Below are positions 1 to 64,000 of a stretch of DNA of 64,000 bases, piece by piece; within the stretch, counting starts at the first letter, position 1, and the number at the start of each line of letters is the position of its first letter. The notes beneath the pieces are model-generated. The model was given only the letters and a program-made list of their open reading frames with translations. It did not search any database and was not told where the DNA came from. Origin of the DNA: Escherichia phage EdH4; the sequence record MK327930.1. One strand, written 5' to 3'. Position numbers and translations under genes: made by a program.

Positions 1-479
1 GGCGGACGGAATGGGAATACTTCTCATTCTTATAACAATTCTCAAATATCGAGGCAGTGAGGCAAATTAATAGGTGAGGCCGTTCACATAGTGGCACAAC
101 ATTTGCAATCTATTTTGTGTGGGGGAATGAGAATACCTATCATTGTGAGAACTGTTATCATTACGGGCAATTTAACATAATACCCATTATGCGCACCACT
201 GGCGATACATACAGGGATTGATAACATGGGTTACTGTTTACGCACATAACAATTATATTTCTTACTATTTGTGTGGGATATAGTTAGCAGCCGATAGATT
301 AGATATTAACCTGCAGACTTCTGACCGTCCAGACGTCTAAACGCCCACACACCAAGGATTATACATACACTCCTGAATGTAAACAGGGCCGCAAAAATGC
401 TACCATACAAGCTTGTAAATTTTTCATGCAGCACTTGACAAAGAGGAGAAAAACTTGTCTGACATAATGTGACCTAACT

Positions 480-590
480 GACACAACATGACACTTTTAC
501 ACACCTATTAGTTTACACACTGGATTGTTTACATTTCTGATTGTTCACATGCTAACCATTTATATGATTGACTGTTTACACACCGATAAT
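480..590. repeat. Five spaced copies of a (T)GTTTACACA-like motif
   Basis: ttttacacacc, gtttacacac, gtttacattt, gttcacatgc, gtttacacacc at 15-25 bp spacing; resembles DnaA-box or iteron arrays. Confidence 0.5.
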
Positions 591-592
591 CA

Positions 593-843
593 GCCATGCC
601 ATTCGTTTGCATGACAATAATTATACATGACAATAATCGCACTGATTATAATTAGCATGACATAATATAAAAGCAGGGCAACTATTAGCAGATCTATAGT
701 TGCCTTGCTTGTTATGTCATGATTAACTAAATACAAGGCAACTATGATCTGATTAATAGTTTGCAGACAAACTATCACGGGGGTGATGGTTACTGCTTTT
801 ATATTATGTCGCGACTCCGTCGCGCCATGCCATTCGTTTGCAT
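593..843. repeat. 20-bp direct repeat GCCATGCCATTCGTTTGCAT (593-612, 824-843) flanking CATGACA(A)TAAT repeats and GGCAACTAT/ATAGTTGCC palindromes
   Basis: Exact 20-mer twice; 9-bp inverted repeat ggcaactat-N10-atagttgcc at about 677-704 plus further copies; operator-like or origin-like. Confidence 0.55.
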
Positions 844-1460
844 AGTTGCCTTATTGTTACGAATAAAACAATTGCATTGTTAATGATTTCTTATCTTTCT
901 CTTAGTCATCTAATGATTCCAGTCAGTATAGTAATGTACAGTAAACATTAGACGACTAAAGATTTCTCTGTTTATTATAACTCACCGTTATAATTTCGAG
1001 CTGTTTACGAAAAATGTTGACATCCTAGCCGATTTATGTTATGCAGTTTACACGAATAATTATTTTATGCAGGTATTGACTATTCCGTTATTCTATGGTT
1101 GGAATAAATACTTAGCAGGCTATAGACTGGTGAGCGTACGTAAATTCTGAGATCTGGCGGCTATAGTTATACTCGATTTTTCACGTAGAACACGCTTTTG
1201 TGGTTATGTAAGTGCATGACTTATAAAGATTTTTAGTTGTTGACAAGATATTGGAGATGTGCATCAGGTTAAAATTTGTGCAATAGCGGCATTACGTGCA
1301 ATTTTGGAAGGTAAAACGGGTAAAAATGGCCTTGCTACCACACAATGAAAAATTATGCAATAGTTATTTTCCATGTATATTTGTACAGTGTGTGGGATTG
1401 ATGGCTCGTCAATTATTCCACTTGCCAGGTAGGGCCGTTTATGGTAGGAAAAGAGAAGAC

Positions 1461-1485
1461 AAAAAGAAAGGGGCTTTAAGCCCCT
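1461..1485 (-). terminator. Rho-independent terminator ending the minus-strand early gene cluster
   Basis: Hairpin aggggctttaagcccct preceded on plus by an A-run (T-run on minus), just downstream of the stop of CDS 1505..1768. Confidence 0.6.
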
Positions 1486-1504
1486 GACCGTTCATCTTGT
1501 TGTA

Positions 1505-1768
1505 TTATTTGTTGCTCATCCAGTTTTCCCAAGCTGCCTGATAATCTGCCTCACTACGGCGGATCTCTTCTTGTTCTTCAAGTCGGATCTCTTCTTCCAG
1601 GTACCCCAAGATGTCAGCCTTTTTGGTCTGGCGTAGCATCCAGTCATCTTTTTTGCGGGTAAAGATCTTATAAGCTTTCTCGCAAACCTCTTTTTTGCTA
1701 CCTTTCTGGACTTCCAGAACACGATAAGCCATATATTGAACTAGTTTGAGCTGGTCAAGACGTTTCAT
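1505..1768 (-). CDS. Hypothetical small early protein
   Basis: 87-aa ORF co-oriented with neighbours; followed by terminator. Confidence 0.6.
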   Translation of the reverse strand: MKRLDQLKLVQYMAYRVLEVQKGSKKEVCEKAYKIFTRKKDDWMLRQTKKADILGYLEEEIRLEEQEEIRRSEADYQAAWENWMSNK

Positions 1769-1830
1769 GATGTTTTTCCTCTTTATGTGGTTTTTGTTTA
1801 GTGGGCCTTTTGGCCCGTGTCATTATCTTA

Positions 1831-2103
1831 TTACTTACGGCGGCAGAATTCAAGAGTTTTTAATTGATAATCTTCCTCAGCCTGGAGTACAACCGCCTCG
1901 ATCATTTCGTTGGCATTGTTGAAGCCATACCCTTTAGCGAACTCATCCGCACCACCTTCGTGATCATGTTCTGCGTTCATCGCTTCCACGAAATGGAATT
2001 CAAGATTATTGAGATAAGGGCTTGATGTTCCGTCCTCTTTTTCGATGAGATCCCAAATAGCATTAAAACGTGATTCGACTTCTTGATTAATCCAGCTTGA
2101 CAT
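1831..2103 (-). CDS. Hypothetical small acidic protein
   Basis: 90-aa ORF; promoter and 5' hairpin upstream. Confidence 0.6.
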   Translation of the reverse strand: MSSWINQEVESRFNAIWDLIEKEDGTSSPYLNNLEFHFVEAMNAEHDHEGGADEFAKGYGFNNANEMIEAVVLQAEEDYQLKTLEFCRRK

Positions 2104-2157
2104 AATGTTTTCCTCTCTTCTGGTTGTTGTGTGGGCACTTTTGCCCCTTCAAGATAA

Positions 2158-2186
2158 ATGTTACCCCACCACCTGGCAGATGTCAA
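2158..2186 (-). promoter_or_regulatory. Sigma70-like promoter (TTGACA-N17-TAACAT) followed by 5' hairpin
   Basis: Minus-strand TTGACA at 2181-2186, -10 at 2158-2163; hairpin gggcacttttgcccc at about 2133-2147 precedes the RBS. Confidence 0.5.
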
Positions 2187-2211
2187 CGGTTTTTATAGTT
2201 CTTATATGACA

Positions 2212-2256
2212 GGCAGGCCCGGTGATTGTCTCCCCCCGTCGCCAGGTGCCTGCCGT
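2212..2256 (-). repeat. GC-rich repeated element, copy C (inverted relative to copies at 11401 and 11555)
   Basis: 2212-2234 is the exact reverse complement of 11555-11577 (23 nt); 2234-2256 is a near reverse complement of 11401-11422. Confidence 0.7.
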
Positions 2257-2270
2257 GTAATAAGTATAAC

Positions 2271-2300
2271 AAAAAACAGGACCATTGCAAGCCCTGTTTT
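2271..2300 (-). terminator. Putative hairpin terminator (bidirectional-looking)
   Basis: aacagg-N12-cctgtt flanked by an A-run and a T-run, downstream of CDS 2315..2506. Confidence 0.4.
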
Positions 2301-2314
2301 CTAGTTAATAAGGA

Positions 2315-2506
2315 TTATATTTTTTCGCCTATGTAGTCCGGTCGGTTTTTCTCTGTCATGCGCTTTAGCAATTCTTGCATGTTACTTATGGCTTGTAGTG
2401 TATCCTCTTCCAGACTTGAATCAACATAATCAGGATCGTCTATGACCTTTCTATGATTATGATAACGCAGTACCGCCAATACCTTTCTAACTTGTTCAAC
2501 ATTCAT
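2315..2506 (-). CDS. Hypothetical protein
   Basis: 63-aa ORF co-oriented with neighbours. Confidence 0.45.
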   Translation of the reverse strand: MNVEQVRKVLAVLRYHNHRKVIDDPDYVDSSLEEDTLQAISNMQELLKRMTEKNRPDYIGEKI

Positions 2507-2655
2507 TTTTATCGCTCTTTAAAACAAGGTGCCAACCGTTTCTAGTAGATCACTGACCACCAGGACAATACTGATCAGCACATATCTAACCATAAGGGGA
2601 AAGAGCGCCAGCGATCCCGCCACAATCCCCAAGGTAATGATTATCTTTTTCACGG

Positions 2656-2940
2656 TTAACGGTTAACGTAAGCTTTACCGTTCACGGTTATGGGTAGATC
2701 CTCCAGGTCTGGATCTTCCTTAAGGTCGCGAGCAAGCTCACCGCACCGGATACCCTCGAATCCGTAGTACTCTGTTGTACCGTCATTAAAAGTTTTAGCG
2801 GCAAGGCATAAGCGATAAGTAACCCCGATTTGATTGACGGCATGGATATCCGTTAGATCAACCTCTTTTGCCAGCTCTTTAGCCATTACAGGCGCATTAA
2901 GTCCAACAACCAGGGCAACTACTGCGATCATCTTTTTCAT
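2656..2940 (-). CDS. Small secreted protein with N-terminal signal peptide
   Basis: MKKMIAVVALVVGLNAPVMA then a polar mature region with 2 Cys; RBS gaaagagga upstream. Confidence 0.6.
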   Translation of the reverse strand: MKKMIAVVALVVGLNAPVMAKELAKEVDLTDIHAVNQIGVTYRLCLAAKTFNDGTTEYYGFEGIRCGELARDLKEDPDLEDLPITVNGKAYVNR

Positions 2941-3031
2941 TGTGTCTATCCTCTTTCTGCTACGTTTAAGGCGGCAGTAACCGCCTGTTTATGATTTATT
3001 GGTTAATTTTCAGGTATCGCTATAAATTAAA

Positions 3032-3256
3032 CTATGCTGTACGCTCAACTATAACAACGGTTTGAGGGATCTCACCTTCCACCACTATCAAGGCCTTTTT
3101 CTGCGTGATGGATATCTTTACCCGTTGCAGCGTGGCGGTGAAGTCTTTCATTTCGTCACGTGGTGTTTTAGTGCAATGCCAGATCTCAGGCTTACCTATT
3201 TGCAAGCCGCGTAAAAATTCTGTTTTACCTGTCTTATTCGTGATCATTTGATTCAC
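3032..3256 (-). CDS. Hypothetical protein
   Basis: 74-aa ORF; AAGGTGA RBS-like upstream. Confidence 0.45.
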   Translation of the reverse strand: MNQMITNKTGKTEFLRGLQIGKPEIWHCTKTPRDEMKDFTATLQRVKISITQKKALIVVEGEIPQTVVIVERTA

Positions 3257-3257
3257 C

Positions 3258-3461
3258 TTAACCGATACCGTGGGAAGATAGGATCATGTTAGCCATAGTT
3301 GCAACCACTCCAACCGATAATGCCAGGCCAACTACTACAACCGTGAAAATTTTCTCTAACATGATTCTACCCTCATTAATGGGCGTTGCCTTATTGCCCC
3401 GCCCTACGAAATACAGTCTATCAAGTAATAAACTATTGTCAAGATTTATTTTACTTCCCAA
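3258..3461 (-). CDS. Hypothetical small membrane protein (start uncertain)
   Basis: 67-aa ORF with hydrophobic C-terminal segment VVVVGLALSVGVVATMANMIL. Confidence 0.35.
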   Translation of the reverse strand: MGSKINLDNSLLLDRLYFVGRGNKATPINEGRIMLEKIFTVVVVGLALSVGVVATMANMILSSHGIG

Positions 3462-3582
3462 ACGGAAAATTCACTACCTGGCGGAATCATCTTTTTAATC
3501 TTGTTTGCTGCTGCTACCAGATCCACGGCTTGTACTGTAATAATATAACCAATTGTCGAGGCTGTTGCGTTGAAAGTTTTCA
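3446..3582 (-). CDS. Hypothetical 45-aa protein (below ORF-track cutoff)
   Basis: ATG preceded by a GAGG RBS and the ggcgggaa..ttcccgc hairpin; MKTFNATASTIGYIITVQ... Confidence 0.35.
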
Positions 3583-3663
3583 TTAAATTACCCTCATTAA
3601 TGGCGGGAAGTATTCCCGCGCTATGTAGTACACTTTACCAGATTGTTGACTGTTGTCAAACTA

Positions 3664-3846
3664 TTTTAACGATAATCATCATATGCTTTATTGACCTGGC
3701 GAATATAACATTCAAAAGCTAGATCAATAGATTTATATTCACGGATATATTCACCATAGGAAACCACATACATTTCTATAGCTTCCTCATATGCGAGGAG
3801 AATAGAATCTAAGCCTACGATCTCAGTCTTTGCAATAATAGCCATG
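3664..3846 (-). CDS. Hypothetical 59-aa protein (below ORF-track cutoff)
   Basis: ATG at about 3846 with an agagga RBS; MAIIAKTEIVGLDSILLAYEEAIEMYVVSYGEYIREYK... Confidence 0.45.
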
Positions 3847-3920
3847 ATTTTTATCCTCTTTGTGGTTGGTGGGGCTTGTTGCCCCCTTTGATTTATATTC
3901 TACAGTCTTATAAGGTCATG

Positions 3921-4154
3921 TCAACTGTTTTCAAAAAATTTTTCTGCTGTAATATTTTTCCCGGTAGGGTTCGCTACTTTCAAAATTTTATCATGCACCG
4001 GACGCCCGAAAGAATAAGATCCGTATACAGTAAACCAATAATTGCCGTCAGGCTGTACTATTACCGCCGCATATGGTACGCCTTTTTCGTTTTTGCTGAC
4101 AAAATAGATCACATTGCCATTAATAGCCTCGGCGCGTTTAATTTGTTCCATCAT
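3921..4154 (-). CDS. Hypothetical protein
   Basis: 77-aa ORF. Confidence 0.55.
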   Translation of the reverse strand: MMEQIKRAEAINGNVIYFVSKNEKGVPYAAVIVQPDGNYWFTVYGSYSFGRPVHDKILKVANPTGKNITAEKFFENS

Positions 4155-4217
4155 GATGATTCACCTATCTTTATTTTTTCATAGTTTCAGGAGGGGGCCT
4201 TTTCGGCCCCGCCAGGT

Positions 4218-4502
4218 TTATTTATTGATAGCGTGCAGCGGGAAAGGTACGCCAGGTTGATAGATAACCTTTACAACCTCATCAGGACAAAAGAAATTGC
4301 AGAACTCACCGCAATAGGCCTCATCCTCTTTCAACTCTTCATCAACATACTCAAAAAAGTAGTCGATGCTTGGATAATCTTGCCCTGGGTTATAGTCAAC
4401 CATTGTCAGGACTAGTTCAAGATCGTTGCGTAGGATATGCATACCCGCTTTTAAGTATTTTGCTTCCATTTCCACTACATCGCCAACGGTAACAATAGCC
4501 AT
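4218..4502 (-). CDS. Hypothetical acidic protein
   Basis: 94-aa ORF; promoter-like TTGCAT-N16-GATAAT upstream at about 4560-4590. Confidence 0.55.
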   Translation of the reverse strand: MAIVTVGDVVEMEAKYLKAGMHILRNDLELVLTMVDYNPGQDYPSIDYFFEYVDEELKEDEAYCGEFCNFFCPDEVVKVIYQPGVPFPLHAINK

Positions 4503-4708
4503 GGTTTTAACTCCTATCTATCCGGTTAATGATTGGAGGCCTCACCGCCCCCCGACACCCTTTATTATCCATATTGTAGGACTTGATGCAAGTACTTCTT
4601 TAAAAATTTTTTAAGCGCCTTGGGGGCCGCTGTAACGCCAAAATAATAAAGGCTATGCAACCGCATAGCCTTTATGTGATTATATCGCTGCAGGCCCTGC
4701 CAGGGGCC

Positions 4709-5059
4709 TTATTTTGCATTCTTTCCTATATTGCCGCTACGGTACCAGCGTTTACGGTGAAAATGGTAATAATCACCATCGGCATTAAACATCAGATGAT
4801 TTTCAATAACCAGCTTACGAAGGTGGGCCGGATCTTGTTCCATTCTTGCCAGATTCTGGCGGCTGTTACGTAAGCGGATAAATTCTATATTCAGGCCGTT
4901 GATTGCAGCATGGATGTCAAAGTAACCACCTTTGAGACGTTCACGCATGGCGTTAAGCTCAACACAATATACAGATTTCTCACAAATCAAGGTATTAGCC
5001 AGGGCGCGGACCTGGGCAAGGGGGTTAAGCTCATTAAGGTAATATAGTTTTACTTTCAT
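4709..5059 (-). CDS. Hypothetical protein
   Basis: 116-aa ORF. Confidence 0.6.
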   Translation of the reverse strand: MKVKLYYLNELNPLAQVRALANTLICEKSVYCVELNAMRERLKGGYFDIHAAINGLNIEFIRLRNSRQNLARMEQDPAHLRKLVIENHLMFNADGDYYHFHRKRWYRSGNIGKNAK

Positions 5060-5076
5060 AAAATCACCTGCTGAAA

Positions 5077-5376
5077 TTAGTTTGAGAAAACATCGTTCAC
5101 AATAGCGATCACAATGCCGCCCACCTTGTCACGGTCAACAATGCACAAATCACCATAGATCATGTGGTAGTCTGGATGATCTTTGACGGAATAGTCGATA
5201 AGTGTTTTCTTGTCATCCAGCTTACTAACTTCCATTCTCATAACGATATGAGAATCATCAAAGGCATTATTCCGAAAAGTCATAACCTGACCGCCAGGGC
5301 ACCCGGTGATTTCCACCTCCACGCCGTCTACGATCTGACCATCAAAGAAATAAAGATTATTAGCCTGGATAAACAT
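5077..5376 (-). CDS. Hypothetical protein (start trimmed to ATG with AAAGGAG RBS)
   Basis: Track start at 5397 is a GTG; the ATG at 5376 has a canonical RBS. Confidence 0.55.
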   Translation of the reverse strand: MFIQANNLYFFDGQIVDGVEVEITGCPGGQVMTFRNNAFDDSHIVMRMEVSKLDDKKTLIDYSVKDHPDYHMIYGDLCIVDRDKVGGIVIAIVNDVFSN

Positions 5377-5418
5377 GATCATTACTCCTTTTTGCACTGA
5401 TTATTTTAACAGGGTTTA

Positions 5419-5464
5419 AATTTACTTTATTGATGGCCCTAGAGTCAAGGCCATCTAAAAATAA
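5419..5464 (-). promoter_or_regulatory. Conserved 45-bp intergenic element, copy 1 (promoter TTGACT-N18-TAAATT with palindrome over the -35)
   Basis: tttactttattgatggccctagagtcaaggccatctaaaaataa; palindrome GATGGCC-N10-GGCCATC; near-identical to copies at 9135 and 9756. Confidence 0.5.
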
Positions 5465-5467
5465 ATT

Positions 5468-5668
5468 TTACAGGCCTACAATCTCTTTAATTCGTTTTAC
5501 TGCTGCCTCAGCGCCTTGAGGGTAAAAATTATGGTAACCAATCACGCGAGTGATACTAATCGCCGTTTGATGATCTTCATAATCACCTTTAAAGATTTCT
5601 TGACCGTCAATCAGCACGGCAATTTTTTCTTCTTTTTTGAAGTTAATAACGCGGATATTGTTGCTCAT
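5468..5668 (-). CDS. Hypothetical protein
   Basis: 66-aa ORF. Confidence 0.5.
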   Translation of the reverse strand: MSNNIRVINFKKEEKIAVLIDGQEIFKGDYEDHQTAISITRVIGYHNFYPQGAEAAVKRIKEIVGL

Positions 5669-5727
5669 TTTGTTTCTCCTTTTGGAACTTTGTCTATGCG
5701 GTGGGGAGTGTCTCCCCGTTGATTGTT

Positions 5728-5755
5728 ATTATCCATATTCTGGATCGGATTGCAA
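5728..5755 (-). promoter_or_regulatory. Sigma70-like promoter TTGCAA-N16-GATAAT followed by 5' hairpin
   Basis: Hairpin ggggagtgtctcccc at about 5703-5717 lies between the -10 and the RBS of CDS 5468..5668. Confidence 0.45.
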
Positions 5756-5912
5756 CACTCAGGGAGAAAAAAATTTGAAAAGTTAGGCCCCCATGATCGG
5801 GGGCCGTTCTTAGTTACTTACAGCGATAAAGTACATCCCTACGCCTAGCAATATTTCAAGGGCGATAATCTCAAGCCATACCATAACGCGGCGCACCTTA
5901 TCGGTGCATGGC

Positions 5913-6095
5913 TTATCCTTGGTTGTCATCGTCTCCCCCTTTCCTTCTGGTAGTAGTGACGCGATCTACAATGGCCCCCAGGAGTCCTATCACGACACAC
6001 ACCACAAGAAAAATTATCTCCGCTGTTGTTCGATCCATTGTTATAAAATTCCTCAAGATCAGGCCTGAAAATAAAGCGTTCGTTATTGAATCCAT
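5913..6095 (-). CDS. Hypothetical small membrane protein (frame choice uncertain)
   Basis: Hydrophobic stretch IIFLVVCVVIGLLGAIV; the overlapping 87-aa ORF in another frame is low-complexity and less plausible. Confidence 0.35.
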   Translation of the reverse strand: MDSITNALFSGLILRNFITMDRTTAEIIFLVVCVVIGLLGAIVDRVTTTRRKGGDDDNQG

Positions 6096-6148
6096 CCCGC
6101 CAGGCGGCTGGCTTCAAATCTTCACTAAAGGGGTTAATTAACGTGGCA

Positions 6149-6520
6149 TTATTTAAACGGCTGGTCCACATATTTTCTATTCCTCTCAAATAGGCGATCC
6201 GCCTCAGTTAAACAAATCTCATGGGCGTGATCTCTGGTTTTAGCTTCATCGAAAACCTGTTGTGCAAGGCTGCAACGTAGGGAGACTGGAAGATCACTAT
6301 AATAGGCGTTGACAAACGTTTGAGCGTCGTACAGGTCTGAAAATACTTTACCCTTTCTATTATTCCCCTTGTCAACAATTGCAAGGATAACCAATACAAT
6401 AGTTGCAACCACCCCCAGGAAAATAGATATAATAAACCATAAAAAGGCGGATCTTCCCATCTTGCCAGCGATCCAGGCGTTAAACAAGGCAACCAATACA
6501 GCCAAAATAATAAATTCCAT
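6149..6520 (-). CDS. Membrane protein (two predicted TM helices)
   Basis: Start trimmed to the ATG with an AAGAGG RBS; MEFIILAVLVALFNAWIAG...FLWFIISIFLGVVATIVLVILAIV. Confidence 0.6.
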   Translation of the reverse strand: MEFIILAVLVALFNAWIAGKMGRSAFLWFIISIFLGVVATIVLVILAIVDKGNNRKGKVFSDLYDAQTFVNAYYSDLPVSLRCSLAQQVFDEAKTRDHAHEICLTEADRLFERNRKYVDQPFK

Positions 6521-6584
6521 TCTATGTACCTCTTTTACAGTTCTGATTAACAATAAGGCGGCAAATATGCCGCCTGCTACCTGA

Positions 6585-6965
6585 TTAAAAATTATCGCCG
6601 TAAATCTTTCCGCTTTCTACCCATACCACCACGCGAGGCATACTATCCCACACGTCTTGTTTTAGATTGAGCGCGTGCAATTCTTCGGTGGTGCTCATAC
6701 CGGGCACGGGCTGATTGTATACTGCAAAACGACCGCCTGCATAATCATAGGCCAGGGTTAAATCACACTGGATCATCTTTTTGATCATGGCATTAAGCAT
6801 GGCGTTAGCCGCATATTGATCACGTTTTAAAGGCAACTCTTTGATTAGTTTGCGATAGTTTTCGATATGGTCGCACACTGTTTCACGAGGAAGATCTTTC
6901 ATATCTTCACGGAATGTAACCAGGTTAAACATAACGGTGTCAATAGCCTTGGTAGTGTTTTTCAT
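6585..6965 (-). CDS. Hypothetical protein
   Basis: 126-aa ORF; promoter and hairpin upstream. Confidence 0.6.
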   Translation of the reverse strand: MKNTTKAIDTVMFNLVTFREDMKDLPRETVCDHIENYRKLIKELPLKRDQYAANAMLNAMIKKMIQCDLTLAYDYAGGRFAVYNQPVPGMSTTEELHALNLKQDVWDSMPRVVVWVESGKIYGDNF

Positions 6966-7019
6966 GATGTTATCCTCTTTGTTTTGTGTTGGGGCAAACG
7001 TCTTGCCCCCTTGAGTTTT

Positions 7020-7047
7020 AATATAGCAGGTTTTTAGGTTATTGCAA
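7020..7047 (-). promoter_or_regulatory. Sigma70-like promoter TTGCAA-N16-TATATT followed by 5' hairpin
   Basis: Hairpin ggggcaaacgtcttgcccc at about 6991-7010 downstream of the -10. Confidence 0.45.
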
Positions 7048-7055
7048 CACTTTAT

Positions 7056-7679
7056 TTATGAAAAAGTCATCTCACCATATTCATCGACATCAAACCGCCA
7101 ATCATTGGCCTCGATAAGGCCGATCAGGTTTTCTGCGGTTAACTGTTCTAGATAGGCCTCCTCCAGGTCTACGTAAACCTTGCGGGATAGCTCCCGTACC
7201 GTCTCGGTGATCAGTTCTTCCAGGTCTTCCACTTTGTTTTCTTGTTTGGCGGTCAGATCTAGCCAAGTGGTATCAATGTACCCGCTTACAGTGTTTTCAT
7301 GGCTGTAATGGCTGTACTTGTCGCGTTCAACACTGGCTGATAACTCGCCATCGTGCATTGTGCCGAACAAGTGACGAATTGATCGGAACTTGGTCAGGGC
7401 CTTTACTTTACGCAAAAATTTTTCTAAATCCACGTTTTCAGCACTGATTGACGCGCCGTCACCCTGGCACCAAAAGCCTGACCAATGTACTTCGGTATCT
7501 TCAAGGCCATACTCTGGAAAAACATATTCTTTATAGTATTCAATTACACTTTCTGCAAAAAAGTTATCCCCGCTGTGTTCTTCTCTTTCGCGGACCATTT
7601 CAACGGCTTTTTCTTTTTGTTCGTCGGTCAGCACGTCGAAAGATAAATTGTAACCTGCGGTAATGTTAACGGTGGTCAT
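7056..7679 (-). CDS. Hypothetical acidic protein
   Basis: 207-aa ORF with AGGAG RBS; motif HWSGFWCQGDGASI; no family confidently recognised. Confidence 0.65.
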   Translation of the reverse strand: MTTVNITAGYNLSFDVLTDEQKEKAVEMVREREEHSGDNFFAESVIEYYKEYVFPEYGLEDTEVHWSGFWCQGDGASISAENVDLEKFLRKVKALTKFRSIRHLFGTMHDGELSASVERDKYSHYSHENTVSGYIDTTWLDLTAKQENKVEDLEELITETVRELSRKVYVDLEEAYLEQLTAENLIGLIEANDWRFDVDEYGEMTFS

Positions 7680-7736
7680 GATATTTTCTCCTATTTTCTT
7701 TGTTAGTGGCGGGAAGTTTTCCCGCCTGTGTGTTTA

Positions 7737-7764
7737 AGTATACTTATTGAGGCTTACTTGTCAA
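7737..7764 (-). promoter_or_regulatory. Sigma70-like promoter TTGACA-N16-TATACT followed by 5' hairpin
   Basis: Hairpin ggcgggaagttttcccgcc at 7708-7726 sits 10 nt after the -10. Confidence 0.55.
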
Positions 7765-8014
7765 CACTATTTTTTAAATTATTGTGGCGCAAAATGTTTA
7801 AAATCTCCTCAACGTCATCAACACGGCGGCAATTTTTAAACGCTACCAATTGCCCCATGATTTTAATCACTGGGCGGCCTTGCCAGTGCCCCTGAAGAAA
7901 GCGCGCCCTGACTTTATCGGTGGAACTATCACGCCACCAAATAGCCTTGTTGTTGCAGTAGTAAAAATTATTCAGGATAACATCAACTTTATCAAAATTT
8001 TTTAATTTACGCAT
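7754..8014 (-). CDS. Hypothetical protein
   Basis: 86-aa ORF. Confidence 0.6.
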   Translation of the reverse strand: MRKLKNFDKVDVILNNFYYCNNKAIWWRDSSTDKVRARFLQGHWQGRPVIKIMGQLVAFKNCRRVDDVEEILNILRHNNLKNSVDK

Positions 8015-8046
8015 GGCGTTTACTCCTTTCTCTCTTTGATGTGGTT

Positions 8047-8074
8047 AGTATAGCTAACCTGTTGACGATGTCAA
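8047..8074 (-). promoter_or_regulatory. Sigma70-like promoter TTGACA-N16-TATACT
   Basis: Upstream of CDS 7754..8014, followed by an aaggag RBS. Confidence 0.5.
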
Positions 8075-8231
8075 TGATATTTTTAACGCCATGAAACGGC
8101 CCTGGGCGATGTTTTCAGGTTAAAGGGGCGATTGCATAGGTGGGGGCCTTTTTGGCGCTTACAGGGCCAACCAGGGGCGCTATTCGTAGGATAGAAATAA
8201 AAAGCCCCGCACAATGGCGGGGCGCTGGTTG

Positions 8232-8429
8232 TTATTTGTCTTTATGGCGGTATCGTTCTGCCTGTCGTTCACGTTCCAAAAGTAGGCCGGGCAATTTACG
8301 ATCATAATGATTACGCCAGATCTTCCCAAACCTTTTTGGCTTATTCAGTTTATTGTTACGCTGGCGGCGTTCTGGCAGCTCTTCGGAATCATGAGGGCGC
8401 TTTACAATTTTCTCGAAATTAATTTTCAT
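8232..8429 (-). CDS. Small basic protein (possible nucleic-acid binding)
   Basis: Start trimmed to MKINFEK; rich in R/K (PERRQRNNKLNKPKRFGKIWRNHYDRK). Confidence 0.5.
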   Translation of the reverse strand: MKINFEKIVKRPHDSEELPERRQRNNKLNKPKRFGKIWRNHYDRKLPGLLLERERQAERYRHKDK

Positions 8430-8772
8430 ATATTCCCCCCTTGCTAACTTCAATATTGGCCTGAATAGCCCGGATACGGCGCTTTATAACTTCCTGATCT
8501 GTGTGGTCGTATCCCCAAAAGTCTACAATTTTTGCGCCACCCGCCTCCAGGCGGTATAGTGTTTCCTGCATTTTGTAAGCCGGGATCGGTCGCGGTGTTA
8601 CTTGGTCACCTTCTTTATTTTTATACTTTATAATATAATCTTCGTTATCGTTGAATGCCCAAAATGGATATTCTGCAAGGGCGGTACTTCCTCTTTCCTT
8701 TTTATCCTGGATCTTATTTACAATTAAAGCCGTAGCAATAGCGCCAATAATAAAACTTGCCCCGCTGATCAT
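8419..8772 (-). CDS. Membrane-anchored protein (N-terminal TM helix)
   Basis: MISGASFIIGAIATALIVNKIQ then a soluble domain. Confidence 0.6.
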   Translation of the reverse strand: MISGASFIIGAIATALIVNKIQDKKERGSTALAEYPFWAFNDNEDYIIKYKNKEGDQVTPRPIPAYKMQETLYRLEAGGAKIVDFWGYDHTDQEVIKRRIRAIQANIEVSKGGIYEN

Positions 8773-8846
8773 GTACTTTCTCCTTTCATGGTGTTAATAA
8801 ATTATCTTTATAGATGGCCCTGCAACCAGGACCACCGAAAAAATAA

Positions 8847-9092
8847 CTATTTCACAATGCCTACAAAACAGATCCCGCCTTCACCTATATAAGCAATATC
8901 GGTCACTTTATAACTTGTCAAGATCTGCTTATTTAGTTCATTAATAAAATCGGTCATTGCGTTGGTGTAGTTGTCTTCCGTGTCTAAGGCATAATCCCAG
9001 GTGTACACCTTTTTACGTCCGAAGCCTTTTACCATGATACGGGCGCTTTTGGTGTTGGTAGGGGCATAATATTTGGTGATTAGTGCTGCCAT
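8847..9092 (-). CDS. Hypothetical protein
   Basis: 81-aa ORF. Confidence 0.6.
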   Translation of the reverse strand: MAALITKYYAPTNTKSARIMVKGFGRKKVYTWDYALDTEDNYTNAMTDFINELNKQILTSYKVTDIAYIGEGGICFVGIVK

Positions 9093-9134
9093 GGTTTTAA
9101 CTCCTATGCATTAGTTCAGTGTTAACAGTATAAA

Positions 9135-9179
9135 GTTTACTTTATTGATGGCCCTGGTGTCAAGGCCATCTAAAAATAA
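9135..9179 (-). promoter_or_regulatory. Conserved 45-bp intergenic element, copy 2 (promoter TTGACA-N18-TAAACT with palindrome over the -35)
   Basis: gtttactttattgatggccctggtgtcaaggccatctaaaaataa; identical to the copy at 9756. Confidence 0.5.
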
Positions 9180-9181
9180 GC

Positions 9182-9523
9182 TTACTCGTTTTCTTCCAGC
9201 TCCGCAAGCTCTTCTTTTGCTTCTTCTAACTCTGTCTGTAATTCCTGGTATTCTTCATCGTCCTCAATATCCAGGCTGTCGATGTAGTCGCTAAATCCGC
9301 AGCGGTAAGCGATAGGATCTAGCTCCTTGAGGATACGCGACGGAAGAAAAGAAATGTTTCCGATCATAATTTCGCCGTAGATCTCGTCTAACCATTCATC
9401 ATAGTTTTCGTCGTACTTGTCCTCGTCGATTTCAAAGTTATCGATCTTATTCTCAAGGTCTGCGATCTGTTTTTTCAGTTCAGCGATCTGCATAGCTTTT
9501 TCTGAGGCGGTCATAGTAGTCAT
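9182..9523 (-). CDS. Acidic coiled-coil protein
   Basis: 113-aa ORF; heptad-like QIAELKKQIADLENKIDNFEID and an acidic C-terminus. Confidence 0.6.
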   Translation of the reverse strand: MTTMTASEKAMQIAELKKQIADLENKIDNFEIDEDKYDENYDEWLDEIYGEIMIGNISFLPSRILKELDPIAYRCGFSDYIDSLDIEDDEEYQELQTELEEAKEELAELEENE

Positions 9524-9574
9524 GGTGTTTTTCTCCTTTTGTGTGTTCTGGGAAGTTTTCCCGTTTATGTGCTT

Positions 9575-9602
9575 ATTATATCGATTTAAGTTAGCTTGTC
9601 AA
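9575..9602 (-). promoter_or_regulatory. Sigma70 consensus promoter TTGACA-N16-TATAAT followed by 5' hairpin
   Basis: Hairpin gggaagttttccc at about 9550-9563. Confidence 0.55.
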
Positions 9603-9722
9603 TTAAAAGTTTAAGAAAAATTTTGCGACACCGTTGGCGCTACCCATCAACATTTGCGCCAGGATGTACCCAATGATGCAAACGATGATGGTTACCTTTG
9701 TGTGCTGGCGTGTAGTGCTCAT
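9603..9722 (-). CDS. Small hydrophobic protein, 39 aa (below ORF-track cutoff)
   Basis: Strong RBS aaaggagg then ATG; MSTTRQHTKVTIIVCIIGYILAQMLMGSANGVAKFFLNF. Confidence 0.45.
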   Translation of the reverse strand: MSTTRQHTKVTIIVCIIGYILAQMLMGSANGVAKFFLNF

Positions 9723-9755
9723 CTTTAAGCCTCCTTTTCCGCTCAACTGTGGTTA

Positions 9756-9800
9756 GTTTACTTTATTGATGGCCCTGGTGTCAAGGCCATCTAAAAATAA
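9756..9800 (-). promoter_or_regulatory. Conserved 45-bp intergenic element, copy 3
   Basis: Identical to copy 2; upstream of the small CDS 9603..9722. Confidence 0.5.
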
Positions 9801-9802
9801 AC

Positions 9803-10198
9803 TCAATAAGTTTTTAGTACTTTCCCGTCCAATCTGTCAAGCTGGATCTCGATAGCTGCAGAAAACCTATTGTAAACCACATCGCCCAGGGAGTCCAGCC
9901 AATCTATGACGTTATATACCTGCTCTTTATTCTTGCAAGTCCGGATCCGTTTCATTACGTAAGACGGATCAATATTAGCGCTCTCGTTGTTGTGGTCCTG
10001 CGCCTGGCCTGCTGCGCTAGTTATAGATTTTACAACCACCTGAAAGGGCTTTAAGGTGCCTTTTGCGTTCATCTCACGCGCTTTTGCGGCGCGGTTGTTA
10101 TATGTTACACAACGGCGGCAAATGTTGACCAAATGCATATCAATAATTTTTTCATCGTTTGCCAGTTCGTTCATGATGCGGCGTACGTTCTTATTCAT
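9803..10198 (-). CDS. Hypothetical protein
   Basis: 131-aa ORF. Confidence 0.6.
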   Translation of the reverse strand: MNKNVRRIMNELANDEKIIDMHLVNICRRCVTYNNRAAKAREMNAKGTLKPFQVVVKSITSAAGQAQDHNNESANIDPSYVMKRIRTCKNKEQVYNVIDWLDSLGDVVYNRFSAAIEIQLDRLDGKVLKTY

Positions 10199-10246
10199 GA
10201 TCTTTTTCCTTTGTGCTGGCGGGAAACATTCCCGCCTTTTGTGTCT

Positions 10247-10274
10247 AGTTTACTTAAATTTTGCAGCGTGTCAA
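10247..10274 (-). promoter_or_regulatory. Sigma70-like promoter TTGACA-N16-TAAACT followed by 5' hairpin
   Basis: Hairpin ggcgggaaacattcccgcc at about 10219-10237. Confidence 0.55.
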
Positions 10275-10280
10275 TGATTT

Positions 10281-10679
10281 TTATTCGTGGGCGCATGTTA
10301 CAATGTGTTTTTTATAGCCCAGGTGGTCAGCAAGTGCCGACAAAAACTCTTCTTCGTAGATCCAGCCGTCGGCAGTGATCCCCATAGCATTTAATGCGCT
10401 CTCAAGTGCTGCGTTAGCTTTATCGTAACCGTGACCGCTCGCCTTGCCGCCAGTATAACCGTACTTATTGTTCTTGTTGTCGTGAATCCAAAACACGCAG
10501 TAGTGAGTGTTCCCGCTGGCGGCGGCATAATACCGGATCTCAGCTACTTCGTGCAAATTATTGTCATCGTCCAGGCCCACCAGATTATAAGCCTTGTAAA
10601 ATCCACGATCACGGCGGCAGTTCTTGACATCAGAAAAAGAAAAGTCTGCATTATCAAAATTAAAGGTAGTGGTTTTCAT
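10281..10679 (-). CDS. Hypothetical protein
   Basis: 132-aa ORF. Confidence 0.6.
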   Translation of the reverse strand: MKTTTFNFDNADFSFSDVKNCRRDRGFYKAYNLVGLDDDNNLHEVAEIRYYAAASGNTHYCVFWIHDNKNNKYGYTGGKASGHGYDKANAALESALNAMGITADGWIYEEEFLSALADHLGYKKHIVTCAHE

Positions 10680-10711
10680 GATTTTATCCTCTTAGTGTCT
10701 TTTGTGCTTTT

Positions 10712-10740
10712 AGTGTATTTGGTGTCGGACTGTATGTCAA
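10712..10740 (-). promoter_or_regulatory. Sigma70-like promoter TTGACA-N17-TACACT
   Basis: Upstream of CDS 10281..10679. Confidence 0.45.
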
Positions 10741-10743
10741 TAC

Positions 10744-11019
10744 TTATTTTTTATTAAACCAGTGGTTGATCTGACCTTTTGTCAGGGCGCAACGATTAAG
10801 CTGTTGCAGGGTATAGCTATGACCGCGACGAAATTTATAAAGGCCTTGCCCGTTGTTGATGGTTACATCCACCCGGCAAATCACTTGATTGGTGACCACC
10901 TGGCGAGTGTTGCGACGTACTTTGATCCCGTATGCGTTCATAAATTTATCCTCTTTACTGGTTAGTGCGGTGTTGTTCACCTTGTAGGGTAATAATACCA
11001 TGATTAACCTTGTTGTCAA
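10744..11019 (-). CDS. Hypothetical protein
   Basis: 91-aa ORF. Confidence 0.55.
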   Translation of the reverse strand: MTTRLIMVLLPYKVNNTALTSKEDKFMNAYGIKVRRNTRQVVTNQVICRVDVTINNGQGLYKFRRGHSYTLQQLNRCALTKGQINHWFNKK

Positions 11020-11022
11020 CGA

Positions 11023-11196
11023 CTATTTTAAATTATTTTTATGATAGAATCCACCTGCCGCCCCCCGCCAGGTTAACCACCATTTTTCGTACTCTTCTTT
11101 ATGTTCCAACGCTCCCGCCATAGCCTTTTCAACCAGGGCGATAGCCTCAGAGTCATTAATAGCTACATTTTCCAGGGGGATCATATTACCTTTCAT
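11023..11196 (-). CDS. Hypothetical 57-aa protein (below ORF-track cutoff)
   Basis: RBS gaggagg then ATG; MKGNMIPLENVAINDSEAIALVEKAMAGALEHKEEYEKWW... Confidence 0.45.
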   Translation of the reverse strand: MKGNMIPLENVAINDSEAIALVEKAMAGALEHKEEYEKWWLTWRGAAGGFYHKNNLK

Positions 11197-11354
11197 TTTT
11201 GTACCTCCTCTTCAATTGTTACCTATCCTGTAGCATAGGCCCACCAGGTTTACAAGCCTTCATTCTCCCCTACCTGGTCAGTTAGGTCCTGCCAGGCTGG
11301 CCCCGCCAGGTTGCAGCGGTTAGCGCATCAGGTTAGAAAAATTTTTTGAAAAGT

Positions 11355-11383
11355 GTTGACAGCGGCCCCGCCAGGTGGCACAA
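11355..11383 (+). promoter_or_regulatory. Plus-strand sigma70-like promoter TTGACA-N17-CACAAT pointing into a non-coding region
   Basis: No plus-strand ORF downstream; the GC-rich element begins about 18 nt after the -10. Confidence 0.45.
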
Positions 11384-11400
11384 TATACCTATCGAAAGGA

Positions 11401-11437
11401 CGGCAGGCACCGGTGACGGGGGAGACAACCACCGGGG
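11401..11437 (+). repeat. GC-rich repeated element, copy A
   Basis: cggcaggcaccggtgacgggggagacaaccaccgggg; related to copies at 11555 and 2212. Confidence 0.6.
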
Positions 11438-11500
11438 ATGGGCGCTGCATAAAATGAGAACGGTTATCATTATCATTTAAAAATTTATGCAAAAAAATCC

Positions 11501-11531
11501 TTGCTTTCTTTGTCCTGTGTGATACTATAAT
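11501..11531 (+). promoter_or_regulatory. Plus-strand promoter TTGCTT-N16-TACTATAAT
   Basis: Transcribes toward the AT-rich iteron region; no ORF downstream. Confidence 0.45.
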
Positions 11532-11554
11532 AACAAGCCGGGGCAACAGGGGCC

Positions 11555-11577
11555 GGGAGACAATCACCGGGCCTGCC
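11555..11577 (+). repeat. GC-rich repeated element, copy B
   Basis: gggagacaatcaccgggcctgcc; exact reverse complement of 2212-2234. Confidence 0.7.
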
Positions 11578-11699
11578 CGTTATTCTGCAAACGAGAATGA
11601 TTATCATTCAAAATTCTAAATGAGAACTCCTAGCATTTAATAAATTTAATTAGCACGCTAATTACCCTCCGTAACAATTTACTATAAAATAGTATCCAC

Positions 11700-12190
11700 T
11701 AAAATATTCCCATATAGAAATTTTAAAAATCCATTTCTGAAAACGAAAAATCGATTTCGTCCCCAAAAATTTCAGGTTGAGAGCCGGAACGATTTCCAGA
11801 AAATCCGATTCAGAAAACGAAAAACAGATCGAGTACTGAGAAATTTATCGAGAAAAATTTTCAGAAAATCCAAGCCCTGAAATGAAAAGTAGATCGAGTA
11901 CCTGGAAAGCTGCACCGCAACTTCAAGATAGCGGTTAGATTGTTACCATAGAAGGTCAAGGGTAAGTGGAGGAAGTTCTAGTAGAGAGAGGTTAGCATGT
12001 GTGGGAAATCTATAATGGTGGCCTGGAATATGGTGCAAACGATAGGATGAGTTATTCAGCTTGTCGCGCCTACTCTGAAAAATCCATTTTAGTTTTCGAT
12101 CCATTTTCTGATTTTCTAAGAATTTTAAAATATCCAGCCCGGTGAAATATCAAAAGGAGGAAATCCATTTTAGAAATCCCCCTTATACTT
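11700..12190. repeat. AT-rich non-coding region with iteron-like direct repeats (candidate replication origin)
   Basis: Three copies of a unit agaaaatcc-N-cagaaaacgaaaa-N-agatcgagtac at about 11720-11905, plus aaaatccatttt copies at about 12075-12180; no ORF on either strand. Confidence 0.5.
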
Positions 12191-12213
12191 GATATGCCAG
12201 GAATTTTCAAGTA

Positions 12214-12543
12214 TCAGTTGTCTTTGTTTTTAGGTTTGTACATGCGCAGAGGTATGGTCTTTGTAACATTCCATTTCCTCAACCCTTCCCAGCTCCAGTT
12301 GTGGGCGTGGTATCCGGTTATGCATGCACTACTGGAGTGATCGTAAGCATAAGAGAACGCTAAGCGCACCAGGTGGGGCCAGTCCTTCCATGGTTGTGGA
12401 CCGTAAGCTTTTCTCCAACACCGACACAAACTAAATGTCTCAAGGATAGGAAGGATAACAAACCCATACACTGTCACCAAAATAGCCAGTGCAATGATTG
12501 TCAGGAATACATACCCTGCAGTTGAAATGATGATCTCTGTCAT
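12214..12543 (-). CDS. Membrane protein
   Basis: 109-aa ORF with N-terminal TM helix IISTAGYVFLTIIALAILVTVYGFVILPIL. Confidence 0.55.
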   Translation of the reverse strand: MTEIIISTAGYVFLTIIALAILVTVYGFVILPILETFSLCRCWRKAYGPQPWKDWPHLVRLAFSYAYDHSSSACITGYHAHNWSWEGLRKWNVTKTIPLRMYKPKNKDN

Positions 12544-12737
12544 TTGTCCTCCCCTTTCTTACGAATATAGATGTGAGATCCTGCCTGTATATAAATTTCT
12601 CGACCATCTTCTGCAAAGATATGAAATACACGATCACCTTCGTACTCGATACGAGATATTTTCATAATGGTCTTTCCACCTGGGATACGGATCTCGTCCC
12701 CCACAGCGATGTTCCATGCAGATTTAAGCTTAAACAT
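12540..12737 (-). CDS. Hypothetical protein (start trimmed to an internal Met)
   Basis: The track ORF overlaps the upstream gene by 74 nt; the internal ATG removes the overlap. Confidence 0.45.
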   Translation of the reverse strand: MFKLKSAWNIAVGDEIRIPGGKTIMKISRIEYEGDRVFHIFAEDGREIYIQAGSHIYIRKKGEDK

Positions 12738-12975
12738 CTGCACCTTCCTTTGGGAGCTCGAACTCTGGCATAGCCATATACGCCACAACAGGGTTGTAAT
12801 CAAAGTAGAAATGACCGTTAATTATCCCAGTTTTGTGAGCATAGTCACCAGATCCTGCAAGAACAACCTCGCAAACTCCGAAATCAACCTTGCCATTCTC
12901 ATCTGCCATGGCTACAATATACTTTCCTAGAGGCATGTTTTTAACGCCGTCTACAAATGTCCACCCTTTGTTCAT
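12730..12975 (-). CDS. Hypothetical protein
   Basis: 81-aa ORF. Confidence 0.5.
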   Translation of the reverse strand: MNKGWTFVDGVKNMPLGKYIVAMADENGKVDFGVCEVVLAGSGDYAHKTGIINGHFYFDYNPVVAYMAMPEFELPKEGADV

Positions 12976-12996
12976 AACTTTATCTCCTGGACTTTC

Positions 12997-13329
12997 TTAA
13001 GGTAACCAGTAAACAATTTCGCCTTTCAGTTCCATGTCGTTACCGACATAGATTTTCCAGCCATCCATTTTAGCCACTGCAGGAGTGAAGTCCGAAGAAC
13101 CACTAACCTCTTTCCAAGTCCCGTAGTCAGGTTGCCAGATATAGAATCCACCTTCCTTGTCCCATGCTCCATATACCACATCGAGCAGGTTGCCCATTGC
13201 AACAATAGTAGGCCGTGGGAATAATACATCTACAGATGCACCACAATTTCTGGTAGATTTTAAATTACAATCCCAAAAGATGTCTGCCAGTGTGGCGGCA
13301 ATAGCTTTACGTCTTTCCAATGTTACCAT
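12997..13329 (-). CDS. Hypothetical protein
   Basis: 110-aa ORF. Confidence 0.55.
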   Translation of the reverse strand: MVTLERRKAIAATLADIFWDCNLKSTRNCGASVDVLFPRPTIVAMGNLLDVVYGAWDKEGGFYIWQPDYGTWKEVSGSSDFTPAVAKMDGWKIYVGNDMELKGEIVYWLP

Positions 13330-13339
13330 GGCACGATAC

Positions 13340-13531
13340 TCACTTGTTGTTAAGAAGTTCTAAAACTTTCTGTTTTACTTTGTCAAGGTCTGTGGATTCA
13401 AAAACTGTACGATATCCCCAACTTTGCCCATAGGAGTGACTGCAATCCCCGTAGCACCATTGCTCAATTTGATAGTATTCAAGGAACGGGTGCTGTCTAA
13501 CTATGATACCATCCCGGTTAAAAATTACCAT
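13340..13531 (-). CDS. Hypothetical protein
   Basis: 63-aa ORF. Confidence 0.5.
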   Translation of the reverse strand: MVIFNRDGIIVRQHPFLEYYQIEQWCYGDCSHSYGQSWGYRTVFESTDLDKVKQKVLELLNNK

Positions 13532-13594
13532 AATACATCACCCTCTGTTAGTTTATGCGTATATTATACACTGCAGTTTTCAGATGTCAACCTC

Positions 13595-13789
13595 TTACAG
13601 ATTGCTCCAATACAATCGGCATTTACATTTTGGGCAATGAGGTTCTTTTATGTAGTAACCGTCAGTCTTTGGAACACTTTTTGGTGCAGTTTTAAGATTG
13701 TACCTGGTAAAACATCGGAAGCAGGTTACCTCTCCCACCTGTTGATCGTTGATCCACTCACCGGAGTAAAGTTCTTTCTTGTTTCTCAT
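13595..13789 (-). CDS. Small zinc-ribbon protein (CxxC...CxxC)
   Basis: Start trimmed to ATG with a GGGAGAG RBS; CFRCF...CPKCKC. Confidence 0.45.
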   Translation of the reverse strand: MRNKKELYSGEWINDQQVGEVTCFRCFTRYNLKTAPKSVPKTDGYYIKEPHCPKCKCRLYWSNL

Positions 13790-14015
13790 AATTCTCTCCC
13801 AAATCCTCTGCAATCTTATACCAAAATCTCCAGCCAGAAAGCACATGGGAACACTTTGAGGATTGAATCTTTACTTGGCTCGGAAGTTCTTTTTCCGTAT
13901 GGTAGGTAGAAATACCCTCCTGCAGATTCGAATATAGCTCCTTCGGTTGTATCTACCACAGCAAGAATTAAGATTTTAGTCTCCACAGTGCTCTCCTCTC
14001 TTAGTTGTCGTGGAA

Positions 14016-14044
14016 ACTATATCACCTCAGAAGATGGTCGTCAA
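14016..14044 (-). promoter_or_regulatory. Sigma70-like promoter TTGACG-N17-TATAGT
   Basis: Immediately downstream of the macrodomain gene stop. Confidence 0.4.
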
Positions 14045-14499
14045 CACTTTTTGTACTCCACCACGACAATATCTATGTCGAAAGTGGCAAGGTTAATAAC
14101 GTCCTCTACGTGTTCCCACTTCAAACCGCCTATGCCGCACCCGATCTTAGGGATGTAGAATGGTAAAGTCGATCCGCTGAATACTTCATTGACTAGCTCA
14201 AAGCCTTTCAGGATTGAGAAATACTCAGCATTAGGTCCTGGGTAGAACTGGGTATATAGATTGATTCCGTAGACAATACCTATCGGAGATAAGTGCTCCC
14301 ATCGGGAGAACGCACCCAGTTTACTTAGGCAACCGTATCTAGTCTCTTTGTCGGCTGACAGTGCTTGAGGAAACTCACGGGCAATCTGTTTTGCTATACC
14401 CTTGCCCATTGTGTGGAAGCAGTTACAACCGTGGATCAGGTGACCAGCACCGCTCTTAAAAAGGGAGATTAAATCTCCCTCTACAGTATCAATAATCAC
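14041..14499 (-). CDS. Macrodomain protein, TARG1/OARD1-like (putative ADP-ribose hydrolase)
   Basis: GAGHLIHGCNCFHTMGKGIAKQIAREF and PKIGCGIGGLKWEHVEDVI match recalled TARG1 blocks (LAHCISEDCRMGAGIA; MPRIGCGLDRLQWENV); start trimmed to a GTG overlapping the upstream stop. Confidence 0.6.
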   Translation of the reverse strand: MIIDTVEGDLISLFKSGAGHLIHGCNCFHTMGKGIAKQIAREFPQALSADKETRYGCLSKLGAFSRWEHLSPIGIVYGINLYTQFYPGPNAEYFSILKGFELVNEVFSGSTLPFYIPKIGCGIGGLKWEHVEDVINLATFDIDIVVVEYKKC

Positions 14500-14914
14500 G
14501 GTAAGCCAGCTCCTCTTCCGCAATTTCAAAAAACTCAGTCCAGCACTGTGGCATATTGGAGTTACCGAAGTGGCTTTCATAGTAAAGGTTCTTACCGCTA
14601 GGAAGGTAGAAATCTGTTACCTCATAAAATCCACAATCGTCGCACTCACCTTCTTCAAACTTGGCCTTAACCTTAATACCGAGGAAGGTGAAAAGTTTAT
14701 GGACATCTTCAGTTTCGAACTCCCAGGGAATGTTGTTTTCCGCATCGGTGTAGAACTGGATCAGCAGACCATTGTCCAGTTTACCAAAATACTCTGTGAA
14801 GTAACTTCCTTCCCAGAAATCTTTATGACAAATAATATCCATGCGTTTGCCCATAATAATGGTGTGAGCGTTTTGGGCATCGTCACGAATCAGTTTTGGC
14901 ATTTCATAGATCAT
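14489..14914 (-). CDS. Hypothetical protein
   Basis: 141-aa ORF, translationally coupled to the macrodomain gene. Confidence 0.55.
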   Translation of the reverse strand: MIYEMPKLIRDDAQNAHTIIMGKRMDIICHKDFWEGSYFTEYFGKLDNGLLIQFYTDAENNIPWEFETEDVHKLFTFLGIKVKAKFEEGECDDCGFYEVTDFYLPSGKNLYYESHFGNSNMPQCWTEFFEIAEEELAYRDY

Positions 14915-14982
14915 CTTAGTTCTCCGGGTTCAACAGGTGGTGGTGCTACAGGAAGATCATAAAACATGGCTATCACAGTCTC

Positions 14983-15180
14983 TTACACAGGAATTGCTTC
15001 AAATAGACCGTTATCTATACCGTCCTTCAGATAGAGATTATATTCTATATCGGTATCTGTATAAAGGGCAGCATCCAGCATTCTATCTGTGAGTCCATCC
15101 ATCGGGTGGAGAAACCACCACCCACGCCAGTCAAAGTAACAGCCTGGTGCATCTTCTCTTACACGGATTCGATAAATCAT
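14983..15180 (-). CDS. Hypothetical protein
   Basis: 65-aa ORF. Confidence 0.45.
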   Translation of the reverse strand: MIYRIRVREDAPGCYFDWRGWWFLHPMDGLTDRMLDAALYTDTDIEYNLYLKDGIDNGLFEAIPV

Positions 15181-15276
15181 GGGCAGTGGCCTCCTGTTAG
15201 TTATACATCCCAGTTTTCTTCGTTCATCACGTCCTCCCGTTCTATGAAGTTATAATTGCACACCTTTCAATCCGTG

Positions 15277-15693
15277 TCAACAGAAAACTTCAACAAATTC
15301 TTCCACAGTTTTAATGTCGTGGGAAAAAGGTTTACGGCTATAACGGGCAATAGCACTATCAACCACCGCCCGGTACTCCAAATCTTCAGAATATTTCATG
15401 AAGCATTGTAGCGTCTCTGGGCAGATAGCTAAATAGCTCCACCACCCCTCTTCAGATTGGTAGTCGAATCCCATACTCTCCAACCATGAAGCATATACGT
15501 CTGCACCCTCAAGCCAGTGAGTGTTTTCATCCAGGAACTTGTTAACAGACATGTGGGCTTCCAAGCATTTATCCAACTCTTTTCCGTTAACCAGCCACGC
15601 ACTGACCGTGGCGCATCCAAGGTCTACAGATTGAGTTGACAGGTTGTATTGGTCATAGTTCTCAGGCTTAACAATGATATCTTCTAATGTCAT
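15277..15693 (-). CDS. Hypothetical protein
   Basis: 138-aa ORF with a GGAG RBS. Confidence 0.55.
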   Translation of the reverse strand: MTLEDIIVKPENYDQYNLSTQSVDLGCATVSAWLVNGKELDKCLEAHMSVNKFLDENTHWLEGADVYASWLESMGFDYQSEEGWWSYLAICPETLQCFMKYSEDLEYRAVVDSAIARYSRKPFSHDIKTVEEFVEVFC

Positions 15694-15712
15694 TTTTCAG
15701 ATCTCCTTATAC

Positions 15713-15740
15713 AAAAATGCCCCACCCTTTCGGGCAGGGC
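15713..15740 (-). terminator. Rho-independent terminator after the SSB-like gene
   Basis: Hairpin gccccaccctttcgggcagggc plus T-run on minus; the same 22-nt hairpin recurs at 25850-25871. Confidence 0.65.
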
Positions 15741-15755
15741 TATGTTAACTAAATG

Positions 15756-16982
15756 TTAAAATGGGATGTCATCATCAAAGACGTACTGTGCTGGATTCTG
15801 ATCCATCGGGTCATCTTCCTCATCATTTACAGGAGGGGCGTCTACAGTGTTTTGCTGTGGAGCGGCTTCCTGTTTGGCAGCTTGAGGTTCTTGATGGTCA
15901 GTGGACTCAGCACCGTTCTTGATCCAATCGTACAACGGCTCAGCCAGATTAGTCAAGACATCTTTTGCTTCTGCAGTAATTGCCACTGCAAAATCATCAA
16001 CTTTCGTTTTCTTGTCAATACGGCGACAAGCGTTCAACACCGCATTACCGACACTGGCACCTACTTCATCTTCAGTTCGGTTGGTGGCTTGAGCATACTC
16101 TTTCTTAAGCTCAATGGTGACTACGTGCAGTGTTTTAGCCACGCCCAGTGGGTCGTCTACCTTAAACCCGCGATCCAGGATGATCTGCAACGCATTGATG
16201 CTATGCCCCGTTTCCACACCGATAGGGTCGTAAGAGGATTTACGCTTGCCACCAGAGCCTTGAGTGCCGTTCTCTGCCTTAGGAGGATAGGCCTTGAAAC
16301 CACTGATAATGTTTCCGGTGTCTTTGTCAACAATGGCTGCAACACGACCACCTACCACCAGGTCTTTAAGCTGCTCATCAGTTACAACCATAGCACCTTC
16401 GCCAATCTTGTGGTCATTAACAGTAACCACGTTGCCAACAATCTGAGTCACATCACCATAGATGCGTAAAACGTCCTGATTGGCATTCTGCTGAGGTTTC
16501 TGCTTCTGGCCTTGTGATTGTGCACCTTGTTGCTGTTTTTGCTGCTGAGTCGCTGCTGGAGCCTCTCCTGCACCCAGCTTAACCATCTTAGCCAGTGAGC
16601 CCTTGTAATAGGTCTTACCGTTATGCTCGTTTGCCTTCAAAGGTATATTTACGATCCATCCTGGCGTTACGGTTTCCCACTTGTCATCAATCTTAACAGA
16701 GACAGAGTCTTGATGACCTGGTTTAAGCAGCTTATCACCCATGCTGATCCAGACTTCTTCACCACCTTGAAGCAGGTTATCAGAGGAATCCAGTTCAGAA
16801 ATCAGTAAAGAGATGGTGTGGCTGGATTCAATTTTCTTACCTTGCCACACAGTGGTTTTAATACCTGTTGTAGGATCAGCACCTTTGATAGGCTTGATGC
16901 TAACACGTTTAATCATGCCGTGAGCCAGTAAAACAGTTTCACGCGGATTCATTGGGTTAGCGAATTGTTGAATAACGCTCAT
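15756..16982 (-). CDS. Single-stranded DNA-binding-like protein with SSB-type acidic C-terminal tail
   Basis: C-terminus ...DDDIPF is identical to the E. coli SSB tip; Q-rich linker QQQKQQQGAQSQGQKQKPQQ; 408 aa. Confidence 0.6.
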   Translation of the reverse strand: MSVIQQFANPMNPRETVLLAHGMIKRVSIKPIKGADPTTGIKTTVWQGKKIESSHTISLLISELDSSDNLLQGGEEVWISMGDKLLKPGHQDSVSVKIDDKWETVTPGWIVNIPLKANEHNGKTYYKGSLAKMVKLGAGEAPAATQQQKQQQGAQSQGQKQKPQQNANQDVLRIYGDVTQIVGNVVTVNDHKIGEGAMVVTDEQLKDLVVGGRVAAIVDKDTGNIISGFKAYPPKAENGTQGSGGKRKSSYDPIGVETGHSINALQIILDRGFKVDDPLGVAKTLHVVTIELKKEYAQATNRTEDEVGASVGNAVLNACRRIDKKTKVDDFAVAITAEAKDVLTNLAEPLYDWIKNGAESTDHQEPQAAKQEAAPQQNTVDAPPVNDEEDDPMDQNPAQYVFDDDIPF

Positions 16983-17347
16983 TATTTGTCTCCTTGTTCT
17001 TCGTTAGTGCTTGCCGTGTGTGCGAACCCTGCTTGAATTAATTTGTCCTGAACTTGAGCCAACAGGCCCATTGCAAAACTTGTAGTCCCAGAGAGGGCCA
17101 TCAGCATATCTCGTTGTTGAGCTACCCAACCTAAGGCATAGTCCAAACGACGATATTTTTCTTCTTCACGCAAAGCTTGGAATAATTGTTCAGCCTCTGG
17201 CTGTTGTGTAAGCTCCTGAAGTCTTCCCATGAAAGAAGAAAGCACTAGCAGAAGAGACACTTGATCTTTACTTAACCCTAAGAAAAATTCTTGAGGTTGT
17301 TCTTGCTCGTTCATCGCAACCGACGTTTGATCGTTCATTTGTTCCAT
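16982..17347 (-). CDS. Hypothetical protein
   Basis: 121-aa ORF, start overlaps the upstream stop. Confidence 0.55.
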   Translation of the reverse strand: MEQMNDQTSVAMNEQEQPQEFFLGLSKDQVSLLLVLSSFMGRLQELTQQPEAEQLFQALREEEKYRRLDYALGWVAQQRDMLMALSGTTSFAMGLLAQVQDKLIQAGFAHTASTNEEQGDK

Positions 17348-17430
17348 TATGGAATCTCCGATTTTATTTGAACAACATAGAAGGAGACACTATTTTAGCA
17401 TCCCCTTCTGTAAATTACAATAGGTATTTG

Positions 17431-17676
17431 TTAGCCAATCACTTCGAAAGTTCCCCAATTCCCGTCCAGCAGGCAGGTGATCGGATCCCCATCGTCGTCA
17501 AAGATTTCAAAGTTTTCAGCATCCAGGATGTGGCCCTCGAACACAATACTTTCGTCGCCACCACCAGAAATAACAGCGTATTCCTTACCTTGAGTCAAGT
17601 TTTGACACCCTTTGCCACCAAAACCTACTTCAACACAACGTACTTTCTGTCCTGCGCGAGCAACTACTTCAGTCAT
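17431..17676 (-). CDS. Hypothetical protein
   Basis: 81-aa ORF. Confidence 0.5.
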   Translation of the reverse strand: MTEVVARAGQKVRCVEVGFGGKGCQNLTQGKEYAVISGGGDESIVFEGHILDAENFEIFDDDGDPITCLLDGNWGTFEVIG

Positions 17677-17693
17677 CTTAAGGTCTCCTGATA

Positions 17694-18014
17694 TTAATCG
17701 TCAAGTTCAAAATAGATTTTAACAGCTTCATCAAAGATTGGAATCCCGATGTTGTTGATAAGCTGCCAAACTACCATATCTTTACCTGGGTCTGGGAGAA
17801 TGTCAACCTTTCTCCATGCGCTGTATATCCAGTTTGGACCACCTTCTGCACTAACTGGCAGATTTTCACCAGCCTCCTGCAGATACTTATACAGCAAAAG
17901 ATATTCTGGATACTCTAGAACACTGTCCTCTGTAGTATATAGCAGTTCACGGTATACTTTTAAGAACCCTGCTGGGGTGATGTTTTCAGTCTTCATTTGC
18001 TGCTTCTCCTGCAT
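17694..18014 (-). CDS. Hypothetical protein
   Basis: 106-aa ORF. Confidence 0.5.
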   Translation of the reverse strand: MQEKQQMKTENITPAGFLKVYRELLYTTEDSVLEYPEYLLLYKYLQEAGENLPVSAEGGPNWIYSAWRKVDILPDPGKDMVVWQLINNIGIPIFDEAVKIYFELDD

Positions 18015-18375
18015 TCATCAGATCTGCCATAGCGTCACCCACGAAGAGAACAACCACATCGTTGACCGCGTCAGCATCATCTTTGTTGACGTTGCTGAAT
18101 TTAGGACACACAGCAATAATCATATAGACACCGTTACCAACCTGAACTGTCCGTGTGGTGCACATCATGGCGGTATTTGTGCCATCTTTGAAGGCGAAGC
18201 CTTGAAGACGCTCCTCTAAAGTGTTACCGGTAGATTTCAGAAGCGCCAGCTCGTCCAAGGCATAGATGATATCTCCGGAAGTTAGTGTTGCCTTGCCATC
18301 AGACACCATAATCACTCCATCAGCACCGTCAAGCTTAGAGGCTTCAAAGATATCGATATCCCAAATATTTTTCAT
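17986..18375 (-). CDS. Hypothetical protein
   Basis: 129-aa ORF. Confidence 0.55.
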   Translation of the reverse strand: MKNIWDIDIFEASKLDGADGVIMVSDGKATLTSGDIIYALDELALLKSTGNTLEERLQGFAFKDGTNTAMMCTTRTVQVGNGVYMIIAVCPKFSNVNKDDADAVNDVVVLFVGDAMADLMNAGEAANED

Positions 18376-18692
18376 TACTCTTCCTCGTCTAAGGAGTTGA
18401 AGATTTCACCGAAGTATTCTAAGACTTCTAGCTCCCGTGTGGTGCAGAAAACACAGTCACCGTTGTCATCCTCGATAACGGCCTCTTTACCCAGTACATC
18501 TACTTCAAGTTTATCGTTCAACAGGACGGCCCCTGTGTAAACTTTGTCAGCTGTGCAGTCCCGAAAAGCAGAGTCCTTCTCTAGATAGTCTGGCTTAACC
18601 TTGGCTTTAATTCGTTGATATTGTTTGGTCATTGCTGTGGTCCCCTTTCGTTTTGATAGGACCATTGTATTAGGTCCTATCGCTGTTGTCAA
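18375..18692 (-). CDS. Small Cys-containing protein, paralogue family 1 (member a)
   Basis: Shares AF(R/K)DCT...D(N/E)GD(C/S)V(F/W)CT with the adjacent gene. Confidence 0.55.
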   Translation of the reverse strand: MTTAIGPNTMVLSKRKGTTAMTKQYQRIKAKVKPDYLEKDSAFRDCTADKVYTGAVLLNDKLEVDVLGKEAVIEDDNGDCVFCTTRELEVLEYFGEIFNSLDEEE

Positions 18693-18695
18693 GTA

Positions 18696-18950
18696 TTAAT
18701 GTTCAGTTTTTACAAAAACTACTTCGTTAACAGTGCACCAGACAGAGTCTCCTTCATCATCTTTAAAGGTAAGGCACTGTGCTGAGTTTTCCAGCTCATC
18801 AAGCTCTTCTTGTGATAGAGGGGCCCCTTCTTCCAAAAGGGCTTTTACCAAAGGGTTCTCACAAAACTCTGCTTCATAAGTAGCGCCAAGTGTGCAATCT
18901 TTAAAAGCTCGGTCGTTTGCAACGCATTCTGGTTTCAACATGATTTTCAT
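18696..18950 (-). CDS. Small Cys-containing protein, paralogue family 1 (member b)
   Basis: Paralogue of CDS 18375..18692. Confidence 0.55.
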   Translation of the reverse strand: MKIMLKPECVANDRAFKDCTLGATYEAEFCENPLVKALLEEGAPLSQEELDELENSAQCLTFKDDEGDSVWCTVNEVVFVKTEH

Positions 18951-19026
18951 CTTAGAGGTCTCCTTAATTATTTAACAATCAATACTCTGTTTGTGAGGAG
19001 TATCTTACATCTAACCTTACTTCTTG

Positions 19027-19425
19027 TCAACGACTATTTTCAATCATCCACCAAGGATCAAGGTAGGTTTGTTGACTTTTTGCCCACTGGCAAACATCTT
19101 CGTACATCTGAACTTCGTTTTCAGTCAGTTCACGAATAGGCTCATCTATACCCTCATTTTTGTGGTAATCCCAGTCGGCATCGATTTCCCACAACCATGA
19201 CTTGTTGTCACCACGCTTACGCACACAGAAGTCACCGGGACGGCCTGCCAATGCATTTAAGAACTCATTCTCCGCTCGCTCCTGAAGAATACTAAGGAGC
19301 AAAACGTTGGAGCATGACCGTAAAATATGCTTCAGCTCACAATCATCAATCTCAACTTCAATACGTTGTTTGACTGTGTGGGTACCTTTTACTAACATCC
19401 TACCTCCTCTAAACGAACTCTGCAA
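19027..19425 (-). CDS. Hypothetical protein
   Basis: 132-aa ORF. Confidence 0.5.
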   Translation of the reverse strand: MQSSFRGGRMLVKGTHTVKQRIEVEIDDCELKHILRSCSNVLLLSILQERAENEFLNALAGRPGDFCVRKRGDNKSWLWEIDADWDYHKNEGIDEPIRELTENEVQMYEDVCQWAKSQQTYLDPWWMIENSR

Positions 19426-19603
19426 GAGTTGTGTTGTTCACTGCACCGCAGTAAATGGAGTATCCCAGCCCATTAGAGTGCAGAAACCACGGCGTGCCGA
19501 AATTATCTTTCACGTAGACATCACCGTTGCTTGTAAAGGGCCAATATTCTTCACCAAGGGTGAAATACCTACTCATACCCTCAGCCAGATACTTTACTTT
19601 CAT
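19409..19603 (-). CDS. Small protein, paralogue family 2 (member a)
   Basis: Motif G-x-(P/I)-W-F-(L/I)-(S)-H shared with the next two genes. Confidence 0.5.
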   Translation of the reverse strand: MKVKYLAEGMSRYFTLGEEYWPFTSNGDVYVKDNFGTPWFLHSNGLGYSIYCGAVNNTTLAEFV

Positions 19604-19827
19604 AGGTCCTCTTCAACAGCTACAAACTTGGCAAGCAGGGTGGTTCCGTAGATATGATACTCACCGTTTGCCAGATGGGAGATAAACCAGGCAATCCCCT
19701 CCTCGTCTTTAATCATCTTGTTTGCACGATCTTTATCGTAATAAACCTCGTAGGTCTTTCCTTCTTTAAAGAAGGACAGGTCTGTCATCTTTTCTTCTAC
19801 AAAAGTAGCTTTAACCAAAGTTGTCAT
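19600..19827 (-). CDS. Small protein, paralogue family 2 (member b)
   Basis: EEGIAWFISHLANGEYHIYG; overlapping stop/start with its neighbours. Confidence 0.5.
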   Translation of the reverse strand: MTTLVKATFVEEKMTDLSFFKEGKTYEVYYDKDRANKMIKDEEGIAWFISHLANGEYHIYGTTLLAKFVAVEEDL

Positions 19828-20198
19828 TGATCGGTCTCCTTCTTGTTAAGTCTGAATACTGCAATAATAGCATTCCCAAGGTGCAGTGTCAAATCATTTC
19901 CAAGATACCACAACATTCCACGGTCATCTTTAATGAAAGGGTAACAATCCGGTGCCTTCCAGACATTGTACACCTTGCCAACCTGAAAGAAATCAGGCCC
20001 TGTTGGGATTTTGGTGCCAGGCCACACTTGAGATACCTGAACACACTCCACCTGCATAATAACAGGGATAGTCATGGATGTAAATGTTTTTGTTGGTTCT
20101 ACTACCATAAAAGTCTCCTCTTTACTCAACAACACTTCCATGTGTTGATAGTTTACATTAGTGACAATCACCCCAATTACGACCACACAAGTATTCAC
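19824..20198 (-). CDS. Small protein, paralogue family 2 (member c, longer)
   Basis: C-terminal DDRGMLWYLGNDLTLHLGN resembles the two preceding genes. Confidence 0.5.
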   Translation of the reverse strand: MNTCVVVIGVIVTNVNYQHMEVLLSKEETFMVVEPTKTFTSMTIPVIMQVECVQVSQVWPGTKIPTGPDFFQVGKVYNVWKAPDCYPFIKDDRGMLWYLGNDLTLHLGNAIIAVFRLNKKETDQ

Positions 20199-22935
20199 CT
20201 GTGATCTGGAACGGGACTCCCATCATTTTAGAAGCTTGCCAGAAGCAATGCACCACCATTTCACCCACAGGGCTCCAGATAAGTTCAAGCTTTCCGTCAT
20301 CGTTCAGGATAGGATCGTACACCGTGTTTCCGTCTCTGTCAACCACTTCGTTTCCGTCCTCATCCTTGCGTGCCTTTTTGTACTTATGACCGTCGAACAC
20401 ATGAAGTTTGGCTTCCTGCTCTGCCTTAAATGCTTCCAGTTCTTCAATTGTGTCGAAGGTGTACACAGTCTTATACTTCGGTGTGTCAGGCACTTGAAGC
20501 TGATATTCGTCATGGTAATAGATAATACGGCGAACACCTTCATCGTACCACCCACGCTTCACCATTTGGTGGTGCATGAGTATCCCAACTAAGTCACACA
20601 ACGATGCACCACCATTTTGTTGGTATGCATTAAGTAAAGAGTGTTTAGATCGGGTCCAGATGGCATGACCATCAAAAGAGTAGATAAACTTCTTACCCGT
20701 TGCTTCCCAGAATTTCTCCAGATCTTCTTTACGCCCCTTAAGACCGGGGTTGGCATCCCAAAGTGCATCGATTACCCTTTGTCCCAACTCTGGAGAGATA
20801 TCCAGCATGTCTGCAACTTTATCTTTTTGTGCCCCGTACATAACCCCATACGTGATAGGTTTACCGTCGTTACGAGACACCTCTCTACCTGCTACTTTTG
20901 TATATGCCTCAGCATTGTTTTGGTGTGCGTCCCCGTTACTTACAACATCGTAATACAGGCCGTTGTCGAACTCAAAGGCACCCCAAGCCCCGATAAGCTG
21001 CTCTAAGTTGGACCCGTCAATACCGATCTCAAAGTATCCTGGAGGAACACCCCACAGACTACGCATCTCTTTACCCATAACCACTTTAGGAGATGGTTTA
21101 GGCATGTTTGCACAAATACTGTGTTTCTGTCGGGAAGTGTTTGTTAATCCAGAACTTTTAGCAGGAAGCTTATGGTCAATCTTCAAACGTGGGTGATTAA
21201 GAAGACCAGTATCAACCTTATCCTCCTTGATTGGATCAAGGACCGATCTGCGGTTTCGCAATGATAACCACAAGACGATATCTTTAGCCATCTCTCCGTT
21301 CAATTTTTCAAGATTTGGGCATAGGTGTCCAAACGTATCTTTCAGTTGCGGAGAAGTAATAAGTGCCCTGGCTTTTCTACGTATTTTCCCGAACACTTCC
21401 TTTTTAATCCTTTCGGAGTTAGGAAAGCTTCGGAACTTGTGCACGGTTGTCTGAAACTTAGCATCAGTTTTGTTCCAGAAGTTGATAATCAGGTCACAAT
21501 ACTCTGACTCTAAAAGCTCGTCCATGTATGCATATACTCGTGCATCAACATCTGCATCAGGTAGAGCTTTCTTCTTGCTGTCTTTAGTTACATCCTTAGT
21601 TCTCCACATTGTCGGAAGCCAACCAGCACTGATCAGGTATCGCTTAATGTCGTCCTGATTGCTGATTTTCATAGGTATCTTGCAGTCAGGCATTCGCTTC
21701 TGCTGTAGATCACTTATTGCCTGATCCATCAGCTCTTTAGGTAAAGGTTGTGGTGTGGAAGTGCCCTTAATATAGCCTCTCAAGAAAGCAGCCATCTTAT
21801 CAGGGTCTTTGCAGCCCATCTCTTCACACCATTTTATCCCCATCTTACTGACATCTCCTGTGGAGGTAAATGCTCGCTTAGGTGGGGCTTTGAAATCTAA
21901 AGCGCTCATGTCCACAGGATAGCCAAGCTTATCTTTTAACCATTTCCAACCATTATTGGAGATTGTCCCATCTTGGTTAAACGGCTTTTCAGGGAACTTG
22001 GGCCGCTGAGATATTGACAACTCTTTTAAAGGGAGTTGAGGTTCAACACGATCAGCGATCTCTTTCATCCACGCATCGCAACGGTCACGTAAAGCAATAG
22101 CCCCATCTATGTCGAAATACACACCCTGACGGGCCTGCAGCTCCATCAGGAAGTGCTGCAGCATGCCTCGGCGTAATGCGTTCTTCCAGGTGATCTTCTT
22201 GAACCCTTTCGGCTTCTCTTTGGCAGGATCGTACATAAAGTTCTGCATGTCAGATTTGCCGTAGAATACACCTTTTGATTCCGCTACCAGCTCTTTCCAG
22301 AGCAGCTCCTGGATGATAACGTCCTCGAATACACGATCCACATACTTCCACAACGGAAGATCGCGCCAGTCATCAATTTGAACTTTCTGGTTACCAAGTG
22401 CGTAGCCCCATGCCATAAGGCCGTGAGGACCAACAGGCTGCATTTTCTTAGTAACCGGGTTGAATACGGAGTCAGGACAACCTTTTGGTAAAGGGCGATC
22501 AGGCCATAAGATTCGGCTCATCGCCAACGTATCAAACAGGTTAACCTGGTGGTCGTTGATAGTCCCCATGCATTTAGGATCACGGAACATATCAAAATGA
22601 ATACCGGATAATCTTTCCATCAGCATAAAGTCATAACTGTAGCAGTTATGGCAGTTCAAAGCTGTTGGTGACCAGTCGGAATTGCCTGTGAGCCAACCTT
22701 CCAACTCCGAAAAATCTGCTATGCGAACTTCAAAATCTTTATAAAGAGTTTTCTTTGCCAGAATGAAGTTCTTAGCCTTTTCTATATCCTCCTCGGAGTA
22801 GTGTGTGCGGTCATTTAGAGGAAGGAACAGCATAAAACGGTTCTTATTCAGCTCTTTAAACAGACCGCAGTGATAATAAAGATCTGGGTCTTCCAGCAAA
22901 CCGGATGACTCAAAATCGAAAGACCACATGCTCAT
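20158..22935 (-). CDS. DNA polymerase, family A, with 3'-5' exonuclease domain
   Basis: Exo I FDFESSG; motif A DGSNLEQLI; motif B RNDGKPITYGVMYGAQ; motif C YYHDEYQL; 925 aa. Confidence 0.9.
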   Translation of the reverse strand: MSMWSFDFESSGLLEDPDLYYHCGLFKELNKNRFMLFLPLNDRTHYSEEDIEKAKNFILAKKTLYKDFEVRIADFSELEGWLTGNSDWSPTALNCHNCYSYDFMLMERLSGIHFDMFRDPKCMGTINDHQVNLFDTLAMSRILWPDRPLPKGCPDSVFNPVTKKMQPVGPHGLMAWGYALGNQKVQIDDWRDLPLWKYVDRVFEDVIIQELLWKELVAESKGVFYGKSDMQNFMYDPAKEKPKGFKKITWKNALRRGMLQHFLMELQARQGVYFDIDGAIALRDRCDAWMKEIADRVEPQLPLKELSISQRPKFPEKPFNQDGTISNNGWKWLKDKLGYPVDMSALDFKAPPKRAFTSTGDVSKMGIKWCEEMGCKDPDKMAAFLRGYIKGTSTPQPLPKELMDQAISDLQQKRMPDCKIPMKISNQDDIKRYLISAGWLPTMWRTKDVTKDSKKKALPDADVDARVYAYMDELLESEYCDLIINFWNKTDAKFQTTVHKFRSFPNSERIKKEVFGKIRRKARALITSPQLKDTFGHLCPNLEKLNGEMAKDIVLWLSLRNRRSVLDPIKEDKVDTGLLNHPRLKIDHKLPAKSSGLTNTSRQKHSICANMPKPSPKVVMGKEMRSLWGVPPGYFEIGIDGSNLEQLIGAWGAFEFDNGLYYDVVSNGDAHQNNAEAYTKVAGREVSRNDGKPITYGVMYGAQKDKVADMLDISPELGQRVIDALWDANPGLKGRKEDLEKFWEATGKKFIYSFDGHAIWTRSKHSLLNAYQQNGGASLCDLVGILMHHQMVKRGWYDEGVRRIIYYHDEYQLQVPDTPKYKTVYTFDTIEELEAFKAEQEAKLHVFDGHKYKKARKDEDGNEVVDRDGNTVYDPILNDDGKLELIWSPVGEMVVHCFWQASKMMGVPFQITGEYLCGRNWGDCH

Positions 22936-22993
22936 ATACAGTTCTCCTTAAAGGGGAGGCGGTTGTACTACCCCTCCCACTCTTGGTTAAACA

Positions 22994-25072
22994 TTAAAAA
23001 GGCGTTTCATCGTCCTCAAAACCAGGGACAGGGTCAGAGGATGGATCATCGTACTGTAGGTCTTCTTGTGTGTCAACAGGCTTAACAGTAGGAGTTACAA
23101 CCTTATCAGCCACAACCTTGCCCATAGGTGTTTCTACAACTGCATGCTCCTGATCCTCAAACATAGCCTGGGGTCTCCAAACAACCTCCCCACCTTCTCC
23201 GTCTGTAAACATCTGCATTTCTTTGTCCCAGTACCAATTACTGGCATCATGGAACTTACCTGTATGCGGATCCATAACTAAAGTGTCAGCAATACCTAAA
23301 GTTTTTGCTGGACGGTTTTTAAGACCTACCAGACGGACACGTCCACGAGAACGATCCACCATTTCTTCGGCCTCGACACCTATGACTACCCAACTCAACT
23401 GTTCAAGCCCAGCCGATCCTCGCAAATTCTCTTTTCGCACAGGATACCAGAAAGGTAATGGGTTACCATCCTTGTCCTTAGGGGGCACAATCTCTGTACG
23501 TTTGAGGTGAGCGATCACCAAGATAAACACGTTAAACTGCTTACAAAACGCAGCCAGTTGGGTCATAGCCATGTCCAGTTCTTTTCGCTCATCCTTAACA
23601 TTAAGCCCTGAAATTACCATGGACAGGTGATCCAGCACAATATAACGACAATGGTACAGGCAAACCATTTGCTTAAGCTTGGTAATCAACTCGTCCACTG
23701 GAATAGACCCGAAATGTTTGAACACTTTGATTTTTCCAGCTTTTGCCCATGATTGGTGAATCTCTGCGTGTTCTTGATCAGTTAAAAACTGGCTAGGATC
23801 TTCAACAAACTCTTTAACATCAAACCCTAACTGGTTTGCATACAAGGAGTTAATTGCTTCCTCTGGGTCCTCCTCAAGATGAATCATGCATAGACGATCA
23901 TCCTCTTCGTAATCATCAGCCTTTGGACATGTCGGGTCCATTAGGTATCTTGCAATACAGTGTTCCAGTTTTTTAGCTACAGTTGTTTTACCGCCCCCTG
24001 ATGGACCTGTAAGCATTACGAGTGTCCCTTTGTGCAAGCCTTTTAGCATTTTTTGCAGTTTTGGGAACTCTGCGCTGATATCTACCCCGTTGGAAGTCTT
24101 TTTCCGCAAAGATTCGATAGAGAAGTCTTCTAAATCCGATACAGCATCCGGTACATACTTAACAGGATGCCGGAACATGTTTACAATATCTTCCAGCTTT
24201 TTAGCCTTCAGCATGTCACGGATATCTTTTACACCGTCAGGATCGTTTACTTCACCAGGGTACTCTACGTGGTAAACGTTATCAGCCATCAAAAATGCTG
24301 CGATATTGTGCGTAGCCTCAACACCTTTAATGACGTGTTTTTGCTTCTCTACCTCGTTAGCTGCATCGTTATCCATTGCCAGCACAACTGTTCCATAGCT
24401 ACGGATAAACTTCTCATTGTTTGCAAAAGTATCTACTGCGTTTGCACATCCACAGTTAATTCCAACAAAAGGTAGGCAGGGTTTTCCTGCCAGATCACCA
24501 CCGTTGATAACTGCATCGATCCCGTCCTGTACCTCTTTAGCCCACTGCTTCACCTTTGCCGGGGCTTTAGCGTTGGTGAGAATCCCTTTTACTTGTATCT
24601 GATATGCAGCCTGCCATGCTGCAATAACATCACCTTCTCCCTCGCAAACGTTAATCTGCTTACGGTTGTTGGAAGATGCACACAGCTTTTGCCCAAACAT
24701 CTGGGAGTTAGCCTTTACTATGCCAACAACGGAGAAATGGCCCCTTTGCTCTTTAGGAATCGTCCAGTCACGCTTTTTGAAACCTGACAGATTTCCGTAG
24801 CGGTCGTAATATGGGAAATATGTTGCAGTGACTGTCACACCGTCTTCTTGGGACAATGCTGATCGCACACCAAAATATTGTGCAGCCATCAGACCGATAT
24901 TTTGTTGTGGGACAGGGACAATTTTAGTATTTTCTAAAACAGTCTCTACAGTTTCAACTTCTTTTTCATCACGATAGTCTCGTTTCACACTCCCCCCACT
25001 TTTATACTTAGTTGCTTTCGGGTTTGGCTCACCGAAACGGTTGTATGCAGATGCCATAAATTTACTTCCCAT
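22994..25072 (-). CDS. Bifunctional primase-helicase (TOPRIM plus DnaB-like helicase)
   Basis: TOPRIM CEGEGD and VLAMDNDAAN; Walker A GPSGGGKT; acidic C-terminal tail ...FEDDETPF. Confidence 0.85.
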   Translation of the reverse strand: MGSKFMASAYNRFGEPNPKATKYKSGGSVKRDYRDEKEVETVETVLENTKIVPVPQQNIGLMAAQYFGVRSALSQEDGVTVTATYFPYYDRYGNLSGFKKRDWTIPKEQRGHFSVVGIVKANSQMFGQKLCASSNNRKQINVCEGEGDVIAAWQAAYQIQVKGILTNAKAPAKVKQWAKEVQDGIDAVINGGDLAGKPCLPFVGINCGCANAVDTFANNEKFIRSYGTVVLAMDNDAANEVEKQKHVIKGVEATHNIAAFLMADNVYHVEYPGEVNDPDGVKDIRDMLKAKKLEDIVNMFRHPVKYVPDAVSDLEDFSIESLRKKTSNGVDISAEFPKLQKMLKGLHKGTLVMLTGPSGGGKTTVAKKLEHCIARYLMDPTCPKADDYEEDDRLCMIHLEEDPEEAINSLYANQLGFDVKEFVEDPSQFLTDQEHAEIHQSWAKAGKIKVFKHFGSIPVDELITKLKQMVCLYHCRYIVLDHLSMVISGLNVKDERKELDMAMTQLAAFCKQFNVFILVIAHLKRTEIVPPKDKDGNPLPFWYPVRKENLRGSAGLEQLSWVVIGVEAEEMVDRSRGRVRLVGLKNRPAKTLGIADTLVMDPHTGKFHDASNWYWDKEMQMFTDGEGGEVVWRPQAMFEDQEHAVVETPMGKVVADKVVTPTVKPVDTQEDLQYDDPSSDPVPGFEDDETPF

Positions 25073-25826
25073 TAATTCTGCTCCTTACTACAGGCTCGTT
25101 TGCTAAGAATACGGCTTTTGCCCAGCCACGTGGTGTGAGACTTCGAATCATCTTCGTTCTTGCACTCTTTCCACCCAGCTTGGCGTGTTGCATAGAATAC
25201 CCGCTAACCGCGTCAACTATTTGCGGGACAGGTTTTGTGGGCGGGATTATAAATCCATTACCTATCCAGCCGCAAGTTATTTTTGGATAGGCATCACGTG
25301 GAGCTATAAATTCAGGAAACCAAGGGTTTACATCATCCTCCGGTAAATACCCACCATAGTCAGAAGGATGAAAACGGTAATCAGGTTTGCGCCACAGTGT
25401 GGACATAACACCCACAGGATTCTCTACATGCCACGGGCAATCGTAAATCTCTCCCAGCTCTTCCGCAACCCGAGCATCCTTTACGGCATTAATTTGGATC
25501 AGAGGGTCCTTAGCCAGCTTTTTCTTAAAATGTGCAGCACCTGATACCGCTAAATGCGTGCACGGAGGAAATGCAAGAATAAAGTCTGGAGCTGGGTACA
25601 TGCAAAAAGTTTCCTGAGGGAACCATGGGTCAATCCAATAATCCACATAGTGAATGTTGGGATGATCGGTTATAACCTCTGCATAACTGCCGTGATCAGC
25701 GCCTTCTGCATTAAAGCACAGGCACAGGTACCCAGCTTTTGCCCAGTCAATGACTGCACCACCAGACCCGTCAAATAGACTCCACACAACACCTTTGTGG
25801 TAGTGTTCTTTGTAGATAAATTTCAA
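25062..25826 (-). CDS. Putative DNA (cytosine-5)-methyltransferase-like protein
   Basis: Motif I SLFDGSGG; motif IV FPPCTHLAVSG; motif VI HVENPVG; start trimmed to a TTG with an AGGAG RBS because the track start lies inside the terminator hairpin. Confidence 0.5.
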   Translation of the reverse strand: MKFIYKEHYHKGVVWSLFDGSGGAVIDWAKAGYLCLCFNAEGADHGSYAEVITDHPNIHYVDYWIDPWFPQETFCMYPAPDFILAFPPCTHLAVSGAAHFKKKLAKDPLIQINAVKDARVAEELGEIYDCPWHVENPVGVMSTLWRKPDYRFHPSDYGGYLPEDDVNPWFPEFIAPRDAYPKITCGWIGNGFIIPPTKPVPQIVDAVSGYSMQHAKLGGKSARTKMIRSLTPRGWAKAVFLANEPVVRSRINGK

Positions 25827-25844
25827 TTTGCTGTCTCCTAATGC

Positions 25845-25871
25845 AAAAAGCCCCACCCTTTCGGGCAGGGC
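25845..25871 (-). terminator. Rho-independent terminator (same hairpin as 15719-15740)
   Basis: gccccaccctttcgggcagggc plus T-run on minus. Confidence 0.65.
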
Positions 25872-25877
25872 CTAGTG

Positions 25878-26360
25878 TTAAACCCGGATACCTATTGTAT
25901 ACTCGGTGGATACCAATGTCAAATCTAAATTTAAAATTTCTTGCATCTCATAATATGCGTCCAGGGTGAGATACATTTCCCCATCCTTTTCTACATACTT
26001 GTCAAGGTGTTTGAGGCACTTTGGATAACTATTAAGGGCAGCCTTTAGGCACTCAAACTCTGTGCTGTTGATGAATCCTTCCATCTTGGCTACCCGTTCT
26101 GGGGTAACGATAGCACTGTAGTGAGATTTAGCTTCCTGAATGCAATGGGTCCAAGCATCAACTTTCTCTTCGAAAAGTCCGAAGAACTTCTTTTTGGTGA
26201 GCTTCAGATTCTTTAAGTGCTTAAGCACTCGGTTGCCGATCACAGATACATCACGAAACTTAAAGATCACTTTGTCAATATCCTCGCGGCCTATTTTTAC
26301 AAAGCAAGCCTCGCACATTTCAGGAGAGGCATATCCTACTTTCCACATAAAATCTGACAT
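25878..26360 (-). CDS. Hypothetical protein
   Basis: 160-aa ORF. Confidence 0.55.
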   Translation of the reverse strand: MSDFMWKVGYASPEMCEACFVKIGREDIDKVIFKFRDVSVIGNRVLKHLKNLKLTKKKFFGLFEEKVDAWTHCIQEAKSHYSAIVTPERVAKMEGFINSTEFECLKAALNSYPKCLKHLDKYVEKDGEMYLTLDAYYEMQEILNLDLTLVSTEYTIGIRV

Positions 26361-26372
26361 AACACTCTCTCC

Positions 26373-26768
26373 TTATTCCTGAAAAGCAACGATATCATAT
26401 GCACTTACCAATGATTCCGGTGAAGAATGACTCCAGTCCAGGTTATCAGAGTATCCAGCGTGCTGTGCACCGCTACGTAGTTTGTATTTTACCCACTTAC
26501 CTGGTGCAGGGTTTTCACCACCTTCCCATGCTTCCCAGTCTTCTGACAGGCCGTCCTGAGAGCAGTCATCCACTTCACTGATAATCTTAGGGTTTGGCAC
26601 CAAGATCCCTGCAGGCTCCTCCTTCCGGATAAGTGTCCACACAGCGTAGGTGTCTGAGCAGGCGCATGATAGCAAAGTATATCCACTATTTAGAACTTCT
26701 GCAAGCTCTTTTTCAGCATCTTCCAATTTGGTTAAGTGGTATTGGATAATCTTCACACCTGTAATCAT
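26373..26768 (-). CDS. Hypothetical protein
   Basis: 131-aa ORF. Confidence 0.55.
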   Translation of the reverse strand: MITGVKIIQYHLTKLEDAEKELAEVLNSGYTLLSCACSDTYAVWTLIRKEEPAGILVPNPKIISEVDDCSQDGLSEDWEAWEGGENPAPGKWVKYKLRSGAQHAGYSDNLDWSHSSPESLVSAYDIVAFQE

Positions 26769-27112
26769 CAGAAACCTCCCACTTCTTCAGCAAATGCAGC
26801 TGCTGTCGTCGCTGCATCCAGATAGGACTCTAGTTCACGGACTGCACGTTTGTAAATTGAGTGGCGCATATCGTTTGGCAATTGGTGGAAGTCCACCTCT
26901 TCACCGTTGTGGTAAACATGCACATCGGTAATTTGTCTAAATCCGTAATAGTCAACATCAGAATCACGGCACTCTGGGTCTGGCAACTGGACAACTGCCT
27001 GAGCTTCCACAGTGAACATATCGTCAAGTTCGAAATCGATTTCAAAAGTGTATGGTTTATAACGTTTCATCATTTGATTGTACTCTTTATTGGTCAGACT
27101 TATCTTTCGCAA
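26768..27112 (-). CDS. Hypothetical protein
   Basis: 114-aa ORF. Confidence 0.55.
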   Translation of the reverse strand: MRKISLTNKEYNQMMKRYKPYTFEIDFELDDMFTVEAQAVVQLPDPECRDSDVDYYGFRQITDVHVYHNGEEVDFHQLPNDMRHSIYKRAVRELESYLDAATTAAAFAEEVGGF

Positions 27113-28412
27113 TTAAGGTCGGGGTAAGTTTGTAATAGCGGAAGCCACCACCACCTTCCCAGTTTACAGACTTAGAAATACCACCTTGATCTTCACCATC
27201 GATCACTTTTTCCAAGCGCGGAATAATATGGGTATGACAATGATCACCTATCTCGATTGAGATCCAACGTCTTTTCATCTTGTGAGCTACAGCAGCAGTA
27301 GTTCCCGAACCACCGAATGAATCCAATACCAAATCGCCTTCTCGCGTACACATTTCGAAAATTCGCTTCAAAAGCGCTTCTGGTTTTTTCCCATTTTTGA
27401 AACTAACGCCACCTTCATTTGCTATTCCATTCCAACTAATGTCTGTCCAAACATCAGTTATTAGTTCCGCAGGTTGCATATCACCGTCAATTTCCAAAAG
27501 CCTGTTGGAGTAAAAGACCATTTGCCTACCATTTACGATATAAAATCCTTCAACATCTTCATTTGGATGTACATAAACCTTATCCCTATCTTTCTTTGAC
27601 TTCTCGATAGTTTCTTTTCTCTTTACTTTAGCACCACCGCCGATTGCAACAGATTGAAATACACGTTCTGCATTATCAATTGCGAATTGTGCTAATTCAT
27701 CATCGAATGTATCAGGCAGTTTTTTCTTGGCCTCTTTTGCATCTTTATAGCCATTGGCCTTTGCAAACGCATCGGCAATACCGCACCACGTCCAATTTTT
27801 ATAATGGTCATCCGGGTTTAATAGGTATTTGTTATATCCTGTATCATACCCTTTAGGTATATAGATTTTGTTAAGCGGTTTCTGGGTGCGATCTTTTGCA
27901 TATACAAGCAAAAAGTTTGCTGTGGAGAAAACTGTGGCTCCTGTTGCCTTAAATCCCGAAGGGGAATTTGTGGTCATCGATATGGTATTTAACTGATTTG
28001 CACGACCAAAAATCTCGTCCATCAAAACTTTTAAATACGCCATTTCGCAATCATCTAAGTGAACGAATATTACCCCATCATCACTTAGAAGATTACGAAT
28101 TATTTCTAACCTATCCCTCATTAAGCCCAGCCAAATGGAATGCTCAAGGCTATCATCGTAGTGCTCAAAAGCCCTTCCAGTATTGAATGGTGGGTCTATG
28201 TAAACACACTTCACTTTGCCTGCATACTCTTGCTCTAGCGCCTTCAATGCTAATAAGTTATCTCCAAAAATCAGTTTATTATCAAAAATATCGTTTTCGG
28301 TCACTTTCTGGCTGTGGTAAGACTTGCTAGAATCTTCTAACAAAATGTGCGGCTCTAACTTTTTGCGCTCGTTTTTACCTATCCAGGTTAGTTCTAATTT
28401 GGTTTTACTCAT
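27087..28412 (-). CDS. DNA methyltransferase, beta-class (N6-adenine or N4-cytosine), Mod-like, apparently orphan
   Basis: Motif IV VYIDPPFNTG precedes motif I DSFGGSGTTAAVA (beta-class order); no restriction subunit nearby. Confidence 0.8.
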   Translation of the reverse strand: MSKTKLELTWIGKNERKKLEPHILLEDSSKSYHSQKVTENDIFDNKLIFGDNLLALKALEQEYAGKVKCVYIDPPFNTGRAFEHYDDSLEHSIWLGLMRDRLEIIRNLLSDDGVIFVHLDDCEMAYLKVLMDEIFGRANQLNTISMTTNSPSGFKATGATVFSTANFLLVYAKDRTQKPLNKIYIPKGYDTGYNKYLLNPDDHYKNWTWCGIADAFAKANGYKDAKEAKKKLPDTFDDELAQFAIDNAERVFQSVAIGGGAKVKRKETIEKSKKDRDKVYVHPNEDVEGFYIVNGRQMVFYSNRLLEIDGDMQPAELITDVWTDISWNGIANEGGVSFKNGKKPEALLKRIFEMCTREGDLVLDSFGGSGTTAAVAHKMKRRWISIEIGDHCHTHIIPRLEKVIDGEDQGGISKSVNWEGGGGFRYYKLTPTLIAKDKSDQ

Positions 28413-28473
28413 CGTTTGGTGCTCTCCTTAGTTTTTGTGGGGAGGAGTGCCTCCCCTTTATACTCACATCTTA

Positions 28474-28815
28474 CTACTCAAGGTCTTCAGAGTCAAGCTC
28501 AAAAAGAATCAAACTGTGCATACCTGCAGAGAGATTAACACACCCTGCAACAATAAGGGTTTGATAGTAAGGTTCAGCACCCTCAATGTCTTCGTTAAAA
28601 TCCACAACAAGGTAGTCACCTTTGTTAAAGGTGTATTTGTCCGATGTAAACGCAAAACCTGCCCAGTCCCCTACTGCAGGATCTTTATCAGTCACCTTTG
28701 TCAGCAGTAGATCTTTTTCACGAGATCTTTTAGTAAAATCGTGAATCACAACATCCTTCTCTTCAGGAGTTGGATTGCCACACACGTAGTTAACTATATT
28801 TCTCCACAAACTCAT
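28474..28815 (-). CDS. Hypothetical protein
   Basis: 113-aa ORF. Confidence 0.55.
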   Translation of the reverse strand: MSLWRNIVNYVCGNPTPEEKDVVIHDFTKRSREKDLLLTKVTDKDPAVGDWAGFAFTSDKYTFNKGDYLVVDFNEDIEGAEPYYQTLIVAGCVNLSAGMHSLILFELDSEDLE

Positions 28816-30182
28816 ACGTCCCCCTCTTCTGCTCTGGTTTCAAAATCTTTCCTGACAATTTTGTCTAAGTCAGGAAAGGTTGTATTGTAAAACTCTACTA
28901 CTCGCGGGTCAACAATAATGTCAACTTCTCTTAGTGGACGCAACAAGTTTATTCCTTGTATTGTCTTAACTCGACTCAAAGCAACATACGTCATCCCAGG
29001 AGAGAAAGCTCCGTTCTTTCCAAGGTCCAGGTTGTAACAATCTAGCGTAAGTCCTTGACTTTTATGAGATGTTACGGCGTACCCAGATTTCAGAGGGAGT
29101 TGCTTGTATGATCCAATCACTACCCTCTCTATAAACTTCTCCATCTTCCTTTCTGCAATGTTGTATCTTTGAGATGGCTTATACTCGTTATTCTCCCACA
29201 ACCTTTGTTCTATGTCAACCTGTGTTCCATCTTCAAGCTCCACCACCACCGCCTTGTTCTTAAATTTAACAATTGTGGCACGTGTTCCGTTAACATAATA
29301 AGGTACTTTGTGCGTCGGGTCAACATCGTTGGCGGTTATCATAACTTTCATGCCAATTTTCAACTTCATCTCCTGCTCAACTGGCAAGGTGGAGGGAAAC
29401 TTACCCTTCATTTCACCAGTGTATACCTTCTCTGGGGCGTTGATGGCATCATAGAACCTTCTGTTCACTTCCTCTGCTTGTTTGTTGGTGGCGCAAATTG
29501 TGATAGCGTCTGTTGGTACACCTCCTTTGTAACAGCGAGCATTAAGTTCTGCTACAACCTCTTTTATACGACGACCCTCACGAACACAGTTGAGCATTGT
29601 AGCAAATCGAATAGACTCCTGTCGGAACTGATCTATTAGGGCTATGTTGTGGAGGTCAAGCTCTTTCCAAGATTCGGTATAGCAACACAAGTCCGTATGG
29701 TAGAAGTTGAAGTAGGCTTCCTTCTCCATAGAAGAGACAACAGGAGGTGCCTGGTAAAAATCGCCAAACAATATGACCTGTATGCCTCCGAAAGGTTTGT
29801 CATTTTTTCGAAGGAAGCGGAGTTTCCTATCCATCTCTATAAACTTATCAGCACGGATCATAGAGATTTCATCGATAATTAGGATGGTAAATGCCTTGCT
29901 CTTCAAAGGCTTTGCTGTTTTTGCCCTTATTGCGGTCCAGTCTGACTCCATGCTCACACCTGCTGCAAGATCGAAGGTTCGGTGTGCTGTTGCTCCATTA
30001 ACGTTTAAAGCGGCTACCCCTGTCGGGGCAACCGTTATGCAAGAGTCTCCATACATTGACTGGATCATGTTGATGAGGTACGTCTTCCCACAACCTGCGG
30101 GTCCTGAAACGAAGACATTCTCACCGCTCATGATTGCAACGAGGGCAGCATCTGTGCCTACATCATACTGCCCTTTTTCCAT
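28812..30182 (-). CDS. Dda/RecD/Pif1-like superfamily 1 DNA helicase
   Basis: Walker A VSGPAGCGKT; IIDEISMI; AVTSHKSQGLTLD. Confidence 0.8.
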   Translation of the reverse strand: MEKGQYDVGTDAALVAIMSGENVFVSGPAGCGKTYLINMIQSMYGDSCITVAPTGVAALNVNGATAHRTFDLAAGVSMESDWTAIRAKTAKPLKSKAFTILIIDEISMIRADKFIEMDRKLRFLRKNDKPFGGIQVILFGDFYQAPPVVSSMEKEAYFNFYHTDLCCYTESWKELDLHNIALIDQFRQESIRFATMLNCVREGRRIKEVVAELNARCYKGGVPTDAITICATNKQAEEVNRRFYDAINAPEKVYTGEMKGKFPSTLPVEQEMKLKIGMKVMITANDVDPTHKVPYYVNGTRATIVKFKNKAVVVELEDGTQVDIEQRLWENNEYKPSQRYNIAERKMEKFIERVVIGSYKQLPLKSGYAVTSHKSQGLTLDCYNLDLGKNGAFSPGMTYVALSRVKTIQGINLLRPLREVDIIVDPRVVEFYNTTFPDLDKIVRKDFETRAEEGDV

Positions 30183-31387
30183 TACGCCTCCTCGTAAAGA
30201 ATGTCGATAGTGTTACCATCACGGTCAACCACGTATTCAATCGGATCGCCATCTTTGCGTGATTCCGGTGCTGCTACGATTTCGTAGCGGCATGCACGGC
30301 ACTTAGCACTGTTGTGTTGGTATGGCACACTAACCACATCCGCAGGGTCAACCATAACCATCATTACGGTGCCATAGCCCGCTGCATACTCTTTGCTGGC
30401 GCAGTGCAGGCCATAAGAACACGCAGCTTCCGGATCATCTTCTACAAAGTTACGAGGCATGGATACAAAAGCACCCTGGTATTGTGGAACTTTACCGCTG
30501 TGCCAATCCACCCACTTGCTTCCGTTAAACTGAACCCCCTTATAGCAAATGATTCGACCATCTTCTGCAACCTGGATGTCATTAGCCTGCATGAAATCGT
30601 AGAGCATGTTCACAGATTTTGCAGACGGGTTGCGTAGCAGACGGACAAGGAATTTAACATATCGGTCGTCCAGTGTTCCATCTATATAATCTTCCTCAAT
30701 TTTCTTTGCAATGGTAGATTGCATCTCTACACCGTAGTAATAGAGCTTACCATCTTTCATAATCAGGTTGTCTGCAAGTGTAGTGAACTCATTCTTGCGT
30801 TCCAACCAGACAAGGATTTCACCAATTGCCTCGTCATATTCCTGAACAGAGATATGGTCGAAGACTTTCTGGTAAACTTCCTCACTTTCGCTGCGGCGAA
30901 TTTCAAAAATGCCTTCGTTGCAGGTGATCTGGAGGAGTTCCCCACAAATAACCACCAAAGGCTCGATGTTTCGAGTCTGTTGCTGAGACACACTGCTCAC
31001 CACCTCCAGCACCGGATCTTTGACTTCTACTAAAGGTTCTTCTGACTTGATTGCCACCCCAGTGAACCCCACACCGTGAACAACACACAGTGGGTATACC
31101 ACGCCCCAACGTTTAACGGAACCTTCACCTAAATCTAAGATCATAGCGTACTTACCGTTATCTTCCAGACCGTATCGAAATAAACGGGCCTCTTCGCGGG
31201 TTTCAAAATCCTCACGGGTGTAGCAGACGCTGTCACGGTCAGGATCGAACAACTCTGGGGCACCAACTGCCAGTGTCCAGGTTGTGTCGCCTTTCTCAAT
31301 GGCACATGTGAAACCCTTCTTCTCAAGTTCTGCACGGCGGTCTCGTGCTTCTTTACGGGTTTTGAAATGTTCGTAGATGAAAATCAT
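30182..31387 (-). CDS. rIIB: rIIB-like protein
   Basis: C-terminal half matches recalled T4 rIIB blocks (NPSAKSVNMLYDFMQANDIQVAEDG; SYGLHCASKEY; VDPADVVSVPYQHNSAKCRACRYE); about 100-aa N-terminal extension. Confidence 0.7.
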   Translation of the reverse strand: MIFIYEHFKTRKEARDRRAELEKKGFTCAIEKGDTTWTLAVGAPELFDPDRDSVCYTREDFETREEARLFRYGLEDNGKYAMILDLGEGSVKRWGVVYPLCVVHGVGFTGVAIKSEEPLVEVKDPVLEVVSSVSQQQTRNIEPLVVICGELLQITCNEGIFEIRRSESEEVYQKVFDHISVQEYDEAIGEILVWLERKNEFTTLADNLIMKDGKLYYYGVEMQSTIAKKIEEDYIDGTLDDRYVKFLVRLLRNPSAKSVNMLYDFMQANDIQVAEDGRIICYKGVQFNGSKWVDWHSGKVPQYQGAFVSMPRNFVEDDPEAACSYGLHCASKEYAAGYGTVMMVMVDPADVVSVPYQHNSAKCRACRYEIVAAPESRKDGDPIEYVVDRDGNTIDILYEEA

Positions 31388-31397
31388 CTTGGTCTCC

Positions 31398-33380
31398 TTA
31401 TTTGATGTTATTCTTTGTATCGATCAGCTCACGGTATTCAATCATAGCAGGGGTGTCCCAATATTTCAAGCCCACATGCTTCAAAAGTGGATATTTCTTT
31501 TCCAATCTTGCAATATAGGCCTTCCCGCACTTAACCCGGTTGGCGATTAAGATTTTGGCACGATGATTTAGCTCACTGTGCTTCCACGCGGTGTTACCTT
31601 CCCACTTGTGGAAATGTGGCCGATAATTTCCAAAATCCTGCATGGGGATAATTTTCCCTAATTGTCTATACAAGCTGTCATATGAAGTTTCATTTGCTGC
31701 GCGAGTCAGTAAGAATTTCCAAGCATCCTCTTTCAACAAATGTTCCACATTCTTCTCTGTAACATACTGGCAATCAGGATCAGTCCAAAGCAGACGAGAT
31801 TCTGATACCAAGTACAGATCTTCACCTTCAGGAATCTGGAGTGCAGCACGCACACGGTCATAATTTTGCTGGTAGATGTTACTCAGCTGTCCCAGCCAAC
31901 AACTTCCACGTTGGATATCACCCTCATAAGGAATGCAGTGCTTAATCTTCTTGAACTCTGCCTTAGTAATACGTTCACGACGGAAGTAACCATCCTTCTC
32001 AAGCTTTTTAACCCAATAACCTGGCTCGTAATGAGTTTTTGTTTCACCTTTCTTCGCAGGTCGGCGAGGGAGCTCTGATAACAATTTGACAGTATCTGCA
32101 AAGAACGGATGGTGTGCCGCCTCTTTAAACTCTTTCACCAGATCCGTGTTCCGGCAATAGAAAACGTTGCGTCCGGTGATTTCGCTTAAGTAGTTACACT
32201 TATTTCGGTTATATTTACCATCTCCGTCGTTAAATACAAGGTATACACCTCGTAAGAACTCCGACTTTCCGTAACGAGCATAGCCTATGCGGCCTTTATT
32301 TAAGCCGCCAGCGAAAATTTCACAATCGCCTAAGTCGCCAAGCCCTGTTTCTTCCCAACGGTTCCACATAAAGTTTTTGCCGAAGATGTGTCCGAACACT
32401 CCACTATTCTTCATCATTTCACGTGCTTCTGCGGAGGTTTTTGCCGTCTCCAGTTCTGCAATAACTTCTGCCCCGCGAAGACGTATACCTTCTTTGACAA
32501 AGGCCTCCAGGCGATCCTGGAATCCACCGTCGTCATGGCCCTCTATGGTCCATTCACGCCCAGGGTTAATATTGCAATCCCCAATAGGAATTTCCACGCA
32601 GATTGCAGGGTAATCGGTCAATGTCTCCAGGAACTTGGAGCGGTAAGGTTGGTGACCCATCACAACACGGCTCTCATCAGAACTGGTATAACCTTTCAGG
32701 ATGGTCATTTTCCAGCCATCCTTCTCGTAATGATACTGTGCCTCAACCTTGTCACCTTCTAACATCTTACTGGTCATAGGATCGGTGACGATGAACGGAA
32801 ACTTCGCATAGCGTAAGCACGATGCAATAGCAGTGCGATATTTCAGGACATGCTCTTTCTTAACATGGAACTGAACTTTTACCCCGTTGTGCTCTTCAGT
32901 CTTCCGCTCACGGATCTTGGTAACGTTTGGGATACCCTGATCCAAGAACAATAGATATGTGCTTTCAACACCATTGTGCACACTGATAACATCGAAAGTG
33001 TCCACCATACTGAACGGAGCCTTTGAACCAACACCTTTATTACCTACCAGAGCGTTGCTGTTGCGCTTGGTTGACTCCCCGAGATTCATGAAAGTGTTGC
33101 GGACCATCTCTTCTGACATGCCCAATCCAACGTCCTGCACAAAGAAGTATGGTTCAAGGTCTGTAGGAGAGTGAATGATGATCGGTACATCACCCCGTCC
33201 AGACTCAACATGGGAGTCCACAGCATTGAAGATTGGTTCACGGCAGCTTGCCAGCACCTTATCTTCGTAAATCCCTTTAATGATTAGCCCAAAAGTCTCT
33301 TTGTTCAGAGAAATTGAGCCCCTGGTGACCTCCATATTTCCGGTCAGCACTGCTTTAGTTTCATTACTGTTTACAATCAT
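31398..33380 (-). CDS. rIIA: rIIA-like protein (GHKL-type ATPase fold)
   Basis: Bergerat motifs REPIFNAVDSH, VQDVGLGMS, GNKGVGSKAPFSMVDTF parallel the T4 rIIA N-terminus. Confidence 0.75.
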   Translation of the reverse strand: MIVNSNETKAVLTGNMEVTRGSISLNKETFGLIIKGIYEDKVLASCREPIFNAVDSHVESGRGDVPIIIHSPTDLEPYFFVQDVGLGMSEEMVRNTFMNLGESTKRNSNALVGNKGVGSKAPFSMVDTFDVISVHNGVESTYLLFLDQGIPNVTKIRERKTEEHNGVKVQFHVKKEHVLKYRTAIASCLRYAKFPFIVTDPMTSKMLEGDKVEAQYHYEKDGWKMTILKGYTSSDESRVVMGHQPYRSKFLETLTDYPAICVEIPIGDCNINPGREWTIEGHDDGGFQDRLEAFVKEGIRLRGAEVIAELETAKTSAEAREMMKNSGVFGHIFGKNFMWNRWEETGLGDLGDCEIFAGGLNKGRIGYARYGKSEFLRGVYLVFNDGDGKYNRNKCNYLSEITGRNVFYCRNTDLVKEFKEAAHHPFFADTVKLLSELPRRPAKKGETKTHYEPGYWVKKLEKDGYFRRERITKAEFKKIKHCIPYEGDIQRGSCWLGQLSNIYQQNYDRVRAALQIPEGEDLYLVSESRLLWTDPDCQYVTEKNVEHLLKEDAWKFLLTRAANETSYDSLYRQLGKIIPMQDFGNYRPHFHKWEGNTAWKHSELNHRAKILIANRVKCGKAYIARLEKKYPLLKHVGLKYWDTPAMIEYRELIDTKNNIK

Positions 33381-33877
33381 TTATTGCGCTCCTTGTAGTA
33401 GATATGGCTCCCGAATTGAGCTGTCCTCTGCATCTTTTTTGCCCATTTCGGTCGTACTTTGGTTGTATGGTAGTGTGTTGCTCCACCTGTTATGTCCATA
33501 GCCATGTATGCAACATGGTTGTTATTATAGACCTTTAGAAGCATCTTTGCAAGACTTTTAGCGTGATCCCATGAATCTTTTTCTGTCACCTTAAAAGTTT
33601 TGCCGTGGTTTGTCCACGAAAACTGGTTAGGTTGGTAGACAATCTTTCTTATAGTGTCTGGGTATTTAGGGTGGGATTTCCTGTTTAGTGTGGCAAACCC
33701 AGATGCCAGCATACCCATCGTGCCATCTCCTCTAGCTTCCCTGTAGATATTGCATGCCAGAATGTTTTCCTTAGTATCTGATGGCTTGCAAGTATGATAT
33801 ACTTTTTGTTTTGGTGCTGCAACAACAGGCAGCGATAAAAGTGCGCTCAAAATAATAGCAAAGATCTTAATTTTCAC
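33377..33877 (-). CDS. Cell-wall hydrolase, SleB-like, with N-terminal signal peptide
   Basis: MKIKIFAIILSALLSLPVVAAPKQ then the YREARGDG hydrolase motif. Confidence 0.7.
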   Translation of the reverse strand: MKIKIFAIILSALLSLPVVAAPKQKVYHTCKPSDTKENILACNIYREARGDGTMGMLASGFATLNRKSHPKYPDTIRKIVYQPNQFSWTNHGKTFKVTEKDSWDHAKSLAKMLLKVYNNNHVAYMAMDITGGATHYHTTKVRPKWAKKMQRTAQFGSHIYYKERNK

Positions 33878-33891
33878 AATGACTCCAAATA

Positions 33892-33914
33892 GAAAATCCC
33901 CGCCGAAGCGGGGG
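33892..33914 (-). terminator. Rho-independent terminator
   Basis: Hairpin ccccgccgaagcggggg plus T-run on minus; the same hairpin type recurs at 60333. Confidence 0.6.
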
Positions 33915-33926
33915 AGGTCTTAGAAA

Positions 33927-34307
33927 TTAATCGTAGTGTGCCAAAATCTCTCCATCGTTGCAAGTTCCCTCTACAAAGTTATGAAGATTCATGCACTCAT
34001 CTTGATAGAAGAATTTACCGCTTTTCAGCCGTAGGCCAAACAACTCCGCATCTCCACGATGGCAAGCCTCTACAAGTTCATAGATTTCATACGGCAACTC
34101 TCCGTCGTCATGGAAGAATCCAGCCTTATCGTTGACATAAATGAAGAAATAATCACTGCTATCGCAAGCGTCCAATATTTTAAACCAGACTTCATCTACA
34201 TCTTTTTCTCGGATATCGATCACGCAAGTGGAGCTGCATTCGTACTCCTTCTCCGGCTCCTCGGTCAATACCACCAGGTAGTTTCCCCGCTTACCTACTT
34301 TAGCCAT
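33927..34307 (-). CDS. Hypothetical acidic protein
   Basis: 126-aa ORF. Confidence 0.55.
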   Translation of the reverse strand: MAKVGKRGNYLVVLTEEPEKEYECSSTCVIDIREKDVDEVWFKILDACDSSDYFFIYVNDKAGFFHDDGELPYEIYELVEACHRGDAELFGLRLKSGKFFYQDECMNLHNFVEGTCNDGEILAHYD

Positions 34308-34318
34308 ACAACCCCCCC

Positions 34319-35503
34319 TTAAGCTTTAGCCAAAATGGCGCTAAACTCTTCACCAAACTCTTTTACAATCTTCATCAGGTTTGGGTATGCTTTGATCAGC
34401 TGAGCAACAATCTTGTCACGCCCTTTACCGATAAGCAAGGCATTTCCTAAGGCATTAGGTTTCATCATCGCCATAAAGACTGAGAATACAAAATCTCGGT
34501 TCTCGTCCTTGAAGTTTTCCCAAAGGAAATCGAGGAAGTTTGCCACGCAGCTGACAAGATCTTCGTCTGAGATACTTGCATTTTCCATCATATTGCGAAT
34601 AGCGATACAACCTTCAGATCCAAGAATCCACAAAATGTCTGGCTGCTTAGGACCTACGTATTCTTTGCAGCCACCTGCCATAATCCGACCGATTTCCGGT
34701 AAATTACGTTTCTTGGTGTGGTAAGTCCAGATCTCTACCGCTGCAGTGTGACCAATAGCACCTTGTAGAAGAACACGGGCCATAGCGTCAGAAATAATAC
34801 CGCTGTCAAAATCGTGCAAGATGTCAGATGCAGCAACCCAAGATCGTGGTGTGGCAAAAGATGGACAATTAATCTCAGCCATAGCCTCATAATTATCAAT
34901 AGCTGATGGAACTCTTTTCAGATACCCAATTACAGAGGAGTGAACCCCGTTGAGGAATGCGTAGTCCTCAATAAACACCTCTGCATTGCTTGTAACCTCT
35001 ACAATGATAAAACGGTTAGCCAGAGGGGCTTCGAGCGCCGAAAGAACCGCACCATCTGTAGAACGGTTACCCGCAGCCACAAAAACAGAACCCTTAGGGA
35101 ATGCATAGGTGCCGCACTTGTGGTCAAGCATAATTTGCATTGCAACCTTTTGCAGGTAGTTATCTGCATGAGTGAGCTCATCCAGAAAGATAATTCCGCT
35201 CCAGTCAGGATCCGCAGGCCAAAATTCTGGAATTGCAAACACTGTACGTGTAGTTCCATCCGCTTCTACAGGGATAGGTAGCCCAGATAAGTCGGCAGGA
35301 TCTTTATCTGACAGTCGCACGTCAACAAGGTTGTCATCTCGCTCACCGAACATATTATCAGCGATCTGCTTCATCACCTGGCTTTTACCCACACCCATTG
35401 GTCCCAAAATTAGGACAGATCGGCTATGACGTTGGGCAAACTGAATAATAGCTGGCAACTCACGGACAGTGATTTGACCACTTTCGAATACGTTTCTTGA
35501 CAT
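34319..35503 (-). CDS. MoxR-like AAA+ ATPase
   Basis: Walker A GPMGVGKS; Walker B IIFLDELTHA. Confidence 0.75.
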   Translation of the reverse strand: MSRNVFESGQITVRELPAIIQFAQRHSRSVLILGPMGVGKSQVMKQIADNMFGERDDNLVDVRLSDKDPADLSGLPIPVEADGTTRTVFAIPEFWPADPDWSGIIFLDELTHADNYLQKVAMQIMLDHKCGTYAFPKGSVFVAAGNRSTDGAVLSALEAPLANRFIIVEVTSNAEVFIEDYAFLNGVHSSVIGYLKRVPSAIDNYEAMAEINCPSFATPRSWVAASDILHDFDSGIISDAMARVLLQGAIGHTAAVEIWTYHTKKRNLPEIGRIMAGGCKEYVGPKQPDILWILGSEGCIAIRNMMENASISDEDLVSCVANFLDFLWENFKDENRDFVFSVFMAMMKPNALGNALLIGKGRDKIVAQLIKAYPNLMKIVKEFGEEFSAILAKA

Positions 35504-35772
35504 TAGTAAAAGTCCTCTACTTGTGTGTAAGTGTTTTCAAAGTTTTCCAAAACAGATATCACATCGAATCTGTCAATATCATACGTGACTCTCCAGTTGT
35601 ACGCAACCCTTTCTGCTGTTGCCTCTTCTGGCGCTAGTCGTCTGCTGGCATAAAAGAGTGTTGGAGTACACTTTCTTGCTTGCCCTCTAACTTTCCCATA
35701 ATAATATCTGTGAATATCTTTGTCAAAATTTAACTCTTTTTCTGCACGAAGTTCATATTGCTGGTATAACAT
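35503..35772 (-). CDS. Hypothetical protein
   Basis: 89-aa ORF. Confidence 0.5.
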   Translation of the reverse strand: MLYQQYELRAEKELNFDKDIHRYYYGKVRGQARKCTPTLFYASRRLAPEEATAERVAYNWRVTYDIDRFDVISVLENFENTYTQVEDFY

Positions 35773-35816
35773 CTCTACTACTCCTTAAGCGGCATCCTTG
35801 CCGCCATTCCTGCCCA

Positions 35817-36197
35817 CTAAAATGCAGTCCGAATCCAGACAAGGTTCTTATCTGCCCAATCATAGAGGCAAGTCATTGCACTATTGAATTGCTCACACGG
35901 AGGATAATCTTCTTCCATCTGGCGCATAGCAGAGCCTTGTGGGTAAAGCTCCCGTGCTGCAAACCACGCATCGTAGTCATCCACGGTATCGAAGTAGTAT
36001 ACAACATCCTCCAACTCAGGATCGAACTTTGAACTATCAGGATCCAGTTGTTCAGGGAACTTGGAGCGTAACTTGCCAGCCACAATACTTGCCAACTCGC
36101 TAACATGCTTATTGTCCCACTCCACTAGCTTCCCGTCTTCAGTGATGCGTCCTAACCACTGATCATGAAGGTCAACTGTTGTCTTCCACTGAGCCAT
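35817..36197 (-). CDS. Hypothetical protein
   Basis: 126-aa ORF. Confidence 0.55.
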   Translation of the reverse strand: MAQWKTTVDLHDQWLGRITEDGKLVEWDNKHVSELASIVAGKLRSKFPEQLDPDSSKFDPELEDVVYYFDTVDDYDAWFAARELYPQGSAMRQMEEDYPPCEQFNSAMTCLYDWADKNLVWIRTAF

Positions 36198-36199
36198 TA

Positions 36200-36457
36200 T
36201 CAGTCCACCTCTTCTTCTCGTTGTAGTTCAAGATACCCGTAGGTCTGGACATCTTGAAGGGTGTGGAACTCCCCCTCTGCCGCTAAGGCACGAACAACTT
36301 GGCACAAAACCTTATGAGGAACTTCATCCAAACCTAGATTCAGTGCAGGAAACACCTTATCTAAGTCAACAAAATAAACGAACTGTAGCTCACCAGCTTC
36401 AAAAGGTGTATCTTCAATAAACATCTTCTCGGCATTAGTCAAGATCTGCACTTTCAT
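36200..36457 (-). CDS. Hypothetical protein
   Basis: 85-aa ORF. Confidence 0.5.
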   Translation of the reverse strand: MKVQILTNAEKMFIEDTPFEAGELQFVYFVDLDKVFPALNLGLDEVPHKVLCQVVRALAAEGEFHTLQDVQTYGYLELQREEEVD

Positions 36458-36813
36458 TATTCTACCTCCTCTTCTTTTTCTTCGGCATTAGTTTCATGGC
36501 TACTCCACTCGGGAGTTTCCACCTCGATAGTAAACTCACGCACTACACGGTAATTGCCCATGAAGCGCTCTACTTCGTCAAGGCTTATGGAGAGGCCATT
36601 GGCAACCAGGTCTGCAGCACCCTCTTCTACCAGGTAGTCCAGATTGGCTTCCAGAGCCTCAGGTTCAAACCCTGTCAATGCAATAAGATAACCTTCCCCT
36701 TCATCAGGGAGGACAATACAGCCCAATTGATTTTCTTTAAAAAGGCAGTGACCATCATTATTGATTGGGTGTTCATTGCAGTAAATAGCTGCACGATAAG
36801 TAACTTTAGACAT
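36457..36813 (-). CDS. Hypothetical acidic protein (start trimmed to MSKVTYRA...)
   Basis: RBS TAAGGAGA 8 nt before the ATG; the track's first 7 codons translate the RBS. Confidence 0.55.
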   Translation of the reverse strand: MSKVTYRAAIYCNEHPINNDGHCLFKENQLGCIVLPDEGEGYLIALTGFEPEALEANLDYLVEEGAADLVANGLSISLDEVERFMGNYRVVREFTIEVETPEWSSHETNAEEKEEEVE

Positions 36814-36819
36814 CGGTAA
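36790..36819 (-). repeat. 29-bp inverted repeat, copy 1 (covers start codon and first 7 codons)
   Basis: taccgatgtctaaagttacttatcgtgca; exact copy on the plus strand at 38651-38680. Confidence 0.8.
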
Positions 36820-36826
36820 GGTCTCC

Positions 36827-37105
36827 TTAGGCAATTGTCATTTTACATTCTTGAAATTTTAACACAAGACGGTGATTGTGTCTAGTGTCTAAAAATATTT
36901 TTTCAACCATCAGGCACACGGTATAACCGTCCATCTTGTTGACAACAAAATCTCCAGGATGAGGGAGGATGTCTCCCGGATTGGGGAAACATAGTCCACT
37001 CAGAAAGGCATCGTCAGTGGTGGACTTAATAGATTTCCACACACTGTCTGCCTGAACATGTTCACCGACGTAATATACATTACCACACGCCTTCATCATA
37101 GTCAA
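36827..37105 (-). CDS. Hypothetical protein
   Basis: 92-aa ORF. Confidence 0.5.
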   Translation of the reverse strand: MTMMKACGNVYYVGEHVQADSVWKSIKSTTDDAFLSGLCFPNPGDILPHPGDFVVNKMDGYTVCLMVEKIFLDTRHNHRLVLKFQECKMTIA

Positions 37106-38001
37106 ACCCTCGCATAAATTAAACTTGTATCAGTATACTTCTTTAATGGGTAAATATCCTGTCCATAGATGCAATCATTAAACACCTCATCTACCCAAAG
37201 GCTACACTTATATCCCATCATTTCTAAAACACCCATCTCTTCTTCGGTAAACTTATCACCGCTCTTGCAAGATGTCAATACCTCATTCTGAACTCTTGCT
37301 ACCTCGAAGCGGTTATTGGCAATATCGCTATTGGCGATCAAATACTCACCTAGAGGGTGTGCGGCATTAAAGATGCACAGTGGACGGCTGACGTAATAGT
37401 CTCCAGGTGTATAAAAATTGTTGAGGTCTTTCACTAGAACATTCTTATCAGTCACTTCATTTATAACATCATGCATATCGCACATCTTTATATGTTTGAG
37501 GATTCCATCCCCCATCACAAAATAAAAACTTGCTGAGACACTTTCGGCATAGATCCTACTAGATCCGTTGTAGTTGTATTTTACTCGGATGCTAACGGGG
37601 GTTTTTCCTGTCGCGTTAGCCATCATCCAAAGAAATGGCAGCTCATACTTCTCCTCTGAGGAAACAAAAGGTGAGGTAGCCAGAGATCGAAAACCTCCAG
37701 AGAAGTTGAAAGTTACAGAACCGCTCCGGCGGTATGATACCGCGTATTCTACTTTTATATCGACATACCCATTGGAATAGGTGTGTCCTTCATTATCTAA
37801 ATATGTCCACTTATCAGACCCAGATACCAATCTACGCTCAATAACCTTCATCACTATAGGAATTAATGGGTTGGTACAAACCGCTTTTGAAGTAGCTTTA
37901 TCATCTAAAGCCTCGTAAATTGCAGAAAGGATGTCCCCAGCTGAAAGATTGGTTGTTATGTCCTGTTTCCACCGCGTACTAAAACTGTTAAGATTTGCCA
38001 T
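37102..38001 (-). CDS. Hypothetical protein
   Basis: 299-aa ORF, first gene of the minus-strand operon. Confidence 0.6.
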   Translation of the reverse strand: MANLNSFSTRWKQDITTNLSAGDILSAIYEALDDKATSKAVCTNPLIPIVMKVIERRLVSGSDKWTYLDNEGHTYSNGYVDIKVEYAVSYRRSGSVTFNFSGGFRSLATSPFVSSEEKYELPFLWMMANATGKTPVSIRVKYNYNGSSRIYAESVSASFYFVMGDGILKHIKMCDMHDVINEVTDKNVLVKDLNNFYTPGDYYVSRPLCIFNAAHPLGEYLIANSDIANNRFEVARVQNEVLTSCKSGDKFTEEEMGVLEMMGYKCSLWVDEVFNDCIYGQDIYPLKKYTDTSLIYARV

Positions 38002-38083
38002 AAGTAAGTGCTCCTATGTTAGTTTTCTTTCGAATGGGTGCACTATATTGTGGAGTTAGAGTAAAGTCAACACGTTTTTGATG

Positions 38084-38112
38084 TTGACATCTGTTGAGAC
38101 AATTGATACGAT
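38084..38112 (+). promoter_or_regulatory. Sigma70-like promoter TTGACA-N17-TACGAT for the plus-strand cluster
   Basis: The track's TTG/ATG start at 38078 lies inside this promoter. Confidence 0.5.
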
Positions 38113-38143
38113 TTCTTCACTTACAGAGCACGAGAGACGACTC

Positions 38144-39121
38144 ATGAATCTTGAAAAATATTATACACCAGAAGAGTTAGAGCGCTTGCTCAAAAAATAT
38201 AGACGCAAACAGAATAACGCACGGAAACGAGATATAGAGTTCGACCTGTCATGGGAAGAATACCTCCTATTTGGTAAAAAACTTTTAGGAGATGGAGTAT
38301 GCGACTATACCCTTATACCTTTTGACATGCACACAGATGAAAACGGGCTGGGGAATCCTTTCTACCCATCTCTGGAGCGGATAGATGATGAAGGTCCTTA
38401 TGCGGTTGATAACTGTTGTGTGGTGGGATTGAGATGCAACTCTCTAAAGGACTGTCTGGTAGATAAAAAGACTGCAGTCTTGATTAAAGACGAAACTGAT
38501 CGAAAAATTGTCCAGCAGATGATGCTCCACCTGAGCGAAGAGCGTATGGAGAAATTGAAAGGTGATTATACTTTTGAAGATTTCATCTTGCAATATGGAA
38601 CGGAAGAGGATAAACTAGCACTCTTTGACGAAGAAGAGGAGGAAGATATGCTACCGATGTCTAAAGTTACTTATCGTGCACCCAAGAAGCACATTTCCGA
38701 CATTGTAAACGAGCCTATCACAGAAGAGATTGAAGAAATGACGCAACAGGTGCATGAAGAGGAAAAAGAGACTCAGGAGGTCGAAGAGGAGCTTACAGAA
38801 GAGGTTCCTCCACTACCTGATGATGTTGAGATTGCCAAAGCTTACACTTTCTATTGTCAAACGTTCTACGATGTAGGTATGAAAGTTGATCTGTCGTTCA
38901 GCCAATTTAAGAGTTCGTATATTCGCAAATGCTGTGCTTTAACTGGTGAACGTCTTGGAGCTGGACTTAAACCCCTGTTGGTGACCGACTGGAATAAAGG
39001 TTTCACTAAAGGAAACTTTATGGTAGTATCTCCAATTATGGAGAAAGCTATGACAGATCTTATGAAGACCACCCGCATGACAATGACCGAGTTGGCAGGT
39101 ATTTTCAAACACGTTAAATAA
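38144..39121 (+). CDS. Hypothetical protein with Cys-rich N-terminal half and acidic C-terminal half
   Basis: Start trimmed to the ATG downstream of the promoter; contains in-frame copy 2 of the 29-bp repeat. Confidence 0.55.
   Translation: MNLEKYYTPEELERLLKKYRRKQNNARKRDIEFDLSWEEYLLFGKKLLGDGVCDYTLIPFDMHTDENGLGNPFYPSLERIDDEGPYAVDNCCVVGLRCNSLKDCLVDKKTAVLIKDETDRKIVQQMMLHLSEERMEKLKGDYTFEDFILQYGTEEDKLALFDEEEEEDMLPMSKVTYRAPKKHISDIVNEPITEEIEEMTQQVHEEEKETQEVEEELTEEVPPLPDDVEIAKAYTFYCQTFYDVGMKVDLSFSQFKSSYIRKCCALTGERLGAGLKPLLVTDWNKGFTKGNFMVVSPIMEKAMTDLMKTTRMTMTELAGIFKHVK
38651..38680 (+). repeat. 29-bp inverted repeat, copy 2 (in-frame LPMSKVTYRA inside CDS 38144..39121)
   Basis: Exact match to the reverse complement of 36790-36819. 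Confidence 0.8.
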
Positions 39122-39154
39122 TGACAGGGGCCAATGGCCCATTCTGGAGTTTTA

Positions 39155-40615
39155 ATGGATAGCAGAAGTTCAGAAATCATTGCCTCACAGAAAGATGATG
39201 CCCTGAGAATGTTGCAGGCTGCACGTATGTATCTCCTTGAAAAGCTGCCGTTTTATGGCACACTACTGTCAGGGTTGCAGTTCGTAGAAAACCACACATG
39301 GTGCTCCACCATGGCAACCGACCATAAACGCATCTACTACAGCCCTGAGTTCATTATGGGGTTGGCGGATGAGCGTAAAACCATTCTTAAAGCATCTCTG
39401 ACTGACAAGCAGTTTGAGATGGCTGAGGTTTTCTATTCCCCAAAATCTGTGAAAGAGGTGGCCTTTCTTCTGTCACATGAGGTGGGGCATATTATCTGTG
39501 ATCATCTGGTCCGTGGTAAAAGCTTTGAGCCGGAACTGTTCAATATTGCTTGTGATCACGTTATCAACACAGGTCTTGTGGTTGACTTTAGCAAGCCTCC
39601 TTGTGTTTTCTTCCCAAAGGGGAAAAGCACTGAGTTCGTAAAAGGTAAGCCTTTTGGCTTCTTAGCTAGTTGCTACTGCGACATGAAGTTTCATGGATGG
39701 ATTGCTGAGAACGTCTATGCAGTTCTTGATAAGCAAAGAGATCAGAATAACGGTAAAAGTAAGAGCGGCAAAGGTGAGAATTCTCAAGGAGATAAGCGAC
39801 AAACCGATGATCACATGAGCGGCAACGGTGGCACCAGCGATGATCTTGGAAAGGCTATGGGGTATGATCAGCCACAACCTGTAATCAGCCAATCTGATAA
39901 AGATCAGGCCATGCAGGACTCTGGTGATATGCTGGAGGCAGCAATGCAAGCGTCCGGAGGCCGTTGCCCTGAGGCGGTGCGTGAGTTTGTCAAGAACAGA
40001 GGTAAGCCTGTAATCAACTATATAGACATCATTAAGCAACGTATGTTGTCTAAAAGAAAGGCCGAACTGACCTACAGAAAACCTGGTCGCCGATCTGGGT
40101 CTTTGACCAGCACAATGCGAAAAGTTGGGGCTATAAACAAGAACCAGCACGTTATTGTTCCTGGTCGTAATCCGGAAAACACTATAGATATTGTGGTGGC
40201 TTTAGACGTTTCTGGCTCGATCTCTCAAAGAACTTTAAAGAAAATGTTCAATGAAATCACCGGATTGTGCAATCTGTATAAAGAGTTTAAGGTTACAATG
40301 TTCTGTTGGTCAACTGAGGTTGGAGAGGTTAAAGTATACACTCGCGGCAACATAGACGAGATGGTCAACTATGAGGTCCACTCAACATGGGGCACAACAG
40401 CTGCTTGCGTGTTCGAGTATCTGGATGCCAACATACCTAATGCAAAAGATGTCATCGTCCTGACCGACCTATACTTTGAGCATAACTTTGAACAAAAGGT
40501 TGTTGACAACAAGTGGAAAAAGTACGATACTCTATGGGTCCTCACTGAGGGGTATAATAAAAATTATATCCCGAGCTTTGGGAAAACTGTGGAATTAATC
40601 GAGTACGCTAAGTAA
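39155..40615 (+). CDS. Zinc metallopeptidase-like plus von Willebrand factor A domain protein
   Basis: HExxH in LLSHEVGHIICDH; VWA MIDAS motif VVALDVSGS; start trimmed to the ATG with a GGAG RBS. Confidence 0.7.
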   Translation: MDSRSSEIIASQKDDALRMLQAARMYLLEKLPFYGTLLSGLQFVENHTWCSTMATDHKRIYYSPEFIMGLADERKTILKASLTDKQFEMAEVFYSPKSVKEVAFLLSHEVGHIICDHLVRGKSFEPELFNIACDHVINTGLVVDFSKPPCVFFPKGKSTEFVKGKPFGFLASCYCDMKFHGWIAENVYAVLDKQRDQNNGKSKSGKGENSQGDKRQTDDHMSGNGGTSDDLGKAMGYDQPQPVISQSDKDQAMQDSGDMLEAAMQASGGRCPEAVREFVKNRGKPVINYIDIIKQRMLSKRKAELTYRKPGRRSGSLTSTMRKVGAINKNQHVIVPGRNPENTIDIVVALDVSGSISQRTLKKMFNEITGLCNLYKEFKVTMFCWSTEVGEVKVYTRGNIDEMVNYEVHSTWGTTAACVFEYLDANIPNAKDVIVLTDLYFEHNFEQKVVDNKWKKYDTLWVLTEGYNKNYIPSFGKTVELIEYAK

Positions 40616-40630
40616 GAGAGGAGGTTATTT

Positions 40631-40894
40631 ATGGCAACAGAGTTAAAATTTGCATCAAACCGTAAAACTAAGAAGTATCTGTCCTCAGTAGCTCCAGGCA
40701 CTGTGGTGATGTTTGTTGATGAACTTGGGGATGTGAATACAGCACTTGTTGTAAAATCACATCCTGCAAACATATATGTTGGGGTATTTGACCTGTTCAG
40801 AAAGGTGTTTGTAGAACTGCCTCACAGTTTGGTTGTTACAGAAATGGATGCCTGCATAGAAATTCTTGGCGAAGTTATGGTGGAGGAACAATAA
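40631..40894 (+). CDS. Small protein, tandem paralogue family 3 (member 1 of 4)
   Basis: 87 aa; shares the pattern K..F..G.VV...D...V.K.....VF.L..........VTE.D..I.ILGE with the next three genes. Confidence 0.6.
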   Translation: MATELKFASNRKTKKYLSSVAPGTVVMFVDELGDVNTALVVKSHPANIYVGVFDLFRKVFVELPHSLVVTEMDACIEILGEVMVEEQ

Positions 40895-41157
40895 TGGCTA
40901 CCAGCATTGTATTCAATTCTAAGGTGAAGAACAAAAAGCGTGCAGACAGTTTTCCGTGTGGGACCGTGGTAAGTTGCGACGGAGACGGCATTCAAAACAT
41001 AGTTATGATTGTCAAAACAGGAGAACATTGTGTGTGGGGGTTCGATTTAGAAAATAATGAGTTGTACGATCTGCCGCCAAACATGAAAGTTACAGAGCTT
41101 GACACCAAAATTACCATCCTTGGAGAGACAAGCTATTCAAAAGAAGGAGGAGAATAA
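40894..41157 (+). CDS. Small protein, tandem paralogue family 3 (member 2)
   Basis: 87 aa; TAATG overlap with the previous gene. Confidence 0.6.
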   Translation: MATSIVFNSKVKNKKRADSFPCGTVVSCDGDGIQNIVMIVKTGEHCVWGFDLENNELYDLPPNMKVTELDTKITILGETSYSKEGGE

Positions 41158-41420
41158 TGACCACAAAAATCACTATCGCAGAACCGAAAGCTAACACTCA
41201 GCCTATCGAAAAGTTTAAGTGCGGTGAGGTGGTAACATTCACACCAGATAATGAAGATGCTAAGATTTTCGCAATGGTCACAGCTGAGTGGATGTGTGAC
41301 AACACCACACAGGTTCTGCGTTTTGACACCTACCTTACAGATGAAATCAGGAACGATAAGATCGTGACTGGTGTAGATACTGAAATTATTTTCTACAAGA
41401 GCTTTTTAGAGGGTTTCTAA
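41157..41420 (+). CDS. Small protein, tandem paralogue family 3 (member 3)
   Basis: 87 aa; TAATG overlap with the previous gene. Confidence 0.6.
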   Translation: MTTKITIAEPKANTQPIEKFKCGEVVTFTPDNEDAKIFAMVTAEWMCDNTTQVLRFDTYLTDEIRNDKIVTGVDTEIIFYKSFLEGF

Positions 41421-41421
41421 T

Positions 41422-41658
41422 ATGGCGAAAATTCGTAAATTATCCAACAATCAGGTTGTTAAAGATTTTGAACCCGGGGAGATTCTGTATGTTCGTGATG
41501 CAGATGACGAAGGAGAAGATCTTGTTATGCTGCTAGGACACGCTGCTGAGGACGGATGCATCCAGGCTGTTTTTCTTGAAACAGCTATGGTGCACTGGAT
41601 AGAGCTGGACATGAAAGCACGAAAACCTAAAGCAGAAATCCTGATTTACGAAGATTAA
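41422..41658 (+). CDS. Small protein, tandem paralogue family 3 (member 4, divergent)
   Basis: 78 aa; conserved FEPGEILYV...VFLETAMVHWIELD. Confidence 0.55.
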   Translation: MAKIRKLSNNQVVKDFEPGEILYVRDADDEGEDLVMLLGHAAEDGCIQAVFLETAMVHWIELDMKARKPKAEILIYED

Positions 41659-41674
41659 CAAAAAGGAGAGAGCC

Positions 41675-42124
41675 GTGTTGAGCAAACGTGAATGCGACAG
41701 CATTAGCCTGAATTCTTATAAGAAACAATGGTTTGGGGTAGAAGTTTGCCGACTGCGGCTAGGCTCCTACCTGAACTTCGTTTATTACGAGAGCGACAGT
41801 CGTATCGTTTCTTATGAAGTGTTCTACACTAAGAACACATTCGAACTGCGCCGTAAAGTAGAGGGAGGGAGAACTACCACCCAGAATAATTGGGAAACTA
41901 TTCTGCCTCCAGATGTTATAGGAAGTCCCCTGAATGTATCTGAAGATGAAAATCTTATGGTTCATGCTATGATGGGACTTGACAGCTTAGAGCTGGCGAT
42001 CTATGATATGTCCATCGAAGCAGTTAAGCTGGACTACATCGAAAACACTTTAGAGGAAGGTATCAAGAAGTTTCTCAGTGAGAAATTAAAAGATCACTTT
42101 CATAAGGAGCTATACCTGTTATGA
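41675..42124 (+). CDS. Hypothetical protein
   Basis: GTG start with an AGGAGAG RBS; 149 aa. Confidence 0.55.
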   Translation: MLSKRECDSISLNSYKKQWFGVEVCRLRLGSYLNFVYYESDSRIVSYEVFYTKNTFELRRKVEGGRTTTQNNWETILPPDVIGSPLNVSEDENLMVHAMMGLDSLELAIYDMSIEAVKLDYIENTLEEGIKKFLSEKLKDHFHKELYLL

Positions 42125-42366
42125 AGACCCGTAAAGAACGTAACAAAATTTTACCTGGAGCTCTCGAACACCTGATGAAGTGCAGATCTATTTGGCACTC
42201 TGCCAAGGAAGGGCAGAAGGTGGTTGTGGTTAGTGACAATACCAACCCGTTTGGAGATTATACCACCATGATGGCCCCATATGTCCGTGATGGCGTTGTA
42301 GAAGTGGTCCCTTACAACGGTTTGCATGAACGGCACTTTGAAAGCACTTTGCTAGTGGAGCTATAG
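42121..42366 (+). CDS. Hypothetical protein
   Basis: 81-aa ORF, overlapping stop/start. Confidence 0.5.
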   Translation: MKTRKERNKILPGALEHLMKCRSIWHSAKEGQKVVVVSDNTNPFGDYTTMMAPYVRDGVVEVVPYNGLHERHFESTLLVEL

Positions 42367-42368
42367 TC

Positions 42369-42935
42369 ATGGCGGTCAATGTGGCTTACAACACAGGAAA
42401 GCTTGACAGAGACATTGGGTGTCTTGTCCTTTCAGATACAGAAGAGTATTGGGGTTATGGGTTGCTGTCAGACCCACACCCGAGCAACCTTGTATCAACA
42501 GTGCTATACCGCTACGACCCTGTGCCAACGGTACACGACAAAGACATTCACGACCTTCGGATCAAGTGTCTGGAAGATCTGCTGAACAATGGTTGCAACG
42601 ATCTGCGGGTAGCCAAGGAGAAGCTTACAAACATTCACAAAGAGGAAGTGATGAGTACCCTCAGTAAAAGATCAGTGCACAAAAAGATGATGCTGATCTT
42701 TGCAATGGGTATCTACATGGATGGGTATAAGGGAGGGGATCCGATCCTCAAGCTTCGCTGCCCGACACTGTGGGAAAGAGTGGTTGACAGTAAGGACGGG
42801 ACTGCCCTGCTCGAACTCCACACTGCAGGTTGGATTTGGCGGTATGTAGACGGATACCCTCTGTGGGCATGTGGACCTGGGGAATTTGTTGACAGACCTA
42901 GCGCGGTGGTGGACTTACTATTGCAGTTTGAATAA
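42369..42935 (+). CDS. Hypothetical protein
   Basis: 188-aa ORF. Confidence 0.55.
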   Translation: MAVNVAYNTGKLDRDIGCLVLSDTEEYWGYGLLSDPHPSNLVSTVLYRYDPVPTVHDKDIHDLRIKCLEDLLNNGCNDLRVAKEKLTNIHKEEVMSTLSKRSVHKKMMLIFAMGIYMDGYKGGDPILKLRCPTLWERVVDSKDGTALLELHTAGWIWRYVDGYPLWACGPGEFVDRPSAVVDLLLQFE

Positions 42936-42992
42936 AAAGGTGAGTTATAAGGTATTCATACACCTACCAACAATACAACAGGAGAGACTAAG

Positions 42993-43268
42993 ATGACGAA
43001 AGAAGAGGCCGACGTATTAGATTTTGCACTAGAGGCTACGCAGGAGGCTTTGGTGTTAGCTTGGAAAATGAACCAGCGTGCTGCAGAATGCAACCGCCGC
43101 ATCAATGAGATCTTGGGCATGTCTATGTATGATTTCACCATGCATGCAGGAGAGATTCCTGAATTAACTGCCGAGATGAATGATCTTGACGATAAAATTA
43201 ATATCATTCTGAAGACAGCAGAAACAACTCACCAAACCGCCCGTAAATTTATCAACGAGAAGGTGTGA
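42993..43268 (+). CDS. Hypothetical protein
   Basis: 91-aa ORF. Confidence 0.5.
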   Translation: MTKEEADVLDFALEATQEALVLAWKMNQRAAECNRRINEILGMSMYDFTMHAGEIPELTAEMNDLDDKINIILKTAETTHQTARKFINEKV

Positions 43269-43735
43269 ATATGGACTACAGCTACTGCGGGGAAGAAGTC
43301 CCTTTTAATTACAGCAATCTTACCACGAGCAATCCATATGAGACTCGCCACGGCACGCACATCATTGCCATCGACTTTGATGGAACGTTTAATGCGAGCC
43401 CTTTCATCTTCTCCAGCCTGATCAGGGATCTGAAGAAGGAGGGGTGGACAGTCTACCTTGTGACTTTCCGATTCATTACTCAAGACAATGTAGACATTGA
43501 GTATTGGCGCAAGGAGCTCGATGTTGGTGTGTTCTACACAGGTGGTGTTCAGAAGGCAGCCTACCTGGCGCAGTTTGATATCTACCCAGATATCTGGGTT
43601 GATGATTCTCCGGCATGTATTCCGGCTAAGAATCAGTTAGAGTTTGCAATGAAGGAGATTGAGTATAAGTCTGAGGCTAAGCGGAACGGATGGCCCTTTA
43701 TTATTGAAGATTACCCAGATCCTGAACCGGAGTAA
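43265..43735 (+). CDS. HAD-superfamily phosphatase (5'-nucleotidase-like)
   Basis: HAD motif I IIAIDFDGTF; motif IV-like VDDSP. Confidence 0.6.
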   Translation: MNMDYSYCGEEVPFNYSNLTTSNPYETRHGTHIIAIDFDGTFNASPFIFSSLIRDLKKEGWTVYLVTFRFITQDNVDIEYWRKELDVGVFYTGGVQKAAYLAQFDIYPDIWVDDSPACIPAKNQLEFAMKEIEYKSEAKRNGWPFIIEDYPDPEPE

Positions 43736-43740
43736 GAGCC

Positions 43741-43911
43741 ATGAGGCGAAGATATCATTACCTGATGTGGAAGTTATATCAAAATGCTGCCAAAGCCTAT
43801 CATATCATGTTTGGCAATGACGATCACTACATCATGTTACATCTCACCGCTATTGAGCATCACAATGAGTGGATTCATGCAATCGTGGCAGGTGATAAAG
43901 ACTTTAAGTAA
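43741..43911 (+). CDS. Hypothetical 56-aa protein (below ORF-track cutoff)
   Basis: GGAG RBS then ATG; MRRRYHYLMWKLYQNAAKAYHIMFG... Confidence 0.35.
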   Translation: MRRRYHYLMWKLYQNAAKAYHIMFGNDDHYIMLHLTAIEHHNEWIHAIVAGDKDFK

Positions 43912-43961
43912 AGTATACCTCAAAAACGTATAGTGCGGCTTTCTAGACGGAGACTGATTAA

Positions 43962-44342
43962 ATGTGCAAGTGTAAATCCTATAATTGGAAAGTGAAAGGT
44001 GCCAAGCATCCAAATGTTATCGTTGATGTGCCTAAAAATCTTCGTGACGGCAAAAAACGTGTGTGCCTTGATAAGTGTATGGCTAAGCCTATCATGAGTT
44101 TGTGGGCAGCAGGTTTGAAAACGCTAAACTGCTGCTGTGGTCATAACAAAGATATTCCAAGCATCATTATCCCAGAAGATGCAGATCCTAAAGCTTATGC
44201 CAAAATACTGACCCGCTATCCCAGCACCTTCCTGATCGGAAAATGGTGTCACGATGAACTCCAATGGTGGATAGCCTATGGTAGTATAGGCACTACTTTT
44301 GGCTTCCCAGCTTTGTCAGAGCGCTATGTCAAAGTGTCATAA
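43962..44342 (+). CDS. Cys-rich protein
   Basis: 126 aa; CKCK...CLDKC...CCCGH; followed by hairpin aggcctcaaacgaggcct. Confidence 0.55.
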   Translation: MCKCKSYNWKVKGAKHPNVIVDVPKNLRDGKKRVCLDKCMAKPIMSLWAAGLKTLNCCCGHNKDIPSIIIPEDADPKAYAKILTRYPSTFLIGKWCHDELQWWIAYGSIGTTFGFPALSERYVKVS

Positions 44343-44446
44343 TAGAATTTAAGGCCTCAAACGAGGCCTGTGCCTTCATAAATTTCTCCACCCTGTGCGA
44401 TTGCCTTCCTGAATAAAATACCCTCTCAGATCTCTTAAAATTAAGC

Positions 44447-44475
44447 TTGACACCACCACCAGATCTATATATAAT
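44447..44475 (+). promoter_or_regulatory. Sigma70 consensus promoter TTGACA-N17-TATAAT
   Basis: Perfect -35 and -10; the track's TTG start at 44447 is the -35 hexamer. Confidence 0.6.
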
Positions 44476-44503
44476 TCTCACCAACCAAACAGAGGAGATC
44501 GTC

Positions 44504-44911
44504 ATGGATAATCTTGCAGATGTAAATGTCGAAATTGTTAAACTAAAGTTCTTGGGCTTTCGAGACCCTTATTCTTTAACAGCCATACTAATGGATACTC
44601 ACTTCACACCAGGTAAAGAGTACACTGCCTTCCGTTATATTTGCGGAGATCACGAATCAGCTTACAGTGTGAATACAAACCTCGGCGAGGGATATTTCAT
44701 CAGAGATATCACAGATCACTTGTGGGGTATGTGGGAGTTGGTGGAGGAAGAGAATAAATCCCTTCCTAAAGAGATTTGGGTGCACACCTTCCACACAGGT
44801 AAGTTTGGAGGTACGGAACATAAGTCTATCCACTATGATGAAGAAAGTGCCATCAAACAACAAGCTGTGCTTGGTGGATCTATAGAAAAATTTGTTAAAT
44901 GCGAGGACTGA
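44504..44911 (+). CDS. Hypothetical protein (start moved to the ATG with an AGAGGAG RBS)
   Basis: MDNLADVNVEIVKLKF...; 135 aa. Confidence 0.55.
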   Translation: MDNLADVNVEIVKLKFLGFRDPYSLTAILMDTHFTPGKEYTAFRYICGDHESAYSVNTNLGEGYFIRDITDHLWGMWELVEEENKSLPKEIWVHTFHTGKFGGTEHKSIHYDEESAIKQQAVLGGSIEKFVKCED

Positions 44912-44914
44912 GAA

Positions 44915-45115
44915 ATGGCTGATTTTTGTAAAGATTGCTCTGAAGAGTTGTTTGGCTTTGACTGCAAAGATTTGGAAGGTCTGATCACTGAGGATCAGTG
45001 GAAGGAAGGCTATGCAGCACCTGTTATTTGTGAAGGTTGTGGCTATACCTATGTTGACCATAAAGGTAAGCGCGTCAAGCCGTCTGAAGATGGGGCATGT
45101 TGGGAGTATTACTAA
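44915..45115 (+). CDS. Small zinc-ribbon protein
   Basis: CKDC...CEGCG...C; 66 aa. Confidence 0.5.
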   Translation: MADFCKDCSEELFGFDCKDLEGLITEDQWKEGYAAPVICEGCGYTYVDHKGKRVKPSEDGACWEYY

Positions 45116-45117
45116 CT

Positions 45118-45150
45118 ATAAAAAGAAAGGGGCCGTTTGGCCCCTTTTTA
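45118..45150. terminator. Bidirectional rho-independent terminator between convergent gene blocks
   Basis: aaaagaaaggggccgtttggcccctttttattt: hairpin flanked by an A-run and a T-run. Confidence 0.75.
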
Positions 45151-45162
45151 TTTACCCCCTTG

Positions 45163-48100
45163 TTAACGAGAAAAGGTTGCGTAGGCTTCTAGACGATACT
45201 GCTGGTCACCAGGGAACATAACACCTATAGAGGCTGTCCCTAGAATCCTGCCTTCCTTTCCAGACTCCATTCTGAACCCTACCCATCCTGAACTCCTTGC
45301 AGCCTCGATGTTGTCGCTATACCCGAAAGTGGCAAGATCGTCAACACCAGCCCCAAACAGCAACTGAAGCTGACTTCTCGGAAGCCCTATAATTTCAGGA
45401 ATATACGCACCAAAGTACACCATCTGCCCTACCTTAGGACCGCTGCCGTACTCCATCGGTTTGCTTGTAGAGAAAGTCTTCATACCAGAAGTACCTGCCG
45501 GATTAGGGTATGCCCCGTTTGTTGCTGTACCTATCCACATTCTCCACTGTGGTGCCATCTGTTTGACAGTAAAAGATGTTGAAGACGTTTTGCGCCCTGC
45601 ATCATCAGTAACTACAAACTTTATGGTGACATTCCCAGTAGCTTTAAATGTTACCAGCCCTGTGGCAGCATCCACTGTTGCAATGTTGGTATTACTACTT
45701 TCCCAAGTCTTTCTAATACCGGATACGTTGGAAGGGGTAATAGAAGGTTCCTGCATCTGCAGTTTACCACCCACAATCCCTATGCCGTTACCTGGATTAT
45801 ACAGCACACCAACCTCGTCTACAATGTTCCCTGCTTTGAGACTATACTTCCTTGAGAAGTTGTAGGTTCCGTTATAAGTGTGTGTCCCTGAGAAGGTGAC
45901 ATCTGCCTTCCCGTAAGAGATGCAAACCAAAGCATACTTCCTGTCAGGCAACGTTTCTCCAGTCTCTGGGTGAGTTTTACCTACCTGGAACACACTCGGG
46001 TCAGTAGAGTCGTGACTATCACTAACGGCGCTTGGACCGCCCATCAACTGTGACAAACAATTCCTTACCCATGTCCAGTTATTATCGCTGGAGAAGTCCA
46101 CAGTCAAATCAAACACAACCCACTCATTTGGCTTCCACACAGGTGTTGTAATGGACTTGCCTACACCACCTCCTTGGAGTGTTGCCGACTGTTCAGTGAT
46201 CAGGGCCGCATAGGCCAGAGTTCCTAAACTCAGAGTCTGGCTTGCTGTCCTCACTACCTTAGAATCAGCATCTGTGAAGTTGTTGATGATTTGGAATGTG
46301 CCATAAGTGTTTTTACAGGTAATTCTGGCGTTCAGTGTGTCAATCTTCCTCACATCTGCCATAGCAGTGTTAGACACAGAGAAGTCAGAAGCTTTAGCTG
46401 AGTTTGCCGCAACAGCAGGATCAACGTTAAGAGTTGCGTTGAACTGACAGGCAGGGGTAACCAGCAGCTTGTTATCACCTATTTGCTTCCATGAAATACT
46501 TTGGACAGGTAGATTCCATTTAATACCTGAGAAAACTTTAGCAACCCTTGGCCCCAAAGCTCCAGTCCTGTTGTCTTTACAGCACATAGACATAGTGATC
46601 GTTGACGGAGTTGCCTGACCGAACAATTCCTGTGCTTTTGCAGAGGACATAGTGTAGAAATTGTCCTTAACAAACTCATCAGCGGCTAAAGATCCGTCAG
46701 CCCTCCACCACTGCACCTGGTACCCGGTCTTATCCCAGCCACCGACCTGCTTCAGGTCTTCCCAGGAGATTTCCAGATCCCCAGTGGTAGGGTTGATTGC
46801 AGCAGCTCCTGGTGTTCCAGAGGACCATAATGGGATATCGAACCACGCTGGTTTAGCAGACTGCACTGCACTAGGCCCTATTGCAGCAGCAAGTTGCTGG
46901 CCCATCAATACACGAGCATCTTTCACCAGACCCCACTCGATCATGGACCCGGAGTAACCTTCTTTCTTGTAGGCTGAGGATCCGTTCAAATGGATGAGTC
47001 GGCTTGTGCCAAAGTTATATGCTCCACCACCGTTGTCGTCTGCAAAATTGTATATAACCCTATCTCTGATATCTTTCCATGCTCTACCGCCAATCTCGTA
47101 GTCATGGTCATAACATCTTTGCAATGTTGTCCAGCAAATGATCGCCATCCTTCTGCCGTCACTAAAGCCAAAGGCCTGATCGTTAAGCTCTCTCCACAAG
47201 TAGCAGTTAGTGGTCCACATAGCTCTGTGAATGTTGAACCAATTTATAGACCTGGCTGCATTGTTGTAGGCGGTGCCTTCTAGCGTAGGCCACACTGCAT
47301 TAACCAGCATATCCTCTGTCCCTGCGTCTATCAGGAATCCTCTCACTTTCTTACCCATTCCTATCCTATCCTTGGCAATCCATGAGCCGAACAATTTCAG
47401 TTTAGGACCGATTACGGCATCCTCTGGATGCTCAAGAGAGACATACTTCAAGTATACTGTAGGATCACCGTAGGTGCCATCACAAACAGCTTTGTGCATG
47501 TTTTCACCAAGGTCCAGACGGATACCTGTGAGAGTTTTGGTATCATCTGTGAACTTATCTGTCAAATCAAACTCGTACCACCACCACCCGGCTCCAAGTA
47601 AAACTTTCTTACAGCGCTTGGAGTCTGTGTCGGAGATTCTTTTATCCCCTGCATATGGTGAGTCTGCAAACTGGTAGTGCAGAGCAACTTCAAAAGGATG
47701 TGTGGATGTTCCGTTTTCTGCAAGAACTTGCTTCCCGATCAGATCGCATTTAATAATCATCACGACACGTCTGTATCCATTGGCAACTGGAACGTCGAAC
47801 GGATACCTCGCACCATCCATATTCGCATGCAAAGCTGCGAAATTTATGTATGGGTCAACAGCGTTACCTAAAGTTTCAGGCCCTGGGATCATCTTGTACT
47901 TCTTGACCTGTCCCATAATATAGTCGCTGCCGTAGGTTGCAGCCTCGAAGCAAGAGCCGCTGTCAGGCAGTTCAGCAGGCCCCCAAAAGTATGCTCCGTA
48001 ACAATTATAGAACCATTTGTTAGGGTCGTAGTTATTCTTGAAGGTCTGAACCTCGTTGGCCTGTTTTGTCAAGAAAACCTGCGTATCTGTAAAGATTGCA

Positions 48101-50799
48101 GGATTTACCCTTGCCTGACGCGGAGGGTAACCTGTAGTTTGGTTAAACCACAAATTACAAGAGTAATCCCTCATATAGTCATAATCAGAGTATTTGTTTG
48201 CATCCTCGTTCCAACACATGTTCAGGTTGGTACCGCCCATGCATACAATATATTCTGCGACATACTTATCACTTCTGGTAGGAATACCTATGAACCATCT
48301 GTTAACAGGTTCATCCCAAGCTGTGCGCTCATCTTTAACGCAGATAGCAATCCAGTCATGTGTTCCTGTTTTCTTGCACACATCCCGCTTCATACCATAG
48401 TAGAACTCTTTAGTATTCGGCTCAGGTGCATTTATCAGGTAACTCCATGCCTGATTTGCATAAGTTCCATTGGTGCGTGGATCATGATCAAAGGCATACA
48501 TGATGATCCTTTCCCCACCAAGATGTTCGCCAAGAGTAACTTTGACATTCACATCGCCGTAACCATTGCGAACAACATCCATATTGTCAATAGATATACC
48601 TCTGGGAGTGTAGGCAATCTTCAGTGAGTTATCCTCACTAGTGCCACCAAGTGTAATCCCTATGTTGTTTGTTGTCCCATCGGCATATCTTACTGTAGCT
48701 TCCCAGCGTATTCCGAAATATCCTACATCATGGCTGACAATTTTCAGTGTACGAGCGCCAGGGTGAGGTTTTCCAGGATCAGGCCAAGGGTCTGGGTGTT
48801 CGTGGACAGTCAACGACGTTCCGTTTTGCTCGTTAACCTGCAACATTTTACCACCTCTGCCGTTAGGGTTGAACTCCCATACGGCCTGTGTCTGCACCAA
48901 GTTGTTGTAGGTATTTCGTCTCTGATCATAAATCTCTTGGGTAACATCATAAGTGACTGATCCAGCATCCATTCTGTGGAGTCGGACCATATACGATGTA
49001 TCCCCTTCTACTGCAGGCTGAGTCCCATTCAGTCCGAAGTATACAGTATCGTTAACATGGAACTGCTTGTTTCTACCAACGGTATGCCACTTGCCGTTGG
49101 ACGGATACGCAGGAACTATGGTGTTCCAGTTCAAAGTCCTTGTTGTGTGAGTTCTGCCTGTGCCATGCTTGTCATGATAGGTTATTTTTACAGAGTACAG
49201 GCCACGTCTGTTAACATTTCTGTTATACTGGGTAACAACAACTTCATTGGCCCCGCCGTGGTTCCAGTTGGTGGAGAATTGGTAATTTGCATCTGTAACA
49301 ACCGTACCTGCAGCATTCACCAGTTCAATCTTGTCAATGATGAACGTAGCTCCCTCTGGCTGAGGCTTCAATTTCATCTTGACCGTGTCACCAATGTAGA
49401 TATTGCTAACACTGCTAACACCATTAACGTCGAAAATATCATCAACGCCCCAACTGTCTACTGGGACATTTTTATACCAATTCTCAGGAACCTCTGTGAA
49501 CCCCTGACTATTAAGTCTGCCGCCAAACAGGTTATTAGAGCCTGTAAAACTTCCCCTTGGGATACCTGACCACCAAAGTTTACCATTAACAACAGTAAAG
49601 GTCCCTAAGAAACCTTCTCTGTGGATGCCTTGGAAATAAACACTCTCTGTCCAGCTGACTGGCAGGCGTTGCTCAACATATTTAGCTGTAGCAAGAGCTT
49701 GATAGTGGATAAAATCGGCCCTAGGACTATTGTTTGCAGATTGTGCACCAATATCATTACATAAGTTGCGAGAGAACCCACGATACTGCTTAGTGCCATT
49801 ATTGAAGAAAATGCCACTTGTGCCGTACCCACGAGCCATCATTACCTCATGGGTGTAGGTGATATTCAGTTCCCGCCATGTATCATCTCCCCAAATGTTT
49901 TGACCATAAAATACGTTAACAAGCTGCTGGTCATCGGGTCTATGCATCCTCTGTGTAGCAATTACTGCCCCGTTAGGACCACACATAAACCCTTTCCACT
50001 CCTCATCTGCAGGAATGCCCCTCAAATCGTTACGAGTAATCTGCACAGGAGGCCAAACAAGGTCGTTTCTACTGTTATTTCTCAGAAAGTCGTATCCAGC
50101 AATCCAGAAACCCCTAGGACCACCGAAAATAACAGAGTTGTCATGCACCTCACAGTTGATGCTTGGGTTTTTCCAAGGGCCTGTTTCAGGATCTTCCGAT
50201 GTCTCACCAATCTTTACAGGGGTTGCATGCTGATTTTTATCTACATGCAAAGATCCGTAGGTGTTGTTACCAGATCCATACAGGTTAAGTATGCCAGCAC
50301 CTTCTGCCTCTGCAATAACCCAGACAGTGTTGTTAATACCGCCCATCACCTCAATAAGGCGTTCTGGGTGGGTGTCAAGGTGCAATCCTTTAACAATCTG
50401 CTCTGGGAGTGGTGTCCACTCGTTTACGCAAACATCATTACCGCCTGCCGCAGTGGATCCGATAAGACCTGCAGTGCAGCCGATGTAGAAAAACTGGTTA
50501 TCAAAAGTCCGGATCACAAACGCGCGGTCTGCTCTCCACACATGATCAACATTCCAGGCTGTTTCGCTCGGATAGTTTATAGGGCTACGATCCCCAGTGC
50601 GGCACTCTCCGAACTTGTTATAGCCAGTAATATTAAGCTGACCATCATCAAAAAGTATAGCTAAGCTATTTACATAGGATACTGTGTTGCTTGTACCATC
50701 ACTGTTGTCTATTGGGTATGACAGAACAGCAAGTTCCTTAATTCCACCCCTCTTATCGAGGAAATGACGACCAAGTTTTAGCAAAGGGATTGGAAGCAT
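45163..50799 (-). CDS. Very large tail fibre or host-range protein with C-terminal Ig-like (BIG2-type) domain
   Basis: 1878 aa; C-terminal NVSGIRKTWESSNTNIATVDAATGLVTFKATGNVTIKFVVTDDAGRKTSSTSFTV resembles a bacterial Ig-like fold; last gene of the tail module. Confidence 0.6.
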   Translation of the reverse strand: MLPIPLLKLGRHFLDKRGGIKELAVLSYPIDNSDGTSNTVSYVNSLAILFDDGQLNITGYNKFGECRTGDRSPINYPSETAWNVDHVWRADRAFVIRTFDNQFFYIGCTAGLIGSTAAGGNDVCVNEWTPLPEQIVKGLHLDTHPERLIEVMGGINNTVWVIAEAEGAGILNLYGSGNNTYGSLHVDKNQHATPVKIGETSEDPETGPWKNPSINCEVHDNSVIFGGPRGFWIAGYDFLRNNSRNDLVWPPVQITRNDLRGIPADEEWKGFMCGPNGAVIATQRMHRPDDQQLVNVFYGQNIWGDDTWRELNITYTHEVMMARGYGTSGIFFNNGTKQYRGFSRNLCNDIGAQSANNSPRADFIHYQALATAKYVEQRLPVSWTESVYFQGIHREGFLGTFTVVNGKLWWSGIPRGSFTGSNNLFGGRLNSQGFTEVPENWYKNVPVDSWGVDDIFDVNGVSSVSNIYIGDTVKMKLKPQPEGATFIIDKIELVNAAGTVVTDANYQFSTNWNHGGANEVVVTQYNRNVNRRGLYSVKITYHDKHGTGRTHTTRTLNWNTIVPAYPSNGKWHTVGRNKQFHVNDTVYFGLNGTQPAVEGDTSYMVRLHRMDAGSVTYDVTQEIYDQRRNTYNNLVQTQAVWEFNPNGRGGKMLQVNEQNGTSLTVHEHPDPWPDPGKPHPGARTLKIVSHDVGYFGIRWEATVRYADGTTNNIGITLGGTSEDNSLKIAYTPRGISIDNMDVVRNGYGDVNVKVTLGEHLGGERIIMYAFDHDPRTNGTYANQAWSYLINAPEPNTKEFYYGMKRDVCKKTGTHDWIAICVKDERTAWDEPVNRWFIGIPTRSDKYVAEYIVCMGGTNLNMCWNEDANKYSDYDYMRDYSCNLWFNQTTGYPPRQARVNPAIFTDTQVFLTKQANEVQTFKNNYDPNKWFYNCYGAYFWGPAELPDSGSCFEAATYGSDYIMGQVKKYKMIPGPETLGNAVDPYINFAALHANMDGARYPFDVPVANGYRRVVMIIKCDLIGKQVLAENGTSTHPFEVALHYQFADSPYAGDKRISDTDSKRCKKVLLGAGWWWYEFDLTDKFTDDTKTLTGIRLDLGENMHKAVCDGTYGDPTVYLKYVSLEHPEDAVIGPKLKLFGSWIAKDRIGMGKKVRGFLIDAGTEDMLVNAVWPTLEGTAYNNAARSINWFNIHRAMWTTNCYLWRELNDQAFGFSDGRRMAIICWTTLQRCYDHDYEIGGRAWKDIRDRVIYNFADDNGGGAYNFGTSRLIHLNGSSAYKKEGYSGSMIEWGLVKDARVLMGQQLAAAIGPSAVQSAKPAWFDIPLWSSGTPGAAAINPTTGDLEISWEDLKQVGGWDKTGYQVQWWRADGSLAADEFVKDNFYTMSSAKAQELFGQATPSTITMSMCCKDNRTGALGPRVAKVFSGIKWNLPVQSISWKQIGDNKLLVTPACQFNATLNVDPAVAANSAKASDFSVSNTAMADVRKIDTLNARITCKNTYGTFQIINNFTDADSKVVRTASQTLSLGTLAYAALITEQSATLQGGGVGKSITTPVWKPNEWVVFDLTVDFSSDNNWTWVRNCLSQLMGGPSAVSDSHDSTDPSVFQVGKTHPETGETLPDRKYALVCISYGKADVTFSGTHTYNGTYNFSRKYSLKAGNIVDEVGVLYNPGNGIGIVGGKLQMQEPSITPSNVSGIRKTWESSNTNIATVDAATGLVTFKATGNVTIKFVVTDDAGRKTSSTSFTVKQMAPQWRMWIGTATNGAYPNPAGTSGMKTFSTSKPMEYGSGPKVGQMVYFGAYIPEIIGLPRSQLQLLFGAGVDDLATFGYSDNIEAARSSGWVGFRMESGKEGRILGTASIGVMFPGDQQYRLEAYATFSR

Positions 50800-50810
50800 T
50801 GTGTTCTCCA

Positions 50811-50840
50811 GATAAGAAAACCGCCCCGTCAGGAGCGGTT
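50811..50840 (-). terminator. Putative terminator between the 581-aa fibre gene and the 1878-aa gene
   Basis: aaccgc-N10-gcggtt hairpin followed by T-rich sequence on minus. Confidence 0.45.
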
Positions 50841-50847
50841 AGATATA

Positions 50848-52593
50848 TTAACGTTGTGCAATTACTACGTCTACGATATCACCAACACCACAATACGTTA
50901 ATTGCAGCAAGGTAACACTGTTAGCCTTGTTGTTAATAACAGGTGTTGCCGACAGGATAGCATACTTATCGTGCAAAGTCACGTTGTGACCTACAGCATC
51001 CTGAATTACATAGATAACCGCAGTGAATGGATAAGGTTTATCTTCCGCTGATGTCCCAGGCCACTGCCCTATTGTAAAATCCCCTTTAGCGTGGACAACA
51101 TACATACTGGCCTGCCCGTTAGGTGTCCATGTCCCACTGGACGCGTCAACCTCCTCTAAATCGAAATCTACCTTCCCTGCGTGGAAAGTAGGGGCAGTGA
51201 TGGTTTTACCAGCCTCAATTTCTTGAGAGGTGGTTATCTTACCACTGGAGTTAATGCCATTACAAACAAAGTTGACATTAGAGAAGTCTGGCAGCCACCC
51301 GGTCACTGTGCCGGATATTTCAAGATTGTGAAGGTGGGTGGTGCCAGTCCCTGCGGCGTTTAAACTAACATCTCCATTTACCTGCAAGTTTCTGGTAATG
51401 TTGCAGTTTTCAGAGTTTGCAGTTGTTGCAGTTAAAGTGGTGGTGGTCAGCTCGGTAATTGTACCTCTATTGGCTGTAAGCCCTTCTCCTTCAAAAGTTG
51501 CACGCTCATTGACTCTTAGAGTATTCAGAGCTATATTTTGGATAGAGGCTGTACCTCGAATAACTACAGACCCGCCAACCTCCAAATCGCCATTTATCAA
51601 TGCATCACCCGTGCTTTCAATATAGCTAGGGTAGATCATGGTGCCATCGACAGAGTATGTTATCCCTGTAACGGTACCTGTCACCTCAAGGTTCTTAACC
51701 CTGGTGGTCCCATCGACCTGCAATGTCGGTTCGGTTGCTGCCTTCATGGCATTACCACGAATGTACACGTAGTCAAAAAAGTTATTACCTAGACCATCAA
51801 AATGCACATCGTTATTATTAGCCACTGGTTTCCCAGAAGTTATAGTGTCAGCTATAATCCTGTGGGTGGACACTTCATGAGGTTGCAGCTCTGTGCTTCT
51901 CCAGTCTGCATGCTTAGGATCGCTCCACGCAAAAGTAAGTGTAGAAGTATTTGCCGTGAGGATTAGATTCCTGAAGCGTGCAGTAGAATCTGCTCCATTA
52001 ACAGGCCCATGTAAGGTGAGGGTGCCACCGACTATGGTGTTAGCGAGTTCTGTAAGACCTTTTACCACCAAAGACCCTACAGTAACTTTCATCCCCTCCA
52101 TGGCTTTAAATATACTATCAACATAGTCAACAACAAACTCTGTGTTTGCTATGGACTCTGACTTATCGTCCATTGGAGGTGTAGGTACTCGCGGGTCACC
52201 TTCGAACCTCGGGCTGTTAAGTTTTGCGTAGTATTTTGCCATTACTGCAGAGTCGGTATATAATCTCCAGTTTGGAGATTGTGAAGGATCTGCTGGCATT
52301 CTAACCGGGTTAGATTTTGATGCTGCGGGAGCGTACCACCACTGAGGACCTGTATCCCCCTTAAACTCATACAGCTGGTTAAAAACTGTTGTGGATGCAC
52401 CATACGCCCAAGGGATCGGTGGCGTTTTAAAATAAAGGGTGTCAAGCATGGCTTTTCGTACCGTAGGGATGGTGGTCCCATCCTCTACGACAACTTCATC
52501 CACAGCGTTACCGTTGACAATCAGGTGCAAACGTTCAGAATCAACAATTACTTGATCTACCGCCTGCTCAAAGCTTGTCATGTCTTGCGCCAT
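50848..52593 (-). CDS. Tail fibre protein with beta-helix-like repeats
   Basis: 581 aa; Thr/Gly/Asn-rich repeats (TLQVDGTTRVKNLEVTGTVTGITYSVDG...). Confidence 0.6.
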   Translation of the reverse strand: MAQDMTSFEQAVDQVIVDSERLHLIVNGNAVDEVVVEDGTTIPTVRKAMLDTLYFKTPPIPWAYGASTTVFNQLYEFKGDTGPQWWYAPAASKSNPVRMPADPSQSPNWRLYTDSAVMAKYYAKLNSPRFEGDPRVPTPPMDDKSESIANTEFVVDYVDSIFKAMEGMKVTVGSLVVKGLTELANTIVGGTLTLHGPVNGADSTARFRNLILTANTSTLTFAWSDPKHADWRSTELQPHEVSTHRIIADTITSGKPVANNNDVHFDGLGNNFFDYVYIRGNAMKAATEPTLQVDGTTRVKNLEVTGTVTGITYSVDGTMIYPSYIESTGDALINGDLEVGGSVVIRGTASIQNIALNTLRVNERATFEGEGLTANRGTITELTTTTLTATTANSENCNITRNLQVNGDVSLNAAGTGTTHLHNLEISGTVTGWLPDFSNVNFVCNGINSSGKITTSQEIEAGKTITAPTFHAGKVDFDLEEVDASSGTWTPNGQASMYVVHAKGDFTIGQWPGTSAEDKPYPFTAVIYVIQDAVGHNVTLHDKYAILSATPVINNKANSVTLLQLTYCGVGDIVDVVIAQR

Positions 52594-52602
52594 GATTTCT
52601 CC

Positions 52603-52869
52603 TTAAGCTTTTTGCTCTTCGTTTTTAACGTGGTCAGGGTGCTGGCAACCCCACCGGAGCGAGATGAATTTGCTAATAAGCTGGGGGCAAGCTACTGAAG
52701 GCGCGTATATCCACGCATACCATTCAGGAAGCGTATCATTATACCCCATATGAATAAACACCCCAGTCATCACCGCCATGCCTATGTTCGACCATAGCTT
52801 AGATTGGGACACTTTCGTAGGGTCATCAGATGCCGCAACCAGTCCCCATAAAAACTGAGTTAGTTTCAT
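52603..52869 (-). CDS. Small membrane protein embedded in the tail-fibre module
   Basis: 88 aa; hydrophobic segments LWGLVAA and IGMAVMTGVFIHM. Confidence 0.5.
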   Translation of the reverse strand: MKLTQFLWGLVAASDDPTKVSQSKLWSNIGMAVMTGVFIHMGYNDTLPEWYAWIYAPSVACPQLISKFISLRWGCQHPDHVKNEEQKA

Positions 52870-52880
52870 TTACCCTCTTT

Positions 52881-53927
52881 TTAAGCATAAGATATAGTGA
52901 TCCATTGACCATTTACAAGTTTTTGGATAGCACCTGTCCAGTAATCACCTTGATAAGGGTGTTTATAAGCGTAGTTGCCAGAGCACATCACATGTCCAGG
53001 GTAGACTCTTGACTCTCTGTAGGTGGTTTTGAAACGGTTTGCTATCCTTACATCGTCAACCCCTCTGCTGGGCATAGGGATAGTAAGGTTACCACTACTG
53101 TCTGCGCTGTTACCGTTTACCCTGCGGACCACGTTTCTTCCACCAACGGTTGCATATTGGCCTCTAACGGTTTCATCGTTACAATCAACTCTTCCACCTA
53201 TTTGAGCGCTTCCGCAGGATTGTTGTCCGTTAACAGTGGCTCTTGGTATCGTGACCGCATTGGCATTTGCAGAGGAACTTTTTGCATCGTTGCATTCAAG
53301 ATTTCCTTGGATAGCTAGTCTTGCACGGTTGGCAGTTATAGCATTGAGCTTCATAGCCGAAAACACAGGCTGCCCACCAGAAGGTTGAAATCTCCAACGG
53401 AACCCGTCTATTTGGTGAGAAGGATCATCAAGGTCTGTGCCGTCAGCACCACCGATGTTGTCCATAATCCAGAAATCCATCGTCGTCTTGTCTGGCGTTA
53501 TGGTGGTATATATTGCCGCACTGTCTGTTGACGCAGATGCAAACTCGATTCTTTGAAGACCTAAAGTTTGAGTCTGAGTCATTATGTCTCCGGACTTGTC
53601 AATATATAGATCGTCCATTTCTTCAGGCGAGTATACATTGAGAACTTGACGTGCAGCAGCTTTGTCTGGAACGTCTGCTAGATTATTAGTGACCCTTAAG
53701 AATCTATTATCCCATCCTGGGACAACATCTTCTGTTAAATGCTTTAACCACGCAGAAAGCATGTGAAGTTCAAAGTTAACAACTTCACATGCCACTCTTT
53801 GTGTCATATCCCAACCTTTCAATCTCTCTTCTTTTTTTGGTTGAGACTTATTCAACTCTCCCGTATTTTCAAGCACAACATCCTGATTGGCCCAAATATC
53901 AAGAGGGATAACTGGTTTAGTCATCAC
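52881..53927 (-). CDS. Receptor-binding tail fibre protein, paralogue B
   Basis: 348 aa; conserved N-terminus (KPVIPLDIWANQD) and C-terminus (QKLVNGQWITISYA) shared with CDS 54939..55979; centre divergent. Confidence 0.65.
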   Translation of the reverse strand: MMTKPVIPLDIWANQDVVLENTGELNKSQPKKEERLKGWDMTQRVACEVVNFELHMLSAWLKHLTEDVVPGWDNRFLRVTNNLADVPDKAAARQVLNVYSPEEMDDLYIDKSGDIMTQTQTLGLQRIEFASASTDSAAIYTTITPDKTTMDFWIMDNIGGADGTDLDDPSHQIDGFRWRFQPSGGQPVFSAMKLNAITANRARLAIQGNLECNDAKSSSANANAVTIPRATVNGQQSCGSAQIGGRVDCNDETVRGQYATVGGRNVVRRVNGNSADSSGNLTIPMPSRGVDDVRIANRFKTTYRESRVYPGHVMCSGNYAYKHPYQGDYWTGAIQKLVNGQWITISYA

Positions 53928-54013
53928 GTTCTCCTGAGAAAATTCCTTAGGACTATTTTAACACTTTAGGGAACAAAATGCAAGAACGGAGTCCTTTCCG
54001 TTCTGACCTTTGT

Positions 54014-54328
54014 TTACCTTTTACTATGCTCTACGAGCATGTGCAAAATCTTTTGTACATCGGCTCTGATGCCGGAGACATCTGTCCTGACATCCTGCTT
54101 AAGGTCGTTAATATCGGCCTCTAGCTTGCTTAACCGGGTCTCTATAACGGAATCAAGTTTATCTTTTGTAACCATACTGTTTTTCACTAAGATGAGGTCT
54201 TTCTCCAGCTCATCCAACCTCTTGGAAATGCCTTTCCATTTGGTGTGCCACTGGTTGAAAGCCCATACACAGATCGGGACAACGGTACCCATGCAGATAC
54301 CGTACAATGCCGCCAAATCCAACTCCAC
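54014..54328 (-). CDS. Small membrane-anchored coiled-coil protein
   Basis: 104 aa; TM helix LAALYGICMGTVVPICVWAF then coiled coil. Confidence 0.5.
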   Translation of the reverse strand: MELDLAALYGICMGTVVPICVWAFNQWHTKWKGISKRLDELEKDLILVKNSMVTKDKLDSVIETRLSKLEADINDLKQDVRTDVSGIRADVQKILHMLVEHSKR

Positions 54329-54339
54329 AACACCTCCTC

Positions 54340-54924
54340 TTAGAGGGTAGGTCGCTCCGGGAAGAAAATGTCAGGGGCTTTAGATGTATCTATTTCAAGA
54401 AGTTTTACCCTGTACATTTTCAAATCTCTGATGTTACGTTTCTGGTCATCAGTAAGATCATATTCAAGGTCAATCATGTCTTGATAGGCACCAATTCTAG
54501 CAGTAGCCCAAGCAAGTTCTGTCTCTATGACACCCTCTGCCTGTTGAACAAAGAATTCATTGTCTGTGACAAATTCATCACCAACTAAACGCAAAGCGTC
54601 GTGGTGAAGCATAATGTTTTCTGGTACCTCTTCTTTTTTGGCGATAACCACACGAAGACCTGGAGCAGGCCATAAGGCATCAGGTTCTTCTGTAGATGTC
54701 TTAAGAATTCCCTTCTCGTCAACAAGTAGGAAGATACACCCTGGATTTTCTTGTCGTAATGTTCGTGACTGCACATACCAATCACCATCATCATTACGTA
54801 AAAAATACCCAGTGTATGCGGTGTAATCCTCGACCTCTTGAGGGGTCAGCTCCTTGGTTTCCTTATTGGAGTGGTATTCGCCAGATCCCGGTTGGTAAAG
54901 TTTAAACTCTTGAAGTATTTTCAT
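54340..54924 (-). CDS. Tail fibre assembly chaperone (Tfa-like)
   Basis: 194 aa; C-terminus YRVKLLEIDTSKAPDIFFPERP matches the lambda Tfa / P2 gpG C-terminal signature. Confidence 0.7.
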   Translation of the reverse strand: MKILQEFKLYQPGSGEYHSNKETKELTPQEVEDYTAYTGYFLRNDDGDWYVQSRTLRQENPGCIFLLVDEKGILKTSTEEPDALWPAPGLRVVIAKKEEVPENIMLHHDALRLVGDEFVTDNEFFVQQAEGVIETELAWATARIGAYQDMIDLEYDLTDDQKRNIRDLKMYRVKLLEIDTSKAPDIFFPERPTL

Positions 54925-54938
54925 GCTAGTCCTCCGAT

Positions 54939-55979
54939 CTATGCATAATTAACAGTGATCCATTGACCATTTACAAGTTTTTGTAAAGGTCCTGCCCAGT
55001 AGGTTGAACCACGCATCTCTTTTTTGTCACCGAAATGCCAGCCTGTGACAACGTATCCGTTGCGGATTGGGGATTCAGAAACGCCGTCCACAAGTCTTGC
55101 ACCGATTCTGATGTCTTGCACACCTGTCTGCGGGATAGTGATCGTTACATCACCGTTACCGTTAGCCGTCACTCCATTCACGGAGCGCACCACATTTCTG
55201 TTACCGACAACACAGTGCTGGCTTCTTACAACCATACTGTCACAACTTGCACCACCATTAACATATACTGACCCAGCCGTCAACTGACTGGCCACATTAC
55301 AGTTGGTGAATGTTGCTGTATTGCTGATAGTAAGGTTATTGCACCTCATGTTATCGACAACTTCAACATTGCCTACCACTTTCAACAGCGCACGATTAGC
55401 CGTGATCGCGTTAAGGTACATCAAAGTGAACTCTGGATTAATATCCGGCTGAGTTGGCTGGAATCTCCAACGAAACGCATCTACTGTAGATGTACCACCA
55501 TCATCAAACGACCCGGTATTATCACTTAGCCCAAAGTCGAGGGTTGTCTTATCTGGGCCAATAGTTGTCTCTATCCAAGCCTTATCTGTCTCGGCAGCTT
55601 TAAAGTTGATACGTTGCAACCCCAAGGGGCCTGTCATTGTATCACCTGTAACTTTTACATACCTGGCGTCTGCCTCTTCCTTAGTGATAATCCCAAGGTT
55701 TCTACGGGCAACAGGAATGTTCAAAAGATCGCTCAAGTTATTATCACGTACCAGATAACGGCCTTCTTGAGCTGGGATCTGCTCGTCAGCAATGTATTTT
55801 GCCCAAGTCCCGAGCATATTGAAAATATAGTTAAGTTCTTCACATGAGGGCTTTTGACCAAGATCCCAACCTTTTCTCCACAAATCATCAATCGGGCGTA
55901 GCCTGTTCTGTCTGTGGGTGTTAGGCAGAACCTGATCCTCCTCTGCCCAAATCTCTAATGGAAAACTAGGTTTTGACAT
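54939..55979 (-). CDS. Receptor-binding tail fibre protein, paralogue A
   Basis: 346 aa; C-terminus PLQKLVNGQWITVNYA resembles the P2 gpH tip; followed by Tfa. Confidence 0.65.
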   Translation of the reverse strand: MSKPSFPLEIWAEEDQVLPNTHRQNRLRPIDDLWRKGWDLGQKPSCEELNYIFNMLGTWAKYIADEQIPAQEGRYLVRDNNLSDLLNIPVARRNLGIITKEEADARYVKVTGDTMTGPLGLQRINFKAAETDKAWIETTIGPDKTTLDFGLSDNTGSFDDGGTSTVDAFRWRFQPTQPDINPEFTLMYLNAITANRALLKVVGNVEVVDNMRCNNLTISNTATFTNCNVASQLTAGSVYVNGGASCDSMVVRSQHCVVGNRNVVRSVNGVTANGNGDVTITIPQTGVQDIRIGARLVDGVSESPIRNGYVVTGWHFGDKKEMRGSTYWAGPLQKLVNGQWITVNYA

Positions 55980-55991
55980 TTTATCTCCTGA

Positions 55992-58064
55992 TTATGAGAA
56001 GTCTGGCGGGACAACATCTTCTACATACCCTTTCAGAGCAACCTGCCCCATATGAAGCACGGTAGAATCTCTAGCGGTAACAGTGATGCTGTCAGACATT
56101 ACTTGCGGGTATGCCCACACATACTGTTTTACCTCAGGATATCTATACTCTATAGTTGCCATGTTTCCGCAAATACATCTCCATAAAAATTCTTGGTAAT
56201 TCCTGGTTGGGTCGTAACCATATACCGGAGCAAGCTCTTTACTAGGAACGAACCCTGCAAGGTATTGTATTTCAGACGGTTGCCAACCTAACTTAACGAT
56301 AGGTATGTTTACAGACTCTTTTGCCTTTTCAATACCTCCCTGCATCACCCAATCGTAGCACTCGGTGCAGAAGAAATCAAGAGCACCTGCTTCCTTTTTA
56401 TATTGGTCAGCAAGGTTAAGCTTTTGCGTAAGCTCGGTTTCCATAATGGTTGGGAAAAACAGCAGAGCTGTCATCTGAGCTGATGCAGCGTGTGCCTTTA
56501 TTGCCTTTGAAATAGCCGCAATACGAGCGCCAAGCTTACCACGACAAAATGCTACATACTTATCGTAAACACCGCCAGTTTTAGGATCGTCAATAGTCCC
56601 AATATCTAATGCATACTCGCCTGTCTCATCATAAAACGCCTGTTTTGTAGGGTAATCATAAATACAAGGTCTACGAGTATCGGTATTGTACCACCACCAC
56701 GGTTCACCAACCTGCATAATCACTGGCAGGTTGTTTCTCATAGCGGCTGATGCAAAATTCTTAAATACTGCAGTAAGGAAATTCATACCCTCTTCAATGG
56801 TTGGAGACAGGAGGTAGCTACAAGGTGTATACCCTGTTTTAGCGTAGTTATCGTTCCAGTCTCTTTGGGTCCATTCCAACGGGCAGGCATCGCTGAAAAG
56901 CTCAAAACTTACAGATTGCATAACGTCGAAGTTATGTCGTTTGGCATTGTACATAAAATCATCATGCCATTTATAAGCTGCAGCGTTTAGCGCTCCTGTT
57001 CTGTTTATAGACCATTGGGTTCCTGACCATGTGTAGTCATAATAATGACTCATACCAACATAATGGTTTATGGTTCCGGTATAGCCCAGACGCTTGATAT
57101 TGTTCAACACCCTTAAAGGAGACACGTTCCACATATCGTCATATGCGGTGCAGATCCCAACATCGTGCTCTCTCACCTGGATATTGTTAAGTTGCATCAT
57201 TTTCCAGCCTGTGTCTGGCTGAAGCAGATCTAGGCGCAACTCACACTCTACATTTTCCGTTCTCGGGTCTGTGCTATTACTTACCCAGTCTTTAGGCATA
57301 AGCGGTATTAAAATCCTTCTCACCTGCCGAGGATCAACACCCATCATGTTGTTGTTCTGATCCATCCCGACGCAGTCCTCAAAATCAATATGAATTTCTG
57401 CAACATTCTTATCCTCTGAGATGCTGACAGCATATTGAGCTAAAGGAACATAGATGATTGTGCCATCAACAAGGTCTACAGTCATAATCATCTTTTCAGG
57501 AGTGGAGAAGTTGCTGGCGTTGGTTATTGACATTCTGAACCAAAGCTTGGTGTTTCTCATCTCATAGTGATCATCAAACCCAATACCGAAATGGTCATAC
57601 TTGTCAACTGTTTCCCAAATGCACCCAGCCATACCTCCATATGTTCTTGACACTAAACGGTTAATACAACAGTTGTTATCTGCAACAATACAGGTACTTT
57701 CAGTCTGCTGAGTGGTTGTAACCCAATATCTTGGGTGAAACATTCTCTCCTCAACAGTATCCCAAGATATCCTGTCAAGATTCTCATCTGAAACTATTGT
57801 ACATTTCGCCCTTTGTGTTCCAATCATCACCCCTTGAGATTTTGATGAAAACTCCATAAAGAAGCTTCTTGGCAACCTGTTGGGTAATTTGTCAACAATT
57901 TCCACGGGGATCTCAATACTGGTTGCCCCAACTGGGATAGTTACATCGCCCTCAACATGATCATAATCCCTACCAGGAACGGCAGTATCCTGAACTGTTC
58001 GGTAATGAAACCGTGCAGCCATTGTAGAGTAATCACGGTAAGGTTTAAAAACAGCTGTTGCCAT
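55992..58064 (-). CDS. Tail-associated structural protein (possible carbohydrate-active domain)
   Basis: 690 aa; N-terminal beta-sandwich-like segment then a large Trp/Tyr-rich domain; no confident family. Confidence 0.55.
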   Translation of the reverse strand: MATAVFKPYRDYSTMAARFHYRTVQDTAVPGRDYDHVEGDVTIPVGATSIEIPVEIVDKLPNRLPRSFFMEFSSKSQGVMIGTQRAKCTIVSDENLDRISWDTVEERMFHPRYWVTTTQQTESTCIVADNNCCINRLVSRTYGGMAGCIWETVDKYDHFGIGFDDHYEMRNTKLWFRMSITNASNFSTPEKMIMTVDLVDGTIIYVPLAQYAVSISEDKNVAEIHIDFEDCVGMDQNNNMMGVDPRQVRRILIPLMPKDWVSNSTDPRTENVECELRLDLLQPDTGWKMMQLNNIQVREHDVGICTAYDDMWNVSPLRVLNNIKRLGYTGTINHYVGMSHYYDYTWSGTQWSINRTGALNAAAYKWHDDFMYNAKRHNFDVMQSVSFELFSDACPLEWTQRDWNDNYAKTGYTPCSYLLSPTIEEGMNFLTAVFKNFASAAMRNNLPVIMQVGEPWWWYNTDTRRPCIYDYPTKQAFYDETGEYALDIGTIDDPKTGGVYDKYVAFCRGKLGARIAAISKAIKAHAASAQMTALLFFPTIMETELTQKLNLADQYKKEAGALDFFCTECYDWVMQGGIEKAKESVNIPIVKLGWQPSEIQYLAGFVPSKELAPVYGYDPTRNYQEFLWRCICGNMATIEYRYPEVKQYVWAYPQVMSDSITVTARDSTVLHMGQVALKGYVEDVVPPDFS

Positions 58065-58750
58065 TAACCCTCCTGTCTAGTTGCGTTTACTGTAATACTT
58101 TCACAATAAATGGTTGTGGTGTCCCAATCAGGTCTTACGTCAGGAACATACAGCAAAGTAGCCAGCCCACCAACTCCAAACTGGTTTTCTTCCCATACTG
58201 ATCCGAAGCCAAGAGCTGTAGAGTCCCCTTCAAAACCAAAAGCTTGCCCTTGCGATTCTGTAAGACGCAAATGACAAGGCAATGGTAGCATATCTAAGAT
58301 CTGATCGATAGACTGCAATATGTCAAAGCAAGTTTTTCTAATATTTATGTCAAACCTGAAGTTGTCTCCTTTCCACGTATCGAAATTGTCTCTTCCGAAC
58401 AATTGTCGCAAGGTGGAGATGACATCTTCGCGAGTCCCGCCCCTTGATGCTGCGGCCTGCTGAATAATTAGTGTGGCACGAAAATCAGCATCTGAAAGTC
58501 CATTCCTAAGAATACCAAGTTGATTACCAACTTCGTCAAGGTATCTTCCGCTGGCATTGTTAAGCAATCTTCCTTCAGCCAAACCTACCAGCATCTTATC
58601 AACATCCTCCAACCTTTTAAGGTATACGGTTAAGAATGTGACTAAATTAACCTTCTCAGCCAGAAAATCTCCAGGCAGGTAGTCAAGACCTCCCTGAACA
58701 AAATCTGGCAGAGTGTGGATGTGGTTAACATCCGACTTAATCTCTGCCAT
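58064..58750 (-). CDS. Putative baseplate or tail-fibre-associated protein
   Basis: 228 aa; position equivalent to P2 gpI after a baseplate-J-like gene; sequence similarity not confirmed. Confidence 0.5.
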   Translation of the reverse strand: MAEIKSDVNHIHTLPDFVQGGLDYLPGDFLAEKVNLVTFLTVYLKRLEDVDKMLVGLAEGRLLNNASGRYLDEVGNQLGILRNGLSDADFRATLIIQQAAASRGGTREDVISTLRQLFGRDNFDTWKGDNFRFDINIRKTCFDILQSIDQILDMLPLPCHLRLTESQGQAFGFEGDSTALGFGSVWEENQFGVGGLATLLYVPDVRPDWDTTTIYCESITVNATRQEG

Positions 58751-58761
58751 ATCTCGCCGCC

Positions 58762-60252
58762 TTAAATAGTTTGTTGGAAAGTTATATTACTTTCGTCGAG
58801 GTCAAACACCTCAGTCATGTTCGCAACAATATCGTTTGTAGTGTAAGCTTCATCAGAAGCTCCTACGGATTTAACTTGAATTACCAGTCTATTAAATCTG
58901 CCTATTGACACAGCAGCAGATGCAGCACCTACCAATTGGATATTATACAACGTATCTGCAACATCCAGTCCGTTAACAACCTGCAAAAGAGCCTCTATAA
59001 TGGCATCTTTTTCGGTTGTGGAAAGCGCAGCACCGGAGTAGGTAATTCTCATATCCAGGCGGTAGGTATTTGCCTTGGAGTAATAAATTCTTTCAGTCTG
59101 ACCGTCAGATGTAGTGACATCGTAGAAAATATTACCATAAGTCCTGTTCGTACAGGCTATAGTTTGGTAAAGTGCCTGGCAGATATCCTCTGTTGCACCA
59201 CCAAACACCACCACTTGAAACTTATAAGGTGGTATACCTTTCGCATCCGTTTTATCGGTGTTGTTAGAGAACACTCTTACTTTCTCAACACCTTTCACCT
59301 CGCTTACAGCGCTAAGAATTGCAGGACGGGTAGCCTTAGATGTTAACTGTTTTGTGCTGGAAGCTCTTAAGCGATACTCTGAGTCTTTCTCAACATCCCT
59401 GCCCTCATTGAATCTTTCTCTGTTGGTAAGCTTGATAAATCCACTGGGAGTAGGTGACATTGTTGTCACGGTTTCTGCCTCTCTTGACAGCTCACCAGCC
59501 TCGTTAGCGATAACATCCAAGGTGATAGTTCTTTCCCCTACAATCGGGGATACTCTGAAATCTACCCTGCTATTAAGTCCAACTTGATCAAGATTTGAAT
59601 TGTACCCTATCCACAACGTTCCTGTCAACATATCGATCTGAATCAAATCGTCGTTCAACAGAGTTGTATTATCGACAATGAATTGCTTAATCTCTCCGTA
59701 AAAGCTTGGCAGATCAGAAGAGTCCAGAGCCTTATCTGTTAAAACCAGACTTTTTGTTTTGATACTTCCATCTGTCTGGTTGGTAATTTGAAAGTTGTAT
59801 TTACCAATCCTTAGGTCTGGAGCATTTATTCTGTGAGCAATAAGATTCCCTGCTACTTGCACATCATTGCTAAGAACAAAGTTGCCACTATCCAACGTAT
59901 AAGTTTTGGAATCGTAAATCATATTGTACGGCACAGTTGTGTTGATCGTCAACTGGCAGGTACCTGATGATTTAGAACGGCCTCTTCGGTAAATACCTCG
60001 TCTTCCAAGAAGTTCGTCTAGGTAAATACCTTCTGCCCCATACAGCGTTTGTGATGCGTACACAGATGCTGCCATAAGAATAAGTTGATACTCTCGCTCG
60101 TTGAAAATAGTGGTCAGCTTATCTGCAACGGAGTTACTTTGTACGTTGAAGTTTTCGCCAAAAGCACGGATCAGGCTTTGCTTAGTTTCAACGATTAGGT
60201 CATTTAGGGTTGGTATAACGAAACCAGCCTCTGTCAATCCATACTTAGCCAC
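58762..60252 (-). CDS. Baseplate J-like protein
   Basis: 496 aa; block VEKDSEYRLRASSTKQLTSKATRPAILSAVSEVKGVEKVRV parallels recalled P2 gpJ ESDTDYRLRIQQAF...GRVADISV. Confidence 0.55.
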   Translation of the reverse strand: MAKYGLTEAGFVIPTLNDLIVETKQSLIRAFGENFNVQSNSVADKLTTIFNEREYQLILMAASVYASQTLYGAEGIYLDELLGRRGIYRRGRSKSSGTCQLTINTTVPYNMIYDSKTYTLDSGNFVLSNDVQVAGNLIAHRINAPDLRIGKYNFQITNQTDGSIKTKSLVLTDKALDSSDLPSFYGEIKQFIVDNTTLLNDDLIQIDMLTGTLWIGYNSNLDQVGLNSRVDFRVSPIVGERTITLDVIANEAGELSREAETVTTMSPTPSGFIKLTNRERFNEGRDVEKDSEYRLRASSTKQLTSKATRPAILSAVSEVKGVEKVRVFSNNTDKTDAKGIPPYKFQVVVFGGATEDICQALYQTIACTNRTYGNIFYDVTTSDGQTERIYYSKANTYRLDMRITYSGAALSTTEKDAIIEALLQVVNGLDVADTLYNIQLVGAASAAVSIGRFNRLVIQVKSVGASDEAYTTNDIVANMTEVFDLDESNITFQQTI

Positions 60253-60322
60253 GTCACTCCTCCGGTATGAAAATCTCTACAAGGTATTTTACCAAATTTT
60301 GTAACAATAGTCAATCTGAGCA

Positions 60323-60348
60323 TAAAAATAAACCCCGCCGAAGCGGGG
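60323..60348 (-). terminator. Rho-independent terminator after the J-like gene
   Basis: Hairpin ccccgccgaagcgggg with T-run on minus. Confidence 0.6.
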
Positions 60349-60357
60349 CTTTAAAGA

Positions 60358-63300
60358 TTAGTCGTGAGACTCGTTCCAAGGTCCCTGGAAGCTTGAGTTA
60401 GAACGACTAACGATCACAGTGGGACAGGAGATTGTGACACCTGTCACGCTCGACGTTGACCACGGTGTGTAAATCTCGATAACAATGTCTATAGTTTGTT
60501 CACCCAGACCTGTTATCCCTACCGCACACATGCCGTTGTTGTCGTTAAAATACTTCTTGCCAGCAAGGATCTGATGACCAGCTATCCATGCATTCAGTTG
60601 GGAGCTGGCAAGAGTACCATTCAGTTTAAAGAAGAATGTTACGTTCTTACCCTGACCTGAAACGTTATCTACGTATCTCCACCTCCAACGGCAAACCCTT
60701 TGCTGGGAGTTATATACTGGAGCACAATCTCCGTAAGTCCTGTGTGCAACAATCGCACCTTCGAACTGGTTAGCACGGATAACAGAAGCTTCTACACGAC
60801 CACGGAAGGTACCTCCGGTTGCATCTATGGTGCCTCTAAAGCTACCATTATTGGCATAAACATCACCACGGAAGGTACCACTGGTGGCGTTAACTGCCCC
60901 TGTGAAGTTACCAGAACTGGCGTTGATGTTGCCTTTCACCCACACATCCATAAATTGGGCGTGCCCGTTCTTGTTAATATACCAACCGTATTTATGGTAC
61001 CCGTTGCCATCGTAGTTGTTTGACGAAATTTCTTGTGCGATCTTGGCAGAGGAGATCGTGCCATTCTCTATAAAAGCGTCTTTCAAGAACGCTTGGTTGT
61101 TCTTGATTGCGAAAGCAAGGGTTGCTGTTCCATTTCCAGGGTTGTATACCGCAAAATTGTTTGCACTAACCATGAAGTAGGATTGAACTTGTCCTCCAGA
61201 CCCCTCCATGCCCAGCTGGATACCTGCAACATACTTATTCCCTGCAGAGTCTACCTGAATCTTAGCTCCCCACTGAGCATCTATTTTACCCTCAAGTGTT
61301 GTTACAGCTTTAGAGGTATTAGATACTGTAGCCCTGAGCTCATCAATATTACCCATTTCGTCAACAATTTCTTGTTTTGCAGAGGTAAGTTCTTGACGGA
61401 TCGCTGCGGCTGTATTATTAACAAGATCAACTGTTGTACTATTAGTTTCTTGAATAGATGCTTGCAGATTGGCAACCTCTTTCTGCACATCATCTTCCAG
61501 CTTGGTGATCTTCCCTGTAGCTGCCACCAGATCCTGCTTAATAGCTTCCGTTGTCTTATTTAGCAGATCGGTTGTTGCCTTGTTGGTTTCTTGAATAGAG
61601 GAGTTAAGTTTGCTCTCAGTATTCTTCAACTCTTCCCGCAGAGTACCTTGAGTTGCAGTTATTTGCTCACTCAATGCTTGAGTTTTACGATTAACAAGAT
61701 CAACGGTTGATCTATTTGTTGTCTCGATTAGTGACCCAAGCCTACCAGACTCTGCTGCAAGTTTATCGTCAAAGGATTGCTGAGCTGCTACCAGCTTACT
61801 GTTAAGGGCAGAAATTTCTCCATTAACCCCTGTAAATTTTTCTGTCGTCTCTCTGACAACACCCTCTATTGTATCCCCAAGCTCTTCAAAAATGCTAGTA
61901 ACACGGTCATTGACTGCACCAACATTTTTATCCATTTCCTTGACTGCATTATCAAGATTGGCGGTAAGCTCTTTATAAGTCTCTGTCTTTTTGAACTCAG
62001 CATCAATCTGTGGCATAAGATCTTCTATGGATGTGTAACAGCGGGCTGCACACTCCACAAAAGCAGATGAACCAAAAGCATTTGTTGTCCTGATATACCA
62101 GTAATAAATCTTATCGTTCTGCAGACCTTCAGATGTCCAAGTTGAACCAACACCCATACGAGTGGCTTTTGAAGTAACGGTTGCATCACTGGTATCTGGC
62201 AATCTTGTCATCCCAGATGTCCAAAAGTCGTACTGGGTGCTTACACTTGCTAAATCCCTACTATGCGGAATCAAGGTGATAGCAAAGTATCCTTGCTTAA
62301 CCTCTACAGAAACCGGAGCTTCAGGTGCCTGAATGTTAAACTCACAGTACGCTTCTGGAGATACACCACCTTTATAAGATGTTGCAACCACGGTTGCTGT
62401 GTATGACCCTTTGGTCAAACCTTCTACTCTGACAAACTGCTCAACTGTCTGTGCTGTCCAAACAATCTCTCCGTTCTTTCTTACCTGCACAATATTTTGA
62501 GCGTAAGTCCCAACGTTGTCCCAAGCCAAAACACCGTGAGTTACTTCCCCAGCTTGGAGAACGGAGTATCTGAAGTTTTGCGGCTGAGCTACACCGGACG
62601 GGGATATCGGAATATCTACATCACCGGAATCCGGAAGTTGCCCTGTGGCATCATTCCACTCTTTAGCATCTTGACGAAGTTTTACCTTGACACCGCCCTT
62701 TTTGGTGAACTCCCATTCAAGAACCCTCATTTCTTGGCCCACTATACCAATACTTGGGAGGTCCATTGTAACGTAACGACCAGGTTTAAATTTGAAACCT
62801 CGCATATTGCAGGTGACTTCAATAATCCTGCCAGCTCTGGCACGTCTTAGGAAGATTGCAGAAACACGCTGAGCTTGATAAGGACTGGTAACAAAGCGAT
62901 AGTCTATATCGATTATCTTTCTTTCTCCATCCTTCTCTATCCACTCTGGGACAAACACTGATGGGAAATCTGTTTCAGAATACCCTTTGGTAGGACTGGT
63001 GAATCTGCCAGTTATTGTGTTGGATCTTTTGTCAAATGAGGCTTCCGGATAGATCTTGACCTCACCACAGACACAATCCTCACTCAGTGTCATTGTTGCC
63101 GGGCCATAGTATGCACCAACCAGCAAACCATACTTACCAGCTACATAGCTGAGATCTGCACCACAAGCTTTCAGCATTTCTGCCATAATGCTTGCTGGGG
63201 CCTCATCCATGTCAAACTCACCGTTAATGGTGTAACGTCGCTCACTGGTTCCGTCAGCGTTTTTTACCGCCTCGTCGCATATGTTGGCAGCCTCCTTGAA

Positions 63301-63957
63301 GGACTCCCAGTTAATGGTTTCGTCAGGACATTTAAGGTACGTTCTTAAATAGTCTAGGATCACCAAGGCCGCGTTATTGGTATACACCTCTTTACTGATA
63401 CGAGGATCATAGCATTTTTTACCAACCTTGACAAGTGTAACGTTTGGCAACCCAAAAGGAAACTTGTTAGGGTCAAACCTGAAGCTGGCACGTAGCCAAC
63501 TGATCCCTCTACCTATCATGTCGGGTGACCATGATGGGCAGTGTGCACCCATGAAAGGATCAGATGTTTTTCTGTCGTTATGTAGCTCCCACGATACCAG
63601 ATCTCCATACGAGGAAATAGGATTACCGTCGATAAGTATATCTTCTATACCTTCCAGAGGGTGATTGGCAAGAACAATAGCACAATGGAGGGTTCTGTCG
63701 CTATCCTGCTCCAAAAACGCAAGCAATCCGGATGTGCGTGTCTTCCCATACACTACAGAGCAGGGTGCAGCAGAAGATCTGAGAAGCTTTTGTCTATCTT
63801 GCTGACTTCTGTAAGATTTGTTGCCCTCAAAAATCTTATCCAGAGTTCTGGTGGTAACAGTGTTCAGGCTGTCAGCCAGAGCTGCCTTGGATGCGTTCCA
63901 GTCATAACTTGAAGATCTTGCAGAAGCAACGATGTTATCAATCATTGCAATTGGCAT
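60358..63957 (-). CDS. Central tail fibre / host-specificity protein, lambda gpJ-like
   Basis: 1199 aa; VEVKQGYFAITLIPH, IYYWYIRTTNAFGSSAFVE, NKYVAGIQLGMEGS and C-terminal fibre repeats align to recalled lambda J blocks. Confidence 0.85.
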   Translation of the reverse strand: MPIAMIDNIVASARSSSYDWNASKAALADSLNTVTTRTLDKIFEGNKSYRSQQDRQKLLRSSAAPCSVVYGKTRTSGLLAFLEQDSDRTLHCAIVLANHPLEGIEDILIDGNPISSYGDLVSWELHNDRKTSDPFMGAHCPSWSPDMIGRGISWLRASFRFDPNKFPFGLPNVTLVKVGKKCYDPRISKEVYTNNAALVILDYLRTYLKCPDETINWESFKEAANICDEAVKNADGTSERRYTINGEFDMDEAPASIMAEMLKACGADLSYVAGKYGLLVGAYYGPATMTLSEDCVCGEVKIYPEASFDKRSNTITGRFTSPTKGYSETDFPSVFVPEWIEKDGERKIIDIDYRFVTSPYQAQRVSAIFLRRARAGRIIEVTCNMRGFKFKPGRYVTMDLPSIGIVGQEMRVLEWEFTKKGGVKVKLRQDAKEWNDATGQLPDSGDVDIPISPSGVAQPQNFRYSVLQAGEVTHGVLAWDNVGTYAQNIVQVRKNGEIVWTAQTVEQFVRVEGLTKGSYTATVVATSYKGGVSPEAYCEFNIQAPEAPVSVEVKQGYFAITLIPHSRDLASVSTQYDFWTSGMTRLPDTSDATVTSKATRMGVGSTWTSEGLQNDKIYYWYIRTTNAFGSSAFVECAARCYTSIEDLMPQIDAEFKKTETYKELTANLDNAVKEMDKNVGAVNDRVTSIFEELGDTIEGVVRETTEKFTGVNGEISALNSKLVAAQQSFDDKLAAESGRLGSLIETTNRSTVDLVNRKTQALSEQITATQGTLREELKNTESKLNSSIQETNKATTDLLNKTTEAIKQDLVAATGKITKLEDDVQKEVANLQASIQETNSTTVDLVNNTAAAIRQELTSAKQEIVDEMGNIDELRATVSNTSKAVTTLEGKIDAQWGAKIQVDSAGNKYVAGIQLGMEGSGGQVQSYFMVSANNFAVYNPGNGTATLAFAIKNNQAFLKDAFIENGTISSAKIAQEISSNNYDGNGYHKYGWYINKNGHAQFMDVWVKGNINASSGNFTGAVNATSGTFRGDVYANNGSFRGTIDATGGTFRGRVEASVIRANQFEGAIVAHRTYGDCAPVYNSQQRVCRWRWRYVDNVSGQGKNVTFFFKLNGTLASSQLNAWIAGHQILAGKKYFNDNNGMCAVGITGLGEQTIDIVIEIYTPWSTSSVTGVTISCPTVIVSRSNSSFQGPWNESHD
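61320..62010 (-). repeat. Internal tandem repeats encoding a coiled-coil stalk inside the J-like gene
   Basis: Repeated peptide IQETN(K/S)(A/T)TTDL(L/V)N(K/N)T(T/A)(E/A)AI(K/R)Q(D/E)L and repeated nucleotide blocks (ttggtttcttgaatag...). Confidence 0.55.
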
Positions 63958-64000
63958 TAATACCTCCAGACATCAACAACTATAGAATCTTTCATGTCGA
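63957..64000 (-). CDS. 3' end of the upstream tail gene (partial, truncated by the window edge)
   Basis: Open frame ending ...DMKDSIVVDVWRY with TAATG overlap onto the J start. Confidence 0.4.
   Translation of the reverse strand, partial: DMKDSIVVDVWRY

What the first reader, a model, noticed from the sequence alone, without database searches (positions are those of the whole stretch)
14041..14499. Phage-encoded TARG1/OARD1-like macrodomain: candidate counter-defence against ADP-ribosylation
The ORF carries two blocks that I recognise from the human TARG1 (C6orf130/OARD1) macrodomain: GAGHLIHGCNCFHTMGKGIAKQIAREF (compare SLAHCISEDCRMGAGIA) and PKIGCGIGGLKWEHVEDVINLATFDIDIVVVEY (compare MPRIGCGLDRLQWENV...DIKITVYTL). 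Macrodomains remove ADP-ribose from proteins or nucleic acids. A phage copy could reverse host ADP-ribosylation used as immunity (for example DarT-type DNA ADP-ribosylation) or destroy ADP-ribose-derived signals. The gene sits in a block of unknown genes with its own promoter.
Basis: partly seen in the sequence, partly recalled or inferred. Interest (0 to 1): 0.78.

Follow-up and report, generated by a model that had tools for sequence, protein, structure and literature searches.

The report
Phage macrodomain, T4 AdfM (Tk.4) relative
This is a real, already annotated macrodomain gene of an rV5-like E. coli phage, and its closest studied relative is the T4 protein Tk.4/AdfM that lets T4 escape the DarTG2 DNA-ADP-ribosylating defence, so it is a new member of a recently described kind rather than a new kind of thing.

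Summary
The ORF is real: minus strand, 14499→14041, GTG start, 152 aa. Both quoted motifs are present and align with human TARG1.

It is a high-confidence macrodomain of the TARG1/DarG/Poa1p/SCO6735 class:
- Pfam Macro scores above its cutoff.
- The PADLOC DarG model gives E = 2.9e-13.
- The AlphaFold2 model has pLDDT 97.

The window is a Vequintavirus (rV5-like) genome, and public records already label this gene "macro domain protein".

The closest characterised relative is T4 Tk.4 (39% identity, E = 3e-41). A 2025 preprint named it AdfM because its deletion sensitises T4 to DarTG2. A 70%-identical copy sits at the tk.4 locus of Krischvirus GEC-3S.

The protein is not a TARG1 or DarG orthologue. 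The catalytic Lys is an invariant Gln (Q84), TARG1 Asp125 is Gly, and there is no DarT-binding domain. The Gln matches SCO6735, a proven thymidine-ADP-ribose DNA hydrolase.

The main rival is an ADPR-1''-phosphate phosphatase like phage Adpp (33-35% identity). That is less likely because no NARP1 genes are present and the sequence signatures differ.

The "own promoter" claim fails: the gene overlaps its upstream ORF by 11 nt.

The Bas54 orthologue (83% identity) is dispensable on E. coli K-12.

The parts
14041..14499 (-). Macrodomain CDS (152 aa plus stop; GTG start). Member of the T4 Tk.4/AdfM-type phage macrodomain clade.
14422..14433 (-). Codons for H23-G-C-N26 (HGCN). N26 corresponds to DarG N22 and SCO6735 N27; H23 corresponds to SCO6735 H24 and Poa1p H23.
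   Evidence: Alignment A2. Poa1p alignment. G24 and N26 are invariant and H23 is at least 90% conserved in 68 homologues. SCO6735 and DarG residue roles come from papers.
14248..14262 (-). Codons for N80-L-Y-T-Q84. Q84 occupies the position of the catalytic Lys of DarG (K80), TARG1 (K84) and PhiKZ AdfM (K78), and of the essential Gln85 of SCO6735.
   Evidence: alignments. (Q84 invariant in 68 sequences). (SCO6735 Q85A/E inactive). (DarG K80, PhiKZ K78).
14125..14142 (-). Codons for G120-C-G-I-G-G125, the diphosphate-binding glycine loop. G124 replaces TARG1 Asp125.
14510..14515 (-). GAGGAG Shine-Dalgarno-like hexamer 10 nt upstream of the GTG start, inside the upstream ORF.
   Evidence: Read directly from the sequence; inference.
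14489..14914 (-). Upstream ORF (141 aa, phrog_8157, unknown function). Its last 11 nt overlap the macro gene start, so the two are probably co-transcribed and translationally coupled. It is not a conserved partner outside Vequintavirus.
   Evidence: The same 426-nt/459-nt pair with an 11-nt overlap occurs in Bas54. In GEC-3S and T4 the upstream gene is vs instead.
14983..15180 (-). 65-aa ORF (phrog_9903, unknown function), probably the first gene of the same transcription unit.
15252..15280 (-). Sigma-70-like promoter candidate (TTGACA-17-AATTAT with TG). It is the nearest intergenic one upstream of the macro gene, and its -35 overlaps the stop codon of ORF 15277..15693.
   Evidence: Consensus match only.
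14016..14044 (-). Sigma-70-like promoter candidate (TTGACG-17-TATAGT with TG). Its -35 overlaps the macro gene's stop codon. It would drive the downstream 56-aa gene (13816..13986), not the macro gene.

Best explanation
The gene encodes a stand-alone, single-domain ADP-ribosyl hydrolase of the TARG1/DarG/SCO6735 ('ALC1-like') macrodomain class. It belongs to the phage clade typified by T4 Tk.4 (AdfM).

Most likely mechanism:
1. The gene is expressed with neighbouring small genes of the replication-proximal arm.
2. The protein binds ADP-ribose attached by a host DarT2-type toxin to thymidine in single-stranded phage DNA.
3. It hydrolyses the base-ribose bond, so phage replication can proceed in DarTG2-carrying hosts.

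It acts purely as an orphan 'antitoxin enzyme', because it lacks DarG's DarT-binding domain. Catalysis does not use the Lys of DarG/TARG1. An invariant Gln (Q84), with H23 and N26, positions the substrate for water attack, as proposed for SCO6735.

Shown here: the fold, the class, the pocket and motif conservation, homology and clade placement with Tk.4, the absence of a DarT-binding domain and of NARP1 genes, and dispensability of the 83%-identical Bas54 orthologue on K-12.

Inferred: the substrate (dT-ADPr DNA), the defence countered (DarTG2), the Gln-based chemistry and the timing of expression.
For: Class:
- Pfam Macro is above its cutoff.
- PADLOC DarG E = 2.9e-13 and NCBIfam antitoxin_DarG E = 2.4e-12, both over the macrodomain part only.
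- The family profile against PDB gives DarG 2.3e-17, BT1257 7e-17, SCO6735 1e-16 and TARG1 1.7e-15.
- The AF2 model has pLDDT 97.1 and pTM 0.91.
- Foldseek top hits are TARG1, Poa1p and DarG.

Link to AdfM:
- 39% identity and E = 3e-41 to T4 Tk.4 over the full length; 44% and E = 3e-42 to a T4-like tk.4.
- A 69.5%-identical copy occupies the vs-tk locus of Krischvirus GEC-3S, the position of tk.4.
- An NJ clade of window + T4 + GEC-3S (+ Kuttervirus) that excludes NARP1-associated and cellular macrodomains appears in 74% and 71% of 500 bootstraps.
- T4 tk.4 was the single HIDEN-SEQ hit on DarTG2 hosts, and its clean deletion sensitises T4.
- PhiKZ AdfM removes DarT2-made ADP-ribose from DNA in vitro.

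Chemistry:
- Q84 is invariant in 68 homologues and aligns with SCO6735 Gln85.
- Mutating SCO6735 Gln85 abolishes hydrolysis of thymidine-linked ADPr-DNA, and SCO6735 protects against DarT.
- The equivalents of SCO6735 H24, N27 and K34 are also present.

Accessory status: bas54_0092 (83% identical) took insertions at 31 of 31 TA sites and was classed 'Non-essential' on K-12.

Context: no Adps/Namat, NADAR or ART domain was found among 76 window ORFs. None is annotated in the rest of a close relative's genome.
Against: - No experiment exists on this protein or on any Vequintavirus orthologue against DarTG2.
- The T4 evidence is genetic and comes from a preprint; no in vitro activity is reported for Tk.4.
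- At 39% identity, substrate specificity may differ.
- The same broad phage family includes Adpp, a proven ADPR-1''-phosphate phosphatase. It is also Gln-type and 33-35% identical to the window protein.
- Bootstrap support separating the two clades is only 71-74%, from a simple NJ analysis of about 147 columns.
- Active-site residues (H23, T30, N26, Q84) fit either activity, and Poa1p also has H23/S30.
- Enzymes of this class are known to be promiscuous.
Confidence: 0.6

Rival explanations
1. It is an ADPR-1''-phosphate phosphatase like phage Adpp or yeast Poa1p. It would convert the ADPR-1''-P made by RES-domain (aRES) NAD+ phosphorolysis, or another small ADP-ribose derivative such as O-acetyl-ADPR, into ADP-ribose.
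For: - PHROG 335 and RefSeq name the family 'phosphatase'.
- Poa1p is among the top structural matches, and Poa1p H23/S30 align with H23/T30.
- Vibrio phage Gary Adpp, encoded between Adps and Namat, dephosphorylates ADPR-1P and is needed to defeat aRES.
- Its 88%-identical Ceto orthologue is 35% identical to the window protein, E = 6e-22.
- Adpp is also Gln-type.
Against: - Adpp works by feeding NARP1. No Adps or Namat gene is found in the window or annotated in the rest of a close relative's genome, so ADPR alone would not restore NAD+.
- NARP1-associated macrodomains (Gary, Ceto, PA10) carry HQxNC, YGQY plus an insertion, and GCGLAG. The window protein has the T4-type HGCNC, YTQF-PGPN and GCGIGG.
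- The window protein groups with T4 Tk.4 in 71-74% of bootstraps.
- T4, which also lacks a NARP1-adjacent context, needs Tk.4 against DarTG2.
Confidence: 0.17
2. It reverses ADP-ribosylation of protein or RNA rather than DNA. The modification could be made by another host defence ADP-ribosyltransferase, or by the phage's own NAD+-using enzymes; relatives encode a sirtuin-domain protein. Alternatively it deacetylates the O-acetyl-ADP-ribose those enzymes produce.
For: - TARG1-class enzymes hydrolyse protein Glu/Asp-ADPr and O-acetyl-ADPR (established knowledge). SCO6735 also acts on ADP-ribosylated PARP1.
- Close relatives encode a Sir2/sirtuin-domain protein next to a nucleotide pyrophosphohydrolase (APECc02 gp139-140, bas54_0207).
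Against: - The sirtuin gene is about 50 kb away and not in the window, so there is no genetic linkage.
- T4 and Krischvirus carry the macrodomain without that sirtuin context.
- The only phenotype known for a clade member is DarTG2-specific: tk.4 was the single hit.
Confidence: 0.15
3. It binds or degrades ADP-ribose-derived immune signals (Thoeris-type cyclic ADPR or His-ADPR), acting as a sponge or signal hydrolase.
Against: - No homologue in this clade has such an activity reported in the papers read.
- Invariance of the catalytic-position Gln and of the HGCN motif points to an enzyme of the SCO6735/DarG kind.
Confidence: 0.05

Closest known systems
T4 Tk.4 = AdfM (anti-DarT factor Macrodomain; NP_049723; Humolli et al., bioRxiv 10.1101/2025.11.20.689424)
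   Same: Same length and single-domain architecture. 39% identity over the full length (E = 3e-41). Shared motifs HGCNCFHTMG, NLYTQF-PGPN and the glycine loop. Same NJ clade. A 70%-identical intermediate sits at the tk.4 locus of Krischvirus GEC-3S. Both are dispensable on K-12.
   Different: Different phage family (Vequintavirinae against Straboviridae) and different neighbours: an unknown 141-aa ORF rather than vs/tk.3. The glycine loop is GCGIGGL here and GAGIGKG in T4. Anti-DarTG2 activity has not been tested for the rV5-type protein.
SCO6735 (Streptomyces coelicolor orphan macrodomain; PDB 5E3B)
   Same: Same class. Gln at the catalytic position (Q84 against Q85). The H/N/K equivalents (H23, N26, K33 against H24, N27, K34) are present. 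It is an orphan enzyme without a DarT-binding domain, and it is a proven thymidine-ADPr DNA hydrolase that protects from DarT.
   Different: Only about 27% identity. SCO6735 has a longer loop after the Gln, including K89, and GCGLAGG. It is cellular, basic (pI 9.7 against 5.9) and not a phage counter-defence.
DarG antitoxin macrodomain (M. tuberculosis 5M3I, T. aquaticus 5M31/5M3E)
   Different: The catalytic K80 is replaced by Gln. There is no C-terminal DarT-binding domain (152 aa; 46.8 bits against the 250-bit equivalog cutoff). There is no adjacent darT.
PhiKZ gp104 = AdfM of chimalliviruses (Cell Rep 2026, PMC13309987)
   Same: A phage-encoded, stand-alone macrodomain of the same class. 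Shown to remove DarT2-made ADP-ribose from DNA and to counter DarTG2.
   Different: Only 20% identity (pairwise E = 1e-4). It is Lys-type (K78) and groups with bacterial DarG in 94% of bootstraps, not with the window protein. It is imported into the phage nucleus. The two proteins called AdfM are separate lineages.
Adpp of NARP1-AP operons (Vibrio phage Gary; Osterman et al., bioRxiv 10.64898/2026.01.28.702374)
   Same: A phage macrodomain of the same Gln-type family, 33-35% identical, with the same PHROG/RefSeq label 'phosphatase'.
   Different: Encoded between Adps and Namat and functional only with them. Its signatures are HQCNC, YGQYH plus a 6-7-residue insertion, and GCGLAGG. The window genome has no NARP1.
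Human TARG1/OARD1 (PDB 4J5R/4J5S)
   Same: Top Foldseek match (E = 7.6e-10, TM 0.78/0.84). Same size.
   Different: The catalytic dyad Lys84/Asp125 is Gln84/Gly124 here. About 26% identity. TARG1 is a eukaryotic protein-ADPr hydrolase.

Membership tests
Macro domain (Pfam PF01661) | Profile score above the curated gathering threshold | tested here: met
   28 bits against a 22-bit cutoff, E = 2.2e-6. Precomputed PF01661 on most close homologues.
Macro domain (Pfam PF01661) | Three-layer alpha/beta/alpha macro fold with an ADP-ribose pocket (N-terminal G-D, two glycine-rich loops) | tested here: met
TARG1/DarG/Poa1p/SCO6735 ('ALC1-like') macrodomain class | Nearest sequence and structural neighbours are members of this class, separated from the MacroD, viral X-domain and PARG classes | tested here: met
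TARG1/OARD1 orthologues | Catalytic Lys84-Asp125 dyad | tested here: not met
   Gln84 and Gly124 at the aligned positions. TARG1 sequence verified. Role of the dyad as described.
DarG antitoxin (NCBIfam NF048014 equivalog) | Full-length match above the curated cutoff, including the C-terminal DarT-binding domain | tested here: not met
   46.8 bits against a 250-bit cutoff. Only profile positions 3-141 of 338 are matched, and the protein is 152 aa.
DarG antitoxin (NCBIfam NF048014 equivalog) | Catalytic Lys80 and Asn22 in the macrodomain | tested here: not met
   The Asn is conserved (N26), but Lys80 is replaced by the invariant Gln84.
DarG antitoxin (NCBIfam NF048014 equivalog) | Encoded next to a darT toxin gene | tested here: not met
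   Neighbours are small phage ORFs of unknown function. No ART domain was found among 76 window ORFs.
AdfM, T4 Tk.4 type | Full-length homology and clade membership with T4 Tk.4 | tested here: met
   39% identity and E = 3e-41; 44% and E = 3e-42 to UFV-AREG1 tk.4. 69.5% to the positional tk.4 of GEC-3S. Clade bootstrap is 74% and 71%, which is moderate.
AdfM, T4 Tk.4 type | Gene required for phage growth on DarTG2-expressing hosts and dispensable otherwise | not testable with these tools
   Only the second half is known for a close orthologue: bas54_0092 (83% identity) is non-essential on K-12, with 31 of 31 TA sites hit. No DarTG2 challenge of a Vequintavirus was found.
AdfM, T4 Tk.4 type | [quoted passage not shown] | not testable with these tools
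   Inferred from SCO6735 (Gln-type) and PhiKZ AdfM. Not reported even for T4 Tk.4.
AdfM, PhiKZ gp104 type | DarG-like Lys-type macrodomain (N23/K78) grouping with bacterial DarG2 | tested here: not met
   20% identity and E = 1e-4. Gln in place of the Lys. PhiKZ gp104 groups with DarG in 94% of bootstraps, apart from the window protein.
Adpp (NARP1-AP ADPR-1''-P phosphatase) | Encoded within or next to an Adps-Namat (NARP1) operon | tested here: not met
   No PRPS-like or NAMPT-like domain among 76 window ORFs. None annotated in the remainder of the close relative APECc02. Compare Ceto, Gary and PA10.
Adpp (NARP1-AP ADPR-1''-P phosphatase) | Sequence signature and clade of NARP1-associated macrodomains | tested here: inconclusive
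   33-35% identity, E = 6e-22. The signatures differ (HQ/YGQY+insertion/GCGLAG against HG/YTQF/GCGIGG). However, the NARP1-associated sequences are not robustly monophyletic (14-41%), and the separation has only 71-74% support.
Adpp (NARP1-AP ADPR-1''-P phosphatase) | Dephosphorylates ADPR-1''-phosphate | not testable with these tools
   Needs an enzyme assay. The Poa1p-like H23/T30 residues are compatible with it.
SCO6735-type Gln macrodomain hydrolases | Gln at the catalytic-Lys position, plus the His/Asn/Lys residues probed by mutagenesis (H24, N27, K34, Q85) | tested here: met
   H23, N26, K33 and Q84 align with them (numbering checked against the 5E3B alignment). K89 has no counterpart because the loop is shorter here.

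The most novel reading that the evidence does not exclude
The T4/rV5-type phage macrodomains may form a lysine-less, Gln-based lineage that the AdfM literature has not remarked on. One small enzyme could hydrolyse both thymidine-linked ADP-ribose on DNA and small ADP-ribose derivatives such as ADPR-1''-phosphate. A single 152-aa protein would then blunt two chemically different NAD+-based immune strategies: DarTG2 and RES-type NAD+ phosphorolysis or related systems. The two allelic forms seen within Vequintavirus (about 83% against at least 95% identity, differing mainly in residues 57-75) might reflect adaptation to different host systems.
Probability: 0.15. Interest if true: 0.55.

Novelty: new member of a known kind. 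Interest (0 to 1): 0.3.

Why it matters
Phages of the rV5 group are broad-host-range E. coli and O157 phages used in therapy and biocontrol collections. Knowing which host defences they can neutralise helps predict host range.

If the assignment is right, Vequintavirus phages carry a ready-made answer to DarTG2, and tblastn finds relatives of this family in 2,771 of 50,697 phage records.

The one point of wider mechanistic interest concerns catalysis. The T4-type AdfM clade, this protein included, has Gln where DarG, TARG1 and PhiKZ AdfM have the catalytic Lys. That ties it to the poorly understood SCO6735 mechanism, and it means two unrelated macrodomain lineages were recruited by phages for the same job.

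The homology to Adpp also shows that 'phage macrodomain' annotations cannot be read as one function.

Tried and rejected
- **DarG orthologue:** rejected. Only the macrodomain part matches, the score is far below the equivalog cutoff, there is no darT neighbour, and the catalytic Lys is absent.
- **True TARG1 orthologue:** rejected, because the catalytic dyad is absent.
- **Own promoter:** rejected.
- **Longer 179-aa ORF from ATG 14580:** rejected. Homologues and public annotation start at the GTG.
- **Upstream 141-aa ORF as a conserved partner:** rejected. It is replaced by vs in T4 and GEC-3S.
- **A second ADP-ribose-related gene in the window (NADAR/AdfN, ART, Adps, Namat):** none found by Pfam scan of 76 ORFs at E <= 1e-4. 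Only families reaching that threshold are listed, and small or divergent proteins could be missed.
- **Net charge/pI as a proxy for DNA binding:** uninformative. The proven DNA enzyme PhiKZ AdfM is as acidic as the window protein.
- **Phylogeny:** the first script timed out. A first bootstrap run had undefined distances for very divergent pairs and was repeated with a capped distance. It is a simple NJ analysis on about 147 columns and gives only moderate support.
- **Literature:**
  - The search for 'AdfM' alone was swamped by journal DOIs.
  - The LeRoux 2022 DarTG paper is not held.
  - No paper links rV5 with a macro domain.
  - No DarTG2 test of any Vequintavirus was found.
- **Not run:** the exhaustive representative-protein search, judged not decisive.
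Full report
**Observation**

The finding's coordinates delimit a real coding sequence on the minus strand. It starts at GTG 14499-14497 and stops at TGA 14043-14041, giving 152 codons plus the stop. The mechanical ORF runs on to an ATG at 14580. Three things fix the GTG start: homologues are 150-153 aa and begin MI(I/V)xx(I/V)xGD, the public CDS HdK5_00038 has the same 459 nt, and a GAGGAG lies 10 nt upstream.

**Source of the window**

The window is a Vequintavirus (rV5-like) E. coli phage. The 3-kb surroundings are 98.9% identical to phage vB_Eco_Alma, and 114 of 119 matching records carry the whole region. Several of those records already call this gene 'macro domain protein' or 'phage T4-like protein ... 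with Macro domain, Poa1p_like family'.

**What the protein is**

Sequence evidence:
- Pfam Macro passes its gathering score (28 against 22 bits, E = 2.2e-6).
- PHROG 335 ('phosphatase') matches at E = 2e-59.
- The PADLOC DarG model matches at E = 2.9e-13.
- NCBIfam antitoxin_DarG matches at E = 2.4e-12, but only over the macrodomain third of that model and far below its cutoff (46.8 against 250 bits).
- A profile of 68 homologues hits only one class of solved macrodomains: M. tuberculosis DarG (2.3e-17), BT1257, SCO6735 (1e-16), T. aquaticus DarG, human TARG1 (1.7e-15) and yeast Poa1p.

Structural evidence:
- The AlphaFold2 model is very confident (pLDDT 97.1, pTM 0.91).
- Foldseek ranks TARG1 first (E = 7.6e-10, TM 0.78/0.84), followed by Poa1p and DarG.

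The ADP-ribose pocket motifs are conserved. G8, G24, N26, G34, A36, N80, Q84, P117 and G120 are invariant across the 68 sequences.

**Active site**

The protein is not TARG1-like or DarG-like in catalysis. At the position of the catalytic lysine (TARG1 K84, DarG K80, PhiKZ AdfM K78) it has Gln84. TARG1 Asp125 is Gly124 here. Gln84 lies in the motif NLYTQ and is invariant in all 68 homologues, including T4 Tk.4.

The same Gln is found in SCO6735 and BT1257. In SCO6735, Gln85 is essential, the enzyme efficiently hydrolyses thymidine-linked ADP-ribose on DNA, and it protects against DarT. The authors proposed a water-mediated mechanism for it (PMC9411070). The other SCO6735 residues probed by mutagenesis (H24, N27, K34) correspond to H23, N26 and K33 here.

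The protein is a bare macrodomain without DarG's DarT-binding domain. No darT-like or other ADP-ribose-related gene is nearby.

**Closest characterised relatives**

T4 Tk.4 is 39% identical over its whole length (E = 3e-41). The tk.4 of a T4-like phage is 44% identical. Krischvirus GEC-3S carries a 69.5%-identical copy exactly at the vs-tk locus where tk.4 sits in T4. That bridges the rV5-type and T4-type genes and implies exchange between unrelated myoviruses.

A 2025 preprint found tk.4 as the single transposon-sequencing hit when T4 was grown on DarTG2-expressing cells. It showed that a clean deletion sensitises T4 to DarTG2, and it named the gene adfM (10.1101/2025.11.20.689424). That text does not mention the missing lysine.

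Independently, PhiKZ gp104 was also named AdfM and was shown to remove DarT2-made ADP-ribose from DNA (PMC13309987). That protein is a different lineage. It is 20% identical to the window protein, is Lys-type, and groups with bacterial DarG in 94% of bootstraps.

**A second demonstrated function in the family**

In Vibrio phages Ceto and Gary, a homologue lies between a PRPS-like gene and a NAMPT-like gene. A 2026 preprint shows that this protein, Adpp, dephosphorylates ADPR-1''-phosphate. This lets the NARP1 pathway rebuild NAD+ after attack by RES-domain (aRES) defence (10.64898/2026.01.28.702374).

The Ceto orthologue is 88% identical to Gary Adpp and 35% identical to the window protein (E = 6e-22). 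It is also Gln-type.

Three observations favour the AdfM reading for the window gene:
1. No Adps or Namat is found among 76 window ORFs, and none is annotated in the rest of the close relative APECc02. Adpp's product would therefore have no pathway to feed.
2. NARP1-associated macrodomains from two phage lineages (Gary/Ceto and Pakpunavirus PA10) share HQxNC, YGQY plus an insertion, and GCGLAG. The window protein, T4, GEC-3S and a Kuttervirus copy that is not next to NARP1 share HGCNC, YTQF-PGPN and, except T4 itself, GCGI(G/A)G.
3. The window protein groups with T4 Tk.4 to the exclusion of the NARP1-associated and cellular proteins in 74% and 71% of NJ bootstraps.

This support is moderate, and enzymes of this class are promiscuous. 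The Adpp-like activity therefore remains a live rival.

**Direct data on a close orthologue**

Bas54 (phage MaxBurger) has the same gene pair: a 426-nt ORF overlapping a 459-nt ORF by 11 nt. Its bas54_0092 is 83% identical to the window protein. In the HIDEN-SEQ reference library on E. coli K-12, all 31 TA sites in bas54_0092 carried insertions and the gene was classed 'Non-essential'. The one conditional comparison stored shows no effect (log2FC 0.42, q = 1). That is the behaviour expected of an accessory or anti-defence gene. No experiment challenging a Vequintavirus with DarTG2 was found.

**Context and expression**

The gene lies in the leftward arm that also contains the replication genes. 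DNA polymerase, primase/helicase, a helicase and a methylase sit about 6-20 kb upstream on the same strand. The gene itself is among small ORFs that match only unknown-function PHROGs.

It has no promoter of its own. The 11-nt overlap with ORF 14489..14914 suggests coupled translation. The nearest intergenic sigma-70-like site on the strand is at 15280..15252, downstream of a terminator-like hairpin at 15740..15719. The good match at 14044..14016 overlaps the macro stop codon and faces the next gene. These are consensus matches only.

**Verdict**

The gene is already annotated as a macrodomain, and its function is now known for relatives. I file it as a new, untested member of the T4 Tk.4/AdfM kind.

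- Probability that it is an ADP-ribose-processing macrodomain enzyme: about 0.97.
- Probability that its main role is reversing DarT2-type DNA ADP-ribosylation: about 0.6.
- Residual interest lies in the Gln-for-Lys active site shared with SCO6735 and in the unresolved AdfM-versus-Adpp specificity.

Noticed in passing
window 15756..16982 (-): The 408-aa protein three genes upstream has a Gln-rich middle and ends in ...VFDDDIPF. From my own knowledge, that is the C-terminal tip motif of E. coli SSB (DFDDDIPF). Pfam finds nothing and its PHROG is of unknown function. Its Bas54 counterpart by position, bas54_0087, is 'Essential' (8 of 57 TA sites hit). It is probably the phage ssDNA-binding protein or an SSB-tail mimic.
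   Followed up: partly
window 14041..14047 and 15277..15283 (-): In both places the stop codon of a gene is embedded in the -35 hexamer of the next promoter-like site (..TGT TGA C.. = TGTTGAC). This suggests a recurring compact gene-end/promoter design in this arm.
   Followed up: partly
window 13563..13590 (-): A perfect sigma-70 consensus site, TTGACA-16-TATAAT (12/12), lies just after the stop of ORF 13595..13846. Overall the region has 21 promoter-like sites against 12.4 ± 3.3 expected.
   Followed up: no
window ~15694..15755 (between ORFs 15277..15693 and 15756..16982): Some relatives (rV5_ev168, Bas54 and others) carry a 624-nt endonuclease VII-like homing endonuclease gene at this spot. 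The window has only a terminator-like hairpin there (15719..15740).
   Followed up: partly
window 14041..14499 (-), compared with L014:1395-1850 and L007:3001-3453: The macro gene has two allelic forms within Vequintavirus: at least 95% or about 83% protein identity. The substitutions in the Bas54 comparison are densest in residues 57-75. A 69.5%-identical copy sits at the tk.4 locus of the unrelated Krischvirus GEC-3S. This suggests horizontal exchange and possibly diversifying pressure.
   Followed up: partly
L008:3135-6149, L011:1129-4159, L013:969-4480: Macrodomains encoded in or beside NARP1 (Adps/Namat) operons in Vibrio phages Ceto and Gary and in Pseudomonas phage PA10 share HQxNC, YGQY plus an insertion, and GCGLAG. 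This differs from the T4/rV5 type (HGCNC, YTQF-PGPN). It is a possible sequence rule for telling Adpp from AdfM.
   Followed up: partly
L009:36474-40326 (APECc02, outside the window); Bas54 bas54_0206-0211: Close relatives encode a sirtuin-domain protein next to a nucleotide pyrophosphohydrolase, and an RNA ligase / polynucleotide kinase / phosphoesterase trio. A similar RNA-ligase, ATPase and phosphoesterase set lies directly upstream of the NARP1-AP operon in Vibrio phage Ceto.
   Followed up: no
window 13595..13846 (-): A small protein with a Phage_zn_bind_2 domain (PF23903, E = 1.6e-22). Relatives annotate a shorter 64-aa version.
   Followed up: no
window 30182..33380 (-): By position and length, the 401-aa and 660-aa ORFs correspond to the genes that the Bas54 table labels rIIB and rIIA ('membrane integrity protector'). 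HdK5 calls them hypothetical.
   Followed up: no

What the first reader, a model, noticed from the sequence alone, without database searches (positions are those of the whole stretch)
15756..16982. SSB-like protein ending in the E. coli SSB tip DDDIPF
The 408-aa protein ends ...QNPAQYVFDDDIPF. The last six residues are identical to the C-terminal tip of E. coli SSB, which recruits host replication and repair proteins. It also has a Q-rich flexible linker. The protein is more than twice the size of bacterial SSB, so it may be a phage SSB or annealing protein that competes for the host SSB interactome.
Basis: partly seen in the sequence, partly recalled or inferred. Interest (0 to 1): 0.6.

Follow-up and report, generated by a model that had tools for sequence, protein, structure and literature searches.

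The report
Phage SSB-like protein with host SSB tip

Summary
Window 15756-16982 (minus strand) encodes a 408-aa protein ending in VFDDDIPF. The window is a Vequintavirus (rV5/Murica-like) genome.

AlphaFold2 gives five parts:
- a disordered Q-rich linker;
- a second small OB-like barrel;
- a highly conserved four-helix bundle;
- a disordered acidic tail.

No sequence profile (Pfam, NCBIfam, hhalign) links it to canonical SSB. It belongs to PHROG 4477 ("unknown function"), about 247 clusters at 50% identity. Most members, 149 of 192, end in acidic residues plus [IVL]PF. The gene sits in T7-type replication modules, downstream of a gp4-like primase-helicase and a family A polymerase.

The protein is 404/408 identical to Bas52_0087. 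A bioRxiv preprint (10.64898/2026.04.29.721553) describes that protein as an SSB-like trigger of the DRT10 defence, notes the FDDDIPF tip, and proposes competition with ExoI.

Three things seen here are not mentioned in the sections of that preprint that I read. The escape mutations lie in the helical bundle. The primase-helicase also ends in an acidic ...DDETPF tail, as T7 gp4 ends in an acidic tail plus F. A homing endonuclease inserts exactly after the IPF codon in 27-30 cultured relatives and masks the tip.

The parts
15756..16982 (-). Gene for the 408-aa SSB-like protein, the ortholog of Bas52_0087 (PHROG 4477). The stop codon is at 15756-15758.
16563..16982 (-). Residues 1-140: N-terminal OB fold, all beta, pI 8.8. 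Conserved residues are G22, H55, G82, G108, K123 and Y126.
16473..16562 (-). Residues 141-170: disordered Q-rich linker with 13 Q in 30 residues.
   Evidence: pLDDT 24-35; composition.
16287..16472 (-). Residues 171-232: small beta-barrel with strand-strand-strand-helix-strand-strand order, which is OB topology. It is absent from the roughly 275-aa short forms of the family.
16233..16286 (-). Residues 233-250: short basic, disordered linker.
15912..16232 (-). Residues 251-357: four-helix bundle, the best conserved part of the family (GVETGHxIN, VGASVGNAVLNAC). It holds D252 and Y351, the sites of the published DRT10 escape mutations.
   Evidence: pLDDT 90-96 with helices 253-270, 278-299, 304-321 and 328-355. 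Conservation. Escape mutations; residue identity checked.
15786..15911 (-). Residues 358-399: disordered acidic, Pro- and Gln-rich tail (pI about 4).
   Evidence: pLDDT below 40; composition.
15759..15785 (-). Residues 400-408, YVFDDDIPF: the SSB-Ct-like tip. The last seven residues are identical to those of E. coli SSB.
16990..16995 (-). Shine-Dalgarno AAGGAG six to seven bases before the ATG. The start overlaps the stop of the upstream ORF (TAATG), which suggests translational coupling.
   Evidence: read directly from the sequence
16982..17347 (-). Upstream 121-aa ORF (PHROG 7310, unknown function), probably co-transcribed and coupled with the SSB-like gene.
15710..15740 (-). Intrinsic-terminator-like hairpin GCCCTGCCC-GAAA-GGGTGGGGC followed by a T run, 15 nt after the stop.
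   Evidence: a consensus match only

Best explanation
The gene most likely encodes the phage's own replication-fork ssDNA-binding protein. It belongs to a lineage that is not detectably related in sequence to bacterial SSB, T7 gp2.5 or T4 gp32. Inferred mechanism: the basic N-terminal OB fold, probably helped by the second small barrel, binds ssDNA. The conserved four-helix bundle mediates self-association or partner contact. The long disordered acidic tail presents a C-terminal ...FDDDIPF peptide as a docking handle. Because that handle copies the host SSB-Ct, phage ssDNA coated with this protein could recruit or titrate host SSB-interacting proteins such as ExoI/SbcB, RecQ, PriA and the chi subunit. 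By analogy with T7 it probably also contacts the phage's family A polymerase. Shown here: the ORF, the tip and its conservation across the family, the predicted OB folds, the disorder, and the synteny with replication genes. Shown by others: the 99%-identical ortholog is required for activation of the DRT10 defence, and ExoI dosage opposes that activation. Inferred: ssDNA binding, oligomerisation and every tip-partner contact.
For: (1) Identity. The protein is 404/408 identical to Bas52_0087 (QXV84166.1) of phage RudolfGeigy. The preprint 10.64898/2026.04.29.721553 reports DRT10 escape mutations D252V and Y351C in that gene, an AF2 'SSB-like' architecture, the FDDDIPF tip, and weaker DRT10 restriction when SbcB is overexpressed.
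(3) Tail. The family profile matches only the tail of E. coli and Klebsiella SSB in the PDB. Of 192 family members, 149 end in [IVL]PF, with a mean of 4.6 acidic residues in positions -12 to -4.
(4) Context. The gene is co-directional with, and downstream of, a family A polymerase and a gp4-like primase-helicase, both in the window and in distant short-form relatives on small phage contigs.
(5) No other SSB. None is annotated in 1-100 kb of the 137-kb relative JLBYU08. A tblastn with E. coli SSB finds only this tail.
(6) Charge layout typical of SSBs: basic OB domain (pI 8.8) and acidic tail (pI 4.05).
Against: - Nobody has measured ssDNA binding, oligomeric state or tip-partner binding for this family.
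- hhalign against a canonical SSB profile gives 0.8% probability, and Pfam and NCBIfam give nothing.
- The best conserved domain is the helical bundle, not the OB fold, and its function is unknown.
- 27-30 cultured Vequintavirus isolates, including BASEL phage Bas50, encode a 423-aa form in which IPF is followed by APVGLQYGKSRIHAL. In E. coli the free carboxylate of the last Phe matters for partner binding (from my own knowledge of the SSB-Ct literature). The canonical tip mechanism is therefore dispensable for plaque formation in these phages.
- Expressing Bas52_0087 alone neither harms E. coli nor triggers DRT10. This argues against strong titration of essential host SSB partners.
Confidence: 0.62

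Rival explanations
1. The tail mainly serves the phage's own T7-type replisome. As with T7 gp2.5 and gp4, an acidic tail ending in Phe docks on basic patches of the phage family A polymerase. Under this reading the resemblance to host SSB-Ct reflects shared chemistry or ancient acquisition, and contacts with host partners are incidental.
For: The primase-helicase (22994-25072, minus strand) is gp4-like, with 36-38% identity to T7-like gp4 over the helicase region (Pfam). It ends ...PVPGFEDDETPF and is the only other ORF in the window with such a tail. A T7-like gp4 ends ...SWENNDF. The acidic tails of T7 gp2.5 and gp4 bind the polymerase front basic patch, and the terminal Phe of gp2.5 is essential (PMC12339929 and references in it). 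The family occurs in PolA plus primase-helicase modules in unrelated small phages.
Against: Many family members copy 9-12 residues of the enterobacterial SSB tail exactly (MDFDDDIPF in 12, EPPMDFDDDIPF in 4). That is more than a generic 'acidic plus Phe' tail requires. The DRT10-ExoI genetics point to an effect on host ssDNA metabolism. The helicase tails of distant relatives are not conserved: L006 ends ...GMNYG. This reading does not exclude the main one.
Confidence: 0.4
2. The protein is chiefly a decoy. It does not act as the replicative SSB but uses the tip to sequester host nucleases and helicases (ExoI, RecQ, RecJ, PriA) away from phage DNA or from host SSB. That would make it an anti-host or anti-defence factor.
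For: The tip is identical to the host tip. The preprint proposes that the protein competes with or displaces SbcB. The tail is long and disordered.
Against: Two OB-like domains and a conserved position in replication modules across distant phages fit a DNA-bound protein. No other SSB candidate was found in a phage that encodes its own polymerase and helicase. Expression alone is not toxic. The natural 15-residue extensions are tolerated.
Confidence: 0.15
3. It is a single-strand annealing protein or recombination mediator, the first reader's alternative, rather than an SSB.
For: T7 gp2.5 both binds and anneals ssDNA (from my own knowledge). No annealase is annotated in the related genome JLBYU08. 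The function of the helical domain is unknown.
Confidence: 0.08

Closest known systems
Bas52_0087 (QXV84166.1) of Escherichia phage RudolfGeigy, the DRT10 (UG17) trigger; bioRxiv 10.64898/2026.04.29.721553
   Same: It is the same protein for practical purposes: 404/408 identical, the same length, the same gene neighbourhood, D252 and Y351 present, and the same FDDDIPF end. The preprint already states the SSB-like prediction, the resemblance of the tip to E. coli SSB, and the idea of interference with SbcB and host ssDNA processing.
   Different: There are four substitutions (V333A, E359G, A369T, V401S), three of them in the disordered tail. The preprint describes 'two OB folds and a disordered C-terminus' and places the escape sites at a 'putative oligomerization interface'. 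Here those sites fall in a separate, strongly conserved four-helix bundle.
Bacterial SSB (Pfam PF00436, TIGR00621), for example E. coli SSB
   Same: An OB fold with its closest structural matches in this family, a disordered linker, and the C-terminal tip FDDDIPF.
   Different: No detectable sequence homology: Pfam and NCBIfam give nothing and hhalign gives 0.8% probability. It is 2.3 times longer, has a second barrel and a four-helix bundle, and the linker lies between folded domains as well as before the tip.
T7 gp2.5 together with T7 gp4
   Same: The gene works in a T7-type replication module (gp4-like primase-helicase, family A polymerase). Both the SSB-like protein and the helicase carry acidic tails ending in Phe.
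   Different: No sequence match. The only fold-level signal is a weak Foldseek hit to the phage-related DUF2815 protein 4klk (E 0.11); that DUF2815 is gp2.5-like is from my own knowledge. The tail copies the host SSB-Ct rather than the T7 tail, and the domain architecture differs.
HK620-type phage SSB that stimulates Sak4 through its last six residues (PMC5928155)
   Same: It is a phage SSB distant from the bacterial family whose C-terminal hexapeptide (NDYPPF) is the functional docking site.
   Different: That protein is a remote homolog of bacterial SSB and works with an adjacent annealase. No annealase is found next to this gene.

Membership tests
PHROG 4477 / Bas52_0087 family | Full-length sequence match to the family profile and to the described member | tested here: met
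   phrog_4477 E 4.6e-173 over residues 1-408; 404/408 identical to Bas52_0087
PHROG 4477 / Bas52_0087 family | Residues D252 and Y351, the sites of the DRT10 escape mutations, are present | tested here: met
   D252 is at least 90% conserved in alignment A1
PHROG 4477 / Bas52_0087 family | Triggers DRT10 during infection | not testable with these tools
   Reported for the ortholog only
Bacterial SSB (PF00436 / TIGR00621) | Sequence match to the family profile | tested here: not met
   No PF00436 hit for the window protein or for any of 54 family members at E <= 0.1. NCBIfam gives none. hhalign of the N-domain profile against a canonical SSB profile gives 0.8% probability.
Bacterial SSB (PF00436 / TIGR00621) | OB fold superposable on the SSB core | tested here: met
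Bacterial SSB (PF00436 / TIGR00621) | Disordered linker followed by an acidic tip ending in [IL]PF | tested here: met
Bacterial SSB (PF00436 / TIGR00621) | High-affinity ssDNA binding as a homotetramer or dimer | not testable with these tools
   No multimer prediction or biochemistry was available
T7 gp2.5-like SSB (DUF2815) | Sequence or fold match to gp2.5 / DUF2815 | tested here: inconclusive
   No Pfam hit. Weak Foldseek hit to 4klk, E 0.11, probability 0.51.
T7 gp2.5-like SSB (DUF2815) | Acidic C-terminal tail ending in Phe, in a genome with a gp4-type primase-helicase and a family A polymerase | tested here: met
Single-strand annealing proteins (RecT/Red-beta, Erf, Rad52-like, Sak, Sak4) | Sequence or fold match to any annealase family | tested here: not met

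The most novel reading that the evidence does not exclude
The acidic ...[IVL]PF end may be a shared docking code read by both the host SSB interactome and the phage's T7-type polymerase. In that case this family is an independent SSB lineage, and its conserved four-helix bundle, not the tip, is the surface that the DRT10 defence senses. Because the tip-coding DNA is so conserved, it may also have become the homing site of a family of HNH endonuclease genes. These insert exactly after the IPF codon in at least three unrelated SSB families. In doing so they turn the tip into an internal peptide, which gives natural 'tip-masked' alleles that could change host-partner recruitment and sensing by defences.
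Probability: 0.25. Interest if true: 0.55.

Novelty: already known. Interest (0 to 1): 0.33.

Why it matters
Phage SSBs are among the commonest triggers of bacterial defence systems. The SSB C-terminal tip is the hub through which the host recruits more than a dozen DNA-repair and replication proteins. A widespread, unannotated phage SSB lineage that copies this tip offers a way to ask how phages plug into, or sabotage, that hub, and how DRT10 reads the result.

That idea has already been published for the 99%-identical Bas52 protein, so the window adds no new kind of system. What it adds is a sharper map and some ready-made controls:
- a clear five-part domain layout;
- the finding that the published escape mutations lie in a helical bundle;
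- a T7-like pair of acidic tails on the SSB-like protein and the helicase;
- natural tip-masked alleles that are available in culture collections for testing.

Tried and rejected
- Pfam, NCBIfam and PDB sequence searches with the single protein gave nothing meaningful. The PIN_9, DCX and D7 hits had E around 0.1.
- Scanning 54 family members against Pfam found no shared family.
- Foldseek of the whole model against the PDB gave no hit at E <= 0.001, only weak OB folds.
- I tested whether the N-terminal and middle barrels are an internal duplication. hhalign gives 0.15% probability, so there is no support.
- I tested whether homing-endonuclease co-conversion recently carried the tail-coding DNA between unrelated ssb genes. 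The tail codons of morffagbaw, Mt1B1_P17 and the Vequintavirus alleles differ at most synonymous sites, so there is no support.
- I checked whether the 15-residue extension (APVGLQYGKSRIHAL) is a second peptide motif. It is explained instead by read-through into the ribosome-binding site and start of the overlapping endonuclease gene.
- I asked whether the short forms include phage N4 SSB or another characterised SSB. tblastn with P0056 finds only rV5/phi92-like myoviruses.
- I looked for sensitivity data on Bas50, which has the extended tip, versus Bas52 in the DRT10 preprint. The text does not give it.

Full report
**Observation.** The window holds a single long ORF at 15756..16982 on the minus strand: ATG start, 408 aa, ending ...DQNPAQYVFDDDIPF-TAA. 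The plus-strand reading is full of stops. The 238-aa plus-strand ORF that overlaps the gene is an antisense shadow. An AAGGAG Shine-Dalgarno sequence precedes the ATG. The ATG overlaps the stop of an upstream 121-aa ORF (TAATG). A GC-rich hairpin followed by a T run lies 15 nt after the stop. The last seven residues are those of E. coli SSB.

**Origin.** By tblastn the protein is 99-99.8% identical to proteins of Escherichia phages Murica, FFH2, rV5 variants and others (genus Vequintavirus). Nearly all records annotate it as 'hypothetical protein', and one (JLBYU08) as 'putative single-stranded DNA-binding protein'. It matches PHROG 4477, 'unknown function', over its full length (E 4.6e-173). 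It has no Pfam, NCBIfam or PDB sequence match.

**Anatomy.** AlphaFold2 with a 25-sequence alignment gives five parts:
- residues 1-140, all beta;
- residues 141-169, disordered;
- residues 171-232, strands in OB order (b1-b2-b3-helix-b4-b5);
- residues 237-250, disordered;
- residues 253-355, a four-helix bundle with pLDDT above 90;
- residues 360-408, disordered.

**Family.** An exhaustive profile search finds 247 clusters at 50% identity with E < 1e-3. There is a long form of about 400 aa and a short form of about 275 aa that lacks the middle barrel. The helical bundle is the best conserved part (GVETGHxIN, VGASVGNAVLNAC). Of 192 members of at least 230 aa, 149 end in [IVL]PF, 46 in DDDIPF, 12 in MDFDDDIPF and 4 in EPPMDFDDDIPF, the last twelve residues of E. 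coli SSB. The only PDB sequence similarity of the family profile is to that SSB tail. Among cultured phages the family is found in rV5-like, phi92-like (Phapecoctavirus, Justusliebigvirus) and Certrevirus-type myoviruses.

**Context.** In the window the gene lies on the same strand as, and downstream of, several replication genes:
- a family A DNA polymerase (20158-22935);
- a DnaB-type primase-helicase (22994-25072);
- a methylase;
- a PIF1-like helicase.

Distant short forms on small metagenomic phage contigs also follow a primase-helicase and a polymerase, in one case directly after a T7 Gp5.9-like gene. No other SSB is annotated in 1-100 kb of the relative JLBYU08. E. coli SSB finds only this tail by tblastn.

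**What is already known.** A literature search found the bioRxiv preprint 10.64898/2026.04.29.721553 (April 2026). It reports that escape mutants of BASEL phage Bas52 from the DRT10 (UG17) reverse-transcriptase defence map to Bas52_0087 (D252V, Y351C). Its AF2 model shows an 'SSB-like architecture' with two OB folds and a disordered C-terminus carrying FDDDIPF. SbcB (ExoI) overexpression weakens DRT10 restriction. The authors propose that the protein competes with or displaces SbcB. Bas52 is phage RudolfGeigy, and bas52_0087 (QXV84166.1) is 404/408 identical to the window protein, with D252 and Y351 conserved. Neither ssDNA binding nor tip-partner binding has been measured.

1. D252 sits just before helix 1 and Y351 near the end of helix 4 of the conserved four-helix bundle. 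The surface relevant to DRT10 is therefore this domain, not an OB fold or the tip.
2. The primase-helicase is T7 gp4-like. It ends ...PVPGFEDDETPF and is the only other ORF in the window with an acidic tail plus PF. In T7, the acidic Phe-terminated tails of gp2.5 and gp4 both dock on the polymerase (PMC12339929), and a T7-like gp4 ends ...ENNDF. The tip may therefore also, or mainly, serve the phage polymerase.
3. In 27-30 cultured Vequintavirus records, a 207-aa HNH/'endonuclease VII'-type homing endonuclease gene (PHROG 1035) is inserted exactly between the F codon and the stop. The SSB-like protein then reads through for 15 residues (APVGLQYGKSRIHAL, 423 aa), for example in Bas50 DrSchubert. 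The window carries the empty site. In Bas51 a related gene sits 8 nt after an intact stop.
4. Endonuclease genes with homologous 5' ends occupy the same position after IPF in the Phapecoctavirus short form (Mt1B1_P17) and in an unrelated mini-SSB next to an Erf gene (phage morffagbaw). One also lies 68 nt after a canonical SSB that ends IPFN (phage ECOO78). The conserved extension peptide is explained by the overlapping ribosome-binding site and start of the endonuclease gene. The synonymous sites of the tail codons differ, so recent co-conversion of the tail is not supported.

**Interpretation.** The best-supported reading is a non-canonical replicative SSB whose tail copies the host SSB-Ct (confidence about 0.6). 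The main rival, which is not exclusive, is that the tail works T7-style with the phage polymerase. A pure decoy role or an annealase role is less likely. The tolerated natural extensions and the harmlessness of expressing the protein alone argue against an essential, strongly titrating tip.

**Verdict.** The feature is real and correctly read, and it is moderately interesting biology, but it is already described. Interest is 0.33.

Noticed in passing
window 15756-15761 (empty site); L002 4225-4867; L011 1501-2124: A 207-aa HNH/'endonuclease VII'-type homing endonuclease gene is inserted exactly after the IPF codon of the SSB-like gene in 27-30 cultured Vequintavirus records. This gives a 423-aa read-through protein whose tip is internal. 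The window has the uninterrupted allele.
   Followed up: yes
L013 738-1641; L014 297-1695; L015 644-1635: Endonuclease genes with homologous 5' ends sit at the same spot after IPF in two other, unrelated SSB types: a Phapecoctavirus short form and a mini-SSB beside an Erf gene. One also lies 68 nt after a canonical SSB that ends IPFN. This suggests a homing-endonuclease family that targets the conserved tip-coding DNA. Tail codons differ at synonymous sites, so there is no sign of recent co-conversion.
   Followed up: partly
window 22994-23030 (minus strand), C-terminus of the primase-helicase 22994-25072: The T7 gp4-like primase-helicase ends ...PVPGFEDDETPF. It is the only other ORF in the window with an acidic tail ending in PF, which parallels the gp4 and gp2.5 tails of T7. 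Conservation in distant relatives is patchy: L004 ends ...NKDF and L006 does not have such a tail.
   Followed up: partly
window 16982-17347 (minus strand): The 121-aa ORF is translationally coupled to the SSB-like gene (TAATG overlap). It is PHROG 7310 with unknown function. JLBYU08 labels it 'putative ssDNA-binding protein', but nothing found here supports that name.
   Followed up: partly
relatives P0004, P0005, P0017 and others; corresponds to window 15759-15785: The tip varies within the genus: FDDDIPF, FDDSIPF, FCDDIPF (in the endonuclease-bearing alleles), FEDVPF and WDESIPF. Only the final [IV]PF is constant.
   Followed up: no
phage records MG0656xx: Seventeen records named 'Campylobacter phage', with host given as C. 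jejuni, carry this protein at 98-99.8% identity to E. coli Vequintaviruses and have similar genome sizes. The host assignment looks doubtful.
   Followed up: no
L004 7837-8001: In a distant short-form relative, a T7 Gp5.9-like gene (a RecBCD inhibitor family, PF25708) lies directly upstream of the SSB-like gene and overlaps it.
   Followed up: no
window 15753-16469 (plus strand): A 238-aa ORF lies antisense to the SSB-like gene. It has a hydrophobic, low-complexity translation and is most likely a shadow ORF.
   Followed up: no

What the first reader, a model, noticed from the sequence alone, without database searches (positions are those of the whole stretch)
18375..20198. Two further tandem paralogue clusters among the early genes
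Genes 18375..18692 and 18696..18950 share AF(R/K)DCT and D(N/E)GD(C/S)V(F/W)CT motifs. Genes 19409..19603, 19600..19827 and 19824..20198 share a G-x-x-W-(F/Y)-(L/I)-x-H/N core (GTPWFLHSNG, GIAWFISHLANG, GMLWYLGNDL) and are joined by 4-nt overlaps. Together with the 40.6-kb array, three separate loci have undergone local gene duplication.
Basis: seen in the sequence. Interest (0 to 1): 0.55.

Follow-up and report, generated by a model that had tools for sequence, protein, structure and literature searches.

The report
Duplicated small beta-barrel genes, rV5-like phage
Two runs of neighbouring small genes next to the DNA polymerase gene of an rV5-like E. coli phage are real, ancient gene duplicates, and one run is predicted to adopt the same rare beta-barrel shape as Gp54 of phage Bas11, a small phage protein known to set off a bacterial immune sensor.

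Summary
The window is a Vequintavirus (rV5-like coliphage).

- **Cluster A** (rV5 ORF220 and ORF219) is a clear paralogue pair: BLASTP E=1e-8, shuffle z=10.7.
- **Cluster B** (ORF224, 223, 222) is three translationally coupled paralogues with ATGA overlaps: B2-B3 z=9.0, B1-B2 z=6.8. An HMM built only from foreign repeat units ranks all three as the top hits among the window's 525 ORFs (E=2e-9 to 3e-7).
- **Gene starts.** B3 starts at 20108.

**New findings:**
- B belongs to an un-named "FFTxGKEY...DDxGD" module superfamily, which also occurs as 2-5 tandem repeats inside larger phage proteins.
- Gene 17431..17676 is a fourth member, and 44447..44911 is a probable fifth.
- A is an SH3-like barrel with a helical insert. 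Its link to B is only suggestive (P~6e-4).
- Both clusters are fixed in all of the ~115 Vequintaviruses and absent from that locus in four sister genera.

Function is inferred, not shown: accessory host- or defence-binding modules. The result is ordinary in kind and moderately interesting in detail.

The parts
19824..20108 (-). B3 (rV5 ORF224 orthologue), 94 aa. It carries an N-terminal ~35-aa extension followed by the B-type beta-barrel module.
   Evidence: SD AAAGAGGAGA + ATG. phrog_12922 covers residues 1-94. External-repeat HMM E=1.4e-8. hhalign against external repeats P=1e-8. dN/dS 0.01.
19600..19827 (-). B2 (ORF223), 75 aa, the central member of cluster B. Its start overlaps the B3 stop (ATGA).
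19409..19603 (-). B1 (ORF222), 64 aa, the most divergent of the three. Its start overlaps the B2 stop (ATGA).
   Evidence: phrog_12802. SW z=6.8 vs B2. External-repeat HMM E=3e-7. P0060 repeat 3 hits phrog_12802 at 3.6e-6. dN/dS 0.11.
19027..19398 (-). X (ORF221), 123 aa. An unrelated gene that separates the two clusters.
   Evidence: phrog_6273 only. No similarity to A or B.
19002..19030 (-). Sigma-70-type promoter-like site upstream of A2 (TTGACA-17-TAAGAT). It corresponds to the promoter P220 annotated in rV5.
18696..18950 (-). A2 (ORF220), 84 aa: an SH3-like barrel with a helical hairpin inserted between beta2 and beta3.
18664..18692 (-). Promoter-like site TTGACA-17-TACAAT (11/12) between A2 and A1. 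A perfect 9-bp inverted repeat (GATAGGACC...GGTCCTATC) spans the -10 box.
18375..18632 (-). A1 (ORF219), 85 aa (or 97 aa if it starts at 18665). Paralogue of A2 without the long helical insert and with an acidic C-terminal tail.
   Evidence: phrog_11936. BLASTP E=1e-8 vs A2. Invariant D, A-F, D-C-T, Y, D-D-x-G-D-x-V-x-C-T across both orthologue sets. dN/dS 0.03.
17986..18375 (-). g17986 (ORF218), 129 aa. A possible partial relative of the A family: 'FAFKDGTNTAMMCTTRTV' compared with 'LTFKDDEGDSVWCTVNEV'. It shares the 12-nt word TGCACCACACGG (18151-18162) with A1 (18435-18446).
   Evidence: hhalign P=0.002-0.006. It is the best non-self hit of the A-family HMM, but only at E=0.07. A natural in-frame A1::g17986 fusion occurs at the shared word. 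Membership is not established.
17431..17676 (-). g17431 (ORF216), 81 aa. A fourth, non-adjacent member of the B superfamily (GQKVRCVEV...LTQGKEYAV...IFDDDGD...FEVI).
   Evidence: Its family, phrog_4927, is hit by the multi-repeat protein P0063 at 5.7e-10. hhalign against external repeats P=5.3e-5 over 54 columns.
17379..17409 (-). Intrinsic-terminator-like hairpin that closes the small-gene block. It is annotated as a terminator in phage Murica.
44447..44911 (+). ORF of 154 aa (probably 135 aa; phrog_15992) whose N-terminal half is a probable fifth copy of the B-type module.
   Evidence: External-repeat HMM E=0.007. hhalign P=5e-5 over 49 columns, the fourth best of 87 small ORFs. PHROGs.

Best explanation
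The block between the family-A DNA polymerase gene and a terminator at 17.4 kb is a genus-specific accessory slot. It is filled with small (64-129 aa) cytoplasmic beta-barrel proteins that arose by old local duplications.

Cluster B (B3-B2-B1) is read as one translationally coupled unit. It encodes three diverged copies of a ~60-aa module with the pattern (F/W)(F/W)-T-x-G-K-x-Y-x-V ... K/I-x-D-D-x-G-x-x-W. The predicted structure is the six-stranded SH3-derived barrel seen in Gp54 of phage Bas11. A fourth copy (g17431) lies 1.7 kb downstream. The same module occurs singly or as 2-5 tandem repeats in proteins of other phages.

Cluster A (A2-A1) encodes two copies of a five-stranded SH3-like barrel with a helical insertion and an invariant Cys pair. 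It is probably a distant branch of the same superfamily.

Shown here: paralogy, coding constraint, fixation in the genus, predicted fold, and superfamily membership of B.

Inferred: these are non-structural binding modules that act on host or host-defence proteins (host takeover or counter-defence) and may in turn be sensed by immunity proteins, as Gp54(Bas11) is by CapRel(SJ46). On this reading, duplication followed by divergence lets one phage address several targets.

My confidence is about 0.97 for paralogy, about 0.8 for the Gp54-like fold of B, about 0.5 for A being a distant relative of B, and about 0.35 for the host/defence-interaction function.
For: Paralogy.

Real genes: strong SD sites and dN/dS of 0.01-0.18 for every gene.

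Fixed order pol-B3-B2-B1-X-A2-A1 in seven genomes, and presence in about 115 Vequintavirus records.

Superfamily: exhaustive HMMER finds repeat proteins P0060-P0065. They bridge the PHROGs of B1, B2, B3 and g17431. BFVD lists many small uncharacterised phage proteins with TM 0.7-0.8.

Accessory nature: neither family is found downstream of pol in Seunavirus, Mydovirus, Henunavirus or Avunavirus. A natural A1::g17986 fusion deletes 284 bp in frame.

Functional analogy: Gp54(Bas11) is a 66-aa protein, non-essential in the laboratory, that binds CapRel(SJ46) directly. Its authors suggest it may inhibit another defence system (PMC11578894).
Against: - No sequence-level link between B and Gp54/phrog_7421. 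The fold match could reflect convergence on a small barrel.
- Only B2 and A2 were modelled, and three of the five A2 models were poor.
- The A-B link is weak: P about 6e-4 with family profiles, and not significant with single sequences.
- No experimental or expression data exist for any of these genes.
- Strong purifying selection and no copy-number variation within the genus are not what a fast arms-race locus usually shows.
- The position between polymerase and SSB-like genes equally suits a replication-linked role.
Confidence: 0.6

Rival explanations
1. The proteins are replisome or DNA-metabolism accessory factors. On this view the small SH3/Tudor/KOW-like barrels bind DNA, RNA, the phage polymerase/helicase/SSB, or host replication proteins. 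They would have been duplicated to make a hetero-oligomer, which would fit the translational coupling of B3-B2-B1.
For: The block lies directly downstream of the primase-helicase and PolA genes, and upstream of genes that one annotator calls SSB-like. ATGA coupling suggests equimolar co-production. Purifying selection is strong and copy number is fixed. One distant relative fuses two modules to a DUF3310 / nucleotide-kinase-like domain. SH3-like barrels of RecD and retroviral integrase appear among the fold hits.
Against: Neither family is present at this locus in four sister genera that share the same polymerase and helicase, so they are not part of the conserved replication core. The closest structure, Gp54(Bas11), is dispensable in the laboratory. 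A natural fusion that removes parts of A1 and g17986 exists in a contig whose neighbouring genes are intact.
Confidence: 0.22
2. The similarities are chance or compositional, or some of the ORFs are not genes.
For: The proteins are short. The direct B1-B3 comparison is weak (z=3.0, phmmer E 0.3-0.9). B1-B2 by hhalign has only 27% probability with shallow profiles.
Against: Shuffle z-scores are 6.8-10.7, with 0/500 shuffles reaching the observed score. An HMM that contains no window sequence picks B2, B3 and B1 as the top three of 525 ORFs. Each gene has its own PHROG, an SD site, and dN/dS well below 1.
Confidence: 0.02
3. They are minor virion or injected proteins rather than intracellular accessory factors.
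For: There are weak hits to phrog_14592, 'virion structural protein' (E=0.055 for B2). A Vequintavirus protein with the same predicted fold is labelled 'putative minor capsid protein' in phage isim.
Against: The hits are far from significant, and such labels are untested. The genes sit in the replication block under sigma-70-type promoters, away from the structural module.
Confidence: 0.04

Closest known systems
Gp54 of Escherichia phage Bas11 (PDB 9AXB; phrog_7421), a direct trigger of the fused toxin-antitoxin defence CapRel(SJ46) (Zhang et al., Nature 2024, PMC11578894)
   Different: Identity is 14%, and no profile-level sequence similarity was found. In the model, B2 has a short helix (residues 12-17) between beta1 and beta2; the paper describes that segment of Gp54 as a prominent loop that refolds on CapRel. 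Here the gene is triplicated and translationally coupled, and the host phage is a myovirus rather than a Drexlerviridae member. CapRel activation is untested, and even close Gp54 homologues fail to activate it.
Un-named phage repeat module of phrog_3523 / 4927 / 3249 / 10169 / 16833 (no Pfam family). Examples are P0060 (4 repeats), P0064 (5 repeats), P0065 (2 repeats + DUF3310), and the Enterococcus/Lactobacillus phage proteins P0066-P0080
   Same: The shared sequence signature is (F/W)(F/W)TxGKEYxV ... hxDDxGD ... Fxhh, about 60 aa long. B1-B3 and g17431 match profiles of these repeats significantly.
   Different: In the window the module is carried by separate small genes rather than by repeats within one polypeptide. 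The 'LKCV' first strand of the foreign repeats is poorly conserved in B1-B3.
SH3-like small beta-barrels (eukaryotic SH3, Mib-Herc2 domain, retroviral integrase C-terminal domain, RecD SH3)
   Different: The resemblance is at fold level only, with 2-16% identity. A2 has a ~25-residue helical hairpin inserted between beta2 and beta3, and an invariant Cys pair that is not a feature of SH3 domains.
Tandem paralogue arrays of small accessory genes in large lytic phages (general phenomenon; my own background knowledge)
   Same: Adjacent, same-strand, diverged small genes of unknown function under early or middle promoters.
   Different: This is nothing distinctive in kind. The specific family and fold assignment are what is new here.

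Membership tests
Gp54(Bas11)-like six-stranded beta-barrel | Small six-stranded barrel that superposes on PDB 9AXB | tested here: met
Gp54(Bas11)-like six-stranded beta-barrel | Detectable sequence homology to Gp54 / phrog_7421 | tested here: not met
   The superfamily profile does not retrieve 9axb from PDB sequences at E<=10. Gp57(Bas10) scores 0-2 bits against the B, external and combined HMMs. It hits only phrog_7421, and B proteins do not hit that PHROG.
Gp54(Bas11)-like six-stranded beta-barrel | [quoted passage not shown] | not testable with these tools
   This needs co-expression toxicity or binding assays. The paper reports that close Gp54 homologues do not activate CapRel, so activity cannot be inferred from fold.
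Gp54(Bas11)-like six-stranded beta-barrel | Dispensable for phage growth in the laboratory | not testable with these tools
   No deletion data exist for Vequintavirus. B2 and A2 are present in all of about 115 genomes.
FFTxGKEY...DDxGD phage repeat-module superfamily (phrog_3523/4927/3249/10169) | Significant match to a profile of the module built without the query | tested here: met
   B2 2e-9, B3 1.4e-8 and B1 3e-7 among 525 ORFs. hhalign P=1e-8 to 2e-7. g17431 P=5.3e-5 over 54 columns. Caveat: the external units were themselves found with a B-family profile.
FFTxGKEY...DDxGD phage repeat-module superfamily (phrog_3523/4927/3249/10169) | Membership of cluster A (A1, A2) | tested here: inconclusive
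   The family profile against the superfamily gives P=5.7e-4, and against external repeats P=6.8e-4. Both are in a sensible register over 29-30 columns, and controls give P 0.08-0.68. Single sequences are not significant (P 0.016-0.075; HMM E 0.6-2.5). The secondary-structure order matches B2 apart from the helical insert.
SH3-like small beta-barrel fold (cluster A) | Five-stranded barrel that superposes on SH3-type domains | tested here: met
Tandem paralogue cluster produced by local duplication | Adjacent, same-strand genes with similarity above shuffled controls | tested here: met
Tandem paralogue cluster produced by local duplication | Copy-number variation among relatives (recent or ongoing duplication) | tested here: not met
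   Gene count and order are identical in seven Vequintavirus genomes, and B2 and A2 are present in about 115 records. The only variants seen are an A1::g17986 fusion, small indels in A2, and an 11-aa internal duplication in one B3 (P0056).

The most novel reading that the evidence does not exclude
The barrel of Gp54(Bas11), which its authors describe as having a very rare topology, may in fact be one of the commonest small accessory-protein folds in phages of enterobacteria and Firmicutes. The Vequintavirus block would then be an expanded battery of at least four, and perhaps seven, such modules. Each would be tuned to bind a different host immune sensor or host factor, acting either as an inhibitor/decoy or as the molecular pattern the sensor detects. 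If so, gene duplication here would be a counter-defence diversification strategy, and these genes would be a ready list of candidate triggers or inhibitors for defence systems active against rV5-like phages.
Probability: 0.2. Interest if true: 0.7.

Novelty: new member of a known kind. Interest (0 to 1): 0.4.

Why it matters
Taken on its own, a pair of paralogue clusters among small phage genes is routine. The added value is the fold assignment. It links five or six 'hypothetical' Vequintavirus genes, and a scattered, un-named module family that has no Pfam entry, to the only structurally and functionally characterised relative: a direct protein trigger of the CapRel immunity protein.

That gives a concrete and inexpensive hypothesis for what these genes do. 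It suggests the Gp54 fold is widespread rather than rare. It also nominates specific genes to test in BASEL Vequintaviruses against defence-system panels.

Tried and rejected
- **Pfam scan.** Scanning all ten small proteins of the block gave nothing above threshold for A or B. Only g17694 matches DUF7238.
- **Word-indexed homology searches.** Searches with B2, with the A pair and with the superfamily alignment returned almost only orthologues at 79% identity or more, plus a few Firmicutes-phage proteins. The families are narrow at sequence level.
- **tblastn of B2 and A2 against 50,697 phage records.** This found only Vequintavirus plus one E=0.7 hit in Cronobacter phage CR9. That hit lies in a non-syntenic 151-aa 'membrane protein' and was not pursued.
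- **P0062.** This 1743-aa beta-helix/Ig-domain protein appeared in the exhaustive search, but I left it out of the repeat set as a probable weak or spurious multi-hit.
- **Single-superfamily idea.** My first idea, that A, B and g17431 are obviously one family on the shared 'DDxGD' hairpin, was not borne out for A with shallow profiles (P=0.04). It remains only suggestive with deeper profiles.
- **Sequence bridge from B to Gp54.** A bridge through PHROGs failed, because Gp57(Bas10) hits phrog_7421 alone.
- **Other Vequintavirinae genera.** No A or B members were found downstream of pol in four other genera.
- **Non-coding features.** There are no Rfam families, no tRNAs and no DNA-level repeats between the paralogues in the region.
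- **Literature.** Searches for expression, essentiality or defence-trigger data on these Vequintavirus genes found nothing.
Full report
**Where the window comes from.** Bases 17000-23000 are 97-98% identical to rV5-like coliphages such as C15, HeinrichReichert and V5, which belong to the genus Vequintavirus. All genes of the region lie on the minus strand. They run downstream from a primase-helicase gene and a 925-aa family-A DNA polymerase gene at 20158..22935.

- ORF219 = A1
- ORF220 = A2
- ORF222 = B1
- ORF223 = B2
- ORF224 = B3

ORF221 (X, 19027..19398) sits between the two clusters.

**Checking the observation.** The quoted motifs are all present. I scored Smith-Waterman alignments against 500 shuffles for all 45 pairs among the ten small proteins of the block.
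- Three pairs stand out: A1-A2 (z=10.7), B2-B3 (z=9.0) and B1-B2 (z=6.8). None of the 500 shuffles reached the observed score for any of them.
- B1-B3 taken directly is weak (z=3.0).
- No A-B pair exceeds z=1.2.

Other tests agree:
- phmmer against all 525 six-frame ORFs of the window gives A1-A2 E~1e-6, B2-B3 E~1e-4 and B1-B2 E~0.03.
- BLASTP gives A1-A2 E=1e-8, with 30% identity over 77 residues.
- With shallow orthologue profiles, hhalign gives P=3e-6 (A1-A2), 3e-5 (B2-B3) and 7e-4 (B1-B2).
- The 4-nt ATGA overlaps at B3/B2 and B2/B1 are real.

Two gene starts need correcting.
- **B3.** It has a strong Shine-Dalgarno site (AAAGAGGAGA) before the ATG at 20108. That start gives the 94-aa protein matching phrog_12922 end to end, and it is the start used in four annotated genomes.
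- **A1.** The start is the ATG at 18632 (Murica annotation; SD AAAGGGGA), or the ATG at 18665, which overlaps the -10 box (rV5 annotation).

**Are they real genes?** Every gene of the block has a good ribosome-binding site. Summed Nei-Gojobori counts against four to six orthologues per gene give dN/dS of:
- 0.01 for B3
- 0.17 for B2
- 0.11 for B1
- 0.11 for A2
- 0.03 for A1
- 0.14 for g17431

These values indicate purifying selection on proteins. Each gene has its own PHROG of unknown function.

**Comparative genomics.**
- tblastn finds B2 and A2 in about 115 phage records, and these are Vequintavirus genomes.
- Seven genomes examined in detail share the order pol-B3-B2-B1-X-A2-A1-g17986-g17694-g17431-g16982.
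- I therefore found no copy-number variation. The duplications predate the genus.
- No DNA-level repeat survives between paralogues.
- In four sister genera with a 59-65% identical polymerase, the genes downstream of pol are different, and none matches the A or B profiles; no hit falls below E~0.01 among 638 ORFs. The genera are Seunavirus 4MG, Mydovirus BIS47, Henunavirus pEp_SNUABM_01 and Avunavirus Av-05.

The block is therefore a genus-specific accessory slot and not part of the conserved replication core.

**Widening family B.**
- The word-indexed database search with B2 returned only orthologues of 79% identity or more.
- An exhaustive HMMER search of 1.84 billion representative proteins, using a B1+B2+B3 profile, gave only 12 hits at E<1e-3.
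- The distant hits are informative. P0060 has 4 stretches, P0061 has 2, P0063 has 2, P0064 has 5 and P0065 has 2. All are tandem copies of a ~60-aa unit with the pattern hKxGDxLxC...(F/W)(F/W)TxGKEYxV...hxDDxGD...Fxhh.
- P0065 ends in a DUF3310 / nucleotide-kinase-like domain. No Pfam family covers the unit.
- A further search found single-copy versions at the N-terminus of Enterococcus and Lactobacillus phage proteins.

I then built an HMM from 15 of these foreign units only and ran it against the window's 525 ORFs:
- B2: E=2e-9
- B3: E=1.4e-8
- B1: E=3e-7
- g17431: E=0.007
- the ORF at 44447..44911: E=0.007
- A1 and A2: not significant

There is a caveat. The foreign units were themselves found with a B profile, so this test is not fully independent.

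PHROG scans close the loop:
- P0063 hits phrog_4927, which is g17431's own family, at 5.7e-10.
- P0060 hits the B1 PHROG at 3.6e-6.
- P0065 hits the B2 PHROG at 1.4e-5.

Further profile tests:
- With its orthologues, g17431 aligns to the foreign repeats over 54 columns at P=5.3e-5.
- In a scan of 87 small window ORFs against that profile, the five best are B3, B1, B2, 44447..44911 (P=5e-5) and g17431. After those, P jumps to 0.014 or worse.

Cluster B therefore belongs to a real but un-named module superfamily, with at least four and probably five members in this window.

**Fold.**

- The entry was released in November 2024. From my own knowledge, the AlphaFold2 weights predate that.

The paper behind that structure (Zhang et al., Nature 2024, PMC11578894) reports the following:
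- It binds the pseudo-zinc-finger antitoxin domain of the fused toxin-antitoxin defence CapRel(SJ46) and activates it.
- Close homologues in Bas5, Bas8, Bas10 and SECphi27 do not activate it.
- The authors speculate that Gp54 may inhibit another defence system.

I recovered the near-identical Gp57 of Bas10 from phage IsaakIselin.
- It shows only faint motif echoes of B2 (FKKG vs FKEG; GLTW vs GIAW).
- It scores 0-2 bits against my HMMs, and it hits only phrog_7421.
- The superfamily profile also fails to retrieve 9axb from PDB sequences.

The link to Gp54 is therefore structural only.

Foldseek against BFVD shows the same predicted fold (TM 0.7-0.8) in many small uncharacterised proteins of Drexlerviridae and other phages, with four hits in phage NBD2 alone. 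It also appears in Cronobacter phage CR9, in phAPEC8 and in an Enterococcus DUF3310 protein.

*A2.* The model is less secure (pLDDT 80.7; two of five models confident). Its order is beta-alpha-beta, then a helical hairpin (residues 33-56), then beta-beta-beta.
- Across A1 and A2 orthologues the invariant residues are D, A-F, D-C-T, Y, N and D-D-x-G-D-x-V-x-C-T. These include one Cys pair.

**Are A and B related?**
- With richer profiles, the A family aligns to the B superfamily at P=5.7e-4 and to the foreign repeats alone at P=6.8e-4.
- In both cases the register makes sense: F-x-DCT-x-G-x-x-Y aligns with FFT-x-GKEY, and KDDEGD aligns with I-x-DD-x-G. The helical hairpin is treated as an insertion.
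- Three control genes give P=0.08-0.68.
- The secondary-structure order also agrees.
- Single A sequences are not significant.

I rate distant homology at about even odds.

**A possible third A member and a natural fusion.**
- g17986 (ORF218) contains FAFKDGTNTAMMCTTRTV, which resembles the A hairpin.
- It is the best non-self hit of the A-family HMM, but only at E=0.07. hhalign gives P=0.002-0.006.
- A1 and g17986 share the exact 12-nt word TGCACCACACGG at the CTTR codons. A codon-shuffle test puts the chance of such a word at 0.008.
- Protein P0045 (131 aa) is an in-frame A1::g17986 fusion joined exactly at this word. It lies in a Vequintavirus contig whose gene order is otherwise intact.

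This is the only architectural variation I found. It shows that the C-terminus of A1 and the N-terminal 71 residues of g17986 can be lost together.

**Transcription signals.**
- Six promoter-like sites with 10/12 or better all lie on the coding strand. One at 19030..19002 coincides with rV5's annotated P220 upstream of A2. One at 18692..18664 lies upstream of A1.
- Others lie inside B3 and inside the polymerase gene.
- The overall count (14) is not above shuffled expectation (10.0 +/- 3.2).
- A terminator-like hairpin at 17409..17379, annotated as a terminator in Murica, closes the block after g17431.

'Early or middle' expression is plausible but unproven.

**How it most likely works.**

*Shown:*
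- Two sets of old tandem duplicates of small beta-barrel genes.
- B3-B2-B1 are translationally coupled.
- All are under purifying selection and fixed in the genus.
- They are absent from the same locus in sister genera.
- B is predicted to adopt the Gp54(Bas11) fold, and it belongs to a module family that also exists as intramolecular tandem repeats.

*Inferred:* these are non-structural binding modules for host or host-defence proteins. Divergence after duplication would widen the range of targets. Any of them could in turn serve as a pattern detected by immunity proteins, as Gp54 is.

*Main rival:* a replication-linked role, for instance a B1-B2-B3 hetero-complex that binds DNA or the replisome. 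The location, the coupling and the strong constraint all fit this reading. The lack of conservation across genera with the same replisome argues against it.

No experimental data bear on either reading.

**Verdict.** The finding is correct, and in kind it is ordinary: paralogue arrays of small accessory genes are common in large lytic phages. What it gains on inspection is a specific, testable identity.
- Cluster B, g17431 and probably one more gene are sequence-divergent relatives, at the level of predicted fold, of the CapRel trigger Gp54(Bas11).
- They also belong to a scattered, un-named phage module superfamily.
- Cluster A is an SH3-like offshoot restricted to Vequintavirus.

I score interest at 0.4 and rate the novelty as a new member of a known kind.

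Noticed in passing
Shuffle z-scores are 18 (genes 1-2), 4.3 (genes 2-3) and 7.1 (genes 3-4). They share a 'F-x-(C/P)G-x-VV' N-terminal motif that also looks like a small beta-barrel. Their relation to the A and B families was not tested with profiles.
   Followed up: partly
window 44447..44911 (+): A 154-aa ORF (phrog_15992; N-terminal part phrog_30425, C-terminal part phrog_3955) whose residues ~52-103 match the foreign repeat-module profile. The HMM gives E=0.007, and hhalign gives P=5e-5, fourth best of 87 small ORFs. It is a probable fifth copy of the B-type module, on the opposite strand 25 kb away.
   Followed up: partly
window 18655..18681 (-), between A2 and A1: A perfect 9-bp inverted repeat, GATAGGACC-(9 nt)-GGTCCTATC, spans the -10 box (TACAAT) of the 11/12 promoter-like site, and also the alternative ATG start of A1 at 18665. 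It could be an operator or an RNA hairpin affecting A1 expression.
   Followed up: no
locus L009 3001..3396 (Logan contig ERR13033386_13568); window equivalents 18435..18446 and 18151..18162: A natural in-frame fusion of A1 with g17986 (131 aa), created by a 284-bp deletion between two copies of the 12-nt word TGCACCACACGG. It occurs in a Vequintavirus contig with otherwise normal gene order.
   Followed up: yes
proteins P0056, P0042, P0037, P0046 (Vequintavirus variants): Small indel variants of the cluster genes occur in the wild. One B3 has an internal 11-aa tandem duplication (KAPDCHPFIKE/KAPNCYPFIKD). Some A2 variants have 2- or 10-aa deletions inside the helical insert. Phage JLBYU08 has an A2 with a replaced N-terminus.
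   Followed up: no
window 20158..22935 (-) and relatives: The polymerase gene is intact in this window. In many relatives it is split by homing-endonuclease insertions: HNH in HeinrichReichert, CM1, Mangalyan and Av-05, and LAGLIDADG in a Salmonella phage. rV5 annotates several small ORFs there.
   Followed up: no
locus L008 (phage IsaakIselin/Bas10) 12665..13030 (-) and 17760..17945 (+): Besides Gp57, the Gp54 homologue, Bas10 encodes two other small proteins with the 'F-K-x-GK-x-Y ... V-x-DEDGD' signature, at E=0.02-0.05 against the B and superfamily HMMs. This hints that Drexlerviridae carry both sequence types of this barrel.
   Followed up: no
window 17694..17996 (-): g17694 (rV5 ORF217) is the only small gene of the block with a Pfam match above threshold: DUF7238, E=3.4e-7.
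   Followed up: no
window 1..64000: There are no tRNA genes and no Rfam families at gathering threshold anywhere in the 64-kb window. GC skew switches sign at ~38 kb and ~44 kb, coinciding with the short plus-strand gene block at 38078..44911.
   Followed up: no
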